From assembly GCA_015661075.1 (NCBI GenBank), contig JACVQJ010000011.1, positions 2,257 through 66,256 on the forward strand: DNA of 64,000 nt, given 5' to 3'. The notes under the pieces were generated by a model that saw only the letters and a program-made list of their open reading frames with translations, made no database searches and had not been told where the DNA came from. The stretch comes from Parachlamydiales bacterium. Its GTDB lineage: Bacteria > Chlamydiota > Chlamydiia > Chlamydiales > SM23-39. This document shows, piece after piece, positions 1-64,000 of this stretch; positions within the stretch are counted from its first letter, which is position 1; the number at the start of each line of letters is the position of its first letter. The translations under genes were made by a program, and so were the position numbers.

Positions 1-56
1 AACTCGTAGCACCCATATTCGCTGGGGTTAAAGAATATTTAATTCTGGGGCTGGGT

Positions 57-404
57 ATGACGATTGTTTTTGTTCTGGTCGCAGATATTTTCTCTCTGAA
101 TACATTAGGTGCCCTATTCGGCTGCTTTCTGGTTAATCTGAGTCTTGTTTTTGTTCTTGCCTTTTTGCTTCGGCATTACCTGCATCATGATCCAAAACCC
201 TACGAGCAAACGACCTATCAGATTGCTTGGCTGAGCGCCTCTCTCTTGAATACTTTGCAATTCTTTCAAGTGTTTGCGCCTCAATCGCCCTCTTTGCTGG
301 CAGCATTCGCAACGATCGTTTTAGTGATCGCTCTCTCTTTTTCGCTTCATCGGCTGATTTACCGCTACAAACAGCAAAGGAATCACATTGCCCATGATGA
401 ATAA
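57..404 (+). CDS. hypothetical small membrane protein
   Basis: 115-aa ORF with several hydrophobic helices. It overlaps the next ORF by 17 nt. No recognisable family. Confidence 0.35.
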   Translation: MTIVFVLVADIFSLNTLGALFGCFLVNLSLVFVLAFLLRHYLHHDPKPYEQTTYQIAWLSASLLNTLQFFQVFAPQSPSLLAAFATIVLVIALSFSLHRLIYRYKQQRNHIAHDE

Positions 405-1644
405 TCGAACAATACCCGATTCTCATCAGAACTTTTGGGAGATCGCCAGCATCCAGGTCGGTTCGATGGGAGTTCCAGGCATGTTTTTTTTGTGGCAAGT
501 GGCCAAAGAATATGGTCCGGGCAACGCCATCGGAGCTAGCTTTATTGGCAATCTCATTCTTTGGGTCATTGGACTTGTCGTCATATCAATGAGTACTCAG
601 AATCGGACCGATGCTATTGCCAACTTTCGACAGCATTTAGGTAAAAGCAGCGCATTGTTCACAGCTATCATTATAATGCTATCATACCAGTTTTGGGCGA
701 GTATTCAGCTCCAATCATCTGTTGATGCCGTAGAAACTGTTCTCAAGATTCATTCGTATGTAATCAATGATAATACCGTTCGTATTGGCGCTGGGATCGG
801 CATATGGGGATCCTTGCTGGCCATCGGTGGTATTCGAATGGTTAAATGGCTGAACGTTATTTGTTTGCCACTGTTATTGAGCGCCCAGATATATCTGCTG
901 GTCACTTCTGATCATTCTCAATTAATCGACGATTTGTGGGGATTTTCACTTCCTGCAATCACCAGCGTTGTCTTGCTAAACATTCAGGTCACTATGTTTC
1001 TTCCAACTTTTTTTCGACATTCGCGTTCGCTAGCTGATTCGTATCTCGCTCTAACGCTCATCGCTATTTTAAATATATTTTTTCAGGTTTCAAGTATTTG
1101 GATAGGATTTGACAATCTTCTACCCAGCTTTCAAAATTCAAATGCTATTTTTTTATTTTTAATTATTGCTTTTATTGTTTTGCTTGCCGTTTGCAATCTT
1201 CTTATTAACATCTATTATGCATCTATTAGTTTGGAAGCGATGATGCCTAATTTTGATGGGTTTAAAGAATATGCTATCATTGGATTGAGCGGCACAGTGA
1301 CTTATCTATTTATACAAGTGCCGCCCCCAATGTTTTTTATGGAAAATTTAGCGACTGATTTCATCGCTATTCTTAGCGTCGCATTGTCAATTACGTATTT
1401 AGTACAAACAGTCGTCAAACGCCGTCCGATTTCTTTCGGCAAACTCGTTGGTAGTGCTTCATGGTTTATTGGTTGTGTCTCTGTCATCATTTTGAACTTT
1501 CAGAATGGTGAATCCAATGCAATGCATTTATATATTTCAATGGGCATCTGTGTATTATTTTTCCTAAGCACGCTGTTCCTAGAAGAAATGCTTTGGGCTC
1601 TGCGAAAATTGTATAAGAAAGAGGCAAAATCTAAGCAATTTTGA
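388..1644 (+). CDS. multi-pass integral membrane protein, putative permease
   Basis: 418-aa ORF, almost entirely hydrophobic helices (10 or more). The layout resembles a nucleobase/cation-symporter-type permease, but no diagnostic motif was recognised. Confidence 0.5.
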   Translation: MPMMNNRTIPDSHQNFWEIASIQVGSMGVPGMFFLWQVAKEYGPGNAIGASFIGNLILWVIGLVVISMSTQNRTDAIANFRQHLGKSSALFTAIIIMLSYQFWASIQLQSSVDAVETVLKIHSYVINDNTVRIGAGIGIWGSLLAIGGIRMVKWLNVICLPLLLSAQIYLLVTSDHSQLIDDLWGFSLPAITSVVLLNIQVTMFLPTFFRHSRSLADSYLALTLIAILNIFFQVSSIWIGFDNLLPSFQNSNAIFLFLIIAFIVLLAVCNLLINIYYASISLEAMMPNFDGFKEYAIIGLSGTVTYLFIQVPPPMFFMENLATDFIAILSVALSITYLVQTVVKRRPISFGKLVGSASWFIGCVSVIILNFQNGESNAMHLYISMGICVLFFLSTLFLEEMLWALRKLYKKEAKSKQF

Positions 1645-2854
1645 ACAAATCCGAGACGTGAAGAAATGAAAGGGTTTTTGGTTTGGCTGTATATACGTGT
1701 TGGATAAAAAACCGGAAAGGGTTTTTCAAAGAAAACCCGTTTTGCTCAGCTTGGTTTTTATAAAATTGAAATTCTTTATTATCCAAAGTGTTGATTAATT
1801 GATCTAATTCAGGATCTGGATATTGGCGATGGTCAGCCGCGGCGGCCAAAATAATATCGGAAACAGAATATAACTCCATCGAGCGCATCCATTCTTCTTC
1901 CGTCAGAGTCTCGTTGAGTATAATTCCCTCGAGGACGATTGATGGTTGGTCGTTTTCGATTTTAGATGCAGGCATTTCGATAAATTGATCAGTCTTGTCA
2001 TTTCCATTGTAAAGGCTTATCTCCCTCGCTATGCTATATTGGCCGCCTTCCTCCTTTTTGAGTACTTTCGCATGAATAATAACAGGAATTTTTTCTTCAA
2101 GCATTCGATTTAAAAGTGATTTATAAGCCCAAAACATCGGAATGCAAGCGCAATTGATATGCCGATTTGTAAACTCGTCTGAAACCATTTTTTGAGTCAG
2201 TAGATCATGATATACTTTCGCGGTTTCTCTCACAAAATGAACAGAAGCGAGTGAGAGCAATTTTCGCATTTTTTTGACTAGATTGGTTGTAAAGTTAGAT
2301 GACACATCGCTAATTTTTTTTAATTTGTTAGGACAGGTCACATTTCTAATCGTCACAGCAATGTTAGAATCTGCTGGGCTTACTTTTGACTCTGTCAGAA
2401 GAAATGATTGAATGAGAAATATCTCCTCAGCTGTCAACGAGACGATCAATTTTTCATTCCGAATAACTTCAGAAAGAGACGCCAGACTGAGCATCAGTGC
2501 TGCAATCTTTTTAGGTTCTAAATATTCTTTTAGAGCTACGAGAGCCTTTAAGATTCGTTGACGAAAGTGACACACATTGACTGTTTTTTTGGATGCAATG
2601 AGTGCAAGCATCACAGCACGGATCTGACAGGCATTTTCACCCACCAAACTATCGAATCGTTCGAGATCTCCCATTTCGAAATGATGGATTGCTTCCAAAG
2701 CTGCGTTCAATAGAAACTGGTACTCTTTCAATCCGGTCTGCAAAGCTTTTGCCCTTTTGGTGGAAGGATCATACGGAAGGAGCTGATGCAAGAACTCGAT
2801 TTTTGGCAGCTCAGTTTGAATCGGACTTTCTTCGGTTTTTAAAGAATTGTTCAT
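1631..2854 (-). CDS. hypothetical protein
   Basis: Uninterrupted 407-aa ORF in an AT-rich region. No recognisable domain. Confidence 0.5.
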   Translation of the reverse strand: MNNSLKTEESPIQTELPKIEFLHQLLPYDPSTKRAKALQTGLKEYQFLLNAALEAIHHFEMGDLERFDSLVGENACQIRAVMLALIASKKTVNVCHFRQRILKALVALKEYLEPKKIAALMLSLASLSEVIRNEKLIVSLTAEEIFLIQSFLLTESKVSPADSNIAVTIRNVTCPNKLKKISDVSSNFTTNLVKKMRKLLSLASVHFVRETAKVYHDLLTQKMVSDEFTNRHINCACIPMFWAYKSLLNRMLEEKIPVIIHAKVLKKEEGGQYSIAREISLYNGNDKTDQFIEMPASKIENDQPSIVLEGIILNETLTEEEWMRSMELYSVSDIILAAAADHRQYPDPELDQLINTLDNKEFQFYKNQAEQNGFSLKNPFRFFIQHVYTAKPKTLSFLHVSDLFKIA

Positions 2855-2867
2855 AAATCACCTTATT

Positions 2868-3080
2868 TTATATTTTTAGTAATTTTCCTGCTACATATCC
2901 TAGCATTAAACCAAAACTTCCTCCGATGAGTCCGCTGAGCGCAAAGCCTACCAATCCTCCGAAGCTCATGAGCGAGCCAAAGCCTAAGATTCTTAAGCAT
3001 TTCAACAGCATTTTTTTGTCATCTATTTTTGTTTTGAAAATAGTTGTGTTTTCTATGATTGATAAATATTTTTTAAACAT
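2868..3080 (-). CDS. small glycine-zipper membrane protein (hypothetical)
   Basis: 70-aa ORF lying 13 nt upstream of the 407-aa ORF on the same strand. The C-terminus GFGSLMSFGGLVGFALSGLIGGSFGLMLGYVAG is a GxxxG-rich transmembrane segment. Confidence 0.35.
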   Translation of the reverse strand: MFKKYLSIIENTTIFKTKIDDKKMLLKCLRILGFGSLMSFGGLVGFALSGLIGGSFGLMLGYVAGKLLKI

Positions 3081-3270
3081 ACTTTACCTTCCTATTAGTT
3101 GGTATTAAACAATACAATTATAATTATAATTATAATAAAAGTCTATCTAAATGTGGTGTTTGGTGGTGTTTGGTGTAAGATATTTATTTAATTGTGTAAT
3201 GTTGGTCGTAACTGGCTGGTAAAGATGTGGATCGCTCGAAGCCGGTGCCCGCTTTTGTGAAACTCAGGGC

Positions 3271-4737
3271 TTAAACGATCCCGTAGCTTGGATGACTGGT
3301 TGTGGAGGGATCGCTCACGGGAGCGCCGATTCTGGCTAGAAGTTCGGCGTGAGAGCTTGCAAAGTTCGCGAGCTCTCTTGAGGGGCATTCCTGGATCAGG
3401 CGCAGCGTTTCCGACATGTCTTTGATTACTTGGAAAATGGCTTTTTCCCGATCCGTTCCTTTTTTCAGAGAATCGGCGACCATTCCATCCATTCCGTCGA
3501 GAGTCGAAGTAAAAAAGAGGGAAAAATAAGCCGCGCAGATCATGGTCGGAAATAAGACGTGTGTCACCTTGTCCGAATTGTAGAAATCGCGCCAGATGAC
3601 GTAATTGGGTCCCAAGGCTGCGATGTTCATCAAGAGCCCTAACGCCATCCAGGCAGCGGATGTTCCCGGTCGTTGCTGCCAGCTGAGATTTTGTGTTTTT
3701 CCCCCAACGGCCCAACTTCCGCAAACATTGAAGATGCGCTTTGTGGTTTGTAGAATCGACAATCCAACCAGCTGAATCGTGCAAACGAACGTCAGCGCGG
3801 CGAATAATCCAGCCACCAGGTCGTTGCTATAGCCCTGTTTCCCGATTTCGACAAATGTGTATTGTGCTCCGCTATATTGAAGAGTGATTGCTAGAATAGT
3901 CCCAAGACCCAGCCCGGCATAGTTAAACGCCTTTTTCACGTTTTCTCTCATGGGGCTGAGCAAAGGCGTTGCGTTGGGCTGTGTCAATACAATGAGTTTT
4001 TCTTCGAGAGAATGGGCGGCGTTGGTTTTTTGGATGAAAGCATTTTTATCATCGTCGCTCATATTGATGAATGCGGCTCTACAAGCACCCAAAAGATCAC
4101 TCAGCTTCTCTCGGGTTTTTCTTACAGCCGCTTCTTGTGTTCTACAAAGACTATCAATGGAAAGTTGGATAGAGCGCAGAGGAAGAAGGCATCCTGTGAT
4201 TCCCAAAATGATACCGGCGGCCAGCTTATATTGTGGATCATTGTATTTCATGGTAGCCAGAACATGGGGAACCTGAGCTAATAACGCGATAAAAAAAGCC
4301 GTTGTCACCGAAGCCGCGGTTCTGCAAAGAGGATTGTTGGCAGCGCTCAGAATTAAATCTTGCTCTTCCCGCGTTTTCGCGCCCCACAGGGAGTGAATGA
4401 TCCCTTTTGCCGTCCACAAATCCAGAACCATAAAGGTCGCGCTATTTCCCAATGCACAAACAGGGCCCCAAATTTTTCCCAAAGGCATCGAAACGGGGAT
4501 AAAGGCAATATCTGCTAAAATGGTCGCCACAATGACCAGGACATTCGAACTGCGCCTGGAGGCGCGTTTACAGCCGTCGTCTTCCAGAGGGTTGTCGTCG
4601 TAGACCGCTGACAATGCTTTTTCAAGGTAACGTCCCGACCCGGGAGCTTCGGCAAGTAAATAATTAATACTCATAAACAGTGCGTTTGAGTTTTTTTTTG
4701 TTCTATTATAATAACAGTTATTGCTGTTTAAAGTCAA
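3271..4737 (-). CDS. hypothetical multi-pass membrane protein
   Basis: 488-aa ORF with many hydrophobic helices. The start is uncertain; an alternative is the Met at MSINYLL. No family recognised. Confidence 0.5.
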   Translation of the reverse strand: MTLNSNNCYYNRTKKNSNALFMSINYLLAEAPGSGRYLEKALSAVYDDNPLEDDGCKRASRRSSNVLVIVATILADIAFIPVSMPLGKIWGPVCALGNSATFMVLDLWTAKGIIHSLWGAKTREEQDLILSAANNPLCRTAASVTTAFFIALLAQVPHVLATMKYNDPQYKLAAGIILGITGCLLPLRSIQLSIDSLCRTQEAAVRKTREKLSDLLGACRAAFINMSDDDKNAFIQKTNAAHSLEEKLIVLTQPNATPLLSPMRENVKKAFNYAGLGLGTILAITLQYSGAQYTFVEIGKQGYSNDLVAGLFAALTFVCTIQLVGLSILQTTKRIFNVCGSWAVGGKTQNLSWQQRPGTSAAWMALGLLMNIAALGPNYVIWRDFYNSDKVTHVLFPTMICAAYFSLFFTSTLDGMDGMVADSLKKGTDREKAIFQVIKDMSETLRLIQECPSRELANFASSHAELLARIGAPVSDPSTTSHPSYGIV

Positions 4738-4776
4738 ATTATCGTCAAAACTTAGCGGAACTATGTAACTGGCTCA

Positions 4777-5040
4777 CTAGTATATCTTTCGAACATCTAG
4801 TTCGAGACTCAATAATTTCAAAACAACGACACATGGATTTCCAGACGAAAAAATGGCGGCTGTTTCTTTTGATATAATGTCAAAGACACGTGAATGTTCT
4901 CCAACGATTTGAGTGCTGATTGAATTTGTATTAATTTCCAGTTCTTTATATGTGTTTAATCGTGTGATAAATTCTTTTATGAGAAGGATGTGATTTTCGG
5001 TCAGGGGGTATAGACTCAGTTCTGCTGTAATACGCTTCAT
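4777..5040 (-). CDS. MTH1187/YkoF-like (UPF0045) small protein
   Basis: 87 aa. The N-terminal pattern AELSLYPL, then a helix, then TNSISTQIVGE resembles the ferredoxin-like thiamine-binding MTH1187 family. Recognised by eye only. Confidence 0.4.
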   Translation of the reverse strand: MKRITAELSLYPLTENHILLIKEFITRLNTYKELEINTNSISTQIVGEHSRVFDIISKETAAIFSSGNPCVVVLKLLSLELDVRKIY

Positions 5041-5287
5041 AATTGATCCTTAAACGTTTATGGTTCATTAGCTCTGCCAGGATGATCAGTAGGGAATGAA
5101 ATTATGCCGCTTGATCCACTGCCAGCAAGAGCCGTTCCGTCGGGCTACTCCCGGTATGTTTTCCTGTAAACTCCGGCTCAACAGGACAAACAAATATAAT
5201 CGCTTCACCTGTCCAAATCCAGCAAGTTCTTCTTCAAAATGCAGCTGTAGAAAAATCTTGTAGACGAAACGATTGCCTGTATGATAT

Positions 5288-6145
5288 GTGCTCTTGCCTT
5301 TCATAACAATGTTGGCAAAAATCATGATGACCTGGCAAGAAATTATCCAATGTTATCCTATCAAGTACTACAATCAAATTGCCAAGGCTTCTCAACCTCT
5401 ACAAAACTATTTTGACATTACATGCTTGGATTATTTAAAAATTTACAATGATGGTAGGTTTGTTTATTTAACTAACCGTCCCGATTGTGCTGAATATTAC
5501 GCTTCCGAACAGCTTTTTCGAATAGATCCTTATTTCAGACATCCAGATACTCATCAGGCTGGTTTTTTTTGGTTGAGAATAAATAGTTCAGACGATTTTA
5601 AAAATTATACTTGTAAGATAAGTCGTCAGTTTAACATCCATTCCCCGTTGGTGTTTTCAGAAAAGGGATCAAATTATGTTGAAATATTCTGCTTTTCCGG
5701 TGAGAAAGAGGAAACGCTTCATATTCTATATCTCAAACATTCGAAATTGTTAAGGCTTTTTGCCACGCATTACAAAAAAGAGTTATGTTTGCTTCTTAAC
5801 AAGATGGAAGAAGAATCGTTTTCTCTCGTCGACTTGCAAGGCAAAGCTTTCTACGCCGGTCTTGATCAATCACCGGCAATAAATACGGAATCACTTCACG
5901 CCTATCTCATTGCATTAGGAAAAAAAGAAGAAATTAAAAAAGCTGCGTCATTATCTCAGCGCGAACGTGATTGTCTCAGGCTTCTAATCCGTGGGAATTC
6001 TGCCAAAGACTCTGCGCTCGAACTGCATCATTCTCCGAGGACAGTCGAATTCTACCTCGAAAATGTCAAGAATAAGCTCGGCTGCAGCAATAAACATGAA
6101 CTGTTCGTTATCGCTGGCGATTTTGAAAACTTGGGCCTTCTTTAG
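5288..6145 (+). CDS. LuxR-family transcriptional regulator
   Basis: C-terminal LuxR/GerE helix-turn-helix: SQRERDCLRLLIRGNSAKDSALELHHSPRTVEFYLENVKNKLGCSNKHELFVIA. The N-terminal domain is unassigned. The start is uncertain among several Met codons between 5288 and 5327. Confidence 0.7.
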   Translation: MLLPFITMLAKIMMTWQEIIQCYPIKYYNQIAKASQPLQNYFDITCLDYLKIYNDGRFVYLTNRPDCAEYYASEQLFRIDPYFRHPDTHQAGFFWLRINSSDDFKNYTCKISRQFNIHSPLVFSEKGSNYVEIFCFSGEKEETLHILYLKHSKLLRLFATHYKKELCLLLNKMEEESFSLVDLQGKAFYAGLDQSPAINTESLHAYLIALGKKEEIKKAASLSQRERDCLRLLIRGNSAKDSALELHHSPRTVEFYLENVKNKLGCSNKHELFVIAGDFENLGLL

Positions 6146-7382
6146 TGGGGCTCTTGGAGAATGGCATCCAAAGATAGATAAAAGAAAGAACGAATATTAC
6201 AAATGGAAAAATACAGCAAATTGCAATTGAATGAAATCTTTCAAAAACAATTAAGCATATTGGGACTGTGCTTCCCCCAAAAACAGACATCGCGATGGCT
6301 GAGCTGATAAATATTCCTCTGCAGCGTTCCTGGACTTCAAAGTGATGCAGCATCCAGCTATGAATTGGGCCTATGACGAGGCTGGCAAAAACGGTTAATA
6401 TCATCTGAAGCGTCAGAAAATTGCGGCAAAAATAACATAATGGAAAGATGCTTATGGAAAGCAATCCCGCGCCGATCAAAATCACTTTGGCCACCCCGAA
6501 CCGATTCGCTATGCATCCGGCAGCGGCTAAAAACAGGCCGTACGCCATCAGCGATTTAAATGTGTCAAATCCGCTTGATTGATCGCCATATGCCAGAGGG
6601 AGAAAAATAAATATAAATGAACAAAGAACATAAAATTGACCCAGGATGAGAACGGCGCCAAGAATTTCGGGCCATTTGGTTTTGATCAGGGTAACGATGC
6701 CAATCGATTGTAGAGATTCCTGCGGAATGGCGGCAAACGCCGGAGTTTCTCGACAATGAGTTTTTAAGATATAGCTAATCAGCCCGCCGCAAGCGCCTAC
6801 AAAAAAACAGGCCTTTATGCAGAGTTCATTCTTCATTAATAGCGATAGAGCGGCTAACCCATTGGCCGCGACGATTCCAAATACGGCGAATAAACAGCTG
6901 ATTCCACTCATCAGCCCGCTTTTTTGCACTTTTGAATGTTCGAGTGAAAAAACAATGGATCCATAGTACTCACCCCCTGAAAAGAAATATTGAAAGCAAA
7001 TACATAGAAAGAACAAAACCCATGCTTGTTCTCCTAACAGATGCACGGGTATTAGACCCATCATTCCAGTAGCTATCGCTAATCCCAAAGTTGAATAGAT
7101 GCAGGTCTTGTTTCTTCCCCGTTTATCCCCCATCAAACCAAAGTAAGTCGCTCCTAACGGATAAAAAAGACTCGAACCGGCAAAAATCAGACAATACGAA
7201 AAAAAAACAGCACTCCACACTGTCTCTTGTTGAAACAGAACTTTCGCCAGAAAAGGAGCTGTAAAAGTGTAGATAGCCATATTGTAAGCCTCCGATAGGC
7301 TAGCAATCCAGCCTATCCAAACTTCTTTTGGCAATGTCGGTCGAGTAGCTTCTTCACCGATTGAAATTTTGAATGAAGTCAT
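6108..7382 (-). CDS. MFS transporter (metabolite:H+ symporter-like)
   Basis: 12-TM-type hydrophobic profile with an MFS loop motif GDKRGRNK. I prefer the ATG at 7382 (MTSFKISIG, preceded by AGGGG). The longest ORF would start at 7514. Confidence 0.7.
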   Translation of the reverse strand: MTSFKISIGEEATRPTLPKEVWIGWIASLSEAYNMAIYTFTAPFLAKVLFQQETVWSAVFFSYCLIFAGSSLFYPLGATYFGLMGDKRGRNKTCIYSTLGLAIATGMMGLIPVHLLGEQAWVLFFLCICFQYFFSGGEYYGSIVFSLEHSKVQKSGLMSGISCLFAVFGIVAANGLAALSLLMKNELCIKACFFVGACGGLISYILKTHCRETPAFAAIPQESLQSIGIVTLIKTKWPEILGAVLILGQFYVLCSFIFIFLPLAYGDQSSGFDTFKSLMAYGLFLAAAGCIANRFGVAKVILIGAGLLSISIFPLCYFCRNFLTLQMILTVFASLVIGPIHSWMLHHFEVQERCRGIFISSAIAMSVFGGSTVPICLIVFERFHSIAICCIFPFVIFVLSFIYLWMPFSKSPTKEGPSFQNRQR

Positions 7383-7485
7383 CGTTACCCCTAAAATTTG
7401 GCTACCGTAATCAATACGGTAATCGCTTTTCCAGGAATCATCCATGATTGCAGCTTTTAAAACGATCACCTGGATCCAGTAATTT

Positions 7486-7929
7486 ATGAACGATTTGGGC
7501 CTTATTCGGGTCATTAACCTTCTACACCAATGTTCCGGGAATTCGATTAGTGATTATTCCGACTCGACTCCAGCAATGATTTTCCAGGCCAAGATGCTCG
7601 CGCATCAGGTTTTAGGGAAAGGCTTAGAGATTCTTTCTCCCGAGGCCAGGATTCTTTTGCTCCTGATCGAACAAAGAGTGATGGCTGCTTGTCGATATTT
7701 AAAGATCGAACGTTCCAACTTTCGGTTCAGCAGAAAAGCGTTGAGAAGTGAGATTGGGTGGGATGATGCGCATCTAAATCCATGCTTGCAACAGTTCCTG
7801 AATGCGAATTATCTGCGTTTGGATGTACAAGGAACTTCCTTCGCTTTCGAGCTACTCTACGATAGCGAGTGCAGCAGACGATTCGATTATGTGATGGAAT
7901 TTACTGGCCCTAAAAAAAGACAAGAGTAA
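7486..7929 (+). CDS. hypothetical protein
   Basis: 147-aa ORF with no recognisable motif. It may be a remnant of a larger gene. Confidence 0.3.
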   Translation: MNDLGLIRVINLLHQCSGNSISDYSDSTPAMIFQAKMLAHQVLGKGLEILSPEARILLLLIEQRVMAACRYLKIERSNFRFSRKALRSEIGWDDAHLNPCLQQFLNANYLRLDVQGTSFAFELLYDSECSRRFDYVMEFTGPKKRQE

Positions 7930-8049
7930 CTATTCCCTTGCCAGCATACCAGAAATTATTCACTTATAATTCGATCATTTAATTGAGTTTGTTGCTATAA
8001 AATATTTGTCTTTCAAAAAATAAAGAAAATAGTCTATTCTCCTTGAGCG

Positions 8050-9432
8050 ATGAAACATTCCATTCCCAAAATTGCCATCGTCGGACGCCCCAATGTGGGC
8101 AAGTCGGCTCTATTCAATCGCCTGTGCTCTCAGAGGCTCTCGATCGTCGATGAGGAAGAGGGTATTACGCGCGACCGCCTCTATGCCGAGGCCGACTTCT
8201 TCGGTCAAAAATTTTGTTTAATCGACACGGGCGGGATCGACCCAGGTGCCAAGCTCCCGTTTAATGAGCTTGTCCTTCGGCAATCGGAGATGGCCATCGC
8301 CGAGGCGGACGCTGCTGTTCTGGTCGTGGATAGCCAAGTGGGGCCCACCCTGATCGATCATGAGGTAGCGAAGCTCTTGCTGCATTCCGGCAAGCCCGTG
8401 ATTGTCGCCGTCAACAAAATCGATGACCGATTGGATGAGGGGCAGATCCACCAGTTTCATTCGCTCTCTTTTCAGCGCATTCTGGCCGTCTCCGCCGTCC
8501 AGGGCTTCCGGATCGCCGAGCTGATGGAAGAGATCTGCTCGCTATTTCCCGTTGAATCGGAAGAAGCGCCGGCTGAAATTTCCACGCCCCCGTTTCAAGG
8601 CATTCGCGTGGCCATTGCCGGGCGTCCCAATGTCGGGAAATCCACACTATTGAACCGCTTGCTCGGCCAGGACCGCGCCATTGTCAGCCCGATCGCCGGC
8701 ACGACGCGCGATGCGATCGATCACCCCCTGACGGTCGATGGACAGGACTATTTGCTCATCGATACGGCTGGCATCCGCCGCAAGTGCCGCGAACACGCGA
8801 CCGTAGATAAATTCGCCGCCATCCGCACGAAAGAAGCCATTGAGCGCTCGGACGTGGTTTTGCTCATTCTCGATGCCCGTGAGGGACTGACGACGCAGGA
8901 AAAACACATTGCCAGCGATATCGAAGAGCTCGGCAAAAGCTGCGTTCTGATTTTTAACAAATGGGATCTGGTCGAGGGGTTCCGCATGGAGCACGTCTTG
9001 CGCGCCGTCCGCGAGCAAGTCCCGTTTTTGGCCCATTGCCCGGCTCTTTTTCTCTCCGCTTTTCAGGGCCGCAATACCGAGAAAATCCTGCCCAGCGTGC
9101 GCGAAGTGTACACCGACAGGTACCAGCGCATCACAACGGGCATATTGAATAAATTCATCGAAAAATGCGTGCAAAAGTACCATCCGCCCATGATCACGGG
9201 TAAACGGCTGCGCATTTATTACATGACGCAGGTGCAGATCGCGCCGCCGCGATTCGTCTTCTTTGTCAATCGCCCCGAATTGATGACGCCTCACTATCTC
9301 AAATATCTCACCAACCAATTCCGCGAGGCTTTTCGCTTCTCGGGCTGCCCGCTCTTTTTCGATATGCGCGGCAAACGGGAAGAAGCCTACATGGTGGATC
9401 GCTCGGCTGTGGAGCCCATTTCAGTTTCTTAA
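8050..9432 (+). CDS. der: ribosome-associated GTPase Der (EngA)
   Basis: Two tandem GTPase domains, each with a P-loop (GRPNVGKSALFNRL and GRPNVGKSTLLNRL), plus DTGG/DTAG and NKID/NKWD motifs and a KH-like C-terminus. Confidence 0.95.
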   Translation: MKHSIPKIAIVGRPNVGKSALFNRLCSQRLSIVDEEEGITRDRLYAEADFFGQKFCLIDTGGIDPGAKLPFNELVLRQSEMAIAEADAAVLVVDSQVGPTLIDHEVAKLLLHSGKPVIVAVNKIDDRLDEGQIHQFHSLSFQRILAVSAVQGFRIAELMEEICSLFPVESEEAPAEISTPPFQGIRVAIAGRPNVGKSTLLNRLLGQDRAIVSPIAGTTRDAIDHPLTVDGQDYLLIDTAGIRRKCREHATVDKFAAIRTKEAIERSDVVLLILDAREGLTTQEKHIASDIEELGKSCVLIFNKWDLVEGFRMEHVLRAVREQVPFLAHCPALFLSAFQGRNTEKILPSVREVYTDRYQRITTGILNKFIEKCVQKYHPPMITGKRLRIYYMTQVQIAPPRFVFFVNRPELMTPHYLKYLTNQFREAFRFSGCPLFFDMRGKREEAYMVDRSAVEPISVS

Positions 9433-9469
9433 GACAAAAAATGCCCTCGGTCGAGTATAAGTACTGTTA

Positions 9470-9635
9470 GGAGCTGATCAACGATAAAGTAAACCATTTG
9501 GCTAGCGTGAAAGCTCTCTAGGGTCAACGATCGTAAGTGGGCTAGTATTAATAAAGCAATACAAGCCTACTTACGATCGTTGACCCTAGTGGCTTTGACG
9601 CAGCCAAATGGTTTACTTTATCGTTGATCAGCTCC
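9470..9635. repeat. MITE-like nested palindrome, copy A (166 bp), flanked by a TTA duplication
   Basis: Perfect 35-bp inverted repeat (9469-9503 against 9602-9636). Inner perfect 21-bp inverted repeat (9518-9538 against 9569-9589) containing CAACGATCGT. TTA is present at 9467-9469 and 9636-9638. It sits in the der-sulP spacer. Confidence 0.65.
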
Positions 9636-9648
9636 TTAAGCGGCGCCT

Positions 9649-11418
9649 ATGAGACTTCACGACCATTCCGTTTCCTTTTGTCCATTCAAGCAGGAAATCC
9701 GCACATACCGGTGGAGTTTTTTGCAGGGCGATTTAATGGCTGCTTTGGCGGTCGCGCTCCTCACGATCCCCCAATCGATCGCCTATTCGCTATTGGCCGG
9801 CCTGCCGCCCACAGCGGGTCTTTTTTCTGCGATCTTCGGGACGATTTTTACTTCCATCTTCGGCTCTTCGCGCCATTTGATTTCCGGGCCGAGCACCGGA
9901 ATCGCCATATTGATTCAAACGGCGATTTCCGATGTGCTCTTTGATTATTTTCCGGCGGTGGCAGGGCCGGAGCGCGATGCTCTGGTATTGCACATCCTGG
10001 GGCAGATCGTTTTGGTCATGGGCGTTGTTCAGATTGGGGCCGCTTTTTTCAATGTCAGCAAGCTGCTCCAGTTTGTGAGCCGCACCGTGATGCTGGGTTA
10101 TTTTGCCGGGATCATGACGGCTGTGATCATCAATCAGCTCTTTTACTTTTTCGGCGTCCACCCCACAGGCTCTGAAGTCATCGTCGTATTGAAGGGCGCA
10201 CAATTTTTGATGCATCTCGGACAGACGCATTGGCTGACGGTGGCGATCGGCGCCGCAAGCCTGCTTTTGCTCATGCTATTGAAGCGCTCGCGAAGGGCTC
10301 TTCCCGACGCTCTGATCGTGCTCATCGCCGCCTCCGCCCTGAATTGGGGCCTCGGCGTATGGCTGCAGCATCCGGCCGCCCCAACGCTTCGTGAATTTGG
10401 CCTGTCGGCCCAGCCGTTTCCCGAGCTCGCATGGCCGATTCTCGATTTCAAGATGATCAACCGGATCTTTCCCTCCGCCATCGCCATCGCTTTTTTGGCC
10501 ATCCTGGAGGTCTTTTCCATCTCGCGCAATTTTGCCGCGCGCTGCGGCCAGCGCGTGCAGGCCAATCAGGATATCTTTGGACTTGGCGTCGGCAACATGG
10601 TCTTGTCATTTCTCATTGGCGCAATGCCCGCCTCCGGCAGCGCGACCCGAACGGCGTTAAACTTCCGCTTTCAGGCCCAGACCCGTTTTGCCGCCATCTT
10701 CAGCGGCATTTTTACGGCAGGGATCATCATCTTTTGCTGGCCGCTCATCCAGCTAATCCCCTTGCCCGCACTGGCGGCTCTCTTACTCGCCACCATGCCG
10801 ATGCTGGTGAATTTCAAGGAAGTCAGGCTGGCCCTGCGCGCGACGAGAGAGGATCGGTGGGTCTTTTTTCTGACTTTTGCCGCCTGCCTGATTTTTACTC
10901 TGGACGTTGCCTTTTTTATCGGCATCGTGATTTCCATTGGAACGTACTTGCGCAGATCCGCCATTCCGCATCTCGTCGAGTATGCCTTCAACTCCAAGGG
11001 CCGGCTCGTGGTCGTCAGCCCCAAAGAAGACGTTCATCGCAAAGTGAGAATCATCGGCATCGGCGGCGATCTCTATTTTGCCTCGGCCGATGTTTTCCAA
11101 GAAGCGCTGCAGGAGATCGCCGAAGATCCCAGCGTTGCGGCCATCGTGCTGCGGCTGACCAATGTCTATCATATGGATGCGTCCATGTGCCTGGCGATCC
11201 AGCGATTGCATGAAACGCTGGAATCAACTCATCGCCATCTCGTCATCAGCGGATTGACTGAAGAGGTGTGGCACGTTTTTCATCGCACCGGCCTGGTCAA
11301 GCGCATTGGCCTGGACAATCTCTATTTCACCGATGAGAGCAATCCGCAATTTTCCACCTGGAAAGCATGCCTGCGCGCCCAGGAGCTCATCCATAAGTCG
11401 GCGAAATATTCCATGTGA
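9649..11418 (+). CDS. SulP-family anion (sulfate) permease with C-terminal STAS domain
   Basis: N-terminal LQGDLMAALAVALLTIPQSIAYSLLAGLPP motif, multiple transmembrane helices, and a STAS-like C-terminus (IIGIGGDLYFASADVFQEAL...VLRLTNVYHMDAS). Confidence 0.9.
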   Translation: MRLHDHSVSFCPFKQEIRTYRWSFLQGDLMAALAVALLTIPQSIAYSLLAGLPPTAGLFSAIFGTIFTSIFGSSRHLISGPSTGIAILIQTAISDVLFDYFPAVAGPERDALVLHILGQIVLVMGVVQIGAAFFNVSKLLQFVSRTVMLGYFAGIMTAVIINQLFYFFGVHPTGSEVIVVLKGAQFLMHLGQTHWLTVAIGAASLLLLMLLKRSRRALPDALIVLIAASALNWGLGVWLQHPAAPTLREFGLSAQPFPELAWPILDFKMINRIFPSAIAIAFLAILEVFSISRNFAARCGQRVQANQDIFGLGVGNMVLSFLIGAMPASGSATRTALNFRFQAQTRFAAIFSGIFTAGIIIFCWPLIQLIPLPALAALLLATMPMLVNFKEVRLALRATREDRWVFFLTFAACLIFTLDVAFFIGIVISIGTYLRRSAIPHLVEYAFNSKGRLVVVSPKEDVHRKVRIIGIGGDLYFASADVFQEALQEIAEDPSVAAIVLRLTNVYHMDASMCLAIQRLHETLESTHRHLVISGLTEEVWHVFHRTGLVKRIGLDNLYFTDESNPQFSTWKACLRAQELIHKSAKYSM

Positions 11419-11661
11419 TCAGCTCATTTACATTCTCATTAAATTTTTGGAAAACGCTGAGTTTAAAAGAACTGAGATGCCAAGACGCTGCTGTGAAACG
11501 AACGGCCTAAGAATTAGCTACTTACAAACGGTAGGCGGTGTTTTTCGAGCAAAATCTACAAAAGAGTCAGGGAACTTGGGCTAATTCTTACTAAATCTTT
11601 TTTAGAAAATCGATTTGCAGAATCCCCTCTATAGTTTGAACGTAGCAGCAATGTGTTGCGT

Positions 11662-11979
11662 TCAAGTTGTTTGGGCTTTGCTTTTTCTGGATCTTTTCAT
11701 GATCCATCGTTGGATGAATTTTCCCCGTTCTTGCCCTTTTTGCTGACGTACCAGCTCCATTTGCTGTAAAGACGTTCCCATTTGATGACAAAAAGCGTCC
11801 AACACTTCCACGATGTCCGCCATCTCTTCGGGACACGGATTTTCTAAAAACTCATCGACCTCTTCCTGGAGTTTTTTTCTTAAAAAAAAATGATATTCAG
11901 CAGGGTCCGCTTGATAAAAAGCAACATCGCATGATTCCTTGCATATCTCAGGAATGCGATCTCGGACTAATTTTTTGAT
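11662..11979 (-). CDS. MazG-like all-alpha NTP pyrophosphohydrolase (phosphoribosyl-ATP-PPase-like), with no canonical start codon
   Basis: Absent from the ORF track. My own minus-strand translation gives (I)KKLVRDRIPEICKESCDVAFYQADPAEYHFFLRKKLQEEVDEFLENPCPEEMADIVEVLDAFCHQMGTSLQQMELVRQQKGQERGKFIQRWIMK. This fits the KLVRDxIPEI ... EExADxxEV ... KxxxRGxF pattern of that family. The only candidate start is ATC at 11979, 7 nt after GAGG; an in-frame TAG lies 3 codons upstream of it. Confidence 0.5.
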   Translation of the reverse strand: MKKLVRDRIPEICKESCDVAFYQADPAEYHFFLRKKLQEEVDEFLENPCPEEMADIVEVLDAFCHQMGTSLQQMELVRQQKGQERGKFIQRWIMKRSRKSKAQTT

Positions 11980-11994
11980 AAAACACCTCTACGT

Positions 11995-12585
11995 TTATGG
12001 TTTTTTTCGCACTATGATATTCAGCCAATGGCACTGACTACGAGTCGCTTCAGTGCCTGAAACATGGATCCACTCATCAAGGATGGTAAATTCGTCGAGG
12101 AAGGGTAAAAGCGTCTCATTATCGATATAGTTAAAGGTTCTGTCGCATTCGTGAGATACTCCTTTTCCTTCTTTAAAAGACATGAAAAGAACTCCATTCG
12201 GTTTAAGAGCTCTGCATAACCTATTTATTACATCAGGTAGAGAATTTAATGAAACATGCACTAAAGATGCCAAAGCCCAGATTCCATTAAATTCCTCAAA
12301 AAAATCCATTTCTTCAAAGACCCCTTTTGTCGCGGGGAGTTTTAAGGTTTCTGTTACATACTTAACCATTTCTTCAGACGCGTCAAAACCCATTACCTTA
12401 TATCCCAAATGATAAAAAGCTAACATATCTCGGCCAGGGCCGCAGCCAGCATCCAGAATCGTTGCTGAAACCGGAAGATATTTTAAGAATCGTTCTTGCT
12501 GATCCTTCAAATTCAGATAAAAAGTCCTTTCAAAATAGGTGGAGAAGTTGTTGTTATAAAAATTGATGGTATTTAGGTCTATCAT
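11995..12585 (-). CDS. class I SAM-dependent methyltransferase
   Basis: Motif I ILDAGCGPGRD, followed by GFDASEEMV and LKPNGVLFMSF. I prefer the ATG at 12585 (MIDLNT). The TTG at 12606 lies inside the IS inverted repeat. Confidence 0.8.
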   Translation of the reverse strand: MIDLNTINFYNNNFSTYFERTFYLNLKDQQERFLKYLPVSATILDAGCGPGRDMLAFYHLGYKVMGFDASEEMVKYVTETLKLPATKGVFEEMDFFEEFNGIWALASLVHVSLNSLPDVINRLCRALKPNGVLFMSFKEGKGVSHECDRTFNYIDNETLLPFLDEFTILDEWIHVSGTEATRSQCHWLNIIVRKKP

Positions 12586-12593
12586 TGCCACCT

Positions 12594-13756
12594 CTGTGCT
12601 GGACAAAAAATAAATTGATGAAGAGAACTCGCTGAAGAGCGATCATATCTCGTTGATTTTCAAACATCGAGGTATAATGAAGCACGTCAGCGAGCTGCAA
12701 AAAATTTTATCGCATTTCTTTGATTGGAACAAGGCCCGTTTAGATTGCCTAGGGCAAATCATTCAGGCTTTGTTCGTAGTCAGAACTATAAACCTGACCC
12801 AAGTTGCTTCAGCCTTCAAGTCGGAGGTCAAGGAGGAGTCGTCATACCGAAGAGTCTGTCGATTCTTCACTGGTTTCACCTTCGACATGAGTACAATCGT
12901 CCCTCTGGTTTTCCGCCTGTTTCCTTTCGGCGATAAATGCACTCTAATCCTGGATCGCACGAACTGGAAGTGGGGAAAAATTCCCATCAATATCTTGATG
13001 CTCTCGATTGCCTACAAAGGTATCGGCATTCCACTATTCTGGGTTGTTGTGCTGAATCTTGAAGGCAACTCGTGCGCGGGGGACATGATCGATCTGCTAA
13101 AACAAGTTGTGAAACCGCCTTGGGATCAATAGATTCGAGGCACTTCTCGCGGATCGCGAATTCATAGAAACGCAGTGGTTTCGCTTTCTGATCGAACAGA
13201 AAATTCCATTCGTTATCAGGATTAAACAGAATTCCATGGTGGAAATCGGAGAGAATGACAAACTTCCAATAGGACGCCTACGGAAACGGCTCTCAAAGAA
13301 AAAAGTTGTGGTCTTTCCCTCTACGTTTCGATCGAAAAGAGAAAAGGCGCCAAGGAACAAATGATCGTGGTCTCCAACTTCAAATTCGATGATCCTCTGG
13401 GGATGTATAGGAGGTGCTGGGAAATCGAAACTATGTTTGGTTGTTTGAAGACCTGTGGGTTCCGAATGGAGGACACTCACATCACCGATCCAGACAAAAT
13501 TGAGAAGATAATGTTCGTTCTGGCGATCGCTTTCTGCTGGGCATACCGAATGGGGGTATCCAGGATCAGATACGGGCGATAGAGGTCAAAACTCATGGGA
13601 GAAGAGCTAGGAGCCTCTTTAGGGAGGGGCTAAATCTGATTCGCCGAGCAATTTTTGGGAGATGGGCTCTAAGAAAATTCAGGCGACTGTGTCCGTGTTT
13701 TACGTGTTTAGAACCAACTGGTTGTGCGCTATGAATTTATTTTTTGTCCAGTACAG
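12594..13756 (+). mobile_element. decayed IS4-family insertion sequence (about 1.16 kb) with intact terminal inverted repeats
   Basis: 23-bp terminal inverted repeats with one mismatch: CTGTGCTGGACAAAAAATAAATT at 12594-12616 against the reverse complement of 13734-13756. They enclose transposase fragments. Confidence 0.75.
12653..13734 (+). pseudogene. IS4-family DDE transposase, broken by at least three frameshifts
   Basis: The fragments carry LILDRTNWKWG (D), LLADREF (D, second frame) and YRRCWEIETMFGCLKTCGF (the YxxRxxxE..K signature). The C-terminus KTHGRRARSLFREGLNLI is in yet another frame. Confidence 0.75.
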
Positions 13757-13837
13757 AGCTTCTGCACTAAACAGTTAACATTCAATCAGTCATCTTCCGG
13801 ACATCTACACAGTTCAATATTTTTTTCTGGCATTCGA

Positions 13838-14821
13838 TTAGAAAGGCATACGAGATTCTATCACAAGCTCAACCCTCGCAGGGGAAGCATAGATCGTAGC
13901 TGTCCCTCCGATAGGAAAAGTGAACATGGGCAATGTATGACCAAAATCAAGTCCTGCAATGATAGGCAAAGCGTTCAATTCTGGTTTTGATTGAATGATT
14001 TTAAAAAGCAACCCATTGGGTATCATTGCTTTTTGTTGAAATCTTCCAAATACGAGTCCTCGTATTTTAGAAAATGAAGGTTGTAGAATCAGCGACTGGA
14101 GACTACGATCAAATAAATCAGGATTGACGGTGTCGTCGTCTTCTATGAAAAGAATCGCATTTTCCCAAGAAGGCATATATTTTGATCCCCGTAGCAAGGT
14201 AAATGTTTGTAAATTGCCACCAATAATTTTTCCTGATGCTTGTCCCTGAGAAATAGAAAAGACCCCTTCGTTATGATGAAAGATTCGATTATGTTGATCG
14301 ATATACCATAGGTCGTCGCTCCATTGTTTACCGGGAGAAATACGGATTGGTTGCTGGGAAAATAGACATTTCTGAAAATAATCAATCACGTACCCCATCT
14401 CTTTTTGGCAACCAAAAGTTGAGAAATGGGGACCAGAAAAACTCATCAAATTTGCTTGTGCTAAGCAAGCATTTTGTAGGGCTGTAATATCTGAATAACC
14501 ACACAATATTTTTGGGTTTATCCGAATCAAGTCGAAGTCAAGATAAGGCAGCAATTGACATGAATTAAATCCGCCTATTGCTGTAAGAATGACATCTACC
14601 GATGGATCAGAAAATGCATCATGAATATCTGCGACTCTTGAAAGAACCGAAGAAGAATTAAATTCATCTTTTTCATTGCAATGTTTTGAGTAAGAAACTG
14701 TATAACCCAACGTCCCTAGAACATGTATTGCTTGATTTCTCACTTCAGAAGAGATCATCGCAAGACTGTGCGAGGGTGCGATAACTCGAATGTGACGACT
14801 TTTCATAAGATTTACATCCAT
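13838..14821 (-). CDS. LD-carboxypeptidase (peptidase S66, LdcA/MccF-like)
   Basis: IRVIAPSHSL N-terminus, nucleophile motif GYSDITAL, and C-terminal GLDFGHTLP histidine motif. Confidence 0.8.
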   Translation of the reverse strand: MDVNLMKSRHIRVIAPSHSLAMISSEVRNQAIHVLGTLGYTVSYSKHCNEKDEFNSSSVLSRVADIHDAFSDPSVDVILTAIGGFNSCQLLPYLDFDLIRINPKILCGYSDITALQNACLAQANLMSFSGPHFSTFGCQKEMGYVIDYFQKCLFSQQPIRISPGKQWSDDLWYIDQHNRIFHHNEGVFSISQGQASGKIIGGNLQTFTLLRGSKYMPSWENAILFIEDDDTVNPDLFDRSLQSLILQPSFSKIRGLVFGRFQQKAMIPNGLLFKIIQSKPELNALPIIAGLDFGHTLPMFTFPIGGTATIYASPARVELVIESRMPF

Positions 14822-15329
14822 AAGTATACCATGTGATTCAAAAATCGAGAATTGGGCAAGAAGGCACCCTGAATTTGAGCCAAGCGAAATCGACGCCGAA
14901 ACAGCCCAACTTGAATAAGTTCGATGATGCGGGCGAGCTCAAAGGCTGTGGCTGCCGATGTAGCCCAAAATCGATTTTTGAAGCATGTTCGGTAAAAGTG
15001 ATAGTTAATAATTCACGCATTCCAATCTAAGATTCATTTGATAAAAGCCCTTCAAAAGAGGCTTTTTATGGTAATGCCGCCTCTCTAGTTCCCTGTTCAT
15101 GGATTTTACTCTAAACCTGTATACAATTCAATGAGTGGCAACAGCATAGTGTTTTTTCATTGTTCTCAGAGGAAACCTCTGGTAAGATGTAGCATTCTTT
15201 TATTGCAGATAACAGTATTGTATATGGCATCCTCGTATACGACTGCTCGAGTACAGGCTCTCTAAGAGTGGCTGAACTTGAGGATCAAAATATTAAAATT
15301 GATGCTTAAAAAATGGAGCCCACTTTTTC

Positions 15330-17054
15330 ATGCCACGCCATCTAATTACAAGCGCATTGCCATATATCAATGGAGTTAAACATTTGGGCAACCTTATCGG
15401 TTCTATTTTGCCTGCCGATGTATATTCACGATATCTTCGCCAGCAAGGGGAAGAGGTATTATTCATTTGCGGAGTCGATGAACATGGGACTCCGGCTGAA
15501 ATAGCAGCCGAAAACAATCGGCAGTCCGTAGAAGAATACTGCACTGCTATGTTTACAAAACAAAAGGATATTTATGAGCGCTTCGAAATATCCTTCGACC
15601 ATTTTGGACGGAGCTCTTCAAAACACAACCATAAGTTGACTCAGCATTTTTTTATCGACCTCTACAACAAGGGGCATATTTATAAAAAAACCATAGAACA
15701 GTTTTATTCGGAGAAGGATCAAAGGTTTTTGCCTGACCGCTATGTTCAAGGGACCTGCCCTCATTGCGGTTATGAACAAGCACGTGGCGATCAGTGCGAT
15801 GGATGCTGTGAGTTGCTGGACCCCGCGGAGTTGATCAATCCTTATTCATCACTCAGTGGAGATCGGGCAATCAAGCTACGCACAACAGAGCATTTTTTTC
15901 TTCGTTTATCAGGCCTTCAGGAAACCATTGAGGAGTGGGTCAAAACCCGGACATGGTCTCGAGCTACCCAGGGAATCGCTCTCAAATGGATTAAAGAAGG
16001 ATTAAAAGATCGATGCATTACCAGAGACCTAAAATGGGGAATCCCCGTTCCTCTTGAGGGCTACGAGGACAAAGTATTCTATGTTTGGTTTGATGCCCCG
16101 AATGCATATATTGGGATCACGCAAGATTGGGCCGAACAAGAGAACAATCCTTTAGAGTGGGAACGATGGTGGAAGCCATCCGATCCACAAGATGTGCATT
16201 ACACACAATTTATGGCGAAAGACAATGTTCCATTCCATGCTATTTTCTGGCCGGCTGTTTTGCTGGCCATTGATAAAAACTGGAAACTTGTCGATACTCT
16301 TCACAGCTTTTCGTGGCTTAATTATGAGGATGGAAAATTTTCAACTTCTCGCGGAAGAGGCATTTTTACCGACACCGCACTTGAAGAGTTCCCTTCCGAC
16401 TACTGGCGTTATTATCTCTTGTCAATTACTCCGGAATCTCAGGATTCCAGTTTCACGATCGAAGGATTCGTTGCAACGATCAATAAAGATCTTGCAGATG
16501 TCTTGGGTAATTTTGTGTCACGAACGACTACTTTTGTCGATCGCTACTTTGATGGACGAATCCCTCAAAAGGGTGACGGCATTTGCTATGATGAAAAACT
16601 GTTTCAAGAGGTAAAGCTTCATTTTGAAAATTTAGGCGCCTGCCTTGAAAATTTACGATACCGGGAGGCCATCAAGGAAATGCGAAGCCTCTTTGTACTC
16701 GGTAACCTTTATTTTACTGAAAAAGAACCATGGAATCTCATCAAGACAGATAGGGATCAAACAGCTCAAATTTTACACGACTGTTTATTCCTGATCTACT
16801 GTTTCGCGGTTGCTTGCGCTCCTATCATCCCCACTACAAGCCGAAAGCTCTTCACGTTTATTGGAGAAGAAGGAGATCCCAGTCAGATCCCGTTCAGCTT
16901 TTTAAAGACGGCGGCTGTACACTTCGAAGGACGTAAGATAATAAAGGCTCCTAAGCTTTTTGAAAAGATCGATTCCGCACGGACTGAAGAGATTAAGAAT
17001 AAATTTAGCGGCGACCAGGCTCTTCGCAAGCAAAAATGTTGCCTAGAAAAGTAA
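15330..17054 (+). CDS. metG: methionyl-tRNA synthetase
   Basis: Class I HIGH-type motif PYINGVKHLGNL, zinc knuckle CPHCGYEQARGDQCDGCC, and KMSKS-type KFSTSRG. Confidence 0.95.
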   Translation: MPRHLITSALPYINGVKHLGNLIGSILPADVYSRYLRQQGEEVLFICGVDEHGTPAEIAAENNRQSVEEYCTAMFTKQKDIYERFEISFDHFGRSSSKHNHKLTQHFFIDLYNKGHIYKKTIEQFYSEKDQRFLPDRYVQGTCPHCGYEQARGDQCDGCCELLDPAELINPYSSLSGDRAIKLRTTEHFFLRLSGLQETIEEWVKTRTWSRATQGIALKWIKEGLKDRCITRDLKWGIPVPLEGYEDKVFYVWFDAPNAYIGITQDWAEQENNPLEWERWWKPSDPQDVHYTQFMAKDNVPFHAIFWPAVLLAIDKNWKLVDTLHSFSWLNYEDGKFSTSRGRGIFTDTALEEFPSDYWRYYLLSITPESQDSSFTIEGFVATINKDLADVLGNFVSRTTTFVDRYFDGRIPQKGDGICYDEKLFQEVKLHFENLGACLENLRYREAIKEMRSLFVLGNLYFTEKEPWNLIKTDRDQTAQILHDCLFLIYCFAVACAPIIPTTSRKLFTFIGEEGDPSQIPFSFLKTAAVHFEGRKIIKAPKLFEKIDSARTEEIKNKFSGDQALRKQKCCLEK

Positions 17055-17072
17055 CAGGAGGCATTAAACAAC

Positions 17073-17852
17073 ATGTCGATTCCCAAATGTAAAAATAAAT
17101 TTTCTTCTCAATCCCTGGTCGAACCGGAAAGGTATTATCAATATCTCCGCGATCAAGGGATGATCAAGGAACAAAAGATTCCTATGGCGGTAGTGATGTG
17201 CTTTTCTCCTGCCATGGTGGAATACGCCAAGTCAAAATATACCTTGTCCAAGAAGGATGGTTTCAATATAGGAGAACTTTATTCTATAAATGAAACCAAT
17301 GAACGTGTCGGCTTGTTTCTGTGCCATGGTGTAGGGGCTCCTGGCGCGGCAATCAATCTTGAGGAAATGATTGTTTCAGGGGTCCAGCGGATTTTCATTG
17401 TGGGCAGTGCTGGAAGCCTTCAGGGACGAGTGAACCCGGGTGATCTAGTGCTGTGCGAAGGCGCTTTGCGTGATGAGGGTACTTCCCATCATTATGTTTT
17501 AGAGGGAGATTTCAGTACCCCGTCGGCCGCTCTGATGCAAAAGATGACGACTTACCTGGACAACCAAAATATTCCCCATCACAAAGGATTAACGTGGACG
17601 ATTGACACTCCCTATCGAGAGACGAAAGAAGAGGTGCTAACCTATCAAAAAATGGGAGTTCTGACGGTAGAAATGGAAGCATCAGCTTGTTTTTCTGTGG
17701 CGCAGTTCCGCAACAAAGAGATAGGGGCCATTTTTGTAATCAGTGATACTATGGCAGATCTACATTGGCAACCGAAATTCTTCTCTCAAGAAGTGGCAAA
17801 TGGTTTGCACAGGTCATTTGACGCGGTAGTTGGACTTCTGGCCTCACTATGA
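17073..17852 (+). CDS. nucleoside phosphorylase (PNP/UDP family, uridine-phosphorylase-like)
   Basis: Motifs GVGAPGAAINLEEM, IFIVGSAGSL, ALRDEGTSHHY and VEMEASA are typical of family-1 nucleoside phosphorylases. Confidence 0.7.
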   Translation: MSIPKCKNKFSSQSLVEPERYYQYLRDQGMIKEQKIPMAVVMCFSPAMVEYAKSKYTLSKKDGFNIGELYSINETNERVGLFLCHGVGAPGAAINLEEMIVSGVQRIFIVGSAGSLQGRVNPGDLVLCEGALRDEGTSHHYVLEGDFSTPSAALMQKMTTYLDNQNIPHHKGLTWTIDTPYRETKEEVLTYQKMGVLTVEMEASACFSVAQFRNKEIGAIFVISDTMADLHWQPKFFSQEVANGLHRSFDAVVGLLASL

Positions 17853-18565
17853 AAAGAGATATTGTCATTATAACAGGTGGGAGCAATGGCATAGGCAAAG
17901 CTACCATTGAAGCGCTGGTCAAGAGAGGGTGTTATATTATCTATAACCTCGACCTGGAGGCTCCTTTAAGAGCTGCTCATGCTGATGGCATATGGTTGCA
18001 ATGCGATGTCTCTATCGCAAAACAGGTAGACGATGCTGTGAGGCAGATTGCCGAAAGACACAAGGTCATTGATTGCCTTTTCGCCAATGCCGGAGTCCAT
18101 CATGTGTCTACAATTGAAGAGATTTCAGAAGCTGATATCGATCGATTAATCAGGACCAACCTCGTGGGCATGATTAACACACTTCGAGCGGTTTTGCCGA
18201 TCATGAGAAAACAATTGAACGGCAATATCGTCCTAATGGGTTCAGATCAGTCCTTGGTGGGTAAGAGCGAGAGCGCCATCTACGGGGCTACAAAGGCCGC
18301 CATCGCATCTTTGACAAAGAGCACGGCAATTGATTACGGGAAGTATAATATACGCATTAATTGCGTATGCCCCGGACCCGTTGACACCCGGATTTACCGA
18401 AATGCTTTGGCACAATGTGTTACGCGCATGGACATGACAGAGGAGGATGTTTTCAAGCTGTCTTGCTCTAAACAATCTCTGCAACGGATTGGTAAACCGG
18501 AAGAGATCGCAGAGGTAGTTGCCTTATATTGCGACCAACTCTTTGACTTACCAGCCATTCTTTGA
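17849..18565 (+). CDS. short-chain dehydrogenase/reductase (SDR)
   Basis: TGGSNGIGKA cofactor motif, NAG, and catalytic YGATKAA. There is a 4-nt ATGA overlap with the upstream gene. Confidence 0.85.
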   Translation: MKRDIVIITGGSNGIGKATIEALVKRGCYIIYNLDLEAPLRAAHADGIWLQCDVSIAKQVDDAVRQIAERHKVIDCLFANAGVHHVSTIEEISEADIDRLIRTNLVGMINTLRAVLPIMRKQLNGNIVLMGSDQSLVGKSESAIYGATKAAIASLTKSTAIDYGKYNIRINCVCPGPVDTRIYRNALAQCVTRMDMTEEDVFKLSCSKQSLQRIGKPEEIAEVVALYCDQLFDLPAIL

Positions 18566-18613
18566 CAATTTTAGCAATTGTAAATAATCCATCCGATCCT
18601 GCATAAAATTTTC

Positions 18614-20101
18614 ATGAATTTAAGTGCGCAAGTTCGAATAGGACACAACGTTCTTTTCTTAATGCAAATGTTTACGACTCTGGCGTTCAGCATCCTATAT
18701 TCGACATTGATCTTGTATGCAACGCAGGGTTTGCACTTGGAATCCCCTCATGCAATCGCCTTGACAAGTGGATTTATCGCCTTAAATTTTGCGCTGCATG
18801 TTTTGGGCGGCTATTTGTGCGGTCGATTGCTGAGCTATCGAGGGCTGTTTATCGTCGGAATGTTTTTACAATCTATTGGGTGTCTGATCATATCCATTCC
18901 AACTCTTCAATCGTTTATTTTGGGTATGGCGATTTTTTTGTCGAGTTGTGGTCTTAATGTGATTTGCATTAATTGCATATTGACCCAAATGTTTGAGGCG
19001 CACGACAAAAGACGCGAATCGGCATTTCTCTGGAATCACAGTGGGCTGAATTTAGGCTTTATTATCGGCTTTACCATTAGCGGTTTTTTTCAACTTTATA
19101 AAAATTTCCACTCTCTTTTCCTCTTCGCCACTTTCGGAAGTCTGATTTCTTTATTGATAACGATTTTGAATTGGAAATATCTGGCTGATCAAGGAACTCT
19201 TTATAGTTGCAGCAAAAATCGGATCCAACGGGGTATTTTAACCGGATTGATTTTCATTGGATTGATCATCATTCTCCCATTTCTCTTGAATCATGTGAAT
19301 TTAACGAACGAAATGGTTTGCCTGGCAGGTATTGTTGTCGCTCTTCTGTTCGTCTATTTCTATTGGAAAGAGCCGGCGCTTGAAATCTCCAAAAAAATTA
19401 AGGCATTTTTCATACTTGGTTTGAGTAGTTTGATCTTTTGGACTCTGTATCAAATGGCCCCCATGGGGTTGACTCTCTTTTTTCAGCACAATGTGAATCG
19501 TTTTTTCTTTGGATATACGATTCCTCCTCAATGGATAATAAATATCAATCCGGTTGTGATCGTTTTCGGTGGGCCGCTTTTAGCGATGATCAATCAAAGT
19601 TTTAGAAAGAAAGGATACAATATATCCATTCCATTCCAGTTTACTACAGCCCTTTTTCTAATTGGCGTCGGTTTTCTCCTCCCTCCTATCGGCATATATC
19701 TCGCAGATTCGAAAGGATATTCTGCAATTGGTTGGATCATTGGTTCTTATGTACTTCAAAGCGTAGGAGAGCTTTTCATCTCGCCGATCGGCTTTGCAAT
19801 GGTCGGCCAGTTGATCCCTTCCAGATTACAAGGACTTGCAATGGGCACTTGGTACATGGTTGCGGGGGTGGCGGCAACTCTTTCAAACTATTTTTCTCAA
19901 ACGGCGATTGGATCTTCGAATGCGATAGATCCTCTCATCACGAATCCTAGTTATAGTTCGTCCTTTTTAAAACTCGCCATTTGTTCCATCGCTGGAAGTG
20001 CGGTTTTGTTTTTCTTAAGGCCACTTTTGCACAAATTAATTCAAGAAACAACTCCATCGCATTCCACCGAACTTCGCAATTATAATGCTTCGTATAAATA
20101 A
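18614..20101 (+). CDS. MFS transporter, proton-dependent oligopeptide transporter (POT)-like
   Basis: 495 aa with 12-14 transmembrane helices. The overall arrangement resembles DtpT-type transporters, but the canonical ExxERF motif is not obvious. Confidence 0.6.
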   Translation: MNLSAQVRIGHNVLFLMQMFTTLAFSILYSTLILYATQGLHLESPHAIALTSGFIALNFALHVLGGYLCGRLLSYRGLFIVGMFLQSIGCLIISIPTLQSFILGMAIFLSSCGLNVICINCILTQMFEAHDKRRESAFLWNHSGLNLGFIIGFTISGFFQLYKNFHSLFLFATFGSLISLLITILNWKYLADQGTLYSCSKNRIQRGILTGLIFIGLIIILPFLLNHVNLTNEMVCLAGIVVALLFVYFYWKEPALEISKKIKAFFILGLSSLIFWTLYQMAPMGLTLFFQHNVNRFFFGYTIPPQWIININPVVIVFGGPLLAMINQSFRKKGYNISIPFQFTTALFLIGVGFLLPPIGIYLADSKGYSAIGWIIGSYVLQSVGELFISPIGFAMVGQLIPSRLQGLAMGTWYMVAGVAATLSNYFSQTAIGSSNAIDPLITNPSYSSSFLKLAICSIAGSAVLFFLRPLLHKLIQETTPSHSTELRNYNASYK

Positions 20102-20105
20102 TTTA

Positions 20106-20269
20106 GGGCTGTTTCGAAGATAAAACCCATCAAATCAGACGCTCATGTTTTTATTTTTCAAATTTCGAGTAATTTTCGATTTATAATGAATTGTCATCAC
20201 CTGACTTGTTTAGCTTGTCAAATTAAATTATTAATGTTTTTTGTCCCCTTCGAAACCATTTGGGAGCCC
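20106..20269. repeat. possible degenerate MITE-like element, copy H (164 bp)
   Basis: It starts with TTA|GGGCTG, like copy B. Its ends form an imperfect inverted repeat (GGGCT-GTTTCGAAG against CTTCGAAAC..GGGAGCCC). Its size matches copies A and D. No clear duplication at the right end. Confidence 0.3.
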
Positions 20270-20409
20270 ATGAGTATCGAATCATTTCGCCTCCTCATAG
20301 GTCTTTCTCTCTAATTATCTAAAAAACTACACCTGCACTGGGGAGCCTGTTGGAGTGCTCCCCGTTTAAACAGGGCCACCTGATCTGCTCCTAAGACATA
20401 GGAGTACGA

Positions 20410-20470
20410 CTAGCCTGACTTTACAAGTTAGCTGAAAAAAAAGTCCATTTCTCCTCGAGAAATGGACTTG
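20410..20470. terminator. left half of a split bidirectional terminator / 25-bp outer palindrome; the right half is at 22393-22423
   Basis: CTAGCCTGACTTTACAAGTTAGCTG-A8-[GTCCATTTCTC CTC GAGAAATGGAC]-TTG, then the intron, then T6-CAGCTAACTTGTAAAGTCAGGCTAG. It lies between convergent genes. Confidence 0.65.
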
Positions 20471-22392
20471 GTGCGACCGGTATGTCGCTAAACTAAAGGG
20501 TGAAAGTCCCTTACGGGCTCTAGTAAGGAGAACCGTTAGAGAAGGCAAGGGTGCCCACCGTGAGGTGGGATCTGAAGAAAGCCGTATACAAAATGCTGAC
20601 CTGACGAACAGGAAGCGCATACGAGGCAGAGATCCTAGGATAAGGAGGCCAGTGACTCCAAAGTCCGATACTTACTTGGAAGGATCAATGTAGATGCGAC
20701 AGGTTAGCAGGAAAGTGAAGCGAATTACCCGGTGAGAGCTGTATTCACGCATAATTACTACCCGACCAAAGAGGGGAACGTCATGCTAGCGGTGTCTCGG
20801 AGAGATGACGTGAACGGTACAGCAGTCAGCAGACGACATAGTAGGCATCGCAAGATGCTGAAGGTCCGAACATGAAAACGAAGGAGAGATCCAAAACCTC
20901 TATGGCAACAGAAAATCGCAGAAAAGAAGACATGTCTAAAGCAAAAACAGAAGAATCGAGGCAGAACTTCGTACCACTTCTGAATAGCGCGATGGTTGAC
21001 AAGGCGGAAATGGGGATATCTATCCTACCTAGCGGTCACGACGCCTATATCGCTACGATAGAAAGCGTAGTGGACGACTGTAATATGAAAAGAGCCGTTG
21101 CAAAAGTGAAAAGCAACAAAGGCGCTCCTGGCATAGACGGTGTTACCACCGAAGAAATCTCAGATGTCATGCTAAAGCAATGGCCTCAAATCAAACAGGC
21201 CATTCTTGACGGAAAATATTGCCCAAGCCCAGTAAGGCGGGTGGAAATACCGAAACCGGATGGGAGTGGGGTTCGACAATTGGGAATCCCAACGGTTATG
21301 GATCGGATTATCCAGCAAGCAATAAATCAAGAACTGACACCTGTATTCGATCCTATATTCTCGCAAAACAGTTACGGGTTTAGACCAAATCGAAGCGCTC
21401 ATCAGGCCGTGTTACAAGCTCAGAAATACATCCAAGAGGGATGTGAGTGGGTGGTAGATATCGACTTGGAAAAGTTTTTCGATAAAGTTAACCATGACAT
21501 GCTAATGGCGAGGGTAGCAAGACGGGTAAAGGACAAGAAAATCCTCCTTCTGATCAGGAAATTTCTGCAATCAGGGATTATGGATGATGGTCTTGTAAAA
21601 CCAACGGAAGAAGGCACTCCGCAAGGAGGGCCGCTTTCCCCTCTGCTATCCAACATCATGTTGGATGATTTTGACAGGAAGCTTAAGGAAAGAGGATTAC
21701 GATTTGCCAGATATGCGGATGACTGCAACATCTATGTAAAATCAGAGAAAGCAGGGCAGCGTGTAATGGAAAAAGTGGTGAACTATCTAACTAAAGAACT
21801 GAAACTCAAAGTTAACATGCAGAAAAGTGCAGTGGATAATCCATGGAAACGAAAGTTTCTTGGATTCACCTTCACAAGGGGAAAAGAGCCGAATCGAATT
21901 GCAGTCCACGAAAGCAGGGTCAAGCGGTTGAAAGATAAAATAAGAGGACTCACCAAGAGGATGAGAGGCGATAATCTAACGGATAGCATCCAAAAGATGC
22001 TTATGCCAATCATCAGAGGGTGGGCCAATTATTTTGGATTAGCCGAGGCTCGAAGCGTTTTCGCGAATTTGGACGGGTGGATTAGACGCAAGATGAGGGA
22101 TATCCTTTGGCGACAATGGAAGAAAGCCCGAACTCGATGCAAGCGACTAATAGCACTCGGACTGAAAGAAAACAGTGCCAAAAAGACAGCGTACAGCGGG
22201 AAAGGGCCATGGAGAATGGCCAAGACGCCAGGTATGCATAAGGCACTGTCAAACGCAGTGATTGAAGCGATGGGGTACGTTTCTATGGCAGACATAGTAC
22301 GAGCTAGGTCACAGTAATCATGAACCGCCGTATACGGTTCCGTACGTACGGTGGTGTGGAAGGGCGGGAGCGTTAGCTCCCCCCTATCCGAT
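20471..22392 (+). mobile_element. group II intron, bacterial class C-like
   Basis: 5' GTGCG at 20471, directly after a terminator hairpin. Domain V-like helix CCGCCGTATAC..GTACGTACGGTGG carries a CGC triad. A domain VI hairpin with a bulged A follows. It contains an internal RT/maturase ORF. The 3' end is approximate to within a few nt. Confidence 0.8.
20872..22317 (+). CDS. group II intron reverse transcriptase/maturase (no endonuclease domain)
   Basis: RT motifs GIPTVMDRIIQQA, SYGFRPNRSAHQA, DIDLEKFFDKVNH, GTPQGGPLSPLLSN and RYADDCNIYV. Maturase X motif RGWANYF. No HNH C-terminus. Confidence 0.9.
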   Translation: MKTKERSKTSMATENRRKEDMSKAKTEESRQNFVPLLNSAMVDKAEMGISILPSGHDAYIATIESVVDDCNMKRAVAKVKSNKGAPGIDGVTTEEISDVMLKQWPQIKQAILDGKYCPSPVRRVEIPKPDGSGVRQLGIPTVMDRIIQQAINQELTPVFDPIFSQNSYGFRPNRSAHQAVLQAQKYIQEGCEWVVDIDLEKFFDKVNHDMLMARVARRVKDKKILLLIRKFLQSGIMDDGLVKPTEEGTPQGGPLSPLLSNIMLDDFDRKLKERGLRFARYADDCNIYVKSEKAGQRVMEKVVNYLTKELKLKVNMQKSAVDNPWKRKFLGFTFTRGKEPNRIAVHESRVKRLKDKIRGLTKRMRGDNLTDSIQKMLMPIIRGWANYFGLAEARSVFANLDGWIRRKMRDILWRQWKKARTRCKRLIALGLKENSAKKTAYSGKGPWRMAKTPGMHKALSNAVIEAMGYVSMADIVRARSQ

Positions 22393-22430
22393 TTTTTTCA
22401 GCTAACTTGTAAAGTCAGGCTAGGCATTGA

Positions 22431-22835
22431 CTACTTCAAGCCGTTATGCTTGTCAGACCATGCCGGATCGTATTTGAAGATCCGGCCATCGATTTCGATC
22501 TTGCGATAGACCCATTCTTCATCGTTCTCTCGCAATAGCCGGTCGCACCCCATCAAATAGCCCTTGAGAAAGCCGTAGCGCTGCATCGCGAGCTGCATGT
22601 AGCGCGACGATGTAGGCCGGAAATGGCTGCGCGGTCCGTCGACTTGTGTGATGACGTTTTGATGAAAACGGATGATCGCATCGGCGATCTTGACACCGAT
22701 GCCCGGTTTTGATACGGGCGAATGGGTTTTGGGAGTGGCGAGATCGCTGTCTTTCCCCCAAGGCTCCTGAAAGGGCTCTTTTGCGATGATCAGCAGGGGA
22801 ATAAATATTGCTAAAATAGTGATTCTAAAAAGCAT
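22431..22835 (-). CDS. secreted YidD-like domain protein lacking the conserved cysteines
   Basis: N-terminal signal-like helix. IIRFHQNVITQVDGPRSHFRPTSSRYMQLAMQRYGFLKGYLMGCDRLLREN aligns by eye with the YidD core (YQxxISPxxGxxCRFxPTCSxY...G), but every conserved Cys is replaced. Confidence 0.5.
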   Translation of the reverse strand: MLFRITILAIFIPLLIIAKEPFQEPWGKDSDLATPKTHSPVSKPGIGVKIADAIIRFHQNVITQVDGPRSHFRPTSSRYMQLAMQRYGFLKGYLMGCDRLLRENDEEWVYRKIEIDGRIFKYDPAWSDKHNGLK

Positions 22836-23772
22836 AGCGCATCATCAGGACAGGAAATAAATTGTGTTCATTGAGCGTGCGGGCGGCGTTTTTTTCGTAG
22901 GCCCTTTCATTGTAGTATTTGGCCTCTTCGCCTGCGCCGTAAATGCCGCCGAAGTACCAGCCGGCTTCAAAGCTGGTCGTGATGATGCCGGCCGCCAAAT
23001 AGTTGTGATGGAAAAATTCATAGGCCGCGGCGATGAAAAGGCCGTTGAGCAAAAAAGCGGTCAGGGCCGATTTTTTCTGCCCCAAATAGAGATAGCCGGC
23101 ACCAGGCATGAGAGCGTTCAGGGTCTGCGCCGTTCGGACGGATTTTTTTTCCGCTTCGTATGATTGGAGCATGGGATCGAGATAGGAGGGATGAGGCAGA
23201 TCCTGATTGATTTGTTGGATCTGATCCAGATTGCCCGAGGTGAGAGCTCGTGAGACGTTCATCTTTTCAGCCGTCTCGGGAAAGTCCTTCTGGATCATCT
23301 CAAAGACGCAATCCTCTTTTTCCGTACAGTTCATCTTGTGGTAGCATTCGTAGAGAATGAGCAGCAGATCGTGGTAGGCAGGAAAGGTCTTGTCGACATG
23401 GGCGAGCGCGCTCTTGTTCACCATGTCTACCGCATCGTCATAATGCTGGCCCAGATAATAGCAGAGCAAAATGTCGTACTGGATCTCGGTTTTACGCCCG
23501 GGATCTTTGTTTCCAATCAGGATTTCGGCGCGCTTATAGGTCGATACGGCGCGGTACAGATCCAGATCTTTGGCAAAGAAAAGGGCGATGCGCATTTCCC
23601 GGCCCCAGTCGGCCATCTCTTCGTCCTCGCTGAGCGGGGCAAAAGGGGAGTGGAGGCGTGAAAAATGTAGTTCTTGAATCGGGTCGTTGATCCGCGGCTC
23701 AATCTTGTCGGAAACACGGTAGCAGCTGGCCAAAAAGAGGCAAGCGATCAAAAAAGACTTCCATTGAATCAT
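22825..23772 (-). CDS. TPR-like lipoprotein with C-terminal membrane helices
   Basis: Lipobox LFLASC at the N-terminus. The central region is helical and repeat-like. The C-terminus GAGYLYLGQKKSALTAFLLNGLFIAAAYEFF..GGIYGAG is hydrophobic. Its start overlaps the sctC stop by 1 nt (TGATG). Confidence 0.55.
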   Translation of the reverse strand: MIQWKSFLIACLFLASCYRVSDKIEPRINDPIQELHFSRLHSPFAPLSEDEEMADWGREMRIALFFAKDLDLYRAVSTYKRAEILIGNKDPGRKTEIQYDILLCYYLGQHYDDAVDMVNKSALAHVDKTFPAYHDLLLILYECYHKMNCTEKEDCVFEMIQKDFPETAEKMNVSRALTSGNLDQIQQINQDLPHPSYLDPMLQSYEAEKKSVRTAQTLNALMPGAGYLYLGQKKSALTAFLLNGLFIAAAYEFFHHNYLAAGIITTSFEAGWYFGGIYGAGEEAKYYNERAYEKNAARTLNEHNLFPVLMMRYAF

Positions 23773-26700
23773 CAGTCATCTTCGGGCGATTTGATATATT
23801 CCATCGCTTCATCAAAATTATGCTCGAGAGCCGGAGTGCCCGCCTGATTGCGGAAGAATTCTTCCTGGTCGGAGCTGAGTTTCTTCATATCTTCCAGTGA
23901 ATTAATGATGGTGGGCCGCAGGAAGATGACGACATTGTGGCCGACGCTGCTGTCGTTGTTGGTCGAAAAAGCAGACCCGATGATGGGTATGCCGCCGAGG
24001 CACGGAATACCTGTTTTCACGCGTCGGTTTGAGTTGTTGACCATCCCGCTCAAAATCAAAAAGTTTTTGTTCGGAACATGAACCGTTGTATTCATTGTGG
24101 TTCGGCTCGTGGTGATCCCTTGTGCCTGACCCGTCCCGAAAGTGATCGTTGATCCGGTCGAATCTGTGGTCTGCTGCGAGTTGTCCAGGCTGATATCGAG
24201 CGTAATGATATCCGAGTTGCCGAGAACCGGGGTGATCGATAGGTTCATGCCGATATCGCGGTATTCGAGGTTGGCCGTCGTCAGGGTGTTCGATGTCTGG
24301 TTGGAGACGAACGATCCGGCAAACGGGACGTTAGACCCCGAGAAAATTGTCGCTGTCTTACTGTCCTGGGCGATGATCTTGGGCGTCATGACGATGGTCG
24401 TTTCAGTGTCTTGCTGCAGTGCGTTTAGAAGCGATCCGAGAGAAATAAAGGACTGGCCGTTGTGCTTGATGATGTCCCCAATCACGCCCAGATTGAAGTC
24501 GGGAGCGAAGGGAGTATCGGTCGGCACCGGCGTTCGGGTCGCTGTAATCGCCTGCAGATTGGATTGAAAACTACCCGCTGACGGATAAGGTGAAACCGCA
24601 GAGGGTTGGAAATTGTTAAAACTGCCGGACACCTTGTCTTTGTATTTGACCTTGCCGCCCCATTCGAGGCCGAACGTGAGCGCGTTGGTCAGGGAGGTGT
24701 CGATGACGAGCACTTCGATGAAGACCTGCTTGAGCGGAATATCAAGATTTTTGATCAGCTCCTTGAGGCGGGTCAGCGTTTCCTGATCGCCCGAGCAGAG
24801 CAGAGAGTTGGTCACTTCCAGCCATTGAATCGAATTGATCGAATTGAGCAGGCCCTGGTTCACGGGTGCATTCGTCAGGATCAGGTCTTTGGCGATCTGC
24901 CGCAGCGCTCCCTGGATTTCATCGCCTTTATGGAACTCGAGCTTGTAGACCAAAAAGCTGGTATTATCGATCGCCTGGATCGTCGGTTCGTTTTTTGCGC
25001 CTTCGGGGAGATTGGCGGGGATGTCGAAGTCTCTGAGTATCTGTTTGATGCGATCGAGTGATTTGGCGTCGCCCGTAAAGACCAGCGTTTGGGTTTTATC
25101 GTTGTATTTCATCGTCTGCAAGGTGATGAACAGGCCCGGATCGTTGAGTCCGCTCACCTGTAAATTCTCGCCGAAGTCGCGCAGCGTGTTTTCGAGATCG
25201 AGGCCTGTAAGAGATTGGGGTTTGTAGACGAAGAATTCGGTGGGGCCTGCACTCGTATCGATTTTGATTGGCGCAGGAGCTGCCAGGCTCGAGACGTCGA
25301 ATTTATCGACGAGCGCTTGCACTTTTGCGAGGGACTCTTCAGAGCCGGTAAACATCAAAGAGTTGGTCTCTTTGACAAATTTCAGACTGCTGAGCGTTGT
25401 TAAAAATTCCGTATCGGTCGAGCCGGTTTTTTTTAAATCCTGGGCGATCGTTTTTAGGGAAGCGGTGATTTGCGGACCGCTGGCGCTTTTTAGTTTGTAG
25501 AGCCAGAATGTCGTTTTGCCCACTTGGATGGGGGCTTGCGGGGCGGCAAAGTCGATTTCTTTGATGAGGAGCTGGATTTTAGAGATCGAATCCGGAGTGC
25601 CGGTAAATACAAACGTCTTGGTAGTATCGACGTATTTCATCGACGAGATGGTCGCGAGCAGATTTGGGTCGGACAGGTCGGCTTTTTGCAGACTCGATCC
25701 GATGTCCTTGAGTGATTTTTCGATTTTTGCCGGTGCGACGTGGAGCGGCTTGTACATGAAGAAGGTGCTGTTTTCTAGCCCCATCGTGCCGGGAGAGTCG
25801 TATTTGGCGATCATTGCTTTGGCTTCTTCGATGGCGGCGCTGTCACCGGTCAAAAGAAGCGAGTTGGTCTCCTTGACATAGCGCATATTTTCGATGACCT
25901 TGACGATCGAAGAGTCTTTCATGCCCGTCGCTAACATATTCTTGAGCATGTTCTCCAGATCTTCTTCGACTCTCTCGCCATCCGGATTTTGCAGCTTGTA
26001 GATGAAGTAGCCGGATTTGGATGTTTTTTGATCGGGAATATCGAATGACTGCACCAGATCTTTGATCCGGTCCAGGCTGCTTTGCGCGCCGGAAAACATA
26101 TACGAATGGGACGGCTCGATCCATTTCATGGAATGGATGGCGTCGATGAGATCGGAGTCGTTGGATTTGTTGAGATGATCCGCCAGCTGGCTGAGATAGC
26201 TCTCTGTACTTTCGCGGGAAGCATAGTTCAGTTTAGCCAGGTAAAAGCCTTTTTCCGAACCGGGCTTGGGGATCGATGTCGTCATGTCGATCGTTGCGAT
26301 CAGATCATCGATTTTTTTCAACGAAACAGGATCCCCCGTGAAGAGCAAAGTGTTCGTGTCTTTAACCCACTTGATGCTCGCAAGAGCGTGCAGCAGAGCC
26401 GGATCGACCAGGCTGGTCTTTAGGCTGTCAGAAGTTTCCTTCAAAGACCGGACAATCAGCTCGCCCTTGATATGCTTGGGTTTATAGGCTAAAAACTGGG
26501 TGCTCGGAGGAACCGATTGCTGGCCAACGCCGGCGTCGAATTGCGGAAGGAACTCCTGCAGTCTTTTGAGCGCTTCGTCCGTACCGACGAACATCATCGA
26601 GTTCGTCTCTTTGATATACTTAAGGGAATAGATCGCATTGACAATCCCCTCTTCGGGAAGGCCTGAATGTTCGAGGCTCTTGGCGAAGGATTTCAGGGAG

Positions 26701-28118
26701 GATTCCATCTGGTCGTAGCTGGCCGATTGCAGTTTATAGACGATGAAACCGGATTTGGGCGGCAGCTTTGGCCCCTTCGTAGATGGCGTATCGATGGTCG
26801 CGAGCAGATCCTTGATCTTGGAAAAATTGACTGAGTCGCCGGTGTAGAGAATTGTATGGGTGAGGGGATTGGCTTTTTGCGAGCGGATCGTAGCGATGAG
26901 CGTTTCGTCGGCGCTTTTCGACTTGCTGAGGTTGTCTGCGACCTCCTGCATGGATTTTTGGATTTCTTCCATGCTGCGGTTAACGGGCTTGTAGACGAAA
27001 AATGAAGCTTTGCCCTCATTCGGGAGTCCGCCGATATCGAGGGAAGTGATGAATTCCCTGATTTTGACGTTCGATTCGGGAGAGCCGACGAACATCAGCG
27101 AATTGGTTTCCTGGATCCATTTGGCGCTATCGATCGTTTCGATAAGATCGCTTTCCATGACCCCGTTTTCTTGGAGGTTGGTCGAGATGTCCTTTAAAGA
27201 TTTGAGAATTTCGTGGCCGGATCGATGTTCGAGTTTGACGACAAAAATATTTTCCGACCGCATCTTCCGCTCATTTAATACCGATCTTTTCGGCGGCGTA
27301 TCGAGGCTGGTCAGTACGGCGACGGCTTTTTCATTGAGTTCGGGCGTCGATACGATGAAAATCGCGTTGGCCAACGATTGGGGGACTAAAATAAACGGGT
27401 TGCCCTGCGCAATCGGGTTCATGATCTGGGCAGCCAGCTCGATCAGATATTCGGGTTTGTTAAATTTCGTTTCAAAATTTTTGATTTCGAGCGATGTGTG
27501 GGGCGAGTCGAGGTTTTCGATCAGGGCGGCGATTTTTTCGACGACCATCGTCGCATCAGTCAGAATCAATTGGCGCGTATCGCGCGAAACTTCGATGAGG
27601 GCCTCATCCGAGATCATTGGGCGGACGATCGCCGCCACGGAATCGACATTCGCGTTCTTTAATCGAAATACGCGCGTGACGATCGGCGTATTCGCTGCCG
27701 CTTTTTCGTCTCCGAAAACGAGTGTGGCGGGCTGGCGGACGGTGCCGCTCTTGTGGATGACGAGGTTATTTCCCTGCTCGAGCAGCATGAGTCCGTGGAT
27801 GCGCAGCATCTGGATTAGGGTCGCCATCACATTTTCCGACGTAATCGGCGCATCTGATACGACGGTTACGGTGAAAGGTAGATCGCTTTCGGTAAAAATA
27901 AAATTCGTGTTGCAGATTTTGCTCGCAAATTTGATGTATTCAACGATCGAGACGGTGTTGTAATTGATCGTGTAGCCGTCTTTCGCGCTCAATTCAGCCG
28001 CATGAGGTTTTGCCGCGTCATCGGCAAAAAGCCTCAATGGGGATAGTGAAACGGTTCCAATGATGATCAATGGAATCAAGAAGGATTTAGACAACCAATT
28101 TGTGTGTTCGTTCATCAT
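23772..28118 (-). CDS. sctC: T3SS outer-membrane secretin SctC (CdsC) with an expanded N-domain array
   Basis: Signal peptide, then an N0-like domain, then many ring-building-motif repeats. The secretin C-domain follows: VFIEVLVIDTS..., IVMTPKIIAQDS, GIPCLGGIPIIGSAF, VIFLRPTII. Total length 1448 aa. Confidence 0.9.
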   Translation of the reverse strand: MMNEHTNWLSKSFLIPLIIIGTVSLSPLRLFADDAAKPHAAELSAKDGYTINYNTVSIVEYIKFASKICNTNFIFTESDLPFTVTVVSDAPITSENVMATLIQMLRIHGLMLLEQGNNLVIHKSGTVRQPATLVFGDEKAAANTPIVTRVFRLKNANVDSVAAIVRPMISDEALIEVSRDTRQLILTDATMVVEKIAALIENLDSPHTSLEIKNFETKFNKPEYLIELAAQIMNPIAQGNPFILVPQSLANAIFIVSTPELNEKAVAVLTSLDTPPKRSVLNERKMRSENIFVVKLEHRSGHEILKSLKDISTNLQENGVMESDLIETIDSAKWIQETNSLMFVGSPESNVKIREFITSLDIGGLPNEGKASFFVYKPVNRSMEEIQKSMQEVADNLSKSKSADETLIATIRSQKANPLTHTILYTGDSVNFSKIKDLLATIDTPSTKGPKLPPKSGFIVYKLQSASYDQMESSLKSFAKSLEHSGLPEEGIVNAIYSLKYIKETNSMMFVGTDEALKRLQEFLPQFDAGVGQQSVPPSTQFLAYKPKHIKGELIVRSLKETSDSLKTSLVDPALLHALASIKWVKDTNTLLFTGDPVSLKKIDDLIATIDMTTSIPKPGSEKGFYLAKLNYASRESTESYLSQLADHLNKSNDSDLIDAIHSMKWIEPSHSYMFSGAQSSLDRIKDLVQSFDIPDQKTSKSGYFIYKLQNPDGERVEEDLENMLKNMLATGMKDSSIVKVIENMRYVKETNSLLLTGDSAAIEEAKAMIAKYDSPGTMGLENSTFFMYKPLHVAPAKIEKSLKDIGSSLQKADLSDPNLLATISSMKYVDTTKTFVFTGTPDSISKIQLLIKEIDFAAPQAPIQVGKTTFWLYKLKSASGPQITASLKTIAQDLKKTGSTDTEFLTTLSSLKFVKETNSLMFTGSEESLAKVQALVDKFDVSSLAAPAPIKIDTSAGPTEFFVYKPQSLTGLDLENTLRDFGENLQVSGLNDPGLFITLQTMKYNDKTQTLVFTGDAKSLDRIKQILRDFDIPANLPEGAKNEPTIQAIDNTSFLVYKLEFHKGDEIQGALRQIAKDLILTNAPVNQGLLNSINSIQWLEVTNSLLCSGDQETLTRLKELIKNLDIPLKQVFIEVLVIDTSLTNALTFGLEWGGKVKYKDKVSGSFNNFQPSAVSPYPSAGSFQSNLQAITATRTPVPTDTPFAPDFNLGVIGDIIKHNGQSFISLGSLLNALQQDTETTIVMTPKIIAQDSKTATIFSGSNVPFAGSFVSNQTSNTLTTANLEYRDIGMNLSITPVLGNSDIITLDISLDNSQQTTDSTGSTITFGTGQAQGITTSRTTMNTTVHVPNKNFLILSGMVNNSNRRVKTGIPCLGGIPIIGSAFSTNNDSSVGHNVVIFLRPTIINSLEDMKKLSSDQEEFFRNQAGTPALEHNFDEAMEYIKSPEDD

Positions 28119-28283
28119 GAAGTGTGCAGCGTGCCTATCTGAATCGTAAAATACCCCGTCAATAAATGCAAATGCGACAGCAGCGGTGGGCGATATTTTT
28201 TCGAAAATGTTTCAAGATAAATTTTTACCACAGAGTGAAGTTATTTAAGTCTAGTTCGCGAAAATGGCGAGCAGGTATGCTGC

Positions 28284-28376
28284 AAAATTTTCACCACAGA
28301 GATCGAAACCACAGAGAAAAAATATTTTATTTAAATAACTTCTCTCTGTGGTTTCGATCTCTGTGGTGAAAATTTT
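28284..28376. repeat. perfect 34-bp inverted repeat (hairpin) in the sctQ-sctC spacer
   Basis: AAAATTTTCACCACAGAGATCGAAACCACAGAGA at 28284-28317 is the exact reverse complement of 28343-28376, with a 25-nt AT-rich loop. A partial third copy, TTACCACAGAGTGAAG, lies at about 28226-28241. Confidence 0.85.
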
Positions 28377-28427
28377 TCGTAGCAATGCCTATCGACGTTT
28401 CGTCGACTTTCCCCTCTGCGGTGGTTT

Positions 28428-29552
28428 TCAGGCGGTTTCGATCACACGGATGCCGAGCGCTTCACCGAGATAGACGAGTTCCCCGCGGCCGATTTTTTGA
28501 CCGTTCACAGTTAATGAGACTTCCTGATCGGGATGGATCGGCAGTTCTAAAAAATTGCCTGGGGACAGTTTCATCAATTGATCCACGGACATGCGCAATC
28601 GCGCCAGTTCGACAGTCACGAGCAGAGGAAGTTCCTTGACGGCCATCGCGCGCCCTTCTTCTGCAGATGCAGTTTCTTCGGTATTTTTTTGCGGCGCAGC
28701 GTCGCGCTTTTCCATAGTTTCCTCATAGAATAAGGCATAATCGAGCAACTTGATCTTGTTTTCTTTCACGCTGATGTGAAACAGCGGCGTTGATCCCAGC
28801 GATAGAGTCGCAGCCCCAACGCGAAGGCGAGGATCGTAGCCGCCCCTTTCGAGCAGGATGAAGTCGCCCTTTTCCAGCTTGTTCCACTCTTTGGTCGTTA
28901 ATCGGCAATTCCCGGTACAGATGCTGAGGGGCACTTCGATGCTCGGGGCGAGCGGCGACAAAGAAAACAGCTCCCGCATCGATGAAAAGTGGCGCTGCCA
29001 GGAGGTCAGCAAGTGGGCAGGCAAAACGAGGCGGCCCCAGCAAGAGCCATGTTCAAAGGACAGTTTAATATCGATGCAATAGGCATTCTCGATGCTCTCT
29101 TCGCTCTCTTCGTTGATTTTCAATGAAAAAGTAGTGATTGGCTCGATGGTTTGCAGGGCAGCTAAGGCCTCAAGAGCCAAAAAGCGGTAAAATCCCTCTT
29201 GCAGGATTTCCGAGTTGATGGTGCGGGTGCGGCTTTTGCCGTTCATCAGCCAGGAGGTCATGCGGGCGACATCTTCGCGCCCCATCATCCAGATGGCATT
29301 ACCGGATAGCGGGGAGATGGAGACGCTCAGACTCATGACATCCGAACCCAGACTCTCTTTAATTTTTTTCTCTTCGCGCCAGGTTCCTTCCCCCGTTTCA
29401 ATCGATAACGGTGCGCCGAATTGCGCTTTGATCGCGGAAGAGATGCGGCTGATATCCAATCTTGGTGCATTTCCATAGAGAGGAATTTTATCGAGCCGCC
29501 GCAAAGCGTCGTCGACTTTGCGCGCCCAAGCCAATGGAAGCCCATTCGTCAT
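28428..29552 (-). CDS. sctQ: T3SS cytoplasmic-ring / sorting platform protein SctQ (CdsQ)
   Basis: C-terminal SpoA/FliN-type domain LPLLVTVELARLRMSVDQLMKLSPGNFLELPIHPDQEVSLTVNGQKIGRGELVYLGEALGIRVIE. There is a 4-nt overlap with the upstream sctP-like gene. Confidence 0.85.
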   Translation of the reverse strand: MTNGLPLAWARKVDDALRRLDKIPLYGNAPRLDISRISSAIKAQFGAPLSIETGEGTWREEKKIKESLGSDVMSLSVSISPLSGNAIWMMGREDVARMTSWLMNGKSRTRTINSEILQEGFYRFLALEALAALQTIEPITTFSLKINEESEESIENAYCIDIKLSFEHGSCWGRLVLPAHLLTSWQRHFSSMRELFSLSPLAPSIEVPLSICTGNCRLTTKEWNKLEKGDFILLERGGYDPRLRVGAATLSLGSTPLFHISVKENKIKLLDYALFYEETMEKRDAAPQKNTEETASAEEGRAMAVKELPLLVTVELARLRMSVDQLMKLSPGNFLELPIHPDQEVSLTVNGQKIGRGELVYLGEALGIRVIETA

Positions 29553-30793
29553 TTTTCCCTCTCATTCATATCTTCTTTGCCGCCGCCCTCTTTTTTTCGC
29601 CGGATCAACGGACGTCCAGGCGATAGCTCTGTTTCAAGCCGGCCGATGCGAAATTTGATGCGATGATCTTCATAAGCAGCCGTAAAGGCCGACGTCAAAC
29701 TACTGATATTTTGATTGAATGCCTTTACTGCTTCCGGCGTTCCTGTGAGGCGGATGTTAAAAGAATCGGGAGCGCTGGAATATTTTGCAATGGTAATTGT
29801 TGTGTTGTAGAAGACGGAATTTTGAAACTTTGGGGAATTCAGCACTACTTCTGTTAAGGAAACGCCCGTTTTGGGCATCGACATGAAAACGACCGTACCT
29901 ACCATTTGATAAAATAGCGCGGCTGTTTGGGGGGTCAGGAACGGGGATGCCGATGTCTGGGCGATCTGCGCGACCTGTTGCGCCGCGGGCGGCAGCGGAT
30001 CCGGCGGACTGACGGGTGTTTGAGATTCAAAAGAAGCTTGTTTCTTGTGGCTATCTTTTTCATCCCCTTTATCTTTATGAGCTTCAGTAAAACCGCGCGA
30101 TGGGGCTGCTATTTTTTCCTTTTCTTGCCAGGCCGTTTTTTCTTTTTGGCTGATATTCGGCGCCGGGCGCTCTTCTTTTTTCACAGGAACGGTCGGCGTT
30201 TCTCTTTCTACCCAAAAGGCCTTTATCGGTTTTTCCCCTTTCATTAAGGGCGGAGGCGCGATGGGTAAGGAGGGCTGCGGGAGACCTTTTTTCTCCGCTG
30301 TTTTTTTTCCAGAAGATTCTTTTGACTGGATCGGCGACGCCCATGGGGTTCGGGGTTTTTCCTGACCAAAATTCTCGTGCGGCGAAGGGGCTTTGATCTC
30401 AACTTTTGGTTTCTTAAGGGTGGATGGACCGAAGATGCCCCCAAATTCTTTAGCTGTTTTTTTTTCAGGGACAGCTGATTGCTGCTTTGCCTGTTGATGG
30501 GTCAATGGCTGCGGCTGTTCGTTGAATTGAGTCGGGGGGATGGGCTGGTCAGGTAGATCGTTATTTTCCCAGAACTCTTCTGACTCGGGAAGGTTTTCGT
30601 CAATCTCGCCCTCTTCTTCCGGGGGGGTGGCGTATGGGCGTTTTTGCTGTTGGTCGAGTTCTACCTCGCTCACCTTTTCCACTTCCTCGACCGGGCGCAT
30701 GGCTTTTTGAAATTTCCCCGCATCAGCGCCTTGTGTTCCGCGCGCTCCACGCACAGGTTCGGGGGAAGTAGGACCGCCAACAGGGTTGGTCAT
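29549..30793 (-). CDS. sctP: proline-rich T3SS protein in the CdsP/SctP (needle-length regulator) position
   Basis: Its position directly upstream of sctQ matches chlamydial CT671. The N-terminal two thirds are low-complexity P/E/K-rich. The C-terminal globular part (VSLTEVVLNSPKF...FNIRLTGTPEAVKAF) is reminiscent of a T3S4/FliK-like domain. Confidence 0.55.
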   Translation of the reverse strand: MTNPVGGPTSPEPVRGARGTQGADAGKFQKAMRPVEEVEKVSEVELDQQQKRPYATPPEEEGEIDENLPESEEFWENNDLPDQPIPPTQFNEQPQPLTHQQAKQQSAVPEKKTAKEFGGIFGPSTLKKPKVEIKAPSPHENFGQEKPRTPWASPIQSKESSGKKTAEKKGLPQPSLPIAPPPLMKGEKPIKAFWVERETPTVPVKKEERPAPNISQKEKTAWQEKEKIAAPSRGFTEAHKDKGDEKDSHKKQASFESQTPVSPPDPLPPAAQQVAQIAQTSASPFLTPQTAALFYQMVGTVVFMSMPKTGVSLTEVVLNSPKFQNSVFYNTTITIAKYSSAPDSFNIRLTGTPEAVKAFNQNISSLTSAFTAAYEDHRIKFRIGRLETELSPGRPLIRRKKEGGGKEDMNEREK

Positions 30794-30902
30794 ATGTTGT
30801 CTCCGTAGATCAGGCTTATTTTGACTTTAGGGCGAATTCATAAACTTATCAAGAGGGCAGATGTGGATTTTATTCTTGGGCGCGAGAAAACCCAATCCTT
30901 TA

Positions 30903-31053
30903 GGGCTGATCGTTACCCACAAGTTCCGTTTCCAGAGGGAGGCGAGGCAAAGCCAGATGGAAGCGTAAGCGGTCCGAATGGTGAAGCCCATAGCTGAAAG
31001 CAGCAAAGCCGCAGCCCCCTATGGAAACGGAACTTGTGGGTAACGATCAGCCT
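30903..31053. repeat. MITE-like nested palindrome, copy B (151 bp), flanked by TTA
   Basis: 31-bp perfect inverted repeat GGCTGATCGTTACCCACAAGTTCCGTTTCCA at 30904-30934 against 31022-31052. TTA at 30900-30902 and 31054-31056; the wider direct repeat is CCTTTAGGG. Confidence 0.65.
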
Positions 31054-31094
31054 TTAGGGGCGGCGGGCGGCTCTAAAAACGTACAAAGTCGAGA

Positions 31095-31409
31095 TTAAGT
31101 GCTTTTTTGAATGAGCTTGGGTCGATAGATTCCCTTGTCGACTATTTCCAGCAGTCGTAGGGCTGCATGACTCGGAACTCGTTCTCCCGATTCCCAGGAT
31201 TGAACGGTTTTAATGCTGACATTCAAAACTTTTGCAAAAACGCCCTGAGAATACGGCCCCTTTTTTCGGATATTTTTAATGTGGTTGGCTGAGTATGAAA
31301 TAGGGGGTTCTGGGATTTCAATAATCTCGGATTGAAGCGTAATCTTACCTTGTTTATGAGCAAGTATTTCTTCGAGGCCTCCTTTTAATTCTTCAAAAAA
31401 TCTGCTCAT
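31095..31409 (-). CDS. XRE-type HTH antitoxin (YiaG/NadS-like)
   Basis: 104 aa. The C-terminal HTH is SQGVFAKVLNVSIKTVQSWESGERVPSHAALRLLEIV. Its ATG overlaps the inferred original toxin stop (ATGA). Confidence 0.75.
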   Translation of the reverse strand: MSRFFEELKGGLEEILAHKQGKITLQSEIIEIPEPPISYSANHIKNIRKKGPYSQGVFAKVLNVSIKTVQSWESGERVPSHAALRLLEIVDKGIYRPKLIQKST

Positions 31410-31864
31410 TTTTTCCCCTTAATTGCATTGGTTATCTTTTTCAAGACAGCTTTTTCTTCCGCGCTTAGGGATCGTTCAAGAATAAAGTTTAGTGTTGTCG
31501 AGGAGAAAAACGGTTTAGATTTTGAGAATTTTTCCGCAGCTGAGAGTCTTGTTTCTCTCTGTTGAACGATCCCTTAAATTTTCTTGTTCGTTTTTTTGAA
31601 AAACCTGAATCAGGTAAATAGTTTGCCTAAATACATAGTAAAAATAACAAACCCGAAAGCCTCCGCTCTTTCCCCTCGATGCAGATTTTAATCTTATTTT
31701 TCTAACGCCGCCAGTTCCTGTCAGGACAGTCCCCTTTTCTGGATTTTCAGCCAGCTCTCTTTTAAGGTCGTTGTAATCGTCCTGCAAAAGACTATGCCGA
31801 TTCAACAAAGCGGCAATTTTTTTGAAAACGCCGTGGTTTCGGTTATTTGAATCTTTGTATTCAT
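31406..31864 (-). pseudogene. RelE/ParE-superfamily toxin, inactivated by a homopolymer frameshift and a MITE insertion
   Basis: MNTKIQITETTAFSKK (frame a) continues as LLQDDYNDLKRELAENPEKGTVLTGTGGVRKIRLKSASRGKSGGFRVCYFYY..VFQKNEQENL (frame b, after the A7 run at 31817-31823). A 106-bp insertion then separates it from SAEEKAVLKKITNAIKGKK*. Confidence 0.65.
31468..31573. repeat. MITE-like element, copy C (106 bp), inserted in the toxin gene and flanked by TTA
   Basis: 12-bp perfect terminal inverted repeat GGGATCGTTCAA (31468-31479) against TTGAACGATCCC (31562-31573). TTA at 31465-31467 and 31574-31576. Removing it restores the toxin reading frame. Confidence 0.7.
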
Positions 31865-31965
31865 TGTACTACAGTGTAGGATATCTTTCTGCTATTTGAA
31901 AAGTAAAATCTCAAGCCTTTGTATATCAGTTGTGTTTGCGCTAACGAGAGCGTGTTTGATCCCTT

Positions 31966-32478
31966 TCATTCTTTATCCCGTTTTTCAGCGTCCCGTTTGC
32001 GGAGTAGATGCGTCGATGAACCTTGTTCGTCGTGCTGTTCCGCTTCCTTTTGCTCAGTCCAGTAGTGAACCTCTTTTTTCCATTCCGCTTTGTGCATTTC
32101 AAGTTTTTCGAGATCTTTTTTGCGCTGAAAGAGATCTTCCGTTGCCTGATCAACGAGTTTTTGGGCCAAATCGACCTTCGCTTTCTGGTCGACGACCTTT
32201 TTTTGCTTTTCCCGCAGCTTTTCATCCACGATCTTTAAATAGATCTTCATCTGCTGAATCTTGTCTGTCGTCGTTCCTTTGTCCAACGCATCGCGCAGCT
32301 GCTGGAGTTTGTCCGTCTTGTGCTGCAGGACGGAGTCGCGCTCCTGGGTCACTTCGTAGAGTTTTTCGTACGCTTTTTCCAAAATCACTTTTTTTTCCTC
32401 GAGCACTTTGACCGCCTGATCGAAGCGGTTTTTCTTGATCTGCATCAATTGCTCGAGCGGATAATTCAGCGGATCCAT
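31966..32478 (-). CDS. sctO: T3SS stalk protein SctO (CdsO, CT670-like coiled coil)
   Basis: 170-aa all-coiled-coil protein. The N-terminus YPLEQLMQIKKNRFDQAVKVLEEKK and the DKGTTTDKIQQMKIYLK segment match my recollection of chlamydial CT670. Its position lies between sctN and sctP. Confidence 0.7.
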   Translation of the reverse strand: MDPLNYPLEQLMQIKKNRFDQAVKVLEEKKVILEKAYEKLYEVTQERDSVLQHKTDKLQQLRDALDKGTTTDKIQQMKIYLKIVDEKLREKQKKVVDQKAKVDLAQKLVDQATEDLFQRKKDLEKLEMHKAEWKKEVHYWTEQKEAEQHDEQGSSTHLLRKRDAEKRDKE

Positions 32479-32598
32479 AGATCTCCAAAAAAATAGACTG
32501 TAGCAAGGTACATGAAAAATGAAAAATTAAAATGAGCTAAATTTATCCCAAACCAACAAAATCAGTGGGGAGACAGTGTATCAGCACCTTAGAAATAG

Positions 32599-32628
32599 TT
32601 GATTGTTAGTCCCAATATTGGGTATAAT
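32599..32628 (+). promoter_or_regulatory. sigma70-like promoter with an overlapping palindromic operator for the plus-strand TA cassette
   Basis: TTGATT (32599-32604), 18 nt, then TATAAT (32623-32628). The palindrome CCCAATATTGGG (32611-32622) abuts the -10 element. The ATG at 32638 is only 10 nt downstream. Confidence 0.4.
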
Positions 32629-32637
32629 TAGAAATGG

Positions 32638-33045
32638 ATGAGCGAACGTATGGAAGCGAAAAAAGAAATTCTCTGGATTGGCTCCTCTAAGCCAGACCTC
32701 CAATCTTTAGTGGGTGAGGCTCAAGATGAGATAGGATATGCCTTATTTCAGGCCCAAATGGGCGGGAAAAGTGAAAAAGCAAAACCGTTTAAAGGATTCG
32801 GTAGCGCAAACGTTTTGGAGATCGTTGTGTTTAGCATAGGTGGAACGTATAGAGGCGTTTACACGGTGCGCTTTAAGGGAGTAATTGCTGTGTTGCACGT
32901 ATTTCATAAAAAATCCACGCATGGAATAAAAACAAGCAAACAAGATATAGAGTTAATTAAAAGTCGATTGAAGCTCTCTGAGGAAGATTACAATGTTTGG
33001 ATGCTAAAAGAGGAAAAGAAAAATGAAAAAGAAAAAAGCCAATAA
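32638..33045 (+). CDS. Gp49/HigB-like (DUF891-type) RelE-superfamily toxin
   Basis: ILWIGSSKPDLQSL...PFKGFGSANVLEIVV...YRGVYTVRFKGVIAVLHVFHKKSTHGIKTSKQDIELIKSRL fits the phage Gp49-like toxin pattern. Confidence 0.75.
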   Translation: MSERMEAKKEILWIGSSKPDLQSLVGEAQDEIGYALFQAQMGGKSEKAKPFKGFGSANVLEIVVFSIGGTYRGVYTVRFKGVIAVLHVFHKKSTHGIKTSKQDIELIKSRLKLSEEDYNVWMLKEEKKNEKEKSQ

Positions 33046-33421
33046 AGAAGGAAGTGCAGAAACTCGCCCAAAAACAGGCGTCAAGAGCGTTTATGAGGAG
33101 CTGGGCAATAAAGATTTTAAAGAAATGGAAACAAAAGCCATTTTGGTAATGGAGTTAAGCAAGACAATCAAGAAACAAAAGCTGACTCAAACCGCTGTCG
33201 CTGAAGTCCTGGGAATTACTCAGCCCAAACTTTCTGCGTTATTAAGAGGTCAATTTAGAGGGTATTCAGTTGAGCGTTTGATTCATTTTCTTGTGGAGCT
33301 AGGCAAAGATGTGGATATTGTTGTGAAAACAAAGCCGCGCAATCGCAAAGGCCGAGTTAGCGTTTATCCTTGTAATGATAAAAGCGAGCCAAATCCACCA
33401 ATGGCCGCTCTGGGCAAATAA
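33023..33421 (+). CDS. XRE-family HTH antitoxin
   Basis: LTQTAVAEVLGITQPKLSALLRGQFRGYSVERLIHFLVELG is the typical partner of Gp49-like toxins. It overlaps the toxin 3' end. The true start may be an internal Met. Confidence 0.75.
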   Translation: MKKKKANKEGSAETRPKTGVKSVYEELGNKDFKEMETKAILVMELSKTIKKQKLTQTAVAEVLGITQPKLSALLRGQFRGYSVERLIHFLVELGKDVDIVVKTKPRNRKGRVSVYPCNDKSEPNPPMAALGK

Positions 33422-33437
33422 ACAATGTAAACTCCCA

Positions 33438-34754
33438 CTAAACAAACAGGGCTTTGAGCATGCGCAGCGTATCTTCGAAGCTTGACTTTTCGTCGATTTG
33501 CTGCTTGAGGAAGCGATTGACTTTATCGATGTATTTGAGGGCGAAGTCGGCGTTTTTGTCCGAGCCAGGCTTATATTCGCCAATGCGGATGAGCAGCTCG
33601 TTTTTCTTGTAGTTCGCCAGCACTTCGCGCACCTTGCCGATCAGATCGAGATGCGGCCGGTCCACGATCTGCGGCAAGACGCGGCTGATCGAGGCCAGAA
33701 CGTCGATGGCGGGATAGTGGTATTGGCGCGCCAGATCCGCTGACAGGATAATATGGCCGTCCAGAATGGAACGGACTTCGTCGGCAATCGGCTCGTTGAG
33801 ATCGTCGCCGGCGACCAGGATCGTATAAAAGGCCGTGATGGAGCCCTTTTCGCTGTTGCCGGAACGCTCCAGCAGGCGCGGCAATATCGCGAAAACAGAC
33901 GGCGTATAGCCGGCGCGGGCGGGCGGCTCGCCGGCAGCTAAGCCGATTTCTCTGAGCGCTCTTGCAAAGCGCGTGATGGAGTCCATCATCAATATGACTG
34001 ATTTGCCCTGCGCGCGAAAATATTCGGCAATCGCTGTTCCGACATAAGCGGCGTTGATGCGCATCTGGGCGGCCTGATCGGAGGTCGAGATGATGATGAC
34101 CGAGCGCTTCATCCCTTCCGTCCCGAGGTCGTTGATCAAAAATTCGCGCACTTCTCTACCGCGCTCGCCGATGAGCGAGATCACATTGATGTCGGCTTGC
34201 GCGTTGCGGGCGATCATGCCCATCAGAGTCGATTTGCCGACGCCGGCCGCGGAGAAAATGCCGACGCGCTGGCCTTTGCCGCACGTGAGGACGCCATCGA
34301 TGCTCCGCACGCCGACCGAAATGGGCTTTTGGATCAGCTGGCGCTTCAGGGGATCGGGCGGGGTATTGATGACGGGAAAGCTCTCTTCGAGAACGAGCGG
34401 TCCTTTGGTGTCTTCGTCGAGCGGCTGGCCCATGCCGTTCAAAATGCGGCCGAGCAGATTGGGCCCCACTTTGATGTGCAGGGGCATGCGCATGGGGATC
34501 ACTTCCGAGGACGGGCCAATGCCTTTCATGTCTCCCACGGGGGACAGAAGTACTTCATCTTTTGTGAATCCGACGACCTCGGCAATCAATGGTTCGCCGT
34601 CCCGCTTGATGAGGCAGATCTCGCCCATTTTCACTTGCGGAACGACGGCGCGGATCAACATGCCGATCACTTCGGTGATGCGTCCGTGAACGGTGGTGAG
34701 TTCCACATCCTCCAGATGACTCATCAGGTTATCGAAGGAAGGGCCTTGTTCCAT
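33438..34754 (-). CDS. sctN: T3SS ATPase SctN (CdsN)
   Basis: Walker A GIFSAAGVGKSTL, Walker B VILMMDSITRFA, and the F1/T3SS ATPase signature throughout. Confidence 0.95.
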   Translation of the reverse strand: MEQGPSFDNLMSHLEDVELTTVHGRITEVIGMLIRAVVPQVKMGEICLIKRDGEPLIAEVVGFTKDEVLLSPVGDMKGIGPSSEVIPMRMPLHIKVGPNLLGRILNGMGQPLDEDTKGPLVLEESFPVINTPPDPLKRQLIQKPISVGVRSIDGVLTCGKGQRVGIFSAAGVGKSTLMGMIARNAQADINVISLIGERGREVREFLINDLGTEGMKRSVIIISTSDQAAQMRINAAYVGTAIAEYFRAQGKSVILMMDSITRFARALREIGLAAGEPPARAGYTPSVFAILPRLLERSGNSEKGSITAFYTILVAGDDLNEPIADEVRSILDGHIILSADLARQYHYPAIDVLASISRVLPQIVDRPHLDLIGKVREVLANYKKNELLIRIGEYKPGSDKNADFALKYIDKVNRFLKQQIDEKSSFEDTLRMLKALFV

Positions 34755-34761
34755 TCATTTT

Positions 34762-35394
34762 TTATAGTTGGGTGTTCAGGATTTGTTTGAGTGAATCGAC
34801 GACTTTACCGAGCAAGGACGAAGAATATTCAATCTCTTGCTGGGCCTGCGACAGCTTGACCTGAACCAGCAAAAAATCGCCGGCATTCATCTGAATGCCC
34901 TTTTTGGAAATATTCTCGATCTGTTGCTGGGCCGCTGCCAGCTGGTTTTCGCCGTCGGTCACGTAACCGAGAAAGCGCTCGATCGGCTTCGCTCCGGATT
35001 GCGATGGCATCGGCGGCGTCTCCACGCCCAGTTTCGCATTCGCTGCGCGCAGGTGGGTCGTGGCGTCGGACAGCTTGTTGCGCAGCAGATGCTGCTGCGA
35101 GCGCCTGAACTGCAGGTCTTTCGTGCCCAGCTGATTCCTCACATTGGCCAGGCTGTCTTGCGATATGCCGATCTGGGAGATCAGGCTATCGAGAGACGGT
35201 CCCGCCGTCTGCACGGCGTATTGGGCTCCCGGGATCGCCGAGGGAGCCTGCGCCTGAAAACCCTTGGGCGGAGCTTGCTGGGCGGCCGTTGAAAAGCTCT
35301 GGAAATCCGCCCCCGGTGCCTGGGGCGTGGTCGTCCCTGGCTTGATGGGCTGATTGCCAAAGATCGGATCAGACTTGTCAGACGGTATCGTCAT
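34762..35394 (-). CDS. CT668-position protein with a needle/rod-like C-terminal domain (candidate inner rod SctI)
   Basis: The N-terminus is P/Q/A-rich and likely disordered. The C-terminus NAGDFLLVQVKLSQAQQEIEYSSSLLGKVVDSLKQIL parallels NPGQFILVQFQMSQVTQVGESISNMIGQVNSVINNAV of the adjacent needle protein. Confidence 0.5.
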   Translation of the reverse strand: MTIPSDKSDPIFGNQPIKPGTTTPQAPGADFQSFSTAAQQAPPKGFQAQAPSAIPGAQYAVQTAGPSLDSLISQIGISQDSLANVRNQLGTKDLQFRRSQQHLLRNKLSDATTHLRAANAKLGVETPPMPSQSGAKPIERFLGYVTDGENQLAAAQQQIENISKKGIQMNAGDFLLVQVKLSQAQQEIEYSSSLLGKVVDSLKQILNTQL

Positions 35395-35418
35395 CGTTTT
35401 TCCGTTGCACTACTCGCG

Positions 35419-35850
35419 TTACTTCGCTTTTTTTTGGCCCTGGACAGGCGTCGGCGTCTTTTTCAAAAACTTCTCGGCGAAGTCGATCGCGGTATTGGAG
35501 AGGTTTTTGAGCATGGGGTCATGCGACTTCAGCGTTTGATGCAGGATTTTTTCGCCTTTGTCCAATGACGCCGGGTTCAAGCTCATGCAAATGCCGAGCA
35601 GTGTCTTGGCCATTTCATTTTTTGGCTCTTTGGCCAGCACATCTTCGAACGCTTTGCAGGCTTGCTTGAGCTCGAGTTTATGCAAATGCAAATAGCCCAT
35701 GCCGACCGTGGGTAAAGTGTTGTCTGGATTGAGCATTGCAGCTGCTTTGAACAGCTTGATCGCAGAATCTTCGTCCGCCTGGTTGACGGCAATGAATCCG
35801 CATTCGAGAAAGAGAATCCAGTCCTCTTTGTAATCTTTCCAATTTGCCAT
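35419..35850 (-). CDS. TPR-type T3SS chaperone (CdsG/YscG-like position)
   Basis: 143 aa with TPR-like helical pairs (AIKLFKAAAMLNPDN, ACKAFEDVLAKEPKN). It lies immediately downstream of the needle gene, as in chlamydial CT667. Confidence 0.55.
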   Translation of the reverse strand: MANWKDYKEDWILFLECGFIAVNQADEDSAIKLFKAAAMLNPDNTLPTVGMGYLHLHKLELKQACKAFEDVLAKEPKNEMAKTLLGICMSLNPASLDKGEKILHQTLKSHDPMLKNLSNTAIDFAEKFLKKTPTPVQGQKKAK

Positions 35851-35867
35851 AGTTCCTCAACTTGCCT

Positions 35868-36113
35868 TTATCGTGATTGTTGGTTTTTTACTGCGTTGTT
35901 GATCACCGAATTGACCTGCCCGATCATGTTCGAGATCGATTCGCCGACCTGCGTCACCTGGCTCATCTGAAATTGCACGAGGATGAACTGGCCCGGATTG
36001 GCCGAACTCATCTTGCTCGCGAGCGAGCGCACCTGTTGTAACAGCTGATCTTGCAACTTTTTGTAATTAGAGATGAGCGAATTAAACGATAATGAAGTGT
36101 CGTTTGTTTTCAT
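35868..36113 (-). CDS. sctF: T3SS needle filament protein SctF (CdsF)
   Basis: 81-aa helix-turn-helix protein with an NPG turn and a conserved C-terminal helix. Its position matches chlamydial CT666. Confidence 0.7.
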   Translation of the reverse strand: MKTNDTSLSFNSLISNYKKLQDQLLQQVRSLASKMSSANPGQFILVQFQMSQVTQVGESISNMIGQVNSVINNAVKNQQSR

Positions 36114-36122
36114 TGATAGCCC

Positions 36123-36359
36123 CTATTTCGCTGCTTTTTTGATGGCTTTTTGAAGAGCGGTGTAGCCGTGCAGTAGAATTCCCAACTGATCGAAATCCTT
36201 ATCGCTCGCACCAACTCTTAGCGCTTGTTTAATTTCCTGGATCCTGTTTTCCGCTTTCAACAGCAGCTCTTTGCTGCGGCCGGGGCGCTCCTTCAATTCG
36301 ACTTCGAGATCGAACATGAATTTTCCAGGGCCTTTCTTGCCTTTTTCTAGTCCGTACAT
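36123..36359 (-). CDS. small helical protein in the CdsE/YscE (needle co-chaperone) position
   Basis: 78 aa, helical, located between sctD and sctF as for CT665. The assignment rests on position only. Confidence 0.45.
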   Translation of the reverse strand: MYGLEKGKKGPGKFMFDLEVELKERPGRSKELLLKAENRIQEIKQALRVGASDKDFDQLGILLHGYTALQKAIKKAAK

Positions 36360-36375
36360 TCTGACTCCTTTCCCC

Positions 36376-45411: not shown

Positions 45412-46755
45412 ATGTCTATCAATGTAACTATAATACCTAGTGCTGATCCATTACAAAGAGCTGCCGTTCCTGATTCGGAAAAGCCTTCTCCCACAGTTGT
45501 AAAGACCGACAGGGTAGTTAGAGGTTCACTCGCTGAAACGAGAGCAGTGGGTGCAAAAGAAAACTCATCTATTTATCAGTGCTTTGAATATATAGACGCG
45601 AAAGGGAATCGGGGCCGTTTTGTTCGAGAGTTGAATCTGAAAGATGCGAAGGATGATGCACTTATTAGTGAATATCATAAATATGTGGACGATTTGAAGA
45701 ATAAATATAATGACTTCGTGACGATTGATATACAGGGTGGCGAGGTGTTGTTGAAGAATGGTACGACGATTAATCTGCGAAAGGACTCTTCTGATTTACA
45801 GGCTCTTCAAGCTCTTCGTGGAATTGTAAAAACCTTTGAAGAGAAAATGAAATTAAATGCCACGCGTTGGGTTAATTACGGTGAACACGAACGCGGCGAT
45901 TCTGGCGGAAGAGCCTGTCTGGAGATTTCAGAGTTGATGCGAAGGCAACCCATTAGCACATGGACTCTCGATGATTTCATCAAACATGGATTCCAAATTG
46001 ATGGCAAAACTTACTCAGAGATTCAGCGTCGTCTTTTTGATAATTGGATGCTGGAACAATTCTTGAAGGCACTTGTTCGAACAATCGATCATAAGATACT
46101 CGGGCAGCAAAGTAAAATGGTTGGTGCTGCTTCGGCGGGGGAGGAGCAAATCGTTCTCAATCATCTTCATTATTTCAAGAGTCAACTTGAAAATTGCTAT
46201 CAACCGGCAATGGTTTATTCCTTGTTGTTTGGAAAAGATAATCCATCGATTAGCGAAGTAGTCGAGCAAACCCAACAAATTGTGGCAGTACTGGATCGTA
46301 CAAGAACAGGGAGATCTCTCAAAGAAAAACTCCTCAAAGGTGGGCCTGATGAGTCAATGTTCAGCTATGCGAAAAGAACGTTAGCAGAAGATATGACCCT
46401 TCTGAGTGTCTCCGATCCCCAAAACTACAGTCACCTATGCCGCGAACTCGCTCTACATTCGCAAAGAGATCCGCTGGAGTTGGTTCTTTGCCAGTTGGTG
46501 CGCCATCGTGATGATTCTGATGGGGTGACGAACTTTCTCGCTCATCCGCAGATTGAAGAGCTGATGAAAGGATTGCCGCTCGCGATGCGCGATGAAATTA
46601 AGGGCTTCGTAACTCAATTTGTCTCAGACGCCCAGCAGTTTTATACGACAATCCCGAAAGATGGTGATACCAAAGAGGCGATAAAGGAATTCGATGCTGC
46701 TGTAAAAACGCAGATGGCGAGTTCGGCAGCTCAATACCCCGCTTTACTTGGTTAG
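45412..46755 (+). CDS. orphan protein
   Basis: 447-aa ORF, divergent from the six-gene operon. No recognisable domain. Confidence 0.55.
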   Translation: MSINVTIIPSADPLQRAAVPDSEKPSPTVVKTDRVVRGSLAETRAVGAKENSSIYQCFEYIDAKGNRGRFVRELNLKDAKDDALISEYHKYVDDLKNKYNDFVTIDIQGGEVLLKNGTTINLRKDSSDLQALQALRGIVKTFEEKMKLNATRWVNYGEHERGDSGGRACLEISELMRRQPISTWTLDDFIKHGFQIDGKTYSEIQRRLFDNWMLEQFLKALVRTIDHKILGQQSKMVGAASAGEEQIVLNHLHYFKSQLENCYQPAMVYSLLFGKDNPSISEVVEQTQQIVAVLDRTRTGRSLKEKLLKGGPDESMFSYAKRTLAEDMTLLSVSDPQNYSHLCRELALHSQRDPLELVLCQLVRHRDDSDGVTNFLAHPQIEELMKGLPLAMRDEIKGFVTQFVSDAQQFYTTIPKDGDTKEAIKEFDAAVKTQMASSAAQYPALLG

Positions 46756-46916
46756 GCGTCGTAAGCAAATAACTATTTCATTTTGCGGCCATTATAGAAG
46801 CCCATCTGTAAACGATCGCTCCTCGGAGATATTAGAAAATATCCCGCTCGTCGCGATCGTTCACATTTGCACCTCTCTAAAGCCACTAAATGCAACACTT
46901 ATTTGCTTACGACGCC
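46755..46916. repeat. MITE-like nested palindrome, copy D (162 bp), flanked by TTA
   Basis: 19-bp perfect inverted repeat AGGCGTCGTAAGCAAATAA at 46754-46772 against 46899-46917. The inner imperfect inverted repeat contains AACGATCGC / GCGATCGTT. TTA at 46752-46754 and 46917-46919. Confidence 0.6.
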
Positions 46917-47179
46917 TTAGTAATTTTTTGATGACAATTAAATGCGGATGTTATATAATAAAAATAGGGAGATGCTGACTCATTCGTTTGATGAAGCGTT
47001 TGAACGCACTTCTTGCCGCAATCCCACCCCTTCAGGGGTGGGTCTAGGCAAGATATTTTATTCCTGCGGTATGCGGCTTTAGCCGCACCGCAACCTTAAG
47101 CGGAAGAAGAATCTCCTCCTTTCAAGGAGGAGTTCTTCAATAATAGGAATGTTTCTAATAAATAAAAAAGAGGTGAAAA

Positions 47180-47896
47180 ATGTACGTTCAACCTGTGATG
47201 AGTTTAGCTGAAGCCTTTAAATTATTTGACGATGAACTATCAATTCAGAATCAAGCGAAAGCGGTCGTTGCCACGCTGACGAATGATACGGCTTCGATGA
47301 CTGATCGCGCTCAAACGCTCTTTACTCTCGATCAATTATATTCCTCTCCCCAATTCCAGAAACTGGATCAGCTGGCAGTAAGTTTTAATGAAACAGATTC
47401 CAATAAAACTTATCTCGATCAGGTGAAATCTTTGGCAGTCACATACGCGCAATCGATCACTCTGAAGACTTTTTTTCCGGGCGAAGATTCACAAACACTC
47501 CAGTGCGGATCTGGTGACACGTCCCTCTATTCGGTTTATCAAGCTTTCTACGGGAATGCGACTGACATGTTTCATCTATGCCGCGATGTTCACTATAAAA
47601 GTGATATCAAGACTTTTTGCGGGATCGACGGTCAAACACTTCAAAATGTTGAAGAAGGATGTGATTTTATCATTGGTGGAAGATTTCCTAGCGTCGTGCA
47701 TAAAGATGATGTTGACACCGACTGTTCAGGGTTTATCGTTACGGCTCATTCTGATGGAAAGAGTCACCTTTTTACAGTCAGGGGTAGTATCTCTGCCTGG
47801 GATAGCTCCGATGCGTTGAAAGGTGTATATGAGCAGGGAACTGTAAACCCTAACTTGACGGCTCTGCAAAATAAAATGAATGCACAGATTTGTTGA
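47180..47896 (+). CDS. orphan protein
   Basis: 238-aa ORF with a good RBS (AAGAGGTG, 5 nt before the ATG). No recognisable domain. Confidence 0.55.
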   Translation: MYVQPVMSLAEAFKLFDDELSIQNQAKAVVATLTNDTASMTDRAQTLFTLDQLYSSPQFQKLDQLAVSFNETDSNKTYLDQVKSLAVTYAQSITLKTFFPGEDSQTLQCGSGDTSLYSVYQAFYGNATDMFHLCRDVHYKSDIKTFCGIDGQTLQNVEEGCDFIIGGRFPSVVHKDDVDTDCSGFIVTAHSDGKSHLFTVRGSISAWDSSDALKGVYEQGTVNPNLTALQNKMNAQIC

Positions 47897-47990
47897 TCTC
47901 GACTTTGTGCCCGGAGTATGTAAAAAAATGATTTGATAAAGAGCTCAAACTTGTTATGATATCTTCCTGACAAACGACGAGCGCTTTAGT

Positions 47991-49016
47991 ATGTCATTGG
48001 CAATACAATCACAAATTCAGCCTGGATCCGTGAGCGGACAGACGGCGAGGGAATCGTTCTGGAATCACCGCGCTGTAAAAATAGTTGCCGTGACAGGCAC
48101 GGTGGTCCTGGTCGCGGCTGTTGCTGGATTGCTATTCATTCCCGGCGCACCTCTGGTCCAGTACGGCGCGATTATTGCGGGGACGATTGCCAGCCACAGG
48201 TTTGCTGCCATTACGCTGATTGGAGTGAGCGTTATTTTCATGAGTGTATATGCAGCGGCCCGGCGAGTGTTTCATGGCAGATCCAACAATGCGGCACCGC
48301 CTTCGTTACAGCCGAAACGTTCAAATTCGAATTTAAGCGAAGCGCGAAACTTCTTCCGCCGTCCAATAGGAAGGGAGTCATTGCATGAAGATGAATTAGA
48401 GAGCATTTCTTCCGATATGCCGTCATCGGCCATGATGTCTAAAAAGGTCAGTAATTTGGCGGTGATTTTACAACCAACATCGCGAACAACGGCACCGAAA
48501 GAGGCGTTGTTTAAAGAAGGTTTAATCGCCTGGTGTAATGAAAAAAAAGGCACTCTTGAATATGTTCCTCGTGTCAATGTAGCAAAAAAAATCAGAAAGT
48601 GTTTCGATGAAAACGAACCTGTGCTCGATCTGAATGGACGCCAGCGGATCACGTCGCTTCCTGAGGCGATCGGGTTTTGCGGAGCTTTGAAAAAGATCGA
48701 TTTGAGTCTCTGCATTCGTCTCGCAGCGCTTCCCGAGGCAATCGGTTCATTGGTTGCTCTGAATGAGCTTGACCTGAGCGGTTGTTGCAGGCTGATAGCG
48801 ATTCCCAAGACGATCAGCTCATGCGCGGCTCTTAAAAAACTTGGATTGAGTCGTTGCACACGGCTTACGCATCTTCCGGAAATATTTGATTTTTTTAGGT
48901 CTATCCCAGAGTTCGATGTGAGGGAATGCGTTCGACTCGCTCCCTTTCTCGAAAGGTACGGCCTGTACGGGAATGTCCGATCCGCTCCTTTTCGTGCGCG
49001 GATTTGGAGGCACTAA
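47991..49016 (+). CDS. membrane-anchored leucine-rich-repeat protein (Inc-like hydrophobic N-terminus plus LRRs)
   Basis: Long hydrophobic segment at aa 29-90. C-terminal 24-residue repeats run ITSLPEAIGFCGALKKIDLSLCIRLAALPEAIGSLVALNELDLSGCCRLIAIPKTISSCAALKKLGLSRCTRLTHLPE. The last roughly 40 codons overlap a minus-strand gene remnant, so the 3' end is uncertain. Confidence 0.65.
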   Translation: MSLAIQSQIQPGSVSGQTARESFWNHRAVKIVAVTGTVVLVAAVAGLLFIPGAPLVQYGAIIAGTIASHRFAAITLIGVSVIFMSVYAAARRVFHGRSNNAAPPSLQPKRSNSNLSEARNFFRRPIGRESLHEDELESISSDMPSSAMMSKKVSNLAVILQPTSRTTAPKEALFKEGLIAWCNEKKGTLEYVPRVNVAKKIRKCFDENEPVLDLNGRQRITSLPEAIGFCGALKKIDLSLCIRLAALPEAIGSLVALNELDLSGCCRLIAIPKTISSCAALKKLGLSRCTRLTHLPEIFDFFRSIPEFDVRECVRLAPFLERYGLYGNVRSAPFRARIWRH

Positions 49017-49350
49017 GGGCCGTCCAACGGCCATTAAAGTAACCGCCACGGTAACACCGTCCCTGAATACGCTTTTGCTCTTCATCTCCCGCATAAATGA
49101 TGGTGCCTTGTCCGCGATGCACTTGCGCCCAGTTGCACCATACACGTTTCTTCGACAGCAAATGGCGGGCGCTTAAAAGCGCCCGATAAAATAAATAGCT
49201 CGGCTAACCCGCCCCTGAAGAGGCGGGATTGCGCTTCGAGCAAGCTGTTCAAAGGACAAAAAATACGCCGATTTAAAATGATTCCATTTGGGGGCAAGAA
49301 ATGACCAATAGCTTGAAATTTATTTCATTGATCGCATAGCTGATAAAGGT

Positions 49351-49431
49351 TGCAGAATGTTGCTATATTTGATTGATTCTGCTAAATTTAGCCTAAATCT
49401 GCAGAATTCTATTTTTTTTCGGGGATTCTGC
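49351..49431. promoter_or_regulatory. periodic array of four TGCAGAAT/ATTCTGC half-sites upstream of the ATPase gene
   Basis: TGCAGAAT at 49351 and 49400. ATTCTGC at 49376 and 49425. Orientation alternates and the spacing is 24-25 bp. The last site ends 20 nt before the ATG (RBS AAGGAGG). Confidence 0.45.
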
Positions 49432-49451
49432 GATGTTGTTAAGGAGGCGAG

Positions 49452-50900
49452 ATGAGTGCGATTTTTGCGAGGGTTAAAGAACTGAAAATGTTGGAAAGGA
49501 TTTTACATTCCAGAAAGCCTGAATTCTTAGCTGTTTACGGCCGGAGACGGGTTGGCAAAACCTTTCTGATAAGAGAGTTTTTTAAAACTAAAGGGCTTTA
49601 TTTTGCTTTGACGGGAGTAAAGAATGCAAAAACACAAAAACAGCTTAAAAATTTTGCAGAAGAATTTTCCAGAGTGTTTAAACCTAAAAAATATGAGCCG
49701 CCTAAAGATTGGTTTGAGGCTTTTTCACAATTGAGAAAGGCCATCGAATCGAGAAAAGATCCTCAACGGGTGATTCTTTTTCTTGATGAACTTCCCTGGT
49801 TAGCTACGCCTCGTTCTGGTTTTTTGGAAGATCTAGATCATTTTTGGAATCGTTATATGTCGGAGGATAACCGGATTATTCTGATTGTTTGCGGTTCAGC
49901 CGCTTCATGGATGATCAAAAAAGTTGTCCATGATAAAGGAGGATTGCATGGGCGATTGACAGCTGATATGCGCCTTCTCCCTTTTGATCTCAGGGAAACG
50001 GAAGAATTTTTAAAAAATAGGGGCGTCGATCTGAATCGCAAGGCGGTCATCGATATTTACATGGCGATCGGCGGTATCCCAAAATATCTTAATTATATTT
50101 CAAAAGGTCAGTCAGCTCTGCAGGTTGTTAACCATCTCTGTTTTGATGGACCTTTGGAAGACGAGTTTGAAGAACTCTATTCTTCTCTGTTCGAGAATCA
50201 TGAACGTCATGTCAGTATTATAAAGGCTTTAGCTGAACGTCCGGGAGGGATGACAAAGACTGAAATGGCTAAATCTACATCTTTGTCTGCGGGCGGGGGG
50301 ATGAATATGGTTCTCGAAGAGCTCGAACAGTCGGGTTTCGTCTTGTCGGTGAAAGATTTTGGAAAGCAAAAAAAAGAAAGTCGATACAGATTGGTTGATG
50401 AATACTCATTATTTCATCTTAAATGGTTGCAAAAATCACAAGAAATCAATTTGAGAACTCGCGATGACAAATTTTGGATGAATATATTCAACAGTCCAAT
50501 GGGGCAATCCTGGGCGGGTTATGCATTCGAAATATTGTGTCTTAAACATTTGCAAAACATCAAAGATGCGCTCGGAATCACAGGTGTATTAACAAATGCT
50601 TCTGGTTGGTGTTATAAATCCCATGGAAAAAGCAAAGAAAGGGGAGTGCAAATTGATCTGCTCATCGATCGTGCTGATAACTGTATTAATTTATGTGAGA
50701 TTAAATATTGCAATGATGAATTTCTTGTAAACAAAGCTTGTGATAAAGATTTGCGCGAGAAAAAAAGCCTTTTTATTGCACATACAAAAACTAGAAAGAG
50801 TGTGTTTTTGACGCTAATTGCGCCATATGGAACAAAGCAGAATGTAGGATATTTTGATACGGTAGATGTTTCTCTTACAATGGATAGCCTTTTTTCATGA
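49452..50900 (+). CDS. AAA-type ATPase (archaeal-ATPase-like) with a DUF234-like C-terminal domain
   Basis: Walker [11 protein letters not shown] and Walker [12 protein letters not shown] winged-helix-like middle region. C-terminus [26 protein letters not shown] is nuclease-fold-like. The 3' end overlaps clpX convergently by 6 nt. Confidence 0.75.
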
Positions 50901-52118
50901 ACGATCCCGTACGATGCGGGGCGTTTGATTGCCGGTGATGCACTCTTTCTCGACGTAGATTTCGCGGATCGATGGATCGGACGGCACCTCAAACATCAGA
51001 TCGCGCAGCATGTTCTCGGCGATCATGCGCAAGGCTCTGGCGCCGGTTCCCGTATCCTTGGCTTTTTGAGCCATTGCGAGGAGCGCTTCTTCAGAAAATT
51101 CCAGCTTGACGTTTTCTTCCTGAAACATCGCCTGATATTGCTTGATCACGGCGTTTTTCGGCGTCGTCAAGATGCTCACGAGGTCTTCCACCGTCAGATC
51201 GTTGCAGTTCGCGAGGCTGTTGAATCTCCCGACGAATTCCGGGATCATCCCGAACTGGATCAGATCTTCCGGCTCGACTTTCGAGAGAAGGTAATTGGTT
51301 TCTTGCGCATCGAAGCTACGCTTCGTTGCGGCGTCAAAGCCGATCGTGCTTTTTCCCAGGCGCTTGGCGACAATCTTGTCGAGATGGCCGAACGCTCCGC
51401 CCACAATGAAGAGAATGTTTTGCGTGTTGACTTTGATGTATTCCTGGTTCGGATGCTTGCGCCCGCCTTTCGGAGGGACGTTCGCCACCGTTCCTTCGAC
51501 GATCTTGAGCAGGGCCTGCTGAACGCCCTCGCCCGATACATCGCGCGTGATCGAGACATTGGACGTGGTTTTGCGGATTTTGTCGATCTCATCGACATAA
51601 ATAATGCCGAGCTCCGCTTTCGCGACATCATATTCAGCCGCTTGGAGCAGGCGCAGGATGATGTTTTCAACGTCTTCGCCGACATAACCGGCTTCAGTTA
51701 AAGTTGTCGCATCGGAAATAGCAAACGGCACAGCCAGGATCATAGCTAGCGTGCGGGCCAAAAGTGTTTTTCCCGAACCGGTCGGTCCGATCAGCATCAC
51801 ATTGGATTTGCTGTACTCGATGTTGCTCGGCTTCGAGAGTGAGCGGATGCGCTTATAATGGTTATAGACGGCAACGGCAATCGTTTTCTTGGCCGATACC
51901 TGCCCGATGACATATTCGTCGAGATGCGCTTTGATTTCTTTGGGCTTGAGAAGCTTGATATCGTAGGATACCGGTTTTTTCTGGATGATGTCGACGCACA
52001 AGGTTACGCACTTATCGCATATAAAGGCGTTCGGGCCGGAAATCAGTTTTTCAACGAGATCTTCCGTGCGTCCGCAGAATGAGCAGGTGGCCGGGACTCC
52101 ATCAGATTTTTTTCGCAT
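50895..52118 (-). CDS. clpX: ATP-dependent protease ATPase subunit ClpX
   Basis: N-terminal zinc-binding CSFCGR...CDKCV, Walker [12 protein letters not shown], Walker [10 protein letters not shown]. Confidence 0.95.
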
Positions 52119-52126
52119 ATCTCTCT

Positions 52127-52753
52127 TTATGGGGCAGTGATGAGTACTTCGCGGGTCGGCTCGCTGCTCTTTTCCGGCGGACGGGCGATGTGATCGACGA
52201 TCCCGTACTTCAGGGCTGCATCGGGATCCATGTAAAAATCGCGCTCGGAATCTTCCAGCACTTTTTCGATGGGCTGGCTGGTAAAGCGGGAAACCAGAGA
52301 AGCGGTGATCTTTTTCAGATTCAGAATTTCTTTCGCCTGCAGTGCGATATCTTCGGAAGTGCCCATAATGCCGCCGTACGGTTGGTGGAGCATGATGCGG
52401 CTATGGGGCAGAGCGAAGCGTTTGCCTTTGGTGCCTGCCGCCAGCAGCAGGGCTGACATGGAAACGGCCTGGCCGATACAATAGGTGTTGATGTCGCATC
52501 CGAGGAATAGCATGGTGTCGAGAATGGCCAGCCCGGCCGTGATATTGCCTCCGGCCGAGTTGATATAGAGGTTAATGTCCTTTTTGGGGTCTTCCATCTT
52601 CAAAAACAAAAGCTGCGCGACGATGACGTTCGCGACCTGGTCGGTAATATCCATTCCAAGAAAGATGATGCGGTCTTTCAGCAGGCGGGAAAAGATGTCC
52701 ATGGATCGCTCGCCGCGTCCGGTATCTTCAATTACATAGGGGGTCAATGACAT
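52127..52753 (-). CDS. clpP: ATP-dependent Clp protease proteolytic subunit ClpP
   Basis: ERIIFLG-type N-terminus ([10 protein letters not shown]). Active-site context [14 protein letters not shown]. Followed by MLHQP. Confidence 0.95.
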
Positions 52754-52815
52754 GAAAATATCTCCGATTCCAGTCTCACCTTATAGGGTCTTTTCTTTTC
52801 AGAGGTCAAGGTATT

Positions 52816-54162
52816 TTATCCTGATACTGTCGAAGCCCCGCTATCGACGGCGGCCGGCTGATCTTTGGAACAATTGTCCAGAATGTAGTTTTGGGCTTTC
52901 GCCAAAATGACCTTTGAAAGGGCTAGGGCAAAAATCTCTTTGTTTAAATGAGCCGGGTCAATTTTTCTGCCGAACGCGTGGGCTGACTCGACCGCTTCCT
53001 GCTGCACTTCTGCATGAGTGACGGTAATTTTTGCGTCGCGCACGATTTGCCTCGATAGATAAAACAGCCGGACGGCTTGATCCGATTCCGTGTAGATCTT
53101 CTCATCGAGCTTTTTTAGCTCTTCGCGAGACAGCTTTTCGAACGATTCGCGGTGTTTGGGATCGTTTTGCAGCTGGGTTTTGCGGTGATTTTTTTCCGTT
53201 TCGATCAAAGAAAGCGGCAGCTCGAAGGCATATTGATGGATCAGAAAATCATTCACCTGGTCGCGAAGCTGCGATTGTCCTTTTTCATCTGCATTGCGAA
53301 ACAGCGCTTCGGCAATCGAGACGCGCATCGCAGCGACGTCGCTCACGCCCATTTTGTGGGCAAAATCTTCCATTTCAGGAAGGGAGGCTTCTTCGACCTT
53401 ATGGATCTGGAGGCGCACCTTTTTCGGTGTAAATTCTTTTTTTTCAGTCTCGGACGCATCGGCATCGAGATCAGTCACTCCTTCGAGTACATCGCCCTCT
53501 TTAGCCCCGATGACGAGTTGCTTCATCCACTCGGCCATGCGCGCTTTGGATACCTCAAAGCGGATATGGTCGAACACTTTTTGCGGAGGGTCTTCCAGGG
53601 TATCCAGATCAATCATTATATAGTCGCCGTCCTGGATGCCGCGCTCTGTCACGGGTTTCCAATCCGCATAGTAAAAGCGCATTTGATGGATCGCTTCGTC
53701 GACCTGCTTGTCGCCCACATCAGGCCGATTCACCGATTGGGGGTGAAACTGTTTGGGGTCGACCGTTGGAACGGATGGCTCCGTATCAAAGGAGAAGGTC
53801 AGCTCCGCCCCATCTTCCAGGGAGTGCTTTTTCAAATCGAAACTAACAGGGGAGTTCGTGTTGAGCATCGGTACATGCGCCTGCTGCAGAGCCGTGCCGA
53901 ACGCCGCGTCGGCGATCGATTTATGCCATTGGCTCTCGACGGCAGAAGGGTATTTCTTCAGAATCATCTCTTCCGGGGCGTGGCCTTTGCGAAAACCAGG
54001 GAAGGTCACTTCCTTGCCCACTTTTTTGATTGCGTCTTTCCGGGCATTGGCCACCAGTACGGGAGGGGCTTTTACCTCAAGTTCGATACGGCAGGCAGGC
54101 TTGCGATGGACAATCACTGAAATATCCGACGGCGGATTATGGGGCGATGACTGTTTTGGCAC
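52816..54162 (-). CDS. tig: trigger factor
   Basis: Ribosome-binding signature FPGFRKGHAP, an FKBP-like middle domain, and a helical C-terminus. The tig-clpP-clpX synteny supports the call. Confidence 0.9.
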   Translation of the reverse strand: MPKQSSPHNPPSDISVIVHRKPACRIELEVKAPPVLVANARKDAIKKVGKEVTFPGFRKGHAPEEMILKKYPSAVESQWHKSIADAAFGTALQQAHVPMLNTNSPVSFDLKKHSLEDGAELTFSFDTEPSVPTVDPKQFHPQSVNRPDVGDKQVDEAIHQMRFYYADWKPVTERGIQDGDYIMIDLDTLEDPPQKVFDHIRFEVSKARMAEWMKQLVIGAKEGDVLEGVTDLDADASETEKKEFTPKKVRLQIHKVEEASLPEMEDFAHKMGVSDVAAMRVSIAEALFRNADEKGQSQLRDQVNDFLIHQYAFELPLSLIETEKNHRKTQLQNDPKHRESFEKLSREELKKLDEKIYTESDQAVRLFYLSRQIVRDAKITVTHAEVQQEAVESAHAFGRKIDPAHLNKEIFALALSKVILAKAQNYILDNCSKDQPAAVDSGASTVSG

Positions 54163-54192
54163 TACAACCTCTGAAAATTAATTAATAAATGA

Positions 54193-54264
54193 AGCGGGTG
54201 ATGAGATTCGAACTCATGACCCTCACGTTGGCAACGTGATGCTCTACCACTGAGCCACACCCGC
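54193..54264 (-). tRNA. tRNA-Gly (anticodon GCC)
   Basis: The reverse complement folds as a cloverleaf: GCGGGTG acceptor stem, GCTCAGTGGTAGAGC D-arm, anticodon arm TCACG-TTGCCAA-CGTGA, and T-arm ATGAG-TTCGAAT-CTCAT. No CCA is encoded. Confidence 0.92.
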
Positions 54265-54484
54265 GAATGCGCGCTTCAATCAAAGGTGAGCATCTTAGGC
54301 GATTGGTTTTTTATGATCAAGAGGCAACATAATCTTCCTGCGTCCGGAATAAAATTATTTTTTGGTTGCGGGACTAATGAGAAATATGTAAAACCCCTAC
54401 ATTGGCGAGCCTGCCCTCGAAACTTCTTGCCTCGTAAAATGAGAAGATTCGCATGCCGGCTCGGGCCAACTTGGAGAATCGCGC

Positions 54485-64000: not shown

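What the first reader, a model, noticed from the sequence alone, without database searches (positions are those of the whole stretch)
9467..9638. Family of 106-166 bp nested-palindrome MITE-like elements with TTA target duplications
Five loci share one architecture: long terminal inverted repeats starting with GG, inner inverted repeats, and TTA on both flanks.
- A: 9470-9635, 166 bp, with 35-bp perfect arms.
- B: 30903-31053, 151 bp, with 31-bp arms.
- C: 31468-31573, 106 bp.
- D: 46755-46916, 162 bp, with 19-bp arms.
- H: 20106-20269, 164 bp, probably degenerate.

The arm sequences differ between copies. Most copies nonetheless contain a recurring (A)ACGATC(G) core: CAACGATCGT in A, CTGATCGTTACC in B, GGGATCGTTCAA in C, and AACGATCGC in D. 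B and H both begin with TTA|GGGCTG.

The elements sit next to stop or start codons: der/sulP, the POT gene stop, the spacer upstream of sctP, and the stop of the 447-aa ORF. No intact transposase in the window has matching ends.

The combination of conserved architecture with divergent primary sequence is unusual. It could also reflect a structured-RNA family and not simple MITEs.
Basis: seen in the sequence. Interest (0 to 1): 0.65.

Follow-up and report, generated by a model that had tools for sequence, protein, structure and literature searches.

The report
ISAzo13-derived MITEs in an environmental chlamydia
Three of the five palindromes (A, C, D) are small transposase-less mobile elements made from the two ends of an ISAzo13-type insertion sequence that insert at TTA/TAA; the fourth (B) is an unrelated miniature transposon with Tn5-like ends and the fifth (H) is not an element, so this is ordinary selfish DNA, though apparently undescribed for chlamydiae.

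Summary
The palindromes at A, B, C and D are real. H is not: it folds no better than shuffled sequence and is single-copy.

A, C and D form one superfamily of about 165-bp MITEs. They share GG at positions 1-2, RATAA at positions 14-18, near full-length hairpin symmetry, and a 3-bp TTA/TAA target duplication. Removing C plus one TTA restores a HigB-like toxin ORF.

Other contigs of the same genome hold at least 10-16 C copies. All 20 flanks read are TTA or TAA. Four are complete, at 165 bp; three show both flanks, which match. D has about 3 copies.

Full-length elements with the same termini and TTA duplications encode ISAzo13-family transposases (PF07592). One end matches the C terminus almost exactly, and another matches the D terminus.

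B belongs to a different family. Its TTA lies inside a perfect 9-bp duplication (CCTTTAGGG). Its ends (CTGATCGTTACCCACAAGT) match the Tn5 outside end at 14/19 positions. It shares a conserved hairpin core with elements at 62739-62855 and 63274-63447 and in other chlamydial MAGs.

Window copies B (151 bp) and C (106 bp) lack 28 and 59 nt relative to other assemblies of the same locus.

No structured-RNA family is supported.

The parts
9467..9638 (.). MITE A. Element 9470-9635 (166 bp) with a TTA duplication at 9467-9469 and 9636-9638. It lies between the der stop (9432) and the sulP start (9649).
   Evidence: 35-bp perfect arms. GG at 1-2 and GATAA at 14-18 on both ends, TTA/TTA flanks. Hairpin energy -131 kcal/mol against -37 for shuffles. 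The interior is single-copy, but short diverged arm-only contigs exist in the same runs.
31465..31576 (.). MITE C. Element 31468-31573 with a TTA duplication, inserted in the 3' part of a Gp49/HigB-like toxin pseudogene on the minus strand. The window copy is 106 bp; complete copies are 165 bp and other data show this locus extends past the window's deletion.
   Evidence: Removing 106 bp plus one TTA gives ...KNEQENLSAEEKAVLKKITNAIKGKK* in one frame. The long form is partly supported at this site: L001/L002 run past the deletion junction from the left flank and an X1 contig carries the missing right sub-end. Complete 165-bp copies lie at other sites in the same genome; three show both flanks, TTA/TTA or TAA/TAA. 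Depth of the internal unitig is 146-185 against 11.
46752..46919 (.). MITE D. Element 46755-46916 (162 bp) with a TTA duplication. The duplication plus the first G of the element forms the TAG stop of the 447-aa ORF.
   Evidence: TIR GGCGTCGTAAGCAAATAA(C/G)T and TTA/TTA flanks. A 164-nt contig has depth 36-38 against 11, and other copies' contigs show TTA at a left and at a right junction. The same terminus sits on a frameshifted ISAzo13 element in L030, and a D-like MITE end with a TAA flank is in L015.
30897..31059 (.). MITE B, a different family. Element 30906-31050, flanked by the 9-bp duplication CCTTTAGGG. The window copy is 145 nt between the duplications and lacks 28 nt of the central hairpin.
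   Evidence: Perfect 9-bp repeats and CTGATCGTTACCCACAAGT on both ends, matching the Tn5 outside end at 14/19 (Tn5 sequence confirmed in PMC3347997). Other copies carry 9-bp repeats GCAGAAGCC x2, CCGCTTAGG x2 and GCGACAGAC/GCGATAGGC. About 10 copies by depth.
20106..20269 (.). Locus H. Not supported as an element; at most a fully decayed relic.
   Evidence: Only the left side has TTA|GG..GATAA; the right flank is ATG. Fold energy is -28.3 against -25.6 +/- 4.2. Single copy, with one contig running through it.
63274..63447 (-). Element I4 (174 bp). Carries the same conserved hairpin core as B but has different arms (TTACTAAC...GTTAGTAA). No TTA duplication.
   Evidence: Pairwise alignment with B. 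nhmmer 131 bits on the minus strand. Alignment A1.
62739..62855 (-). Element J (117 bp). A shorter relative of I4 with the right half of the core and TTACTAAT...ATTAGTAA ends.
   Evidence: A similar copy lies in L008 next to an IS3-like transposase end.

Best explanation
A, C and D are non-autonomous miniature transposons (MITEs) made from the two ends of ISAzo13-family insertion sequences. Each keeps about 80 nt of either end:
- the terminal GG;
- a conserved RATAA at positions 14-18;
- the rest of a long (about 45-60 bp) terminal inverted repeat, which in the full-length elements holds two sub-terminal CATAGA-like repeats.

Because both halves are long inverted repeats, the whole 162-166-bp element is nearly one long hairpin.

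A DDE transposase of the ISAzo13 family (Pfam PF07592), supplied in trans, is inferred to bind both ends, cut the element out and insert it at TTA or TAA. The 3-bp staggered cut leaves the TTA/TAA duplication.

Shown: the duplication, multiple copies, one gene-disrupting insertion, and full-length partners with the same ends and the same duplication.

Inferred: that a working transposase is present in this genome, and that transposition is cut-and-paste.

B is a separate MITE with Tn5/IS50-like ends and a 9-bp duplication. H is not an element.
For: 1. Target duplication. Excising C plus one TTA restores the toxin reading frame. A, C and D have TTA on both sides.
2. Copies elsewhere in the same genome. 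Ga0206225 contigs are 100% identical to the window where they overlap. They hold 4 complete 165-bp C copies and 12 contig-end copies. All 20 flanks are TTA or TAA, and the three complete copies with both flanks read have matching flanks: TTA/TTA, TAA/TAA, TAA/TAA.
3. Unitig depths. TTA+GGGATCG has depth 117 out of 141 for A+GGGATCG, against unique depth 11.
4. A contig of another D copy ends in TTA|GGCG at its left junction and another contig in GCC|TTA at a right junction.
5. Parent for C. In L015 the terminal 30 nt GGGATCGTTCAAGAATAACTTTTAGTGTTT (the C terminus) leads directly into the C-terminal 98 aa of a DDE_Tnp_ISAZ013 transposase, E 1.3e-34.
6. Parent for D. The L030 IS end is GGCGTCGTAAGAAAATAACT, the D terminus, with a TAA flank.
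7. Full-length 1.39-kb elements with 411-aa transposases, at two different sites, read TTA|GGGGTTGTCAGGAAATAAC...|TTA (L039, L040).
8. All 9 IS termini and all 5 MITE termini align with GG at 1-2 and RATAA at 14-18.
9. The signature TWA-GG-N11-RATAA occurs 27 times in 235 kb against 2.8 in shuffles, though most hits come from the ascertained C copies.
10. The literature states that ISAzo13 and its eukaryotic relative Zator make 3-bp duplications (PMC10045372).
11. For B: 19 of 20 positions outside the central 5 nt of the flanking 9-mers agree between the left and right copies in five copies.
Against: - No ISAzo13 transposase gene lies in the window or in the roughly 130 kb of further contigs of this genome that I could read. 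The only hint of one is ISAzo13-like contigs at similar depth (about 11-12.7) in the same runs.
- The full-length partners come from other metagenomic or MAG contigs, not from this genome.
- No partner with the A terminus was found. A rests on architecture alone, and its interior is single-copy.
- One deleted IS (L029) has unequal flanks, TAA and TTA.
Confidence: 0.85

Rival explanations
1. The elements are MITEs of the IS5 / PIF-Harbinger lineage, the classic makers of TTA/TAA 3-bp duplications with GG termini (Tourist-like).
For: TTA/TAA duplication and GG ends. PIF/Harbinger elements give 3-bp duplications (PMC2213677 abstract). This was my first working idea.
Against: Every full-length or partial element found with these termini encodes PF07592 (ISAzo13), not an IS5-type transposase. 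The conserved RATAA at 14-18 and the sub-terminal repeats match those ISAzo13 ends.
Confidence: 0.04
2. The loci are a structured-RNA or regulatory-hairpin family, kept for their fold (terminators, mRNA stabilisers or small RNAs) and not mobile.
For: Very stable hairpins: A -131, C -92 and D -93 kcal/mol against about -30 to -37 for shuffles. One strand folds better in each case: D minus strand with 7 G-U pairs against 0, C plus strand with 3 against 0. The elements sit next to gene ends.
Against: C lies inside an ORF, and its removal restores the ORF. Copies occur in both orientations at unrelated sites with target duplications. No Rfam family matches at the gathering or permissive threshold. 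The strand bias could equally come from differences between the left and right IS ends or from mutation bias. For D, the better-folding strand is antisense to both neighbouring genes.
Confidence: 0.05
3. All five loci (A, B, C, D, H) are one family moved by one transposase.
For: Similar size, GG-like starts, TTA next to each left end, and GCTGATC shared by A and B.
Against: B has a 9-bp duplication and Tn5-like CTGATCG ends in six copies across four genomes. H is not palindromic and is single-copy.
Confidence: 0.03

Closest known systems
ISAzo13-family insertion sequences (Pfam PF07592, 'Rhodopirellula transposase DDE domain'; eukaryotic relatives: Zator)
   Same: Termini of the full-length elements fetched here match the MITE termini position for position: GG at 1-2, RATAA at 14-18, TTTTAG-like next. 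They have the same 3-bp duplication and TTA/TAA flanks (PMC10045372).
   Different: A, C and D carry no transposase. They are about 165 bp, not about 1.4 kb. The TWA target preference and the long TIR with two sub-terminal repeats are my observations on these chlamydia-associated copies, not documented family traits that I could cite.
Bacterial MITEs that fold into long hairpins (Correia/NEMIS of Neisseria, ERIC, RUP, Nezha)
   Same: Small, non-coding and multi-copy, with TIRs plus a target duplication, mostly intergenic, occasionally gene-disrupting, and transposase supplied in trans.
   Different: Different parent IS families and different duplications (for example TA for Correia, from general knowledge). 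A 2024 review of prokaryotic MITEs does not mention Chlamydia at all (PMC10969869).
Tourist MITEs / PIF-Harbinger (eukaryotes) and the IS5 family
   Same: 3-bp TTA/TAA duplication and GG termini, so they work alike.
   Different: Unrelated transposase family. The partners found here are ISAzo13.
Tn5 / IS50 ends (IS4 family), for element B only
   Same: 9-bp duplication. The first 19 nt match the Tn5 outside end CTGACTCTTATACACAAGT at 13-15 of 19 positions.
   Different: No B-type transposase partner was found here. My flank counts favour 9 bp.

Membership tests
MITE (miniature inverted-repeat transposable element) | Short (<300 bp), non-coding, with terminal inverted repeats | tested here: met
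   A is 166 bp, C is 165 bp (106 bp in the window) and D is 162 bp. TIRs are 19-35 bp perfect and extend imperfectly to the apex.
MITE (miniature inverted-repeat transposable element) | Target-site duplication of fixed length | tested here: met
   3-bp TTA/TAA on 20/20 C flanks, matching pairs on the three complete copies with both flanks read, and ORF restoration on excision.
MITE (miniature inverted-repeat transposable element) | Several copies at unrelated sites | tested here: met
   C: 10-16 copies. D: about 3. A: one intact copy plus diverged arm fragments, so this is weakest for A.
MITE (miniature inverted-repeat transposable element) | A full-length autonomous element with the same ends | tested here: met
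   L015 has the C terminus next to an ISAzo13 transposase C-terminus. L030 has the D terminus. L039 and L040 are intact elements. None is from this genome, and none has the A terminus.
ISAzo13 family | DDE transposase matching PF07592 | tested here: met
   E 1.3e-34 for the L015 fragment. 403-411-aa homologues carry PF07592.
ISAzo13 family | 3-bp target duplication | tested here: met
   TTA/TTA at L039 and L040. The literature statement is in PMC10045372.
ISAzo13 family | An active transposase present in the same cell | tested here: inconclusive
   None in 195 kb of this genome. ISAzo13-like contigs at similar depth occur in the same runs.
Structured RNA family (Rfam) | Match to a curated covariance model, or a discrete transcript | tested here: not met
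   No match on the elements. Transcripts could not be tested because no RNA runs were examined.
Integron attC sites | Outer RYYYAAC ... GTTRRRY cores forming the outermost pairs | tested here: not met
   The ends read TTA|GG...CC|TTA. The TTA is a direct repeat, not an inverted one.
IS4 family / Tn5-like (element B only) | 9-bp duplication and CTG... termini | tested here: met
   A partner transposase was not tested.

The most novel reading that the evidence does not exclude
The roughly 100-nt hairpin core is more than transposon baggage. It reads GCGAGGCAAAGCCAGATSGAAGC ... GGATSSATATGGCAAAGCCGCAGC, with non-complementary A-rich internal loops kept on one strand. MITEs with unrelated ends share it: B with Tn5-like ends and 9-bp duplications, and I4, J and others with different arms. 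It is 83-95% identical between chlamydial MAGs whose neighbouring orthologous proteins are only about 55% identical. On this reading it would be a strand-specific functional module (RNA or single-stranded DNA) that is exchanged between element families or selected by the host.
Probability: 0.1. Interest if true: 0.6.

Novelty: new member of a known kind. Interest (0 to 1): 0.3.

Why it matters
The finding explains a set of striking palindromes in the type III secretion region of an uncultured environmental chlamydia as ordinary mobile DNA. It also names their source, the little-studied ISAzo13 family.

Practical consequences:
- These elements break assemblies and appear to cause local assembly errors. 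Two window copies are shortened at the hairpin apex.
- They inactivate genes, here a toxin of a toxin-antitoxin pair.
- They sit within about 10 nt of start codons and on stop codons, so annotation and promoter inference near them need care.
- The GG-N11-RATAA plus TWA signature gives a simple way to find ISAzo13 ends and their MITEs in other genomes.
- Pathogenic Chlamydia genomes are nearly free of IS elements (5.7% of Chlamydiae genomes hold any IS, PMC9208149). A genome with several active MITE families shows how different the environmental relatives are.

Tried and rejected
- An exact 21-mer of C found nothing in genome contigs, so this genome is not in that collection.
- Scans of viral contigs with the C and D termini gave only chance hits or nothing.
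- Laying relatives' contigs (X3, X8, X9, X11) on the der-sulP region gave no empty-site joint because coverage was too low.
- The IS4-family element at 12594-13756 has unrelated ends (CTGTGCTGGACAAAAAATAAATT) and is not a partner for any of these MITEs.
- IS5/PIF-Harbinger parentage, attC sites and REP/REPIN elements were considered and dropped (see rivals and membership rows).
- Literature searches found no description of MITEs in chlamydiae or of ISAzo13-derived MITEs.
- The listing of cluster members gave no sample identifiers, so I could not pick the transposase of this very genome.
- The 5-bp reading of B's duplication (TTTAG with GG...CC ends) was rejected. In five copies the two bases on either side of the central 5 agree between left and right at 19 of 20 positions, and the supposed terminal dinucleotide varies (GG, CC, AC, GC).

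Full report
**Observation.** I read the five loci and scanned the window for inverted repeats.
- A (9470-9635) has 35-bp perfect arms.
- B has 52-nt arms at 85% complementarity.
- C (31468-31573) has 12-15-bp arms.
- D (46755-46916) has 19-21-bp arms that extend imperfectly.
- A strict scan for TTA|inverted repeat|TTA recovers exactly A, C and D.
- H is different. Only its left end resembles the others, its right flank is ATG, and its fold energy (-28.3 kcal/mol) equals that of shuffled sequence (-25.6 +/- 4.2). By contrast A, C and D reach -131, -92 and -93 against about -30 to -37.
- One Logan contig passes through H at single-copy depth, with no related contigs.

**Mobility.** Deleting C plus one TTA joins two frames of the minus-strand Gp49/HigB-like toxin into ...KNEQENLSAEEKAVLKKITNAIKGKK*, which stops at the antitoxin start. 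This agrees with an earlier first-reader note.

Contigs of two runs that match the window perfectly (X1, X2) have unique depth of about 11. Short unitigs inside the elements are much deeper:
- C: depth 146-185.
- B: depth 107-111.
- D: depth 36-38.

The interior of A is single-copy, with a few diverged arm fragments. Unitig depths also show that TTA precedes GGGATCG in about 83% of the C-type depth (117.5 of 140.8).

**More copies.** I therefore spent the metagenome scan on a degenerate pattern covering both C ends.
- It returned 17 contigs, 15 of them from sample Ga0206225. That assembly is 100% identical to the window where they overlap, so it is the same genome.
- They hold four complete C copies, all 165 bp, and twelve contig-end copies.
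- All 20 flanks in this genome are TTA or TAA. Three complete copies show both flanks: TTA/TTA, TAA/TAA, TAA/TAA; the fourth starts at its contig's edge and shows only TAA. Both orientations occur.
- The duplication is therefore 3 bp, with target TWA.
- The window's 106-bp C lacks 59 internal nt. Two other assemblies of the same locus (L001, L002) continue past the window's deletion junction into the long form's sequence, and an X1 contig running in from the right flank carries the sub-terminal sequence that the window lacks.
- The window's B lacks 28 nt that those assemblies and the X1 unitigs contain.
- Both gaps lie at hairpin apices. They are probably assembly artefacts or rare variants.

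**Shared end architecture.** A, C and D (and the left side of H) have GG at positions 1-2 and RATAA at positions 14-18. GATC and CGATCG are, however, 2-fold and 3.5-fold enriched throughout the window.

**Parent.** One metagenome hit, L015, is not a MITE.
- After cta|GGGATCGTTCAAGAATAACTTTTAGTGTTT the sequence runs into the last 98 codons of a transposase on the opposite strand. Pfam assigns these to DDE_Tnp_ISAZ013 (PF07592) with E 1.3e-34.
- L015 also starts inside a D-like MITE that ends ...CGGCGCC|TAA.
- Homologues of the fragment led to further loci:
  - L029, a chlamydial contig with a TLC translocase gene, holds a 769-bp deleted element with 45-nt TIRs GGGRTC..AAAAATAACTTTTAC and flanks TAA and TTA.
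  - L030 holds a frameshifted element whose end is GGCGTCGTAAGAAAATAACT, the D terminus, with a TAA flank.
  - L031 has a TAA flank.
- A read-through of the L030 transposase found hundreds of 403-411-aa PF07592 proteins at 60-81% identity.
- Their loci show intact elements of about 1.39 kb:
  - L039 and L040, at different sites, read TTA|GGGGTTGTCAGGAAATAACTTTTAGAGC...|TTA.
  - Five further loci show at least one flanked end each; every flank readable at those ends is TTA or TAA.
- All IS and MITE termini align with GG at 1-2 and RATAA at 14-18.
- The IS ends have inverted repeats of about 45-60 bp with two CATAGA-like repeats near offsets 31 and 53.
- A MITE that keeps about 80 nt of each end is therefore nearly a perfect hairpin of about 165 bp. 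This explains the 'nested palindrome' architecture and the uniform size.
- The literature states that ISAzo13 and eukaryotic Zator make 3-bp duplications (PMC10045372; PMC5718144).

**Own transposase.** tblastn of four full-length transposases finds nothing in the window or in the other contigs of this genome that I hold. Laying L015's IS end on X1 and X2 shows ISAzo13-like contigs of 0.7-2.5 kb at depth 8-12.7, similar to this genome's depth. That is only a hint.

**Element B.**
- With more copies the flanks are 9-bp direct repeats: CCTTTAGGG twice (window), GCAGAAGCC twice (L009, same genome), CCGCTTAGG twice (L004), GCGACAGAC/GCGATAGGC (L007), and CCAAAAAGG/CCAAACAAGG (L005).
- The element proper begins CTGATCGTTACCCACAAGT. 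This matches the Tn5 outside end CTGACTCTTATACACAAGT at 13-15 of 19 positions (sequence confirmed in Tn5 papers).
- The TTA beside B is therefore coincidental, and B belongs to another family, most likely IS4/IS50-like.
- An earlier agent's note on another window calls a similar 180-bp MITE IS701-derived with 5-bp repeats. I could not check whether it is the same family.
- In MAG4 (L005) a B copy and a second core-bearing element fill a 453-nt divergent spacer. The orthologous spacer in this genome (L021) is 92 nt and empty. These elements are therefore insertions too.

**Shared core.**
- B, I4 (63274-63447), J (62739-62855) and elements in L004, L005, L008, L019 and L022 share a strongly strand-asymmetric core. 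nhmmer gives 163 bits against 21 bits on the two strands.
- RNAalifold finds 33 pairs, 16 of them with double changes.
- This agrees with earlier agents' remarks on a co-varying hairpin core.
- I treat it as a side observation. No Rfam family matches.

**Verdict.** The MITE reading is right for A, C and D and is now tied to ISAzo13. B and H do not belong. This is a new member of a known kind, of modest interest.

Noticed in passing
window 62739-62855 and 63274-63447: Two core-bearing palindromic elements (J and I4), in the same orientation and with related TTACTAA...TTAGTAA ends, bracket a 130-aa ORF (62861-63253, minus strand) that has no Pfam match. The arrangement looks composite.
   Followed up: partly
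L004 1816-1992, L005 2040-2228, L007 1760-1945, L003, L006 versus L011/L009: B-type MITEs are 83-95% identical between this genome and other Chlamydiota MAGs. Next to the L005 copy, the orthologous proteins are only about 52-57% identical to this genome's. This suggests horizontal spread of the element or strong constraint on it.
   Followed up: partly
window 30936-31004 and 31480-31573: The window assembly lacks 28 nt (B) and 59 nt (C) at hairpin apices compared with two other assemblies and the Logan unitigs of the same population. These are probably assembly errors at palindromes.
   Followed up: yes
window 46924-47010: No X1 or X2 contig covers the sequence just right of D (depth 0), although both runs match the window elsewhere. 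This could be a mis-join or a strain difference at the repeat.
   Followed up: no
window 46989-47140: A repeat of about 150 nt immediately after D has copies in the same genome (L021 4615-4761 at 90%, L022 4509-4659 at 84%). It is probably the IS200/IS605-type PATE family that earlier notes describe for this genome.
   Followed up: no
window 14825-14997: A copy (80.6% identity) of a 173-bp palindromic repeat found at L024 7224-7397 (TATACCGAACG...CGTTCGGTATA ends). This is yet another MITE-like family.
   Followed up: no
window 31063-31095: A solo arm (GGCGGCTCTAAAAACGTACAAAGTCGAGATT) of a further palindromic repeat family, seen complete at L024 142-325 and 7432-7534, lies directly beside B.
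   Followed up: no
window, whole: GATC occurs 488 times (about 250 expected). CGATCG occurs 49 times (about 14 expected from base composition), including in coding regions.
   Followed up: partly
L034, L035, L036, L038: In four contigs the outer 13 nt of one ISAzo13 terminus are replaced by ...GGATGAACC next to an ISL3-family transposase gene. One IS appears to have inserted into the end of the other.
   Followed up: no
window 46755-46916 (D) and L010 6035-6199 (C): Arm mismatches are strand-biased. D forms 7 G-U pairs on the minus strand and none on the plus strand (-92.7 against -63.9 kcal/mol). C favours the plus strand (-91.6 against -73.2). The cause is unknown: differences between the left and right IS ends, mutation bias or selection.
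   Followed up: partly

Follow-up and report, generated by a model that had tools for sequence, protein, structure and literature searches.

Gene neighbourhood and domain layout of a giant secretin

The minus strand of the window, the whole 64,000-nt stretch of DNA analysed here, carries an intact open reading frame (23772..28118) encoding a giant secretin of 1,448 amino acids, the length given by the original prediction; Pfam, NCBIfam and PDB sequence matches define this gene, which we denote sctC. All features described below are on the same strand. The protein combines the C-terminal domain of the secretin superfamily with periplasmic N-domains: Pfam Secretin (PF00263) matches residues 1233–1405 (115.8 bits against a cut-off of 27.5), type_II_gspD_N0 matches residues 51–119 (35.6 bits against 27) and Secretin_N matches nine separate stretches (210.7 bits, E = 2.4e-63). 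A signal-peptide-like hydrophobic segment (roughly residues 1–33; 28020..28118), recognized in the translation without a predictor, precedes the N0 domain (residues 48–125; 27744..27977), which is defined by the Pfam match and by alignment to XcpQ N0. The N1 and N2 domains (residues 149–277; 27288..27674) align in phmmer to the XcpQ/GspD chains 4e9j and 5ngi. The XcpQ N0-N1-N2 crystal-structure chain as a whole aligns to residues 48–277 in a phmmer search against the PDB, in agreement with the proposed N0-like domain followed by two short ring-building domains. The ten-module array (residues 291–1131; 27248..24726) comes next, and only then the secretin core (residues 1132–1448; 23775..24725), which opens with VFIEVLVIDTS at residue 1132, as predicted, and ends in a conserved C-terminal tail. 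Among PDB sequences, GspD N3 and core align to residues 1100–1421, and the core also matches PilQ, pIV and InvG. The span first proposed for the array (24580–27250) covers it but also takes in about 145 nt of the C-domain. The overall order is thus N0-N1-N2-[M1...M10]-core, with 13 N-type domains.

The gene lies in a type III secretion (T3SS) cluster. Immediately upstream, in conserved synteny, is sctQ (FliMN_C; 28428..29552), followed further upstream by a gene for a 414-residue proline-rich protein in the position of the needle ruler SctP (29549..30793), sctO (YscO-like; 31966..32478), the T3SS ATPase gene sctN (33438..34754) and sctD/CdsD (36376..38253), whose 625-residue product contains two FHA domains, CdsD_PD1, PD2 and CdsD_C. 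The order sctD...sctN-sctO-[SctP-position gene]-sctQ-sctC recurs in at least 38 loci. In loci L081, L084, L085 and L086, pkn5 lies between sctQ and sctC, as in Chlamydia; it is absent from the window. Downstream, the start of a gene for a 315-residue putative lipoprotein (22825..23772), identified from its translation and synteny, overlaps the sctC stop. Nearly every locus has this gene next to sctC on the downstream side, and its product is a candidate secretin accessory protein.

By sequence comparison the 1,448-residue protein is GspD-like, not SctC-like. Its score against the NCBIfam GspD equivalog TIGR02517 falls just below the cut-off (348.9 bits against 351.35), and that against the SctC equivalog TIGR02516 falls far below (102 bits against 238.45). 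A low SctC score is expected, because chlamydial T3SS secretins are of T2SS/phage-pIV origin and were recruited independently (PMC3459982). The neighbours of sctC are sctQ, sctO, sctN and sctD, with no gsp gene among them. As the gene follows sctN-sctO-sctP-sctQ in the T3SS cluster of chlamydiae and encodes a T2SS-like secretin domain, the combination found for CdsC, we assign the protein from its sequence and gene context as the injectisome secretin, an SctC/CdsC orthologue, as originally proposed.

Sequence, predicted fold and copy number of the modules

All ten opening motifs named in the original prediction (IFVVKLEH to FLVYKLEF) are present. M1 (residues 291–372; 27003..27248) is of YKL type and has a 1:1 orthologue in nearly all relatives. 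M2 (373–457; 26748..27002), a YKP-type module lacking ETNSL, is the most divergent. It is followed by M3 (458–541; 26496..26747; YKL), M4 (542–624; 26247..26495; YKP) and M5 (625–703; 26010..26246), which occupies a copy-number hot spot. M6 (704–785; 25764..26009; YKL) and M7 (786–870; 25509..25763; YKP) are conserved 1:1, and M8 (871–961; 25236..25508; YKL) precedes M9 (962–1054; 24957..25235; YKP), which has the longest linker after it. M10 (1055–1131; 24726..24956) abuts the core and is the most conserved module; its alignment with GspD N3 identifies it as the N3 equivalent and, at the sequence level, the repeated unit as an N3-type domain.

The number of modules thus stands as predicted, with a measured spacing of 77–93 residues instead of 85–95. 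Each closing helix does end in aspartate, in a motif that is broader, (L/I/F/Y)D, than the (I/F)D first described, and the ETNSL strand, thought to occur in every module, is near-exact in about half of them, with variants in M2, M5, M7 and M9. The reported alternation of YKP and YKL is real and is kept position by position among orthologues, but it is not strict: the P of YKP occurs in M2, M4, M7 and M9, giving the order LP LP L LP LP L. Because the modules share only 18–44% pairwise identity and no tandem repeat was found at the DNA level within the array, the array is old.

To model the array, we used AlphaFold2 (AF2) on residues 285–1131 and, separately, on M8 alone. The array model (mean pLDDT 82.9) comprises ten identical β-α-α-β-β-α units, and its only low-confidence segments are the linkers, of 3–7 residues for M1–M8 and 11–17 for the last two; its monomer pTM of 0.32 means that it carries no information on inter-module geometry. 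M8 alone reached a pLDDT of 87.4 and a pTM of 0.73. The top Foldseek matches were the N-domains of ExeD, GspD, EpsD, XcpQ, PilQ, HofQ and pIV (probability 0.99–1.0, TMq 0.45–0.69, rmsd mostly 2.0–4.1 Å over 72–76 columns, and 5.4 Å for pIV), with KH domains among the lower-ranked matches. The models therefore place all modules among the secretin N-domains, as the original prediction anticipated, and each, which also matches Pfam Secretin_N, is a bona fide secretin N-domain with a β-α-(α)-β-β-α fold predicted at high confidence.

A database search returned 330 homologues at E < 1e-10, and relatives are encoded in 200 GTDB species representatives. The best 120 of the 330 homologues have 1,255–1,856 residues and 8–15 modules, and representatives at 50% identity reach 2,368 residues and 23 modules. 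Among the matches listed, all those with the architecture come from uncultured Chlamydiota. Across relatives the module number ranges from 6 to 23 with a mode of 8–10, and ten is near this mode, so that the window protein does not stand out within its lineage. A uniform count in all Chlamydiae had been named as the finding that would reduce the array to a known lineage trait; the array is indeed lineage-wide, but its count varies. Our literature search found no published description of a giant ten-module chlamydial injectisome secretin. M1 and the five core-proximal modules, M6–M10, are retained 1:1 across relatives, whereas the mid-array M5 position holds from none to about ten M5-like copies. 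Most changes in copy number add or remove one M5-like module at a time; a clear 6-7-6-7 duplication occurs once, in P0003. In profile–profile comparison, L and P modules do not form two separate clades. These observations give no clear support to the earlier suggestion that a two-module unit was amplified. On sequence comparison, the array is an ancient trait of this lineage, and the number of its modules varies.

Co-variation with the SctP-position protein

The protein encoded between sctO and sctQ has a conserved C-terminal region of about 120 residues and a variable spacer, an arrangement found in the SctP/T3S4 family. On the basis of this domain and the gene position, the 414-residue protein is probably the SctP needle ruler. 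Pfam Flg_hook does not match it and matches 3 of 15 orthologues weakly (best E = 0.052), and a search of the PDB with the profile of the SctP-position protein gave no match. Two lineages with giant secretins encode a second, short paralogue of the C-terminal domain.

Module count and the length of the SctP-position protein co-vary across 38 loci (Spearman 0.60, p = 7e-5), a relationship that is new and is also found in phylogenetically independent contrasts (r = 0.61–0.68, p ≤ 5e-5). The protein gains about 24 residues per secretin module, with large scatter around this trend (residual SD 62 residues; ten-module loci span 246–527 residues). The negative controls, SctD length (rho 0.03) and SctQ length (rho −0.18; contrast r 0.07), lack such a trend. 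In three giant-secretin loci outside the sample, which have 15, 17 and 21 modules, the SctP-position protein has 611, 616 and 670 residues against predictions of 554, 602 and 699, all within 1 SD. Needle length is linearly correlated with SctP size (PMC4682100). That module number co-varies with the SctP-position protein, and not with SctD or SctQ, supports the idea that stacked rings form a tube and thereby extend the basal body, and gives indirect support to the long periplasmic conduit originally envisaged.

A proposed stacked-ring tube and comparison with known secretins

We favour, with some reservation, a model in which serially duplicated N3-type rings form a long periplasmic tube that lengthens the injectisome basal body. 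The protein would have arisen from a T2SS GspD-type secretin (N0-N1-N2-N3-core) by serial duplication of the N3-type ring domain. By homology, each module may form one ring in a 12–15-mer, and a stack of 13 N-type domains would then build a tube several times longer than those of model secretins, about 40–55 nm if scaled from Thermus PilQ, in which six stacked N-domain rings extend for about 35 nm across a periplasm of about 70 nm (PMC5745081, PMC4463427). Close axial stacking would fit with the mostly short linkers. The longer basal body would allow the injectisome to span a wide or variable periplasm, and needle and rod would traverse the longer tube, which fits with the residues gained per module by the ruler-position protein. 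Module number could thus be an evolvable length-setter of the injectisome. Stacked simply, 23 modules plus N0–N2 would measure about 80–100 nm. Such a length seems very great for cells as small as those of chlamydiae, and some modules may therefore lie next to one another or form tight pairs.

A different reading of the locus, that the secretin serves a T2SS or a type IV pilus and not an injectisome, or is an artefact of assembly in a repeat region, seems very improbable. GspD is its best NCBIfam model and numerous database copies are auto-named GspD or PulD, but the T2SS/pIV ancestry of chlamydial T3SS secretins is known (PMC3459982) and the gene sits within the T3SS gene order not only in the window but also in dozens of independent assemblies. 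Moreover, the repeats are too divergent for assembler collapse or expansion, and more than 300 proteins show the architecture. Given an injectisome secretin, the rings, or loose beads on flexible linkers, might instead provide elasticity rather than a fixed length, as an extensible bellows or tether that keeps the injectisome connected as the distance between outer and inner membranes shifts from one developmental form to another or upon contact with the host. The low model confidence of the linkers and the length of the last two would suit such a role, as would the contraction of the C. trachomatis basal body from 34 to 29 nm with compaction of the CdsC and CdsD periplasmic domains (PMC4682100), and the roughly 30 Å shift of N0–N3 and variable inter-ring distances in Thermus PilQ (PMC4463427, PMC5745081). 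Most linkers nevertheless leave little slack, and the co-variation with the ruler-position protein is easier to explain by a fixed added length, making this alternative unlikely. Elasticity and a stacked tube are not mutually exclusive.

Less probable than the elastic role, in our judgement, is a function off the channel, as a scaffold or binding array for proteins or peptidoglycan, or an arrangement of the modules in concentric or paired layers that thicken the tube. Secretin N-domains are KH-like interaction modules, in keeping with the KH domains among the Foldseek matches, and the conserved YKP and YKL positions could mark two alternating interface types, comparable to the way in which N0 pairs tightly with N1, and N2 with N3, in the rings of Thermus PilQ (PMC5745081). 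A linear stack is also difficult to envisage for arrays of 18–23 modules. Possible targets include the downstream lipoprotein as well as periplasmic partners and neighbouring injectisomes, but no binding partner was found and SctD length is constant with respect to module number. A pure binding role does not predict the correlation with the ruler-position protein, and N1–N3 of all characterized secretins line the channel in the PDB matches.

A bolder reading, which we hold only tentatively, treats N-domain copy number as a heritable length dial of the chlamydial injectisome, one that evolves rapidly and together with the needle-ruler protein. In that case environmental chlamydiae would have basal bodies ranging from about 30 nm to over 80 nm, which would be the longest known trans-periplasmic conduits, with the elongated C. 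trachomatis basal body at the short end of the series. Secretins are usually credited with two to four periplasmic N-domains; here a whole injectisome clade has 9–26 N-type domains. Module number differs from one species to the next and follows the putative needle ruler, which provides a natural experiment in the matching of basal-body length to needle length and periplasm width, in the stacking of ring-building domains and in ancient chlamydial T3SS diversification. For annotation, giant secretins routinely auto-named GspD or PulD are shown by their context to be SctC.

One of the closest known counterparts is C. trachomatis CdsC (SctC, CT674), likewise an injectisome secretin of T2SS/phage-pIV ancestry (PMC3459982), whose cdsN-cdsO-cdsP-cdsQ-[pkn5]-cdsC neighbourhood matches that of the window except for pkn5. 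CdsC, with 921 residues, is also oversized relative to YscC (607), MxiD (566) and InvG, a feature tied to an elongated basal body (PMC4682100); at 1,448 residues the window protein is far longer than all those of given length, as the original prediction held from a CdsC length of about 920. CdsC is described as having a unique 250-residue hydrophilic N-terminal domain in addition to classical N-domains. In contrast, the window protein lacks this domain, its N0 starting at residue 48 straight after the signal-peptide-like segment, and its extra mass lies in the ten N3-type modules that follow N2 and precede the core. Thermus thermophilus PilQ (757 residues, N0–N5) shares the repeated β-α-β-β-α N-domains, there stacked as rings that bridge an unusually wide periplasm, with flexible joints between rings and some rings tightly paired (PMC5745081, PMC4463427). 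However, PilQ belongs to a type IV pilus/DNA-uptake machine of an unrelated lineage without a ruler protein, and has six N-domains compared with 13 in the window protein and up to 26 in its relatives. The best matches in both sequence and structure are the T2SS secretins GspD, XcpQ, EpsD and ExeD (5wln, 5wq7, 5wq8, 6i1x, 6i1y and 4e9j), which share the N0-N1-N2-N3-core order but have a single N3 and are encoded in T2SS operons, whereas the window protein has ten N3-type modules and is encoded in a T3SS cluster.

Domain architecture of the giant secretin

The minus strand of the window contains an intact 1448-aa secretin ORF (23772..28118), in which all ten opening motifs listed in the original prediction were found, starting at residues 291, 373, 458, 542, 625, 704, 786, 871, 962 and 1055 and followed at residue 1132 by the core motif VFIEVLVIDTS. 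The ten modules (M1–M10) are 77–93 aa long, occupy window positions 27248..24726 and are 18–44% identical when aligned to one another. Their ends are shared, as had been proposed, but read (L/I/F/Y)D in all ten modules and not (I/F)D; the ‘ETNSL’ strand expected in every module is near-exact in about half of them and is a variant in M2, M5, M7 and M9. Pfam assigns a GspD-type N0 domain (residues 51–119), nine stretches of Secretin_N (210.7 bits, E = 2.4e-63) and the secretin core (residues 1233–1405). Because neither Tandem Repeats Finder nor a direct-repeat search detected a DNA-level repeat in the array, recent amplification and assembly artefact are ruled out as its origin, and the array is, as judged from its sequence, ancient.

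Compared by sequence with solved structures, the protein matches type II secretion system (T2SS) secretins best (XcpQ 5wln, GspD 5wq7/5wq8 and others). Residues 48–277 align with N0-N1-N2 of XcpQ, and M10 plus the C-domain (residues 1100–1421) with N3 plus core of GspD. Since these alignments place the domains in this order, the architecture is, at the level of sequence, N0-N1-N2-[M1…M9]-M10(=N3)-core, with an N3-type domain as the repeated unit. An AlphaFold2 model of residues 285–1131, computed from an alignment of 70 sequences, has a mean pLDDT of 82.9 and contains the β1-α1-α1′-β2-β3-α2 unit ten times, with low confidence only in the linkers (3–7 residues from M1 to M8, 11 ahead of M9 and 17 ahead of M10). 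Its pTM is 0.32, so the model does not predict the relative arrangement of the modules; M8 modelled alone reached a pLDDT of 87.4 and a pTM of 0.73. When the array and M8 models were searched against the PDB with Foldseek, secretin N-domains ranked on top (probability 0.99–1.0; ExeD, EpsD, GspD, XcpQ N0-N2, PilQ, HofQ and phage pIV), with KH domains lower in the list. Single-module matches had TMq values of 0.45–0.69 and rmsd values mostly of 2.0–4.1 Å over 72–76 columns (5.4 Å for pIV). The predicted structures thus support the proposal that the modules are secretin N-domain-like.

Distribution and evolution of the array

In a search of 5.8 billion proteins, 330 homologues scored E < 1e-10. 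The 120 best of these are 1255–1856 aa long and carry 8–15 modules, as counted with an HMM trained on the ten modules of the window protein; the named ones among these 120 are Chlamydiota metagenome-assembled genomes (MAGs) or mislabelled ‘Verrucomicrobia’ MAGs. When GTDB species were scanned with one genome each, 200 of them encoded a relative. MAGs of uncultured organisms account for all of the best 80, the closest being 60% identical; cultured members of Parachlamydia, Simkania, Waddlia or Chlamydia do not occur among these 80 loci, whose complete genes encode 6–14 modules (mode 9–10). HMMER was also run exhaustively against 1.84 billion 50%-identity representatives with M10 plus core (residues 1055–1448) as the query, and found full-length members with 6–23 modules by the same HMM and a largest member of 2368 aa; below about E = 1e-90 the list consists of ordinary one-module secretins. 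An Anoxychlamydiales MAG encodes a seven-module secretin, and a Waddliaceae MAG an 876-aa, one-module protein that is probably a T2SS paralogue. The protein is therefore not exceptional within its lineage: arrays of this kind are a lineage trait of a large uncultured chlamydial clade, differing in copy number among its members, and ten modules are typical of that clade because the closest relative (72% identical, 1445 aa) also has ten and the mode among relatives is 9–10. Databases name multi-module secretins ‘secretin N-terminal domain-containing protein’, GspD/PulD or SctC, and a limited literature search found no prior description of them in Chlamydiae.

We matched each module of 23 relatives to the most similar window module. 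M1 and M6–M10 correspond one-to-one nearly everywhere, and the middle of the array is variable: M2–M5 can be lost, as in the minimal form 1-6-7-8-9-10 of a 1135-aa relative (P0142), and M5-like modules range from none to about 10 copies (relatives P0011 and P0121). The alternation of YKL and YKP openings had suggested amplification of a two-module unit. A clear duplication of this kind, 6-7-6-7, was seen in one relative alone (P0003), and the YKP proline is kept at positions 2, 4, 7 and 9 in orthologues. When ten position-specific profiles were compared with hhalign, M3–M4 and M4–M5 were most alike and M10 and M2 were outliers; because the YKL and YKP types did not separate into two clades, we do not endorse an origin from a two-module unit, which is unproven. 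Ring–ring interfaces that alternate along the array may instead account for the pattern.

The injectisome locus

Among NCBIfam models, the GspD equivalog ranks first, just short of its cut-off (348.9 bits versus 351.35), and the SctC equivalog scores 102 bits against a cut-off of 238.45. A GspD-like sequence is expected, because the secretins of chlamydial type III secretion systems (T3SSs), acquired by independent recruitment, group with those of T2SSs and phage pIV (Abby and Rocha, PMC3459982). The genomic context of the secretin is an injectisome cluster. On the minus strand, in the direction of transcription, the order is sctD/CdsD (36376–38253; two FHA domains, CdsD_PD1, PD2 and CdsD_C), a TPR chaperone-like gene, sctN (33438–34754), sctO (31966–32478), a RelE/HTH pair, a gene for a 414-aa Pro-rich protein (29549–30793), sctQ (28428–29552) and the secretin gene, an order that matches cdsN-cdsO-cdsP-cdsQ-(pkn5)-cdsC of Chlamydia. 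Several relatives have a pkn5-like kinase gene between sctQ and sctC; the lineages with 17–21 modules carry it, whereas the window does not. The pair inserted between sctO and the 414-aa gene (31095–31808) comprises a RelE-like toxin gene (31515–31808, minus strand) and an HTH_3 antitoxin-like gene (31095–31409, minus strand).

Downstream, the start of a 315-aa ORF (22825–23772, minus strand) overlaps the sctC stop codon. Its product, for which Pfam gave no match, combines a lipobox-like N terminus (…FLASC) with hydrophobic segments in the C-terminal part. We regard it as a candidate pilotin or other accessory of the secretin that might bind SctC at its conserved C-terminal tail. A homologue lies directly 3′ of the giant secretin gene in almost every one of the 80 loci, as well as in L081–L085 and L088, loci of relatives with giant secretins. 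A YidD-like gene (22431–22835, minus strand; PF01809, 41 bits) always follows, and the sctC-lipoprotein-yidD trio is conserved clade-wide. In three giant-secretin loci of relatives (L084, L089 and L090), sctC lies apart from the sctN–sctQ cluster, with enolase, AAA_14 or tRNA-synthetase genes upstream, and keeps the downstream lipoprotein gene. Just past the yidD-like gene is a group II intron (20554–22317, plus strand; Rfam D1–D4 domains at 20554–20866; RT/maturase ORF with RVT_1 and GIIM at 20872–22317). G+C content is raised (0.51–0.55) at 8000–12000 and 34000–38000 relative to flanks of 0.40–0.46; Rfam detected no rRNA in these regions, and the sole other RNA match in the window is a tRNA (54193–54264, minus strand).

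Basal-body length and the putative ruler

The six N-rings and the core of Thermus PilQ together measure about 35 nm, in a periplasm of roughly 70 nm (PMC4463427, PMC5745081), dimensions that suggest about 4 nm per ring. By analogy, 13 N-type domains would span roughly 40–55 nm; the whole C. trachomatis basal body measures 34 nm (PMC4682100). Simple stacking in the 18–23-module relatives would reach 80–100 nm, which is hard to accept in small cells; rings may therefore form tight pairs, or some of the packing may be side by side.

If each module added one ring to the basal body, a longer needle and rod would be required. A passage in PMC4682100, citing Journet 2003, states that injectisomes with a larger SctP tape measure have correspondingly longer needles. 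The 414-aa protein is a putative SctP by gene position; its C-terminal domain (~120 aa) is conserved, and its spacer, rich in Pro, Lys and Glu, is variable. Searches with Pfam, the PDB and profiles gave weak Flg_hook hints at best (E = 0.05, in 3 of 15 orthologues), and its profile had no PDB match. Among loci with complete genes, module number correlates with the length of this protein (Spearman 0.60, p = 7e-5, n = 38; slope 24 aa per module), also in phylogenetically independent contrasts on a tree of the secretin core (r = 0.61–0.68, p <= 5e-5, 37 contrasts), with a large scatter of 246 to 527 aa among ten-module loci. It does not track SctD (rho 0.03, n = 19) or SctQ (rho −0.18, n = 38; contrast r 0.07). 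Each ruler residue, reportedly from the 2003 work of Journet, spans about 1.9 Å, whereby 24 residues per module would correspond to about 4.6 nm, the same order as one ring.

For an out-of-sample test, we retrieved the gene neighbourhoods of the family's largest proteins. Three giants were usable, L082, L083, L086 and L087 being left out for want of upstream context and L084, L089 and L090 because sctC is detached. For 15, 17 and 21 modules, the observed lengths were 611, 616 and 670 aa against predictions of 554, 602 and 699 aa, all three within one residual SD (62 aa); including them raises the Spearman correlation to 0.68 (p = 9e-7, n = 41). In two giant lineages (17–21 modules), a second, short gene lies between sctQ and the long SctP-like gene and encodes a 223–245-aa paralogue of the conserved C-terminal domain of the latter (L081, 6346–7017; L085, 6363–7100).

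The original observation thus holds, and its interpretation holds in part: the protein is an injectisome secretin with a real N-domain array, which is not unique to the window genome and whose most probable effect is to lengthen the basal body. Of the results, co-variation with the ruler-position protein stands out in interest and lends itself most directly to testing. Functionally, the closest analogue is Thermus PilQ, whose stacked N-rings cross a wide periplasm; among homologues with in-situ data, C. trachomatis CdsC is nearest, a 921-aa secretin in an elongated, compressible basal body with a 283-aa CdsP (PMC4682100). In contrast to published descriptions of CdsC, the window protein has no hydrophilic N-terminal domain preceding N0; N3-type repeats account for its extra mass.

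Follow-up and report, generated by a model that had tools for sequence, protein, structure and literature searches.

Two toxin-antitoxin cassettes in the type III secretion gene string of a Parachlamydiales bacterium are probably independent selfish insertions

Introduction

[quoted passage not shown] In Chlamydia trachomatis, the genes from cdsE to sctQ are annotated as a single operon in Supplementary Table 2 of PMC12095286. The 64-kb stretch of DNA analysed here (the window), from an uncultured environmental member of the Parachlamydiales, carries the same set of genes in the same order on the minus strand, but about 1 kb of DNA is inserted at each of two junctions, sctN|sctO and sctO|sctP. 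A preliminary description of this DNA had read the inserts as two toxin-antitoxin (TA) pairs, which could be selfish insertions or could stabilise or regulate the locus. Here we ask what the two cassettes are, how they came to lie among the apparatus genes, and whether they serve the secretion system. We conclude that they are, with high probability, two unrelated toxin-first HigBA-type type II TA cassettes that entered the cdsE-to-sctQ string independently and recently as selfish insertions.

Organization of the locus

The split of sctN, sctO and sctP-sctQ by two TA pairs was borne out in order and coordinates (Table 1). The gaps in the window measure 959 bp between sctN and sctO and 1172 bp between sctO and sctP, so that the cdsE-to-sctQ operon is retained in gene content and order, and lost in contiguity. 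The sctP product gave no match in the Pfam search. With GC contents of 0.395 and 0.396, the cassettes are indeed more AT-rich than sctN (0.576), sctO (0.47) and sctP (0.508), as had been noticed before, but these values lie at the 9th to 17th percentile of the 800-bp windows of the stretch (mean 0.473, sd 0.055) and are no outliers in it. An Rfam scan of positions 30500-33700 returned nothing meaningful; the top candidate, Ocean-VII, scored 16 bits where the gathering score is 53.5. Promoter and terminator scans gave site counts no higher than in shuffled controls, and only sites backed by conservation are used below.

Table 1. Features of the interrupted T3SS gene string (positions in the window)
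Feature	Position	Strand	Evidence or remark
cdsE	36123-36359	-	
cdsF	35868-36113	-	
cdsG	35419-35850	-	followed by a 210-aa gene (CT668-like), then sctN
sctN (cdsN), T3SS ATPase, intact	33438-34754	-	PF00006 E 2.8e-88; PF18269 T3SS_ATPase_C
Ancestral sctN-sctO spacer remnant TGGGAGTTTA, adjoining sctN stop	33428-33437	-	alignment with uninterrupted L081 and L083 junctions
Cassette 1 antitoxin, HTH_37/XRE type, 132 aa, intact	33023-33421	+	PF13744 E 1.8e-22
Cassette 1 toxin, Gp49/HigB-like (RelE/ParE superfamily), intact	32638-33045	+	PF05973 E 2.9e-19, above curated cut-off
Cassette 1 own sigma-70-like promoter, TTGATT-18-TATAAT	32599-32628	+	promoter scan, 10/12 matches
AT-rich spacer, sctO start to cassette 1 promoter	32479-32598		read from sequence
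sctO (cdsO), domain intact	31966-32478	-	PF16789 YscO-like E 2.1e-46, profile positions 3-161 of 161
Cassette 2 toxin pseudogene, HigB-2-like (PF06296)	31410-31864	-	three-frame translation
Palindromic MITE-like element inside cassette 2 toxin gene	31467-31574		inverted-repeat search
Cassette 2 antitoxin, HTH_3, HigA2/MqsA-like, 104 aa, intact, now orphan	31095-31409	-	PF01381 E 5.7e-6
163-nt inverted-repeat element between cassette 2 antitoxin and sctP	30897-31059		inverted-repeat search
Ancestral sctO 3' end (TCT TGA) and sctO-sctP spacer, kept before sctP	30800-30857	-	alignment with L081, L082, L083
sctP (cdsP-like, 414 aa)	29549-30793	-	tblastn matches in most sampled relatives
sctQ (cdsQ), 4-nt overlap with sctP	28428-29552	-	PF01052 FliMN_C E 1.9e-20

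Cassette 1

The plus-strand cassette (32638-33421) had been described as a Gp49/HigB-like and XRE pair that is antisense to the operon, and the Pfam matches agree with this. The cassette converges on sctN, with 16 nt between its end and the sctN stop. Translation of the toxin probably starts at Met5 (position 32650). The search for relatives of the toxin found 83 homologues; identity to homologues of about 124 aa is 66-83%, and every invariant column is kept. Its C-terminus is longer than that of the homologues by about 7-11 residues, and its gene overlaps that of the antitoxin by 23 nt as against 4 nt in the homologues. The antitoxin aligns over its full length with the partner proteins of L085 and L088 (gap of at most 1 residue) and matches PDB 2o38 (E 1e-18); the toxin, used as a single query and as a profile, had no match among PDB sequences. 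Of the 80 metagenomic loci that carry toxin homologues, 64 pair toxin and antitoxin as cassette 1 does.

A putative antitoxin operator lies upstream of the toxin within 32606-32627: the palindrome TCCCAATATTGGG, which overlaps the -10 element of the cassette promoter. The -35 element, this palindrome and the -10 element are also preserved in L085-L088, which are homologous TA loci. Cassette 1 appears to be a self-contained, functional TA module, and its fully intact state together with the conserved putative operator indicates that selection acts on it, if only as a module. It could also benefit its host.

The DNA between the toxin and sctO (32479-32637) has a GC content of 0.33, and the present ribosome-binding site of sctO (GGAG) sits in the AT-rich spacer. 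Replacement of older cargo by the TA cassette was considered and rejected: when the 120-160 AT-rich nucleotides that precede sctO were compared with the corresponding DNA of relatives, no similarity appeared.

Cassette 2

The minus-strand cassette (31095-31864) had been taken for a RelE-like toxin and XRE antitoxin pair. Its assignment to TA families stands on Pfam evidence, as for cassette 1, so that the HMM search proposed in the preliminary description found TA-family homology for both pairs; the toxin ORF starting at 31864 is, in contrast, broken. The fragment ORF at 31515-31808/31864 matches PF06296 (RelE) with E 5e-7, and the reconstructed protein with E 6e-9. The first break is a -1 frameshift at an A7 run (a T run at 31817-31823 on the plus strand), and the second is a 108-nt inverted-repeat element after codon 97. 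When both are repaired, the toxin of 116 aa aligns without gaps to intact homologues of 116 aa (the best, P0204, with 86% identity), and its family profile matches HigB-2 structures over residues 17-114 (E ~1e-22). The antitoxin is 81% identical, gap-free over 104 of 104 residues, to the partner of the intact toxin in L090.

The A-run frameshift may reflect phase variation or an error in sequencing, but the insertion of the inverted-repeat element alone costs the toxin its last 19 residues. Cassette 2 is a remnant in decay whose toxin is dead, and so cannot work as a TA system.

Inverted-repeat elements

Two MITE copies had been reported at this cassette; in fact these are two different inverted-repeat elements. 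The 108-nt element has perfect 13-nt terminal inverted repeats, AGGGATCGTTCAA, at 31467-31479 and 31562-31574. L089 provides its empty site: the TA region there runs collinear to that of the window and lacks only positions 31468-31572. The 163-nt element has 52-nt arms (30897-30948 and 31008-31059) that are 85% complementary, and a direct repeat, TTTAG, stands on either side of it. Its core is common to a second element at 63269-63452 (partial match at 63358-63408), and a 30-mer of its arm has no other occurrence.

Both elements resemble MITEs in being short (108-167 nt and 163 nt), bounded by terminal inverted repeats and free of ORFs. Short flanking direct repeats are possible for both (TA and TTTAG), and an empty site is demonstrated for the 108-nt element. 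Each is present as one copy in the 64-kb window, with no further full copies there, the element at 63269-63452 sharing the core only. When the window and every fetched locus were searched for more copies, only the core match at 63358-63408 and, in L036, a match of 23 nt came up.

Insertion scars and the ancestral arrangement

The closest relatives, L081 and L083, have SctN proteins 93-94% identical to that of the window and contiguous sctN-sctO-sctP genes. In L081, which is the nearest (SctN 93%, SctO 82% identical), the gap is 17-20 bp between sctN and sctO and 92 bp between sctO and sctP; in L083, sctN directly abuts sctO. The neighbour-joining tree of SctO, SctQ and SctN is rough owing to missing data and short markers, and was used only for picking the nearest neighbour.

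Comparison with these uninterrupted loci locates the edges of the inserted DNA. The spacer remnant next to the sctN stop forms the right-hand boundary of the first insertion. At the other site, the last ~3 codons and the stop of sctO are now supplied by inserted DNA, since the 3' end departs from that of L081 just before the stop, and the old end of the gene is kept ahead of sctP. The nearest relatives are uninterrupted and the old sctO stop and spacer are retained, therefore both cassettes are, judged by sequence, derived and not ancestral. Neither cassette has a transposase or integrase gene beside it, or is flanked by a clear target-site duplication.

A promoter-like motif, TTGATA-17-TAAAGT (30852-30824), lies upstream of sctP over the old sctO stop. 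It occupies the same position in the window, L081, L082 and L083 (background 1.4%), and predates the second insertion. This weakens the earlier proposal that the interruption left sctP in need of a promoter of its own.

The most probable course of events is as follows. Insertion 1 (about 32487-33427) landed in antisense orientation to the operon, 10 nt 3' of where sctN stops, at a junction that recurrently holds accessory genes in the clade. Insertion 2 (about 30855-31975) entered the last codons of sctO, co-directional with the operon. Its toxin was later killed by a 1-nt deletion in the A run and by the small palindromic mobile element, and its antitoxin orphaned. Both insertions may have been tolerated because sctN and sctO are already separate in most clade members and because the sctP motif is older than insertion 2; in this lineage, sctO and sctP-sctQ would be independent of co-transcription with sctN.

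Distribution of the cassettes and cargo of the sctN|sctO junction

Proteins of both TA cassettes are absent from all 83 loci of relatives, of which 80 are genome loci taken around sctO and 3 are short contigs from the closest relatives. The synteny comparison that had been suggested earlier, on the ground that a TA-interrupted order common to relatives would be ancestral, thus leaves the insertion reading standing. Conversely, none of the 80 metagenomic loci with homologues of the cassette 1 toxin has T3SS genes within 4 kb. The homologous TA pairs elsewhere lie between housekeeping genes, including those in Chlamydiota/Chlamydiales MAGs (L088, L090 and L091), and the pair in L089 adjoins DnaB/HTH_17/ResIII genes. 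The low GC content, the unrelated contexts elsewhere and the absence from relatives point to mobility and foreign origin of the cassettes.

The adjacency of sctN and sctO, which had been assumed to be conserved, holds for distant chlamydial families, where the gap is at most 110 bp in 29 of 32 loci and the genes are split in 2-3 of 32, but not for the clade of the window, where 24 of 35 relatives have the two genes split by 150-2700 bp of other cargo, mostly antisense. This cargo comprises antisense Inc-like genes, a Pmp-like gene, and HipA-like, NYN and Schlafen/AlbA_2 genes. The antisense ORFs of 13 relatives carry one hydrophobic block of 40-50 aa. In Inc proteins the hydrophobic domain is bilobed and about 40-60 residues long (PMC3048545), a description that these ORFs fit; a weak match to IncD (E 0.008) is below the cut-off.

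A further reading is that in this clade sctN|sctO is a dedicated plasticity spot for effector and TA/defence-like genes, with the antisense cargo, the intact cassette 1 included, coupled in transcription to apparatus expression and its position selected rather than tolerated. We consider this unlikely. Under such a reading, the candidate effectors would be the Inc-like and Pmp-like genes, and the HigBA-like, HipA-like, NYN and Schlafen/AlbA_2 genes would be the TA/defence-like members, all repeatedly exchanged; antisense cargo convergent with sctN would be an example of the coupling.

Comparison with known systems

Like HigBA-type modules (PF05973 with HTH_37/XRE), cassette 1 is toxin-first, has an overlapping HTH antitoxin gene, encodes a toxin of the RelE/ParE superfamily and carries a palindrome over its own -10 element. 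It also shares their patchy, apparently laterally acquired occurrence in chlamydiae. It differs in lying antisense within a T3SS operon, 10-16 nt from the sctN stop. Waddlia has functional HigBA modules that are reported to have come by lateral transfer (PMC10880633); HigBA1 and HigBA2 of Waddlia chondrophila provide a chlamydial precedent for the toxin-first order only.

The toxin profile of cassette 2 matches HigB-2 of the Vibrio cholerae HigB-2/HigA-2 system (PDB 5JA8, 5JAA, 8A0X). The toxin gene is likewise upstream and the HTH domain of the antitoxin likewise C-terminal, but in cassette 2 the toxin is dead and only the antitoxin can still be made. The TA modules of the Shigella plasmid pINV (PMC5629016) are also physically linked to a T3SS region, but they maintain the plasmid and lie outside the secretion operons, whereas those of the window are chromosomal, lie between apparatus genes, and include one that is dead.

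In contrast to the operon of C. trachomatis, the sctN|sctO junction in the clade of the window often holds other genes. The T3SS gene string can thus be broken even in obligate intracellular bacteria, and in one environmental clade the junction repeatedly takes up foreign or accessory genes, in the window genome an apparently live TA module. For annotation this means that operon predictions from C. trachomatis fail for some Chlamydiota, and that a 'RelE-like toxin' call at cassette 2 denotes a pseudogene. No new mechanism is revealed; the TA families, their architecture, mobility and decay are all textbook.

Possible roles for the T3SS and assembly support

TA systems penalise the loss of plasmids and of adjacent islands. 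Cassette 1, and formerly also cassette 2, might accordingly be an addiction module that penalises deletions of the T3SS cluster and is kept as its protector. Obligate intracellular chlamydiae are generally held to need their T3SS, which would make an addiction module superfluous; moreover, the nearest relatives retain the cluster without TA genes, the TA family of cassette 1 shows no T3SS association in 80 other loci, and cassette 2 was left to decay. We therefore regard stabilisation as very unlikely, despite the intact state of cassette 1 and its conserved putative autoregulatory promoter, the ability of chlamydial HigBA modules to function (PMC10880633), and the help that TA systems give in keeping the Shigella pINV plasmid that bears a T3SS island (PMC5629016).

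Regulatory co-option, in which cassette 1 transcription running against sctN read-through, or binding of the orphan cassette 2 antitoxin to DNA, would tune sctO and sctP-sctQ and link the injectisome to stress, is in our judgement very unlikely. The geometry allows it, given the 16-nt convergent gap, in which there is no convincing terminator to part sctN from cassette 1, and the intact orphan HTH gene directly upstream of sctP, and Waddlia TA transcripts react to iron starvation (PMC10880633). Nevertheless, the cassette 1 palindrome has no operator-like copy near sctO or sctP, the sctP promoter-like motif is older than the insertion, and the arrangement is peculiar to the genome of the window among 83 relatives. 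Relatives that hold wholly different cargo at this junction also show that nothing TA-specific is needed there. The suggestion that the cassettes stabilise or regulate the locus accordingly found no support, the same TA families occurring elsewhere in unrelated housekeeping or mobile contexts, and the evidence favours the other suggestion made for them, selfish insertion; their status would be selfish or neutral.

An assembly or binning artefact, with cassettes from another organism or locus mis-joined at repeats, is hardly credible: the GC content of the cassettes is below that of their flanks and an independent contig ends in the inverted-repeat element of cassette 2 with a length variant, but that contig is otherwise 100% identical to the window, the insertion scars (ancestral spacer and old sctO stop) are precise, and the same TA families are found in other Chlamydiota MAGs. 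The contig in question (L084, 32 kb, from an independent ENA assembly) covers positions 42478 to 31562 at this identity, a span that takes in sctN, cassette 1 and sctO as well as the greater part of the cassette 2 toxin. The 108-nt element within which it ends is longer there by 59 nt (~167 nt).

The T3SS apparatus cluster and its two cassettes

The window carries on its minus strand a chlamydial T3SS apparatus cluster, in which sctO lies between two toxin-antitoxin (TA) cassettes: cassette 1, between sctN and sctO, and cassette 2, between sctO and sctP. The annotation of C. trachomatis treats the genes from cdsE to sctQ as a single operon (PMC12095286, Supplementary Table 2). The coordinates and family assignments of both TA pairs in the preliminary description proved essentially correct, with matches to PF05973, HTH_37, PF06296 and HTH_3. 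The GC content of the cassettes is 0.395-0.396 versus 0.47-0.58 in the flanking genes, and these cassette values are only in the 9th-17th percentile of the window.

Features of the apparatus cluster, the TA cassettes and the inverted-repeat elements
Feature	Position	Strand	Remarks
cdsD	36376-38253	-	
cdsE	36123-36359	-	
cdsF	35868-36113	-	
cdsG	35419-35850	-	
210-aa gene	34762-35394	-	
sctN	33438-34754	-	
HTH_37 antitoxin (cassette 1)	33023-33421	+	E 1.8e-22
Gp49/HigB-like toxin (cassette 1)	32638-33045	+	PF05973, E 2.9e-19
sctO	31966-32478	-	
"RelE" toxin fragment (cassette 2)	between sctO and sctP	-	PF06296 match
108-nt (or ~167-nt) inverted-repeat element	31467-31574		inside cassette 2 toxin gene
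HTH_3 antitoxin (cassette 2)	31095-31409	-	
163-nt inverted-repeat element	30897-31059		52-nt arms; flanking TTTAG direct repeat
sctP	29549-30793	-	
sctQ	28428-29552	-	
sctC	23772-28118	-	

Cassette 1 is, as judged from its sequence, an intact and self-contained module, and 16 nt separate its gene pair from the stop codon of sctN. Its toxin is 66-83% identical to homologues of ~124 aa, with no invariant column lost; the antitoxin can be aligned from end to end, with a gap of at most one residue, to the partners in two loci of TA homologues, L085 and L088. A predicted promoter, TTGATT-18-TATAAT, is located at 32599-32628, and a palindrome covers its -10 box. Homologous modules on unrelated contigs keep the -35 box, the palindrome CCCCAATATGGGG and the -10 box upstream, thus cassette 1 would have arrived with its own promoter and presumed operator. 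The toxin C-terminus (KEEKKNEKEKSQ, window 33023-33045) is ~7-11 residues longer than usual, and the toxin and antitoxin genes overlap by 23 nt, compared with 4 nt in homologues; loss of the ancestral toxin stop probably occurred within an A-rich run.

Cassette 2 is a remnant. Its toxin is broken into three pieces (three-frame translation of 31400-31870), of which the first break is mended by adding one A to an A7 run (T-run 31817-31823 on the plus strand) and the second by deleting the 108-nt inverted-repeat element. With both repairs the toxin has 116 aa and shows gapless alignment to intact homologues of the same length, the best of them being P0204 with 86% identity. At the DNA level, the P0204 locus (L089) runs collinear with the window but lacks window 31468-31572, and therefore represents an empty site for the element in the toxin gene. 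Vibrio HigB-2 structures score ~E 1e-22 against the profile of the toxin family. The antitoxin is intact, aligning over 104/104 residues with 81% identity to the partner of an intact toxin in a Chlamydiales MAG. An assembly or binning artefact is a minor alternative; L084, an independent ENA assembly of the same strain, has the same frameshift in the cassette 2 toxin.

Insertion scars and the ancestral state

The nearest relatives found, L081 and L083, are short contigs. In L081 (SctN 93%, SctO 82% identity) the gaps are 17-20 bp for sctN-sctO and 92 bp for sctO-sctP, while in L083 (SctN 94% identity) sctN and sctO abut. By junction alignment, the 10 nt past the sctN stop in the window (TGGGAGTTTA) are the counterpart of the L081 spacer. 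At the other junction, the former end of sctO, TCT TGA, persists together with the former spacer between sctO and sctP at ~30857-30800, immediately upstream of sctP, which indicates that the DNA carrying cassette 2 went into the final few sctO codons. The present sctO stop codon is supplied by the inserted DNA, and the YscO domain is complete (profile positions 3-161 of 161). Both cassettes are derived insertions with visible scars.

Plasticity of the sctN|sctO junction

We surveyed 67 related loci possessing both sctN and sctO, split at 60% SctO identity. The conserved adjacency of these genes, on which the preliminary description relied, holds below this threshold, with gaps of at most 110 bp in 29 of 32 loci (including MAGs labelled Rhabdochlamydiaceae or Parachlamydiaceae), and fails in the close clade, where 150-2700 bp separate the genes in 24 of 35 loci. 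The junction thus appears to be a clade-specific plasticity spot, and its cargo is heterogeneous. Members of this clade therefore commonly have sctO apart from sctN and evidently tolerate it, and nothing in this arrangement is TA-specific.

Most close relatives (L003-L017, L021, L027, L029, L031, L033, L044, L046, L048) have 0.8-2.7 kb of other cargo at the junction, for example in the gaps L004:4413-5485 and L009:4763-5721. The commonest cargo is a conserved antisense pair of ~120 and ~180 aa. One or two such small antisense proteins, each with a single hydrophobic block of 40-50 aa, occur in 13 loci; they are Inc-like (as defined in PMC3048545), with a weak match to IncD, and are candidate effectors nested within the apparatus operon. 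This putative hot spot with antisense Inc-like genes is the most interesting by-product of the analysis. Surface or secreted proteins may also be placed here, namely an antisense fragment resembling polymorphic membrane proteins (L082:1-495, on GGAI-type motifs judged by eye) and a 756-aa ORF on the sense strand (L046:3720-5990). In L003:151-1667 (minus strand in locus orientation), an ORF with the HipA N-terminal domain followed by a HipA_C ORF forms a split HipA-like kinase pair, thus a different TA-like system occupies the same site. Other cargo includes a Schlafen/AlbA_2 + HATPase_c_4 protein (L011), an NYN-domain protein (L027) and a 23S-rRNA-IVP four-helix protein (L041). Tandemly repeated DNA fills the gap at L007:5064-5980, with a repetitive 256-aa ORF (unit ...PLFPRFAAYPFSLPLYLPFSVLKFMP.YTPSPLPN...).

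Expression of sctO and sctP-sctQ

A good GGAG ribosome-binding site precedes sctO, and a promoter scan upstream of this gene called none. Overlapping the former sctO stop, upstream of sctP, is a TTGATA-17-TAAAGT motif, whose two hexamers recur, at varying spacing, in the corresponding position of L081, L082 and L083 (background rate 1.4%). Most other clade members (L001-L050 compared) have an ATGA overlap of sctO and sctP; the sub-lineage of the window has a 64-150 bp spacer (window 30800-30857, L081:1790-1830, L082, L083), in which a TTGAnA-17-TAnAnT motif spanning the sctO stop is conserved. The pattern points to an internal sctP-sctQ promoter particular to this lineage, which is probably older than the insertion lying directly upstream of the -35 box of the motif. 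Overall promoter and terminator counts are not in excess of shuffled controls, and we treat the promoter readings for sctO and sctP-sctQ as hypotheses.

Mobility of the TA families and interpretation

Homologues of the cassette 1 pair are situated among housekeeping genes: one adjoins NAD synthase in L085, and another, in L088 (a Chlamydiota MAG), has a Glycos_transf_N (PF04413) gene on one side and a gene for an adh_short dehydrogenase on the other. The HigB-2-like pair adjoins proC in two Chlamydiales MAGs (L090, L091) and lies in a mobile-looking DnaB/HTH_17/ResIII region in L089. The antitoxin partner is present in 64 of 80 metagenomic loci that contain a homologue of the cassette 1 toxin, and none of the 80 has SctN, SctO, SctP, SctQ or SctC within 4 kb; neither TA was found in the 83 sctO regions retrieved from relatives. 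Both families appear to be mobile, without linkage to T3SS genes.

The arrangement is best explained, with considerable confidence, as a pair of selfish insertions at tolerant sites, one predicted to be live and one decaying. Stabilisation of the locus by TA is a minor alternative; TA systems are linked to the T3SS-bearing replicon pINV in Shigella (PMC5629016). Regulation via TA is likewise minor. TA modules in Chlamydia-related bacteria, including functional HigBA, are already described and ascribed to lateral transfer (PMC10880633). Our literature search for a TA module between injectisome apparatus genes found no description of one; such a location is a positional curiosity, not a new kind of system.

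Small inverted-repeat elements

The two MITE copies of the preliminary description turned out to be different inverted-repeat elements, whose termini share just a GATCGTT motif. Both are MITE-like, with one full copy each in the 64-kb window, where no full second copy of either was found. The L084 contig stops inside the toxin-gene element, and its form of this element has 59 additional nt (L084:10918-10976 versus window 31561/31562) that complete a long hairpin; the difference reflects either a length polymorphism in the population or assembler collapse of the palindrome. Another inverted repeat, at 63269-63452, also contains the core of the 163-nt element, and palindromic elements with this common core may form one family. 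This additional repeat has 40-nt arms, 85% complementary and unrelated to those of the 163-nt element, and over its central ~50 nt it shares 85% identity with that element's core.

Follow-up and report, generated by a model that had tools for sequence, protein, structure and literature searches.

A predicted HigB2-like toxin pseudogene, interrupted by a hairpin MITE and a frameshift, beside an intact antitoxin in a chlamydial T3SS operon

One class of bacterial MITEs is mobilised by IS5-family or PIF-Harbinger-like transposases, insertion being marked by 3-bp TWA duplications (ISfinder classes). Among toxin-antitoxin systems, the closest described relative of the locus reported here is the HigB-2/HigA-2 pair of Vibrio cholerae (PDB 5ja8 and 5jaa), in which the toxin active site consists of R51, R64, Y82 and K84 and the C-terminal helix α3 of the toxin is displaced by the antitoxin, some RelE relatives being without α3 (PMC5416850). 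In Rickettsia, a different kind of repeat, the Rickettsia palindromic element (RPE), inserts in frame into protein genes (review PMC10969869).

The window analysed here is a stretch of 64,000 nucleotides from a Parachlamydiales bacterium whose 2.01-Mb genome is a 45-contig draft. It carries a toxin-antitoxin cassette between cdsO and cdsP, within a T3SS cluster that runs cdsD ... cdsN, cdsO, cdsP, cdsQ, cdsC. We think it probable that a HigB2/HigA2 type II cassette was acquired in the cdsO-cdsP spacer and that its toxin gene is a recent pseudogene with three lesions. The features of the locus, numbered from the first letter of the window, are as follows.

29549-30793, minus strand: gene in the cdsP position, the downstream neighbour, which comes directly after cdsO in relatives.
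30905-31051, no strand assigned: MITE-B copy in the spacer before cdsP, belonging to a second palindromic family (~25 loci, 7- to 8-bp flanking direct repeats).
31055-31093, no strand assigned: MITE-C stub of 39 nt, belonging to a third palindromic family (~183 bp, ~52 loci); it starts 2 nt past the antitoxin stop and is interrupted by MITE-B.
31095-31409, minus strand: HigA2-like antitoxin, intact, 104 aa, its neutralising segment at the N terminus and its HTH at the C terminus.
31406-31464, minus strand: toxin 3' piece, SAEEKAVLKKITNAIKGKK and a stop, corresponding to helix α3; it follows the element and is in the frame of the 5' piece.
31465-31467, no strand assigned: TTA target-site duplication, copy 1.
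31468-31573, no strand assigned: internally deleted 106-bp MITE-A copy with 12-bp terminal inverted repeats (GGGATCGTTCAA); one arm lacks 59 nt relative to the 165-bp copy.
31574-31576, no strand assigned: TTA target-site duplication, copy 2.
31575-31820, minus strand: toxin body, HigB-2/RelE family PF06296, in the −1 frame relative to the start.
31802-31864, minus strand: toxin 5' piece, 16 authentic residues (MNTKIQITETTAFSKK), four out-of-frame codons and a stop, delimited from the ORFs and from alignment to intact homologues.
31817-31823, minus strand: A7 run, where the gene is 1 base short of all homologues and after which the body continues in the −1 frame.
31966-32478, minus strand: cdsO (YscO-like), the upstream neighbour.

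The cassette shares with V. cholerae HigB-2/HigA-2 the toxin-first order, a PF06296 toxin of ~110 to 116 aa and a 104-aa antitoxin that begins with a neutralising segment and carries its HTH in the C-terminal part. The toxin body scored 30.3 bits against the Pfam RelE model PF06296 (cutoff, 27; E = 5e-7), and the nearest solved relative of an intact homologue was V. cholerae HigB-2 itself (PDB 5ja8; E = 2e-18). The equivalents of R51, R64 and K84 are kept in the window toxin, as in the V. cholerae protein, whereas Y82 is replaced by Phe, a difference found throughout the chlamydial clade, all intact homologues included. The window cassette further differs from that of V. cholerae in that the toxin is frameshifted after codon 16, helix α3 is displaced by a MITE and the whole cassette is lodged inside a T3SS operon.

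The antitoxin had been predicted to be intact and to lie inside the T3SS operon, and we found it as an open 104-aa ORF between cdsO and cdsP, with an HTH_3 match (E = 6e-6) and 82% identity to the antitoxin of an intact chlamydial pair (G006, below). Its length of ~104 aa, its C-terminal HTH and a start codon overlapping the toxin stop are those of HigA-2-type antitoxins. The overlap takes the ATGA form at 31406-31409 (toxin TGA at 31406-31408, antitoxin ATG at 31407-31409), and a Shine-Dalgarno-like AAGGGG motif stands ahead of the antitoxin at 31415-31420. The antitoxin was 100% identical in two metagenome contigs (L076 and L077). No cassette was found at this T3SS locus in any relative checked, cdsN, cdsO and cdsP being adjacent; in a same-genus genome cdsP begins 144 nt past the end of cdsO, and in G007 the cdsN-cdsO gap is 9 nt. 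The closest relatives of the toxin sit in other genomic contexts. A separate pair, an intact Gp49/HigB-like toxin with an HTH_37 antitoxin, occupies 32638-33421 on the plus strand, between cdsN and cdsO, and is absent there in relatives.

Intact relatives show what the undamaged toxin looks like. In G006 (contig DATIHQ010000047), a MAG from the Chlamydiales and from the same family, an unbroken toxin ORF of 116 aa overlaps, at its stop, the ORF of a 104-aa antitoxin. The insertion site is empty there, the two halves of the window locus aligning back to back across the insertion point. At seven further Chlamydiota loci, six toxins of 116 to 117 aa overlap their antitoxins, and the seventh (L046:3004-3570, from a Parachlamydiaceae MAG) is missing its final strand and helix and forms an in-frame fusion of 189 aa with its antitoxin. 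Intact toxins carrying the 106-bp segment as coding sequence had been named beforehand as evidence against an insertion. We found none: the segment was absent from G006 and the seven other Chlamydiota homologues and from all 215 metagenomic relatives recovered at E ≤ 1e-10 when a large protein collection was searched with a read-through toxin query. Among the matches listed in that search, nearly all were 113 to 117 aa and the best was intact and 86% identical; no intact toxin allele of ≥90% identity was found, and this best relative lies in another genomic context. Its toxin is followed by an antitoxin ORF of only 65 aa (the pair at L079:4001-4545); either the assembly is wrong here or a live toxin stands next to a truncated antitoxin.

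In the window, no continuous ORF covers the whole toxin fold: the reading frame changes beyond codon 16, and the final 19 codons are displaced by the MITE. The minus-strand 5' piece starts at an ATG at 31864 and reads MNTKIQITETTAFSKK followed by LPLC and a stop at 31802, so that the first 16 residues are out of the frame of the body. A 97-aa ORF (31515-31808) contains the body, which was 76% identical to an intact 116-aa homologue in a tblastn search with that relative; the same search placed the last 19 codons at 31409-31465, in a third reading. By its reading frames, the window gene is a predicted pseudogene of the HigB-2/RelE family rather than a working member.

The original prediction, all of whose coordinates proved correct, attributed the frame switch to the A7 run at 31817-31823, and a DNA alignment of the window with three intact homologues bore this out, a single base being absent at TTTT-CAAAAAAATTG. 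Given that homopolymer length is a classic source of error and that FSKKI or FSNKI stands here in close homologues, one might suppose that the A7 is a sequencing or assembly error, that the 5' part is truly continuous and that the MITE lesion alone is real. We hold this to be very improbable. The same A7 was reproduced in an independent k141 MEGAHIT contig of a short-read metagenome (L078; 32 kb, running from cdsN through cdsO into the toxin), and frame switches across the genome were not enriched at homopolymer runs (61 of 4152, versus 282 of 20760 random sites), and these two results together make a sequencing error unlikely.

The toxin had been described as inactivated twice. The two lesions are there, and inactivation by them is plausible. 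All of the active-site equivalents lie upstream of the element, which sits after the last β-strand and replaces helix α3 only. Since the active site precedes the MITE, and α3 is missing from some RelE relatives, the MITE lesion might not by itself be inactivating. With both the N-terminal strand and helix α3 lost, the toxin is probably non-functional. A relative-rate test for relaxed selection was not significant for the toxin (7 unique changes versus 3) and gave 8 versus 6 for the antitoxin.

The element itself was correctly delimited by the original prediction, which gave it 106 bp (31468-31573), perfect 12-bp inverted repeats and TTA on both sides; its arms, GGGATCGTTCAA and TTGAACGATCCC, are 100% complementary over 13 nt with the flanking A/T included. 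That it is or was mobile and duplicates TTA also proved right. A search of the genome for further copies and of homologues for empty sites, which had been proposed as a check, recovered ~18 loci with 95 to 100% identity (the MITE-A family), as well as the empty site in G006. Every one of the nine complete copies is flanked by an identical 3-nt direct repeat, TTA at seven and TAA at two, which are one duplex read from either strand. Full copies are 165 to 169 bp long and form one long hairpin (−51 kcal/mol; z = −13.5), and several copies lack part of one arm, with differing breakpoints. With terminal inverted repeats, a target-site duplication, multiple copies and an empty homologous site, the element has the properties by which MITEs are recognised. 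Among the 103 genomes of the family, 18 contain related copies, 67 to 82% identical to MITE-A, and these genomes belong to 10 of its 53 genera.

Like MITEs of the IS5/PIF-Harbinger type, MITE-A is non-coding, has short terminal inverted repeats and a 3-bp TTA/TAA duplication, and exists as many near-identical copies with empty sites in homologues. Unlike them, it consists almost wholly of one long hairpin, and the draft genome yielded no autonomous element that shares its ends, no pair of MITE-A ends there spanning a transposase. PF13359 had no match in the genome, and the PF01609 transposases bear other ends, as judged from the inverted repeats around each transposase; since the genome is a 45-contig draft, an autonomous partner could be missing from the assembly. 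A promoter and terminator scan found nothing inside the MITE, counts being at the level of shuffled sequences, and an Rfam search over 30600-32700 gave sub-threshold chance matches only. A full-text literature search returned no paper on MITEs in chlamydiae, and the MITE-A family may be undescribed for this group. Elsewhere in the window, DDE_Tnp_1 transposase fragments lie at 13131-13537 as two weak PF01609 matches, with an 18-nt inverted repeat at ~12599 and 13751.

Most copies of MITE-A are intergenic. A 113-bp copy (G000:C17:343-455; L003) splits a YD-repeat (Rhs-like) gene and breaks its frame, and the upstream piece of that gene ends in the target duplication.

Once the element is removed together with one TTA, the toxin ORF and its ATGA coupling to the antitoxin reappear, as predicted. 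The element that inserted appears, however, to have been longer than 106 bp. Using exact look-up of the antitoxin and CdsO, we found metagenome contigs (ENA ERZ27247315 and JGI 3300021064) with 0 mismatches to the window over ~4.1 kb, that is, from the same strain. These contigs have a full 165-bp MITE at the same toxin site, longer by 59 nt in one arm than the copy in the window; the full allele was reconstructed from two contigs of one sample that overlap by 107 nt. Together with its duplication, the 165-bp MITE amounts to 168 bp (56 codons) that can be read in the toxin frame without meeting a stop, and in the full-MITE allele the body is still in frame with the final 19 codons and with the ATGA overlap. 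The 165-bp MITE is open in just one frame per orientation, and ~2.5% of shuffled sequences are open in a given frame. Because the 165-bp copy occupies the same site in other assemblies, the 106-bp copy would represent a later deletion of 59 nt. From the two alleles as assembled, the insertion alone would have left the frame unbroken, and it would be the later internal deletion that broke it. Thus, the original view of the element as an insertion stands, but not that of 106 bp as the inserted unit.

The length of the A7 run and the 106-bp form both rest on assemblies, and the second of these could in principle be an artefact, in which case the real locus would carry the 165-bp MITE, with the 3' end of the toxin in frame and coupled to the antitoxin. 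A full-length arm is present at the site in two other samples, and 26 nt are also missing from the middle of the adjoining MITE-B in the window, relative to two metagenome contigs of the same strain, so that both differences fall in palindromes within otherwise identical sequence. The 106-bp form was seen in the genome of the window only, an exact look-up of the 97-aa body ORF returning no other assembly on record. We nevertheless judge an artefact unlikely, if less so than an error in the A7 run. The junction of TTCAA and CAGAGAG is unique to this locus within the genome, and an assembler would therefore have needed reads containing it; reads thus probably support the 106-bp form. Moreover, the different arm deletions at several other MITE-A loci fit real instability of the hairpin. 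The occurrence of two palindrome deletions with zero point differences over the stretch likewise suggests hairpin instability, which we take to be the probable cause of the deletion in the toxin gene.

The full-length allele also bears on whether the frameshift could be bypassed by ribosomal −1 or transcriptional slippage on A_AAA_AAA, leaving a toxin that is attenuated and not dead. TCA AAA AAA is a perfect X_XXY_YYZ heptamer in the 0 frame, a −1 shift there enters the frame of the body exactly, and in the full-MITE allele the remaining ORF is open to the ATGA overlap. Against this, the downstream fold was no better than that of shuffled sequences (z = −0.84), there is no SD-like stimulator upstream, the homologues all have one continuous ORF without a frameshift here, and the 3' end of the window allele is out of frame regardless. 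We give such a bypass hardly any credence. Programmed −1 frameshifting as such was not supported: the heptamer is present, but the structure downstream of it is at the level of shuffled sequences and the homologues have a single unbroken ORF.

The resemblance of the full copy to a Rickettsia RPE was also considered. Both are palindromic elements of obligate intracellular hosts, ~150 to 165 bp long, and the full MITE-A copy with its duplication, at 168 bp, is stop free in one frame from either end. In contrast to RPEs, MITE-A is mostly intergenic, its other genic copy (that in the YD-repeat gene) breaks the frame and there is no recurrent in-frame use. Recurrent RPE-like use was rejected, the stop-free arrangement occurring only in the full-length allele of this toxin while other copies are intergenic or frame breaking. 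A narrower version would have the 165-bp MITE act as a coding-compatible, RPE-like selfish element that places 56 residues between the last β-strand and helix α3, with some product arising through slippage on A_AAA_AAA and the toxin being tuned down and not dead. We consider this version every bit as improbable as the bypass.

The genome contains a second HigB2-like toxin that is likewise broken. A paralogous antitoxin (G000:C6:288-602; 104 aa) is intact, and the toxin beside it consists of residues 54 to 113 only (G000:C6:1-602). At the end of contig C5 (G000:C5:125-259) are residues 1 to 45 of a HigB2-like toxin, ~8 codons being absent between the pieces, and the ends of C5 and C6 both run into a repeat encoding an HTH start and a TnpB-like protein. 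We infer that C5 and C6 join here, and the arrangement points to a second toxin split by an IS607/IS605-type element. No intact HigB2-like toxin is left in the genome. In the window, the right end of the IS607/TnpB-like repeat occurs from 63491-63588 onward and contains a TnpB-like open frame that is cut off by the end of the contig after at least 422 codons.

Our preferred reading, decay of an acquired cassette, would have proceeded as follows. A toxin-first HigB2/HigA2 cassette would have been acquired in the cdsO-cdsP spacer of the chlamydial T3SS operon. A full 165-bp hairpin MITE would then have inserted at a TTA ahead of helix α3, duplicating the TTA and remaining in frame and stop free, and one base would have been lost in the A-run, shifting the frame after codon 16. 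In the lineage of the window, deletion of 59 nt of one MITE arm would have put the last 19 codons out of frame and ended the coupling between the stop of the toxin and the start of the antitoxin. The latter is intact and has a ribosome-binding site of its own. Direct observation covers the lesions and the target duplication, as well as the empty sites and the intactness of the antitoxin. That the toxin decays while the antitoxin stays may reflect an asymmetry of cost, since loss of the toxin is harmless and loss of the antitoxin with a live toxin is lethal; this account, which we infer, fits three independent instances in the toxin family. Selection may be what preserves the antitoxin, whether for regulation or for defence against toxins that arrive from outside, or the antitoxin may simply be young.

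This is ordinary gene decay, unusually well documented, and it leaves knowledge of toxin-antitoxin systems and MITEs unchanged. It has practical use in the annotation of chlamydial MAGs, for pseudogene calls and repeat masking, and as a strain marker. A hairpin MITE family is now documented across an environmental chlamydial family, and palindromes were changed by internal deletion twice in ~4 kb without point differences between strains. The locus offers a clean, datable case of the death of a chromosomal toxin-antitoxin cassette, toxin first, by way of mobile elements and a homopolymer slip, and the same outcome has been reached three times in one toxin family: in the window, in the second copy in the genome and in the Parachlamydiaceae fusion.
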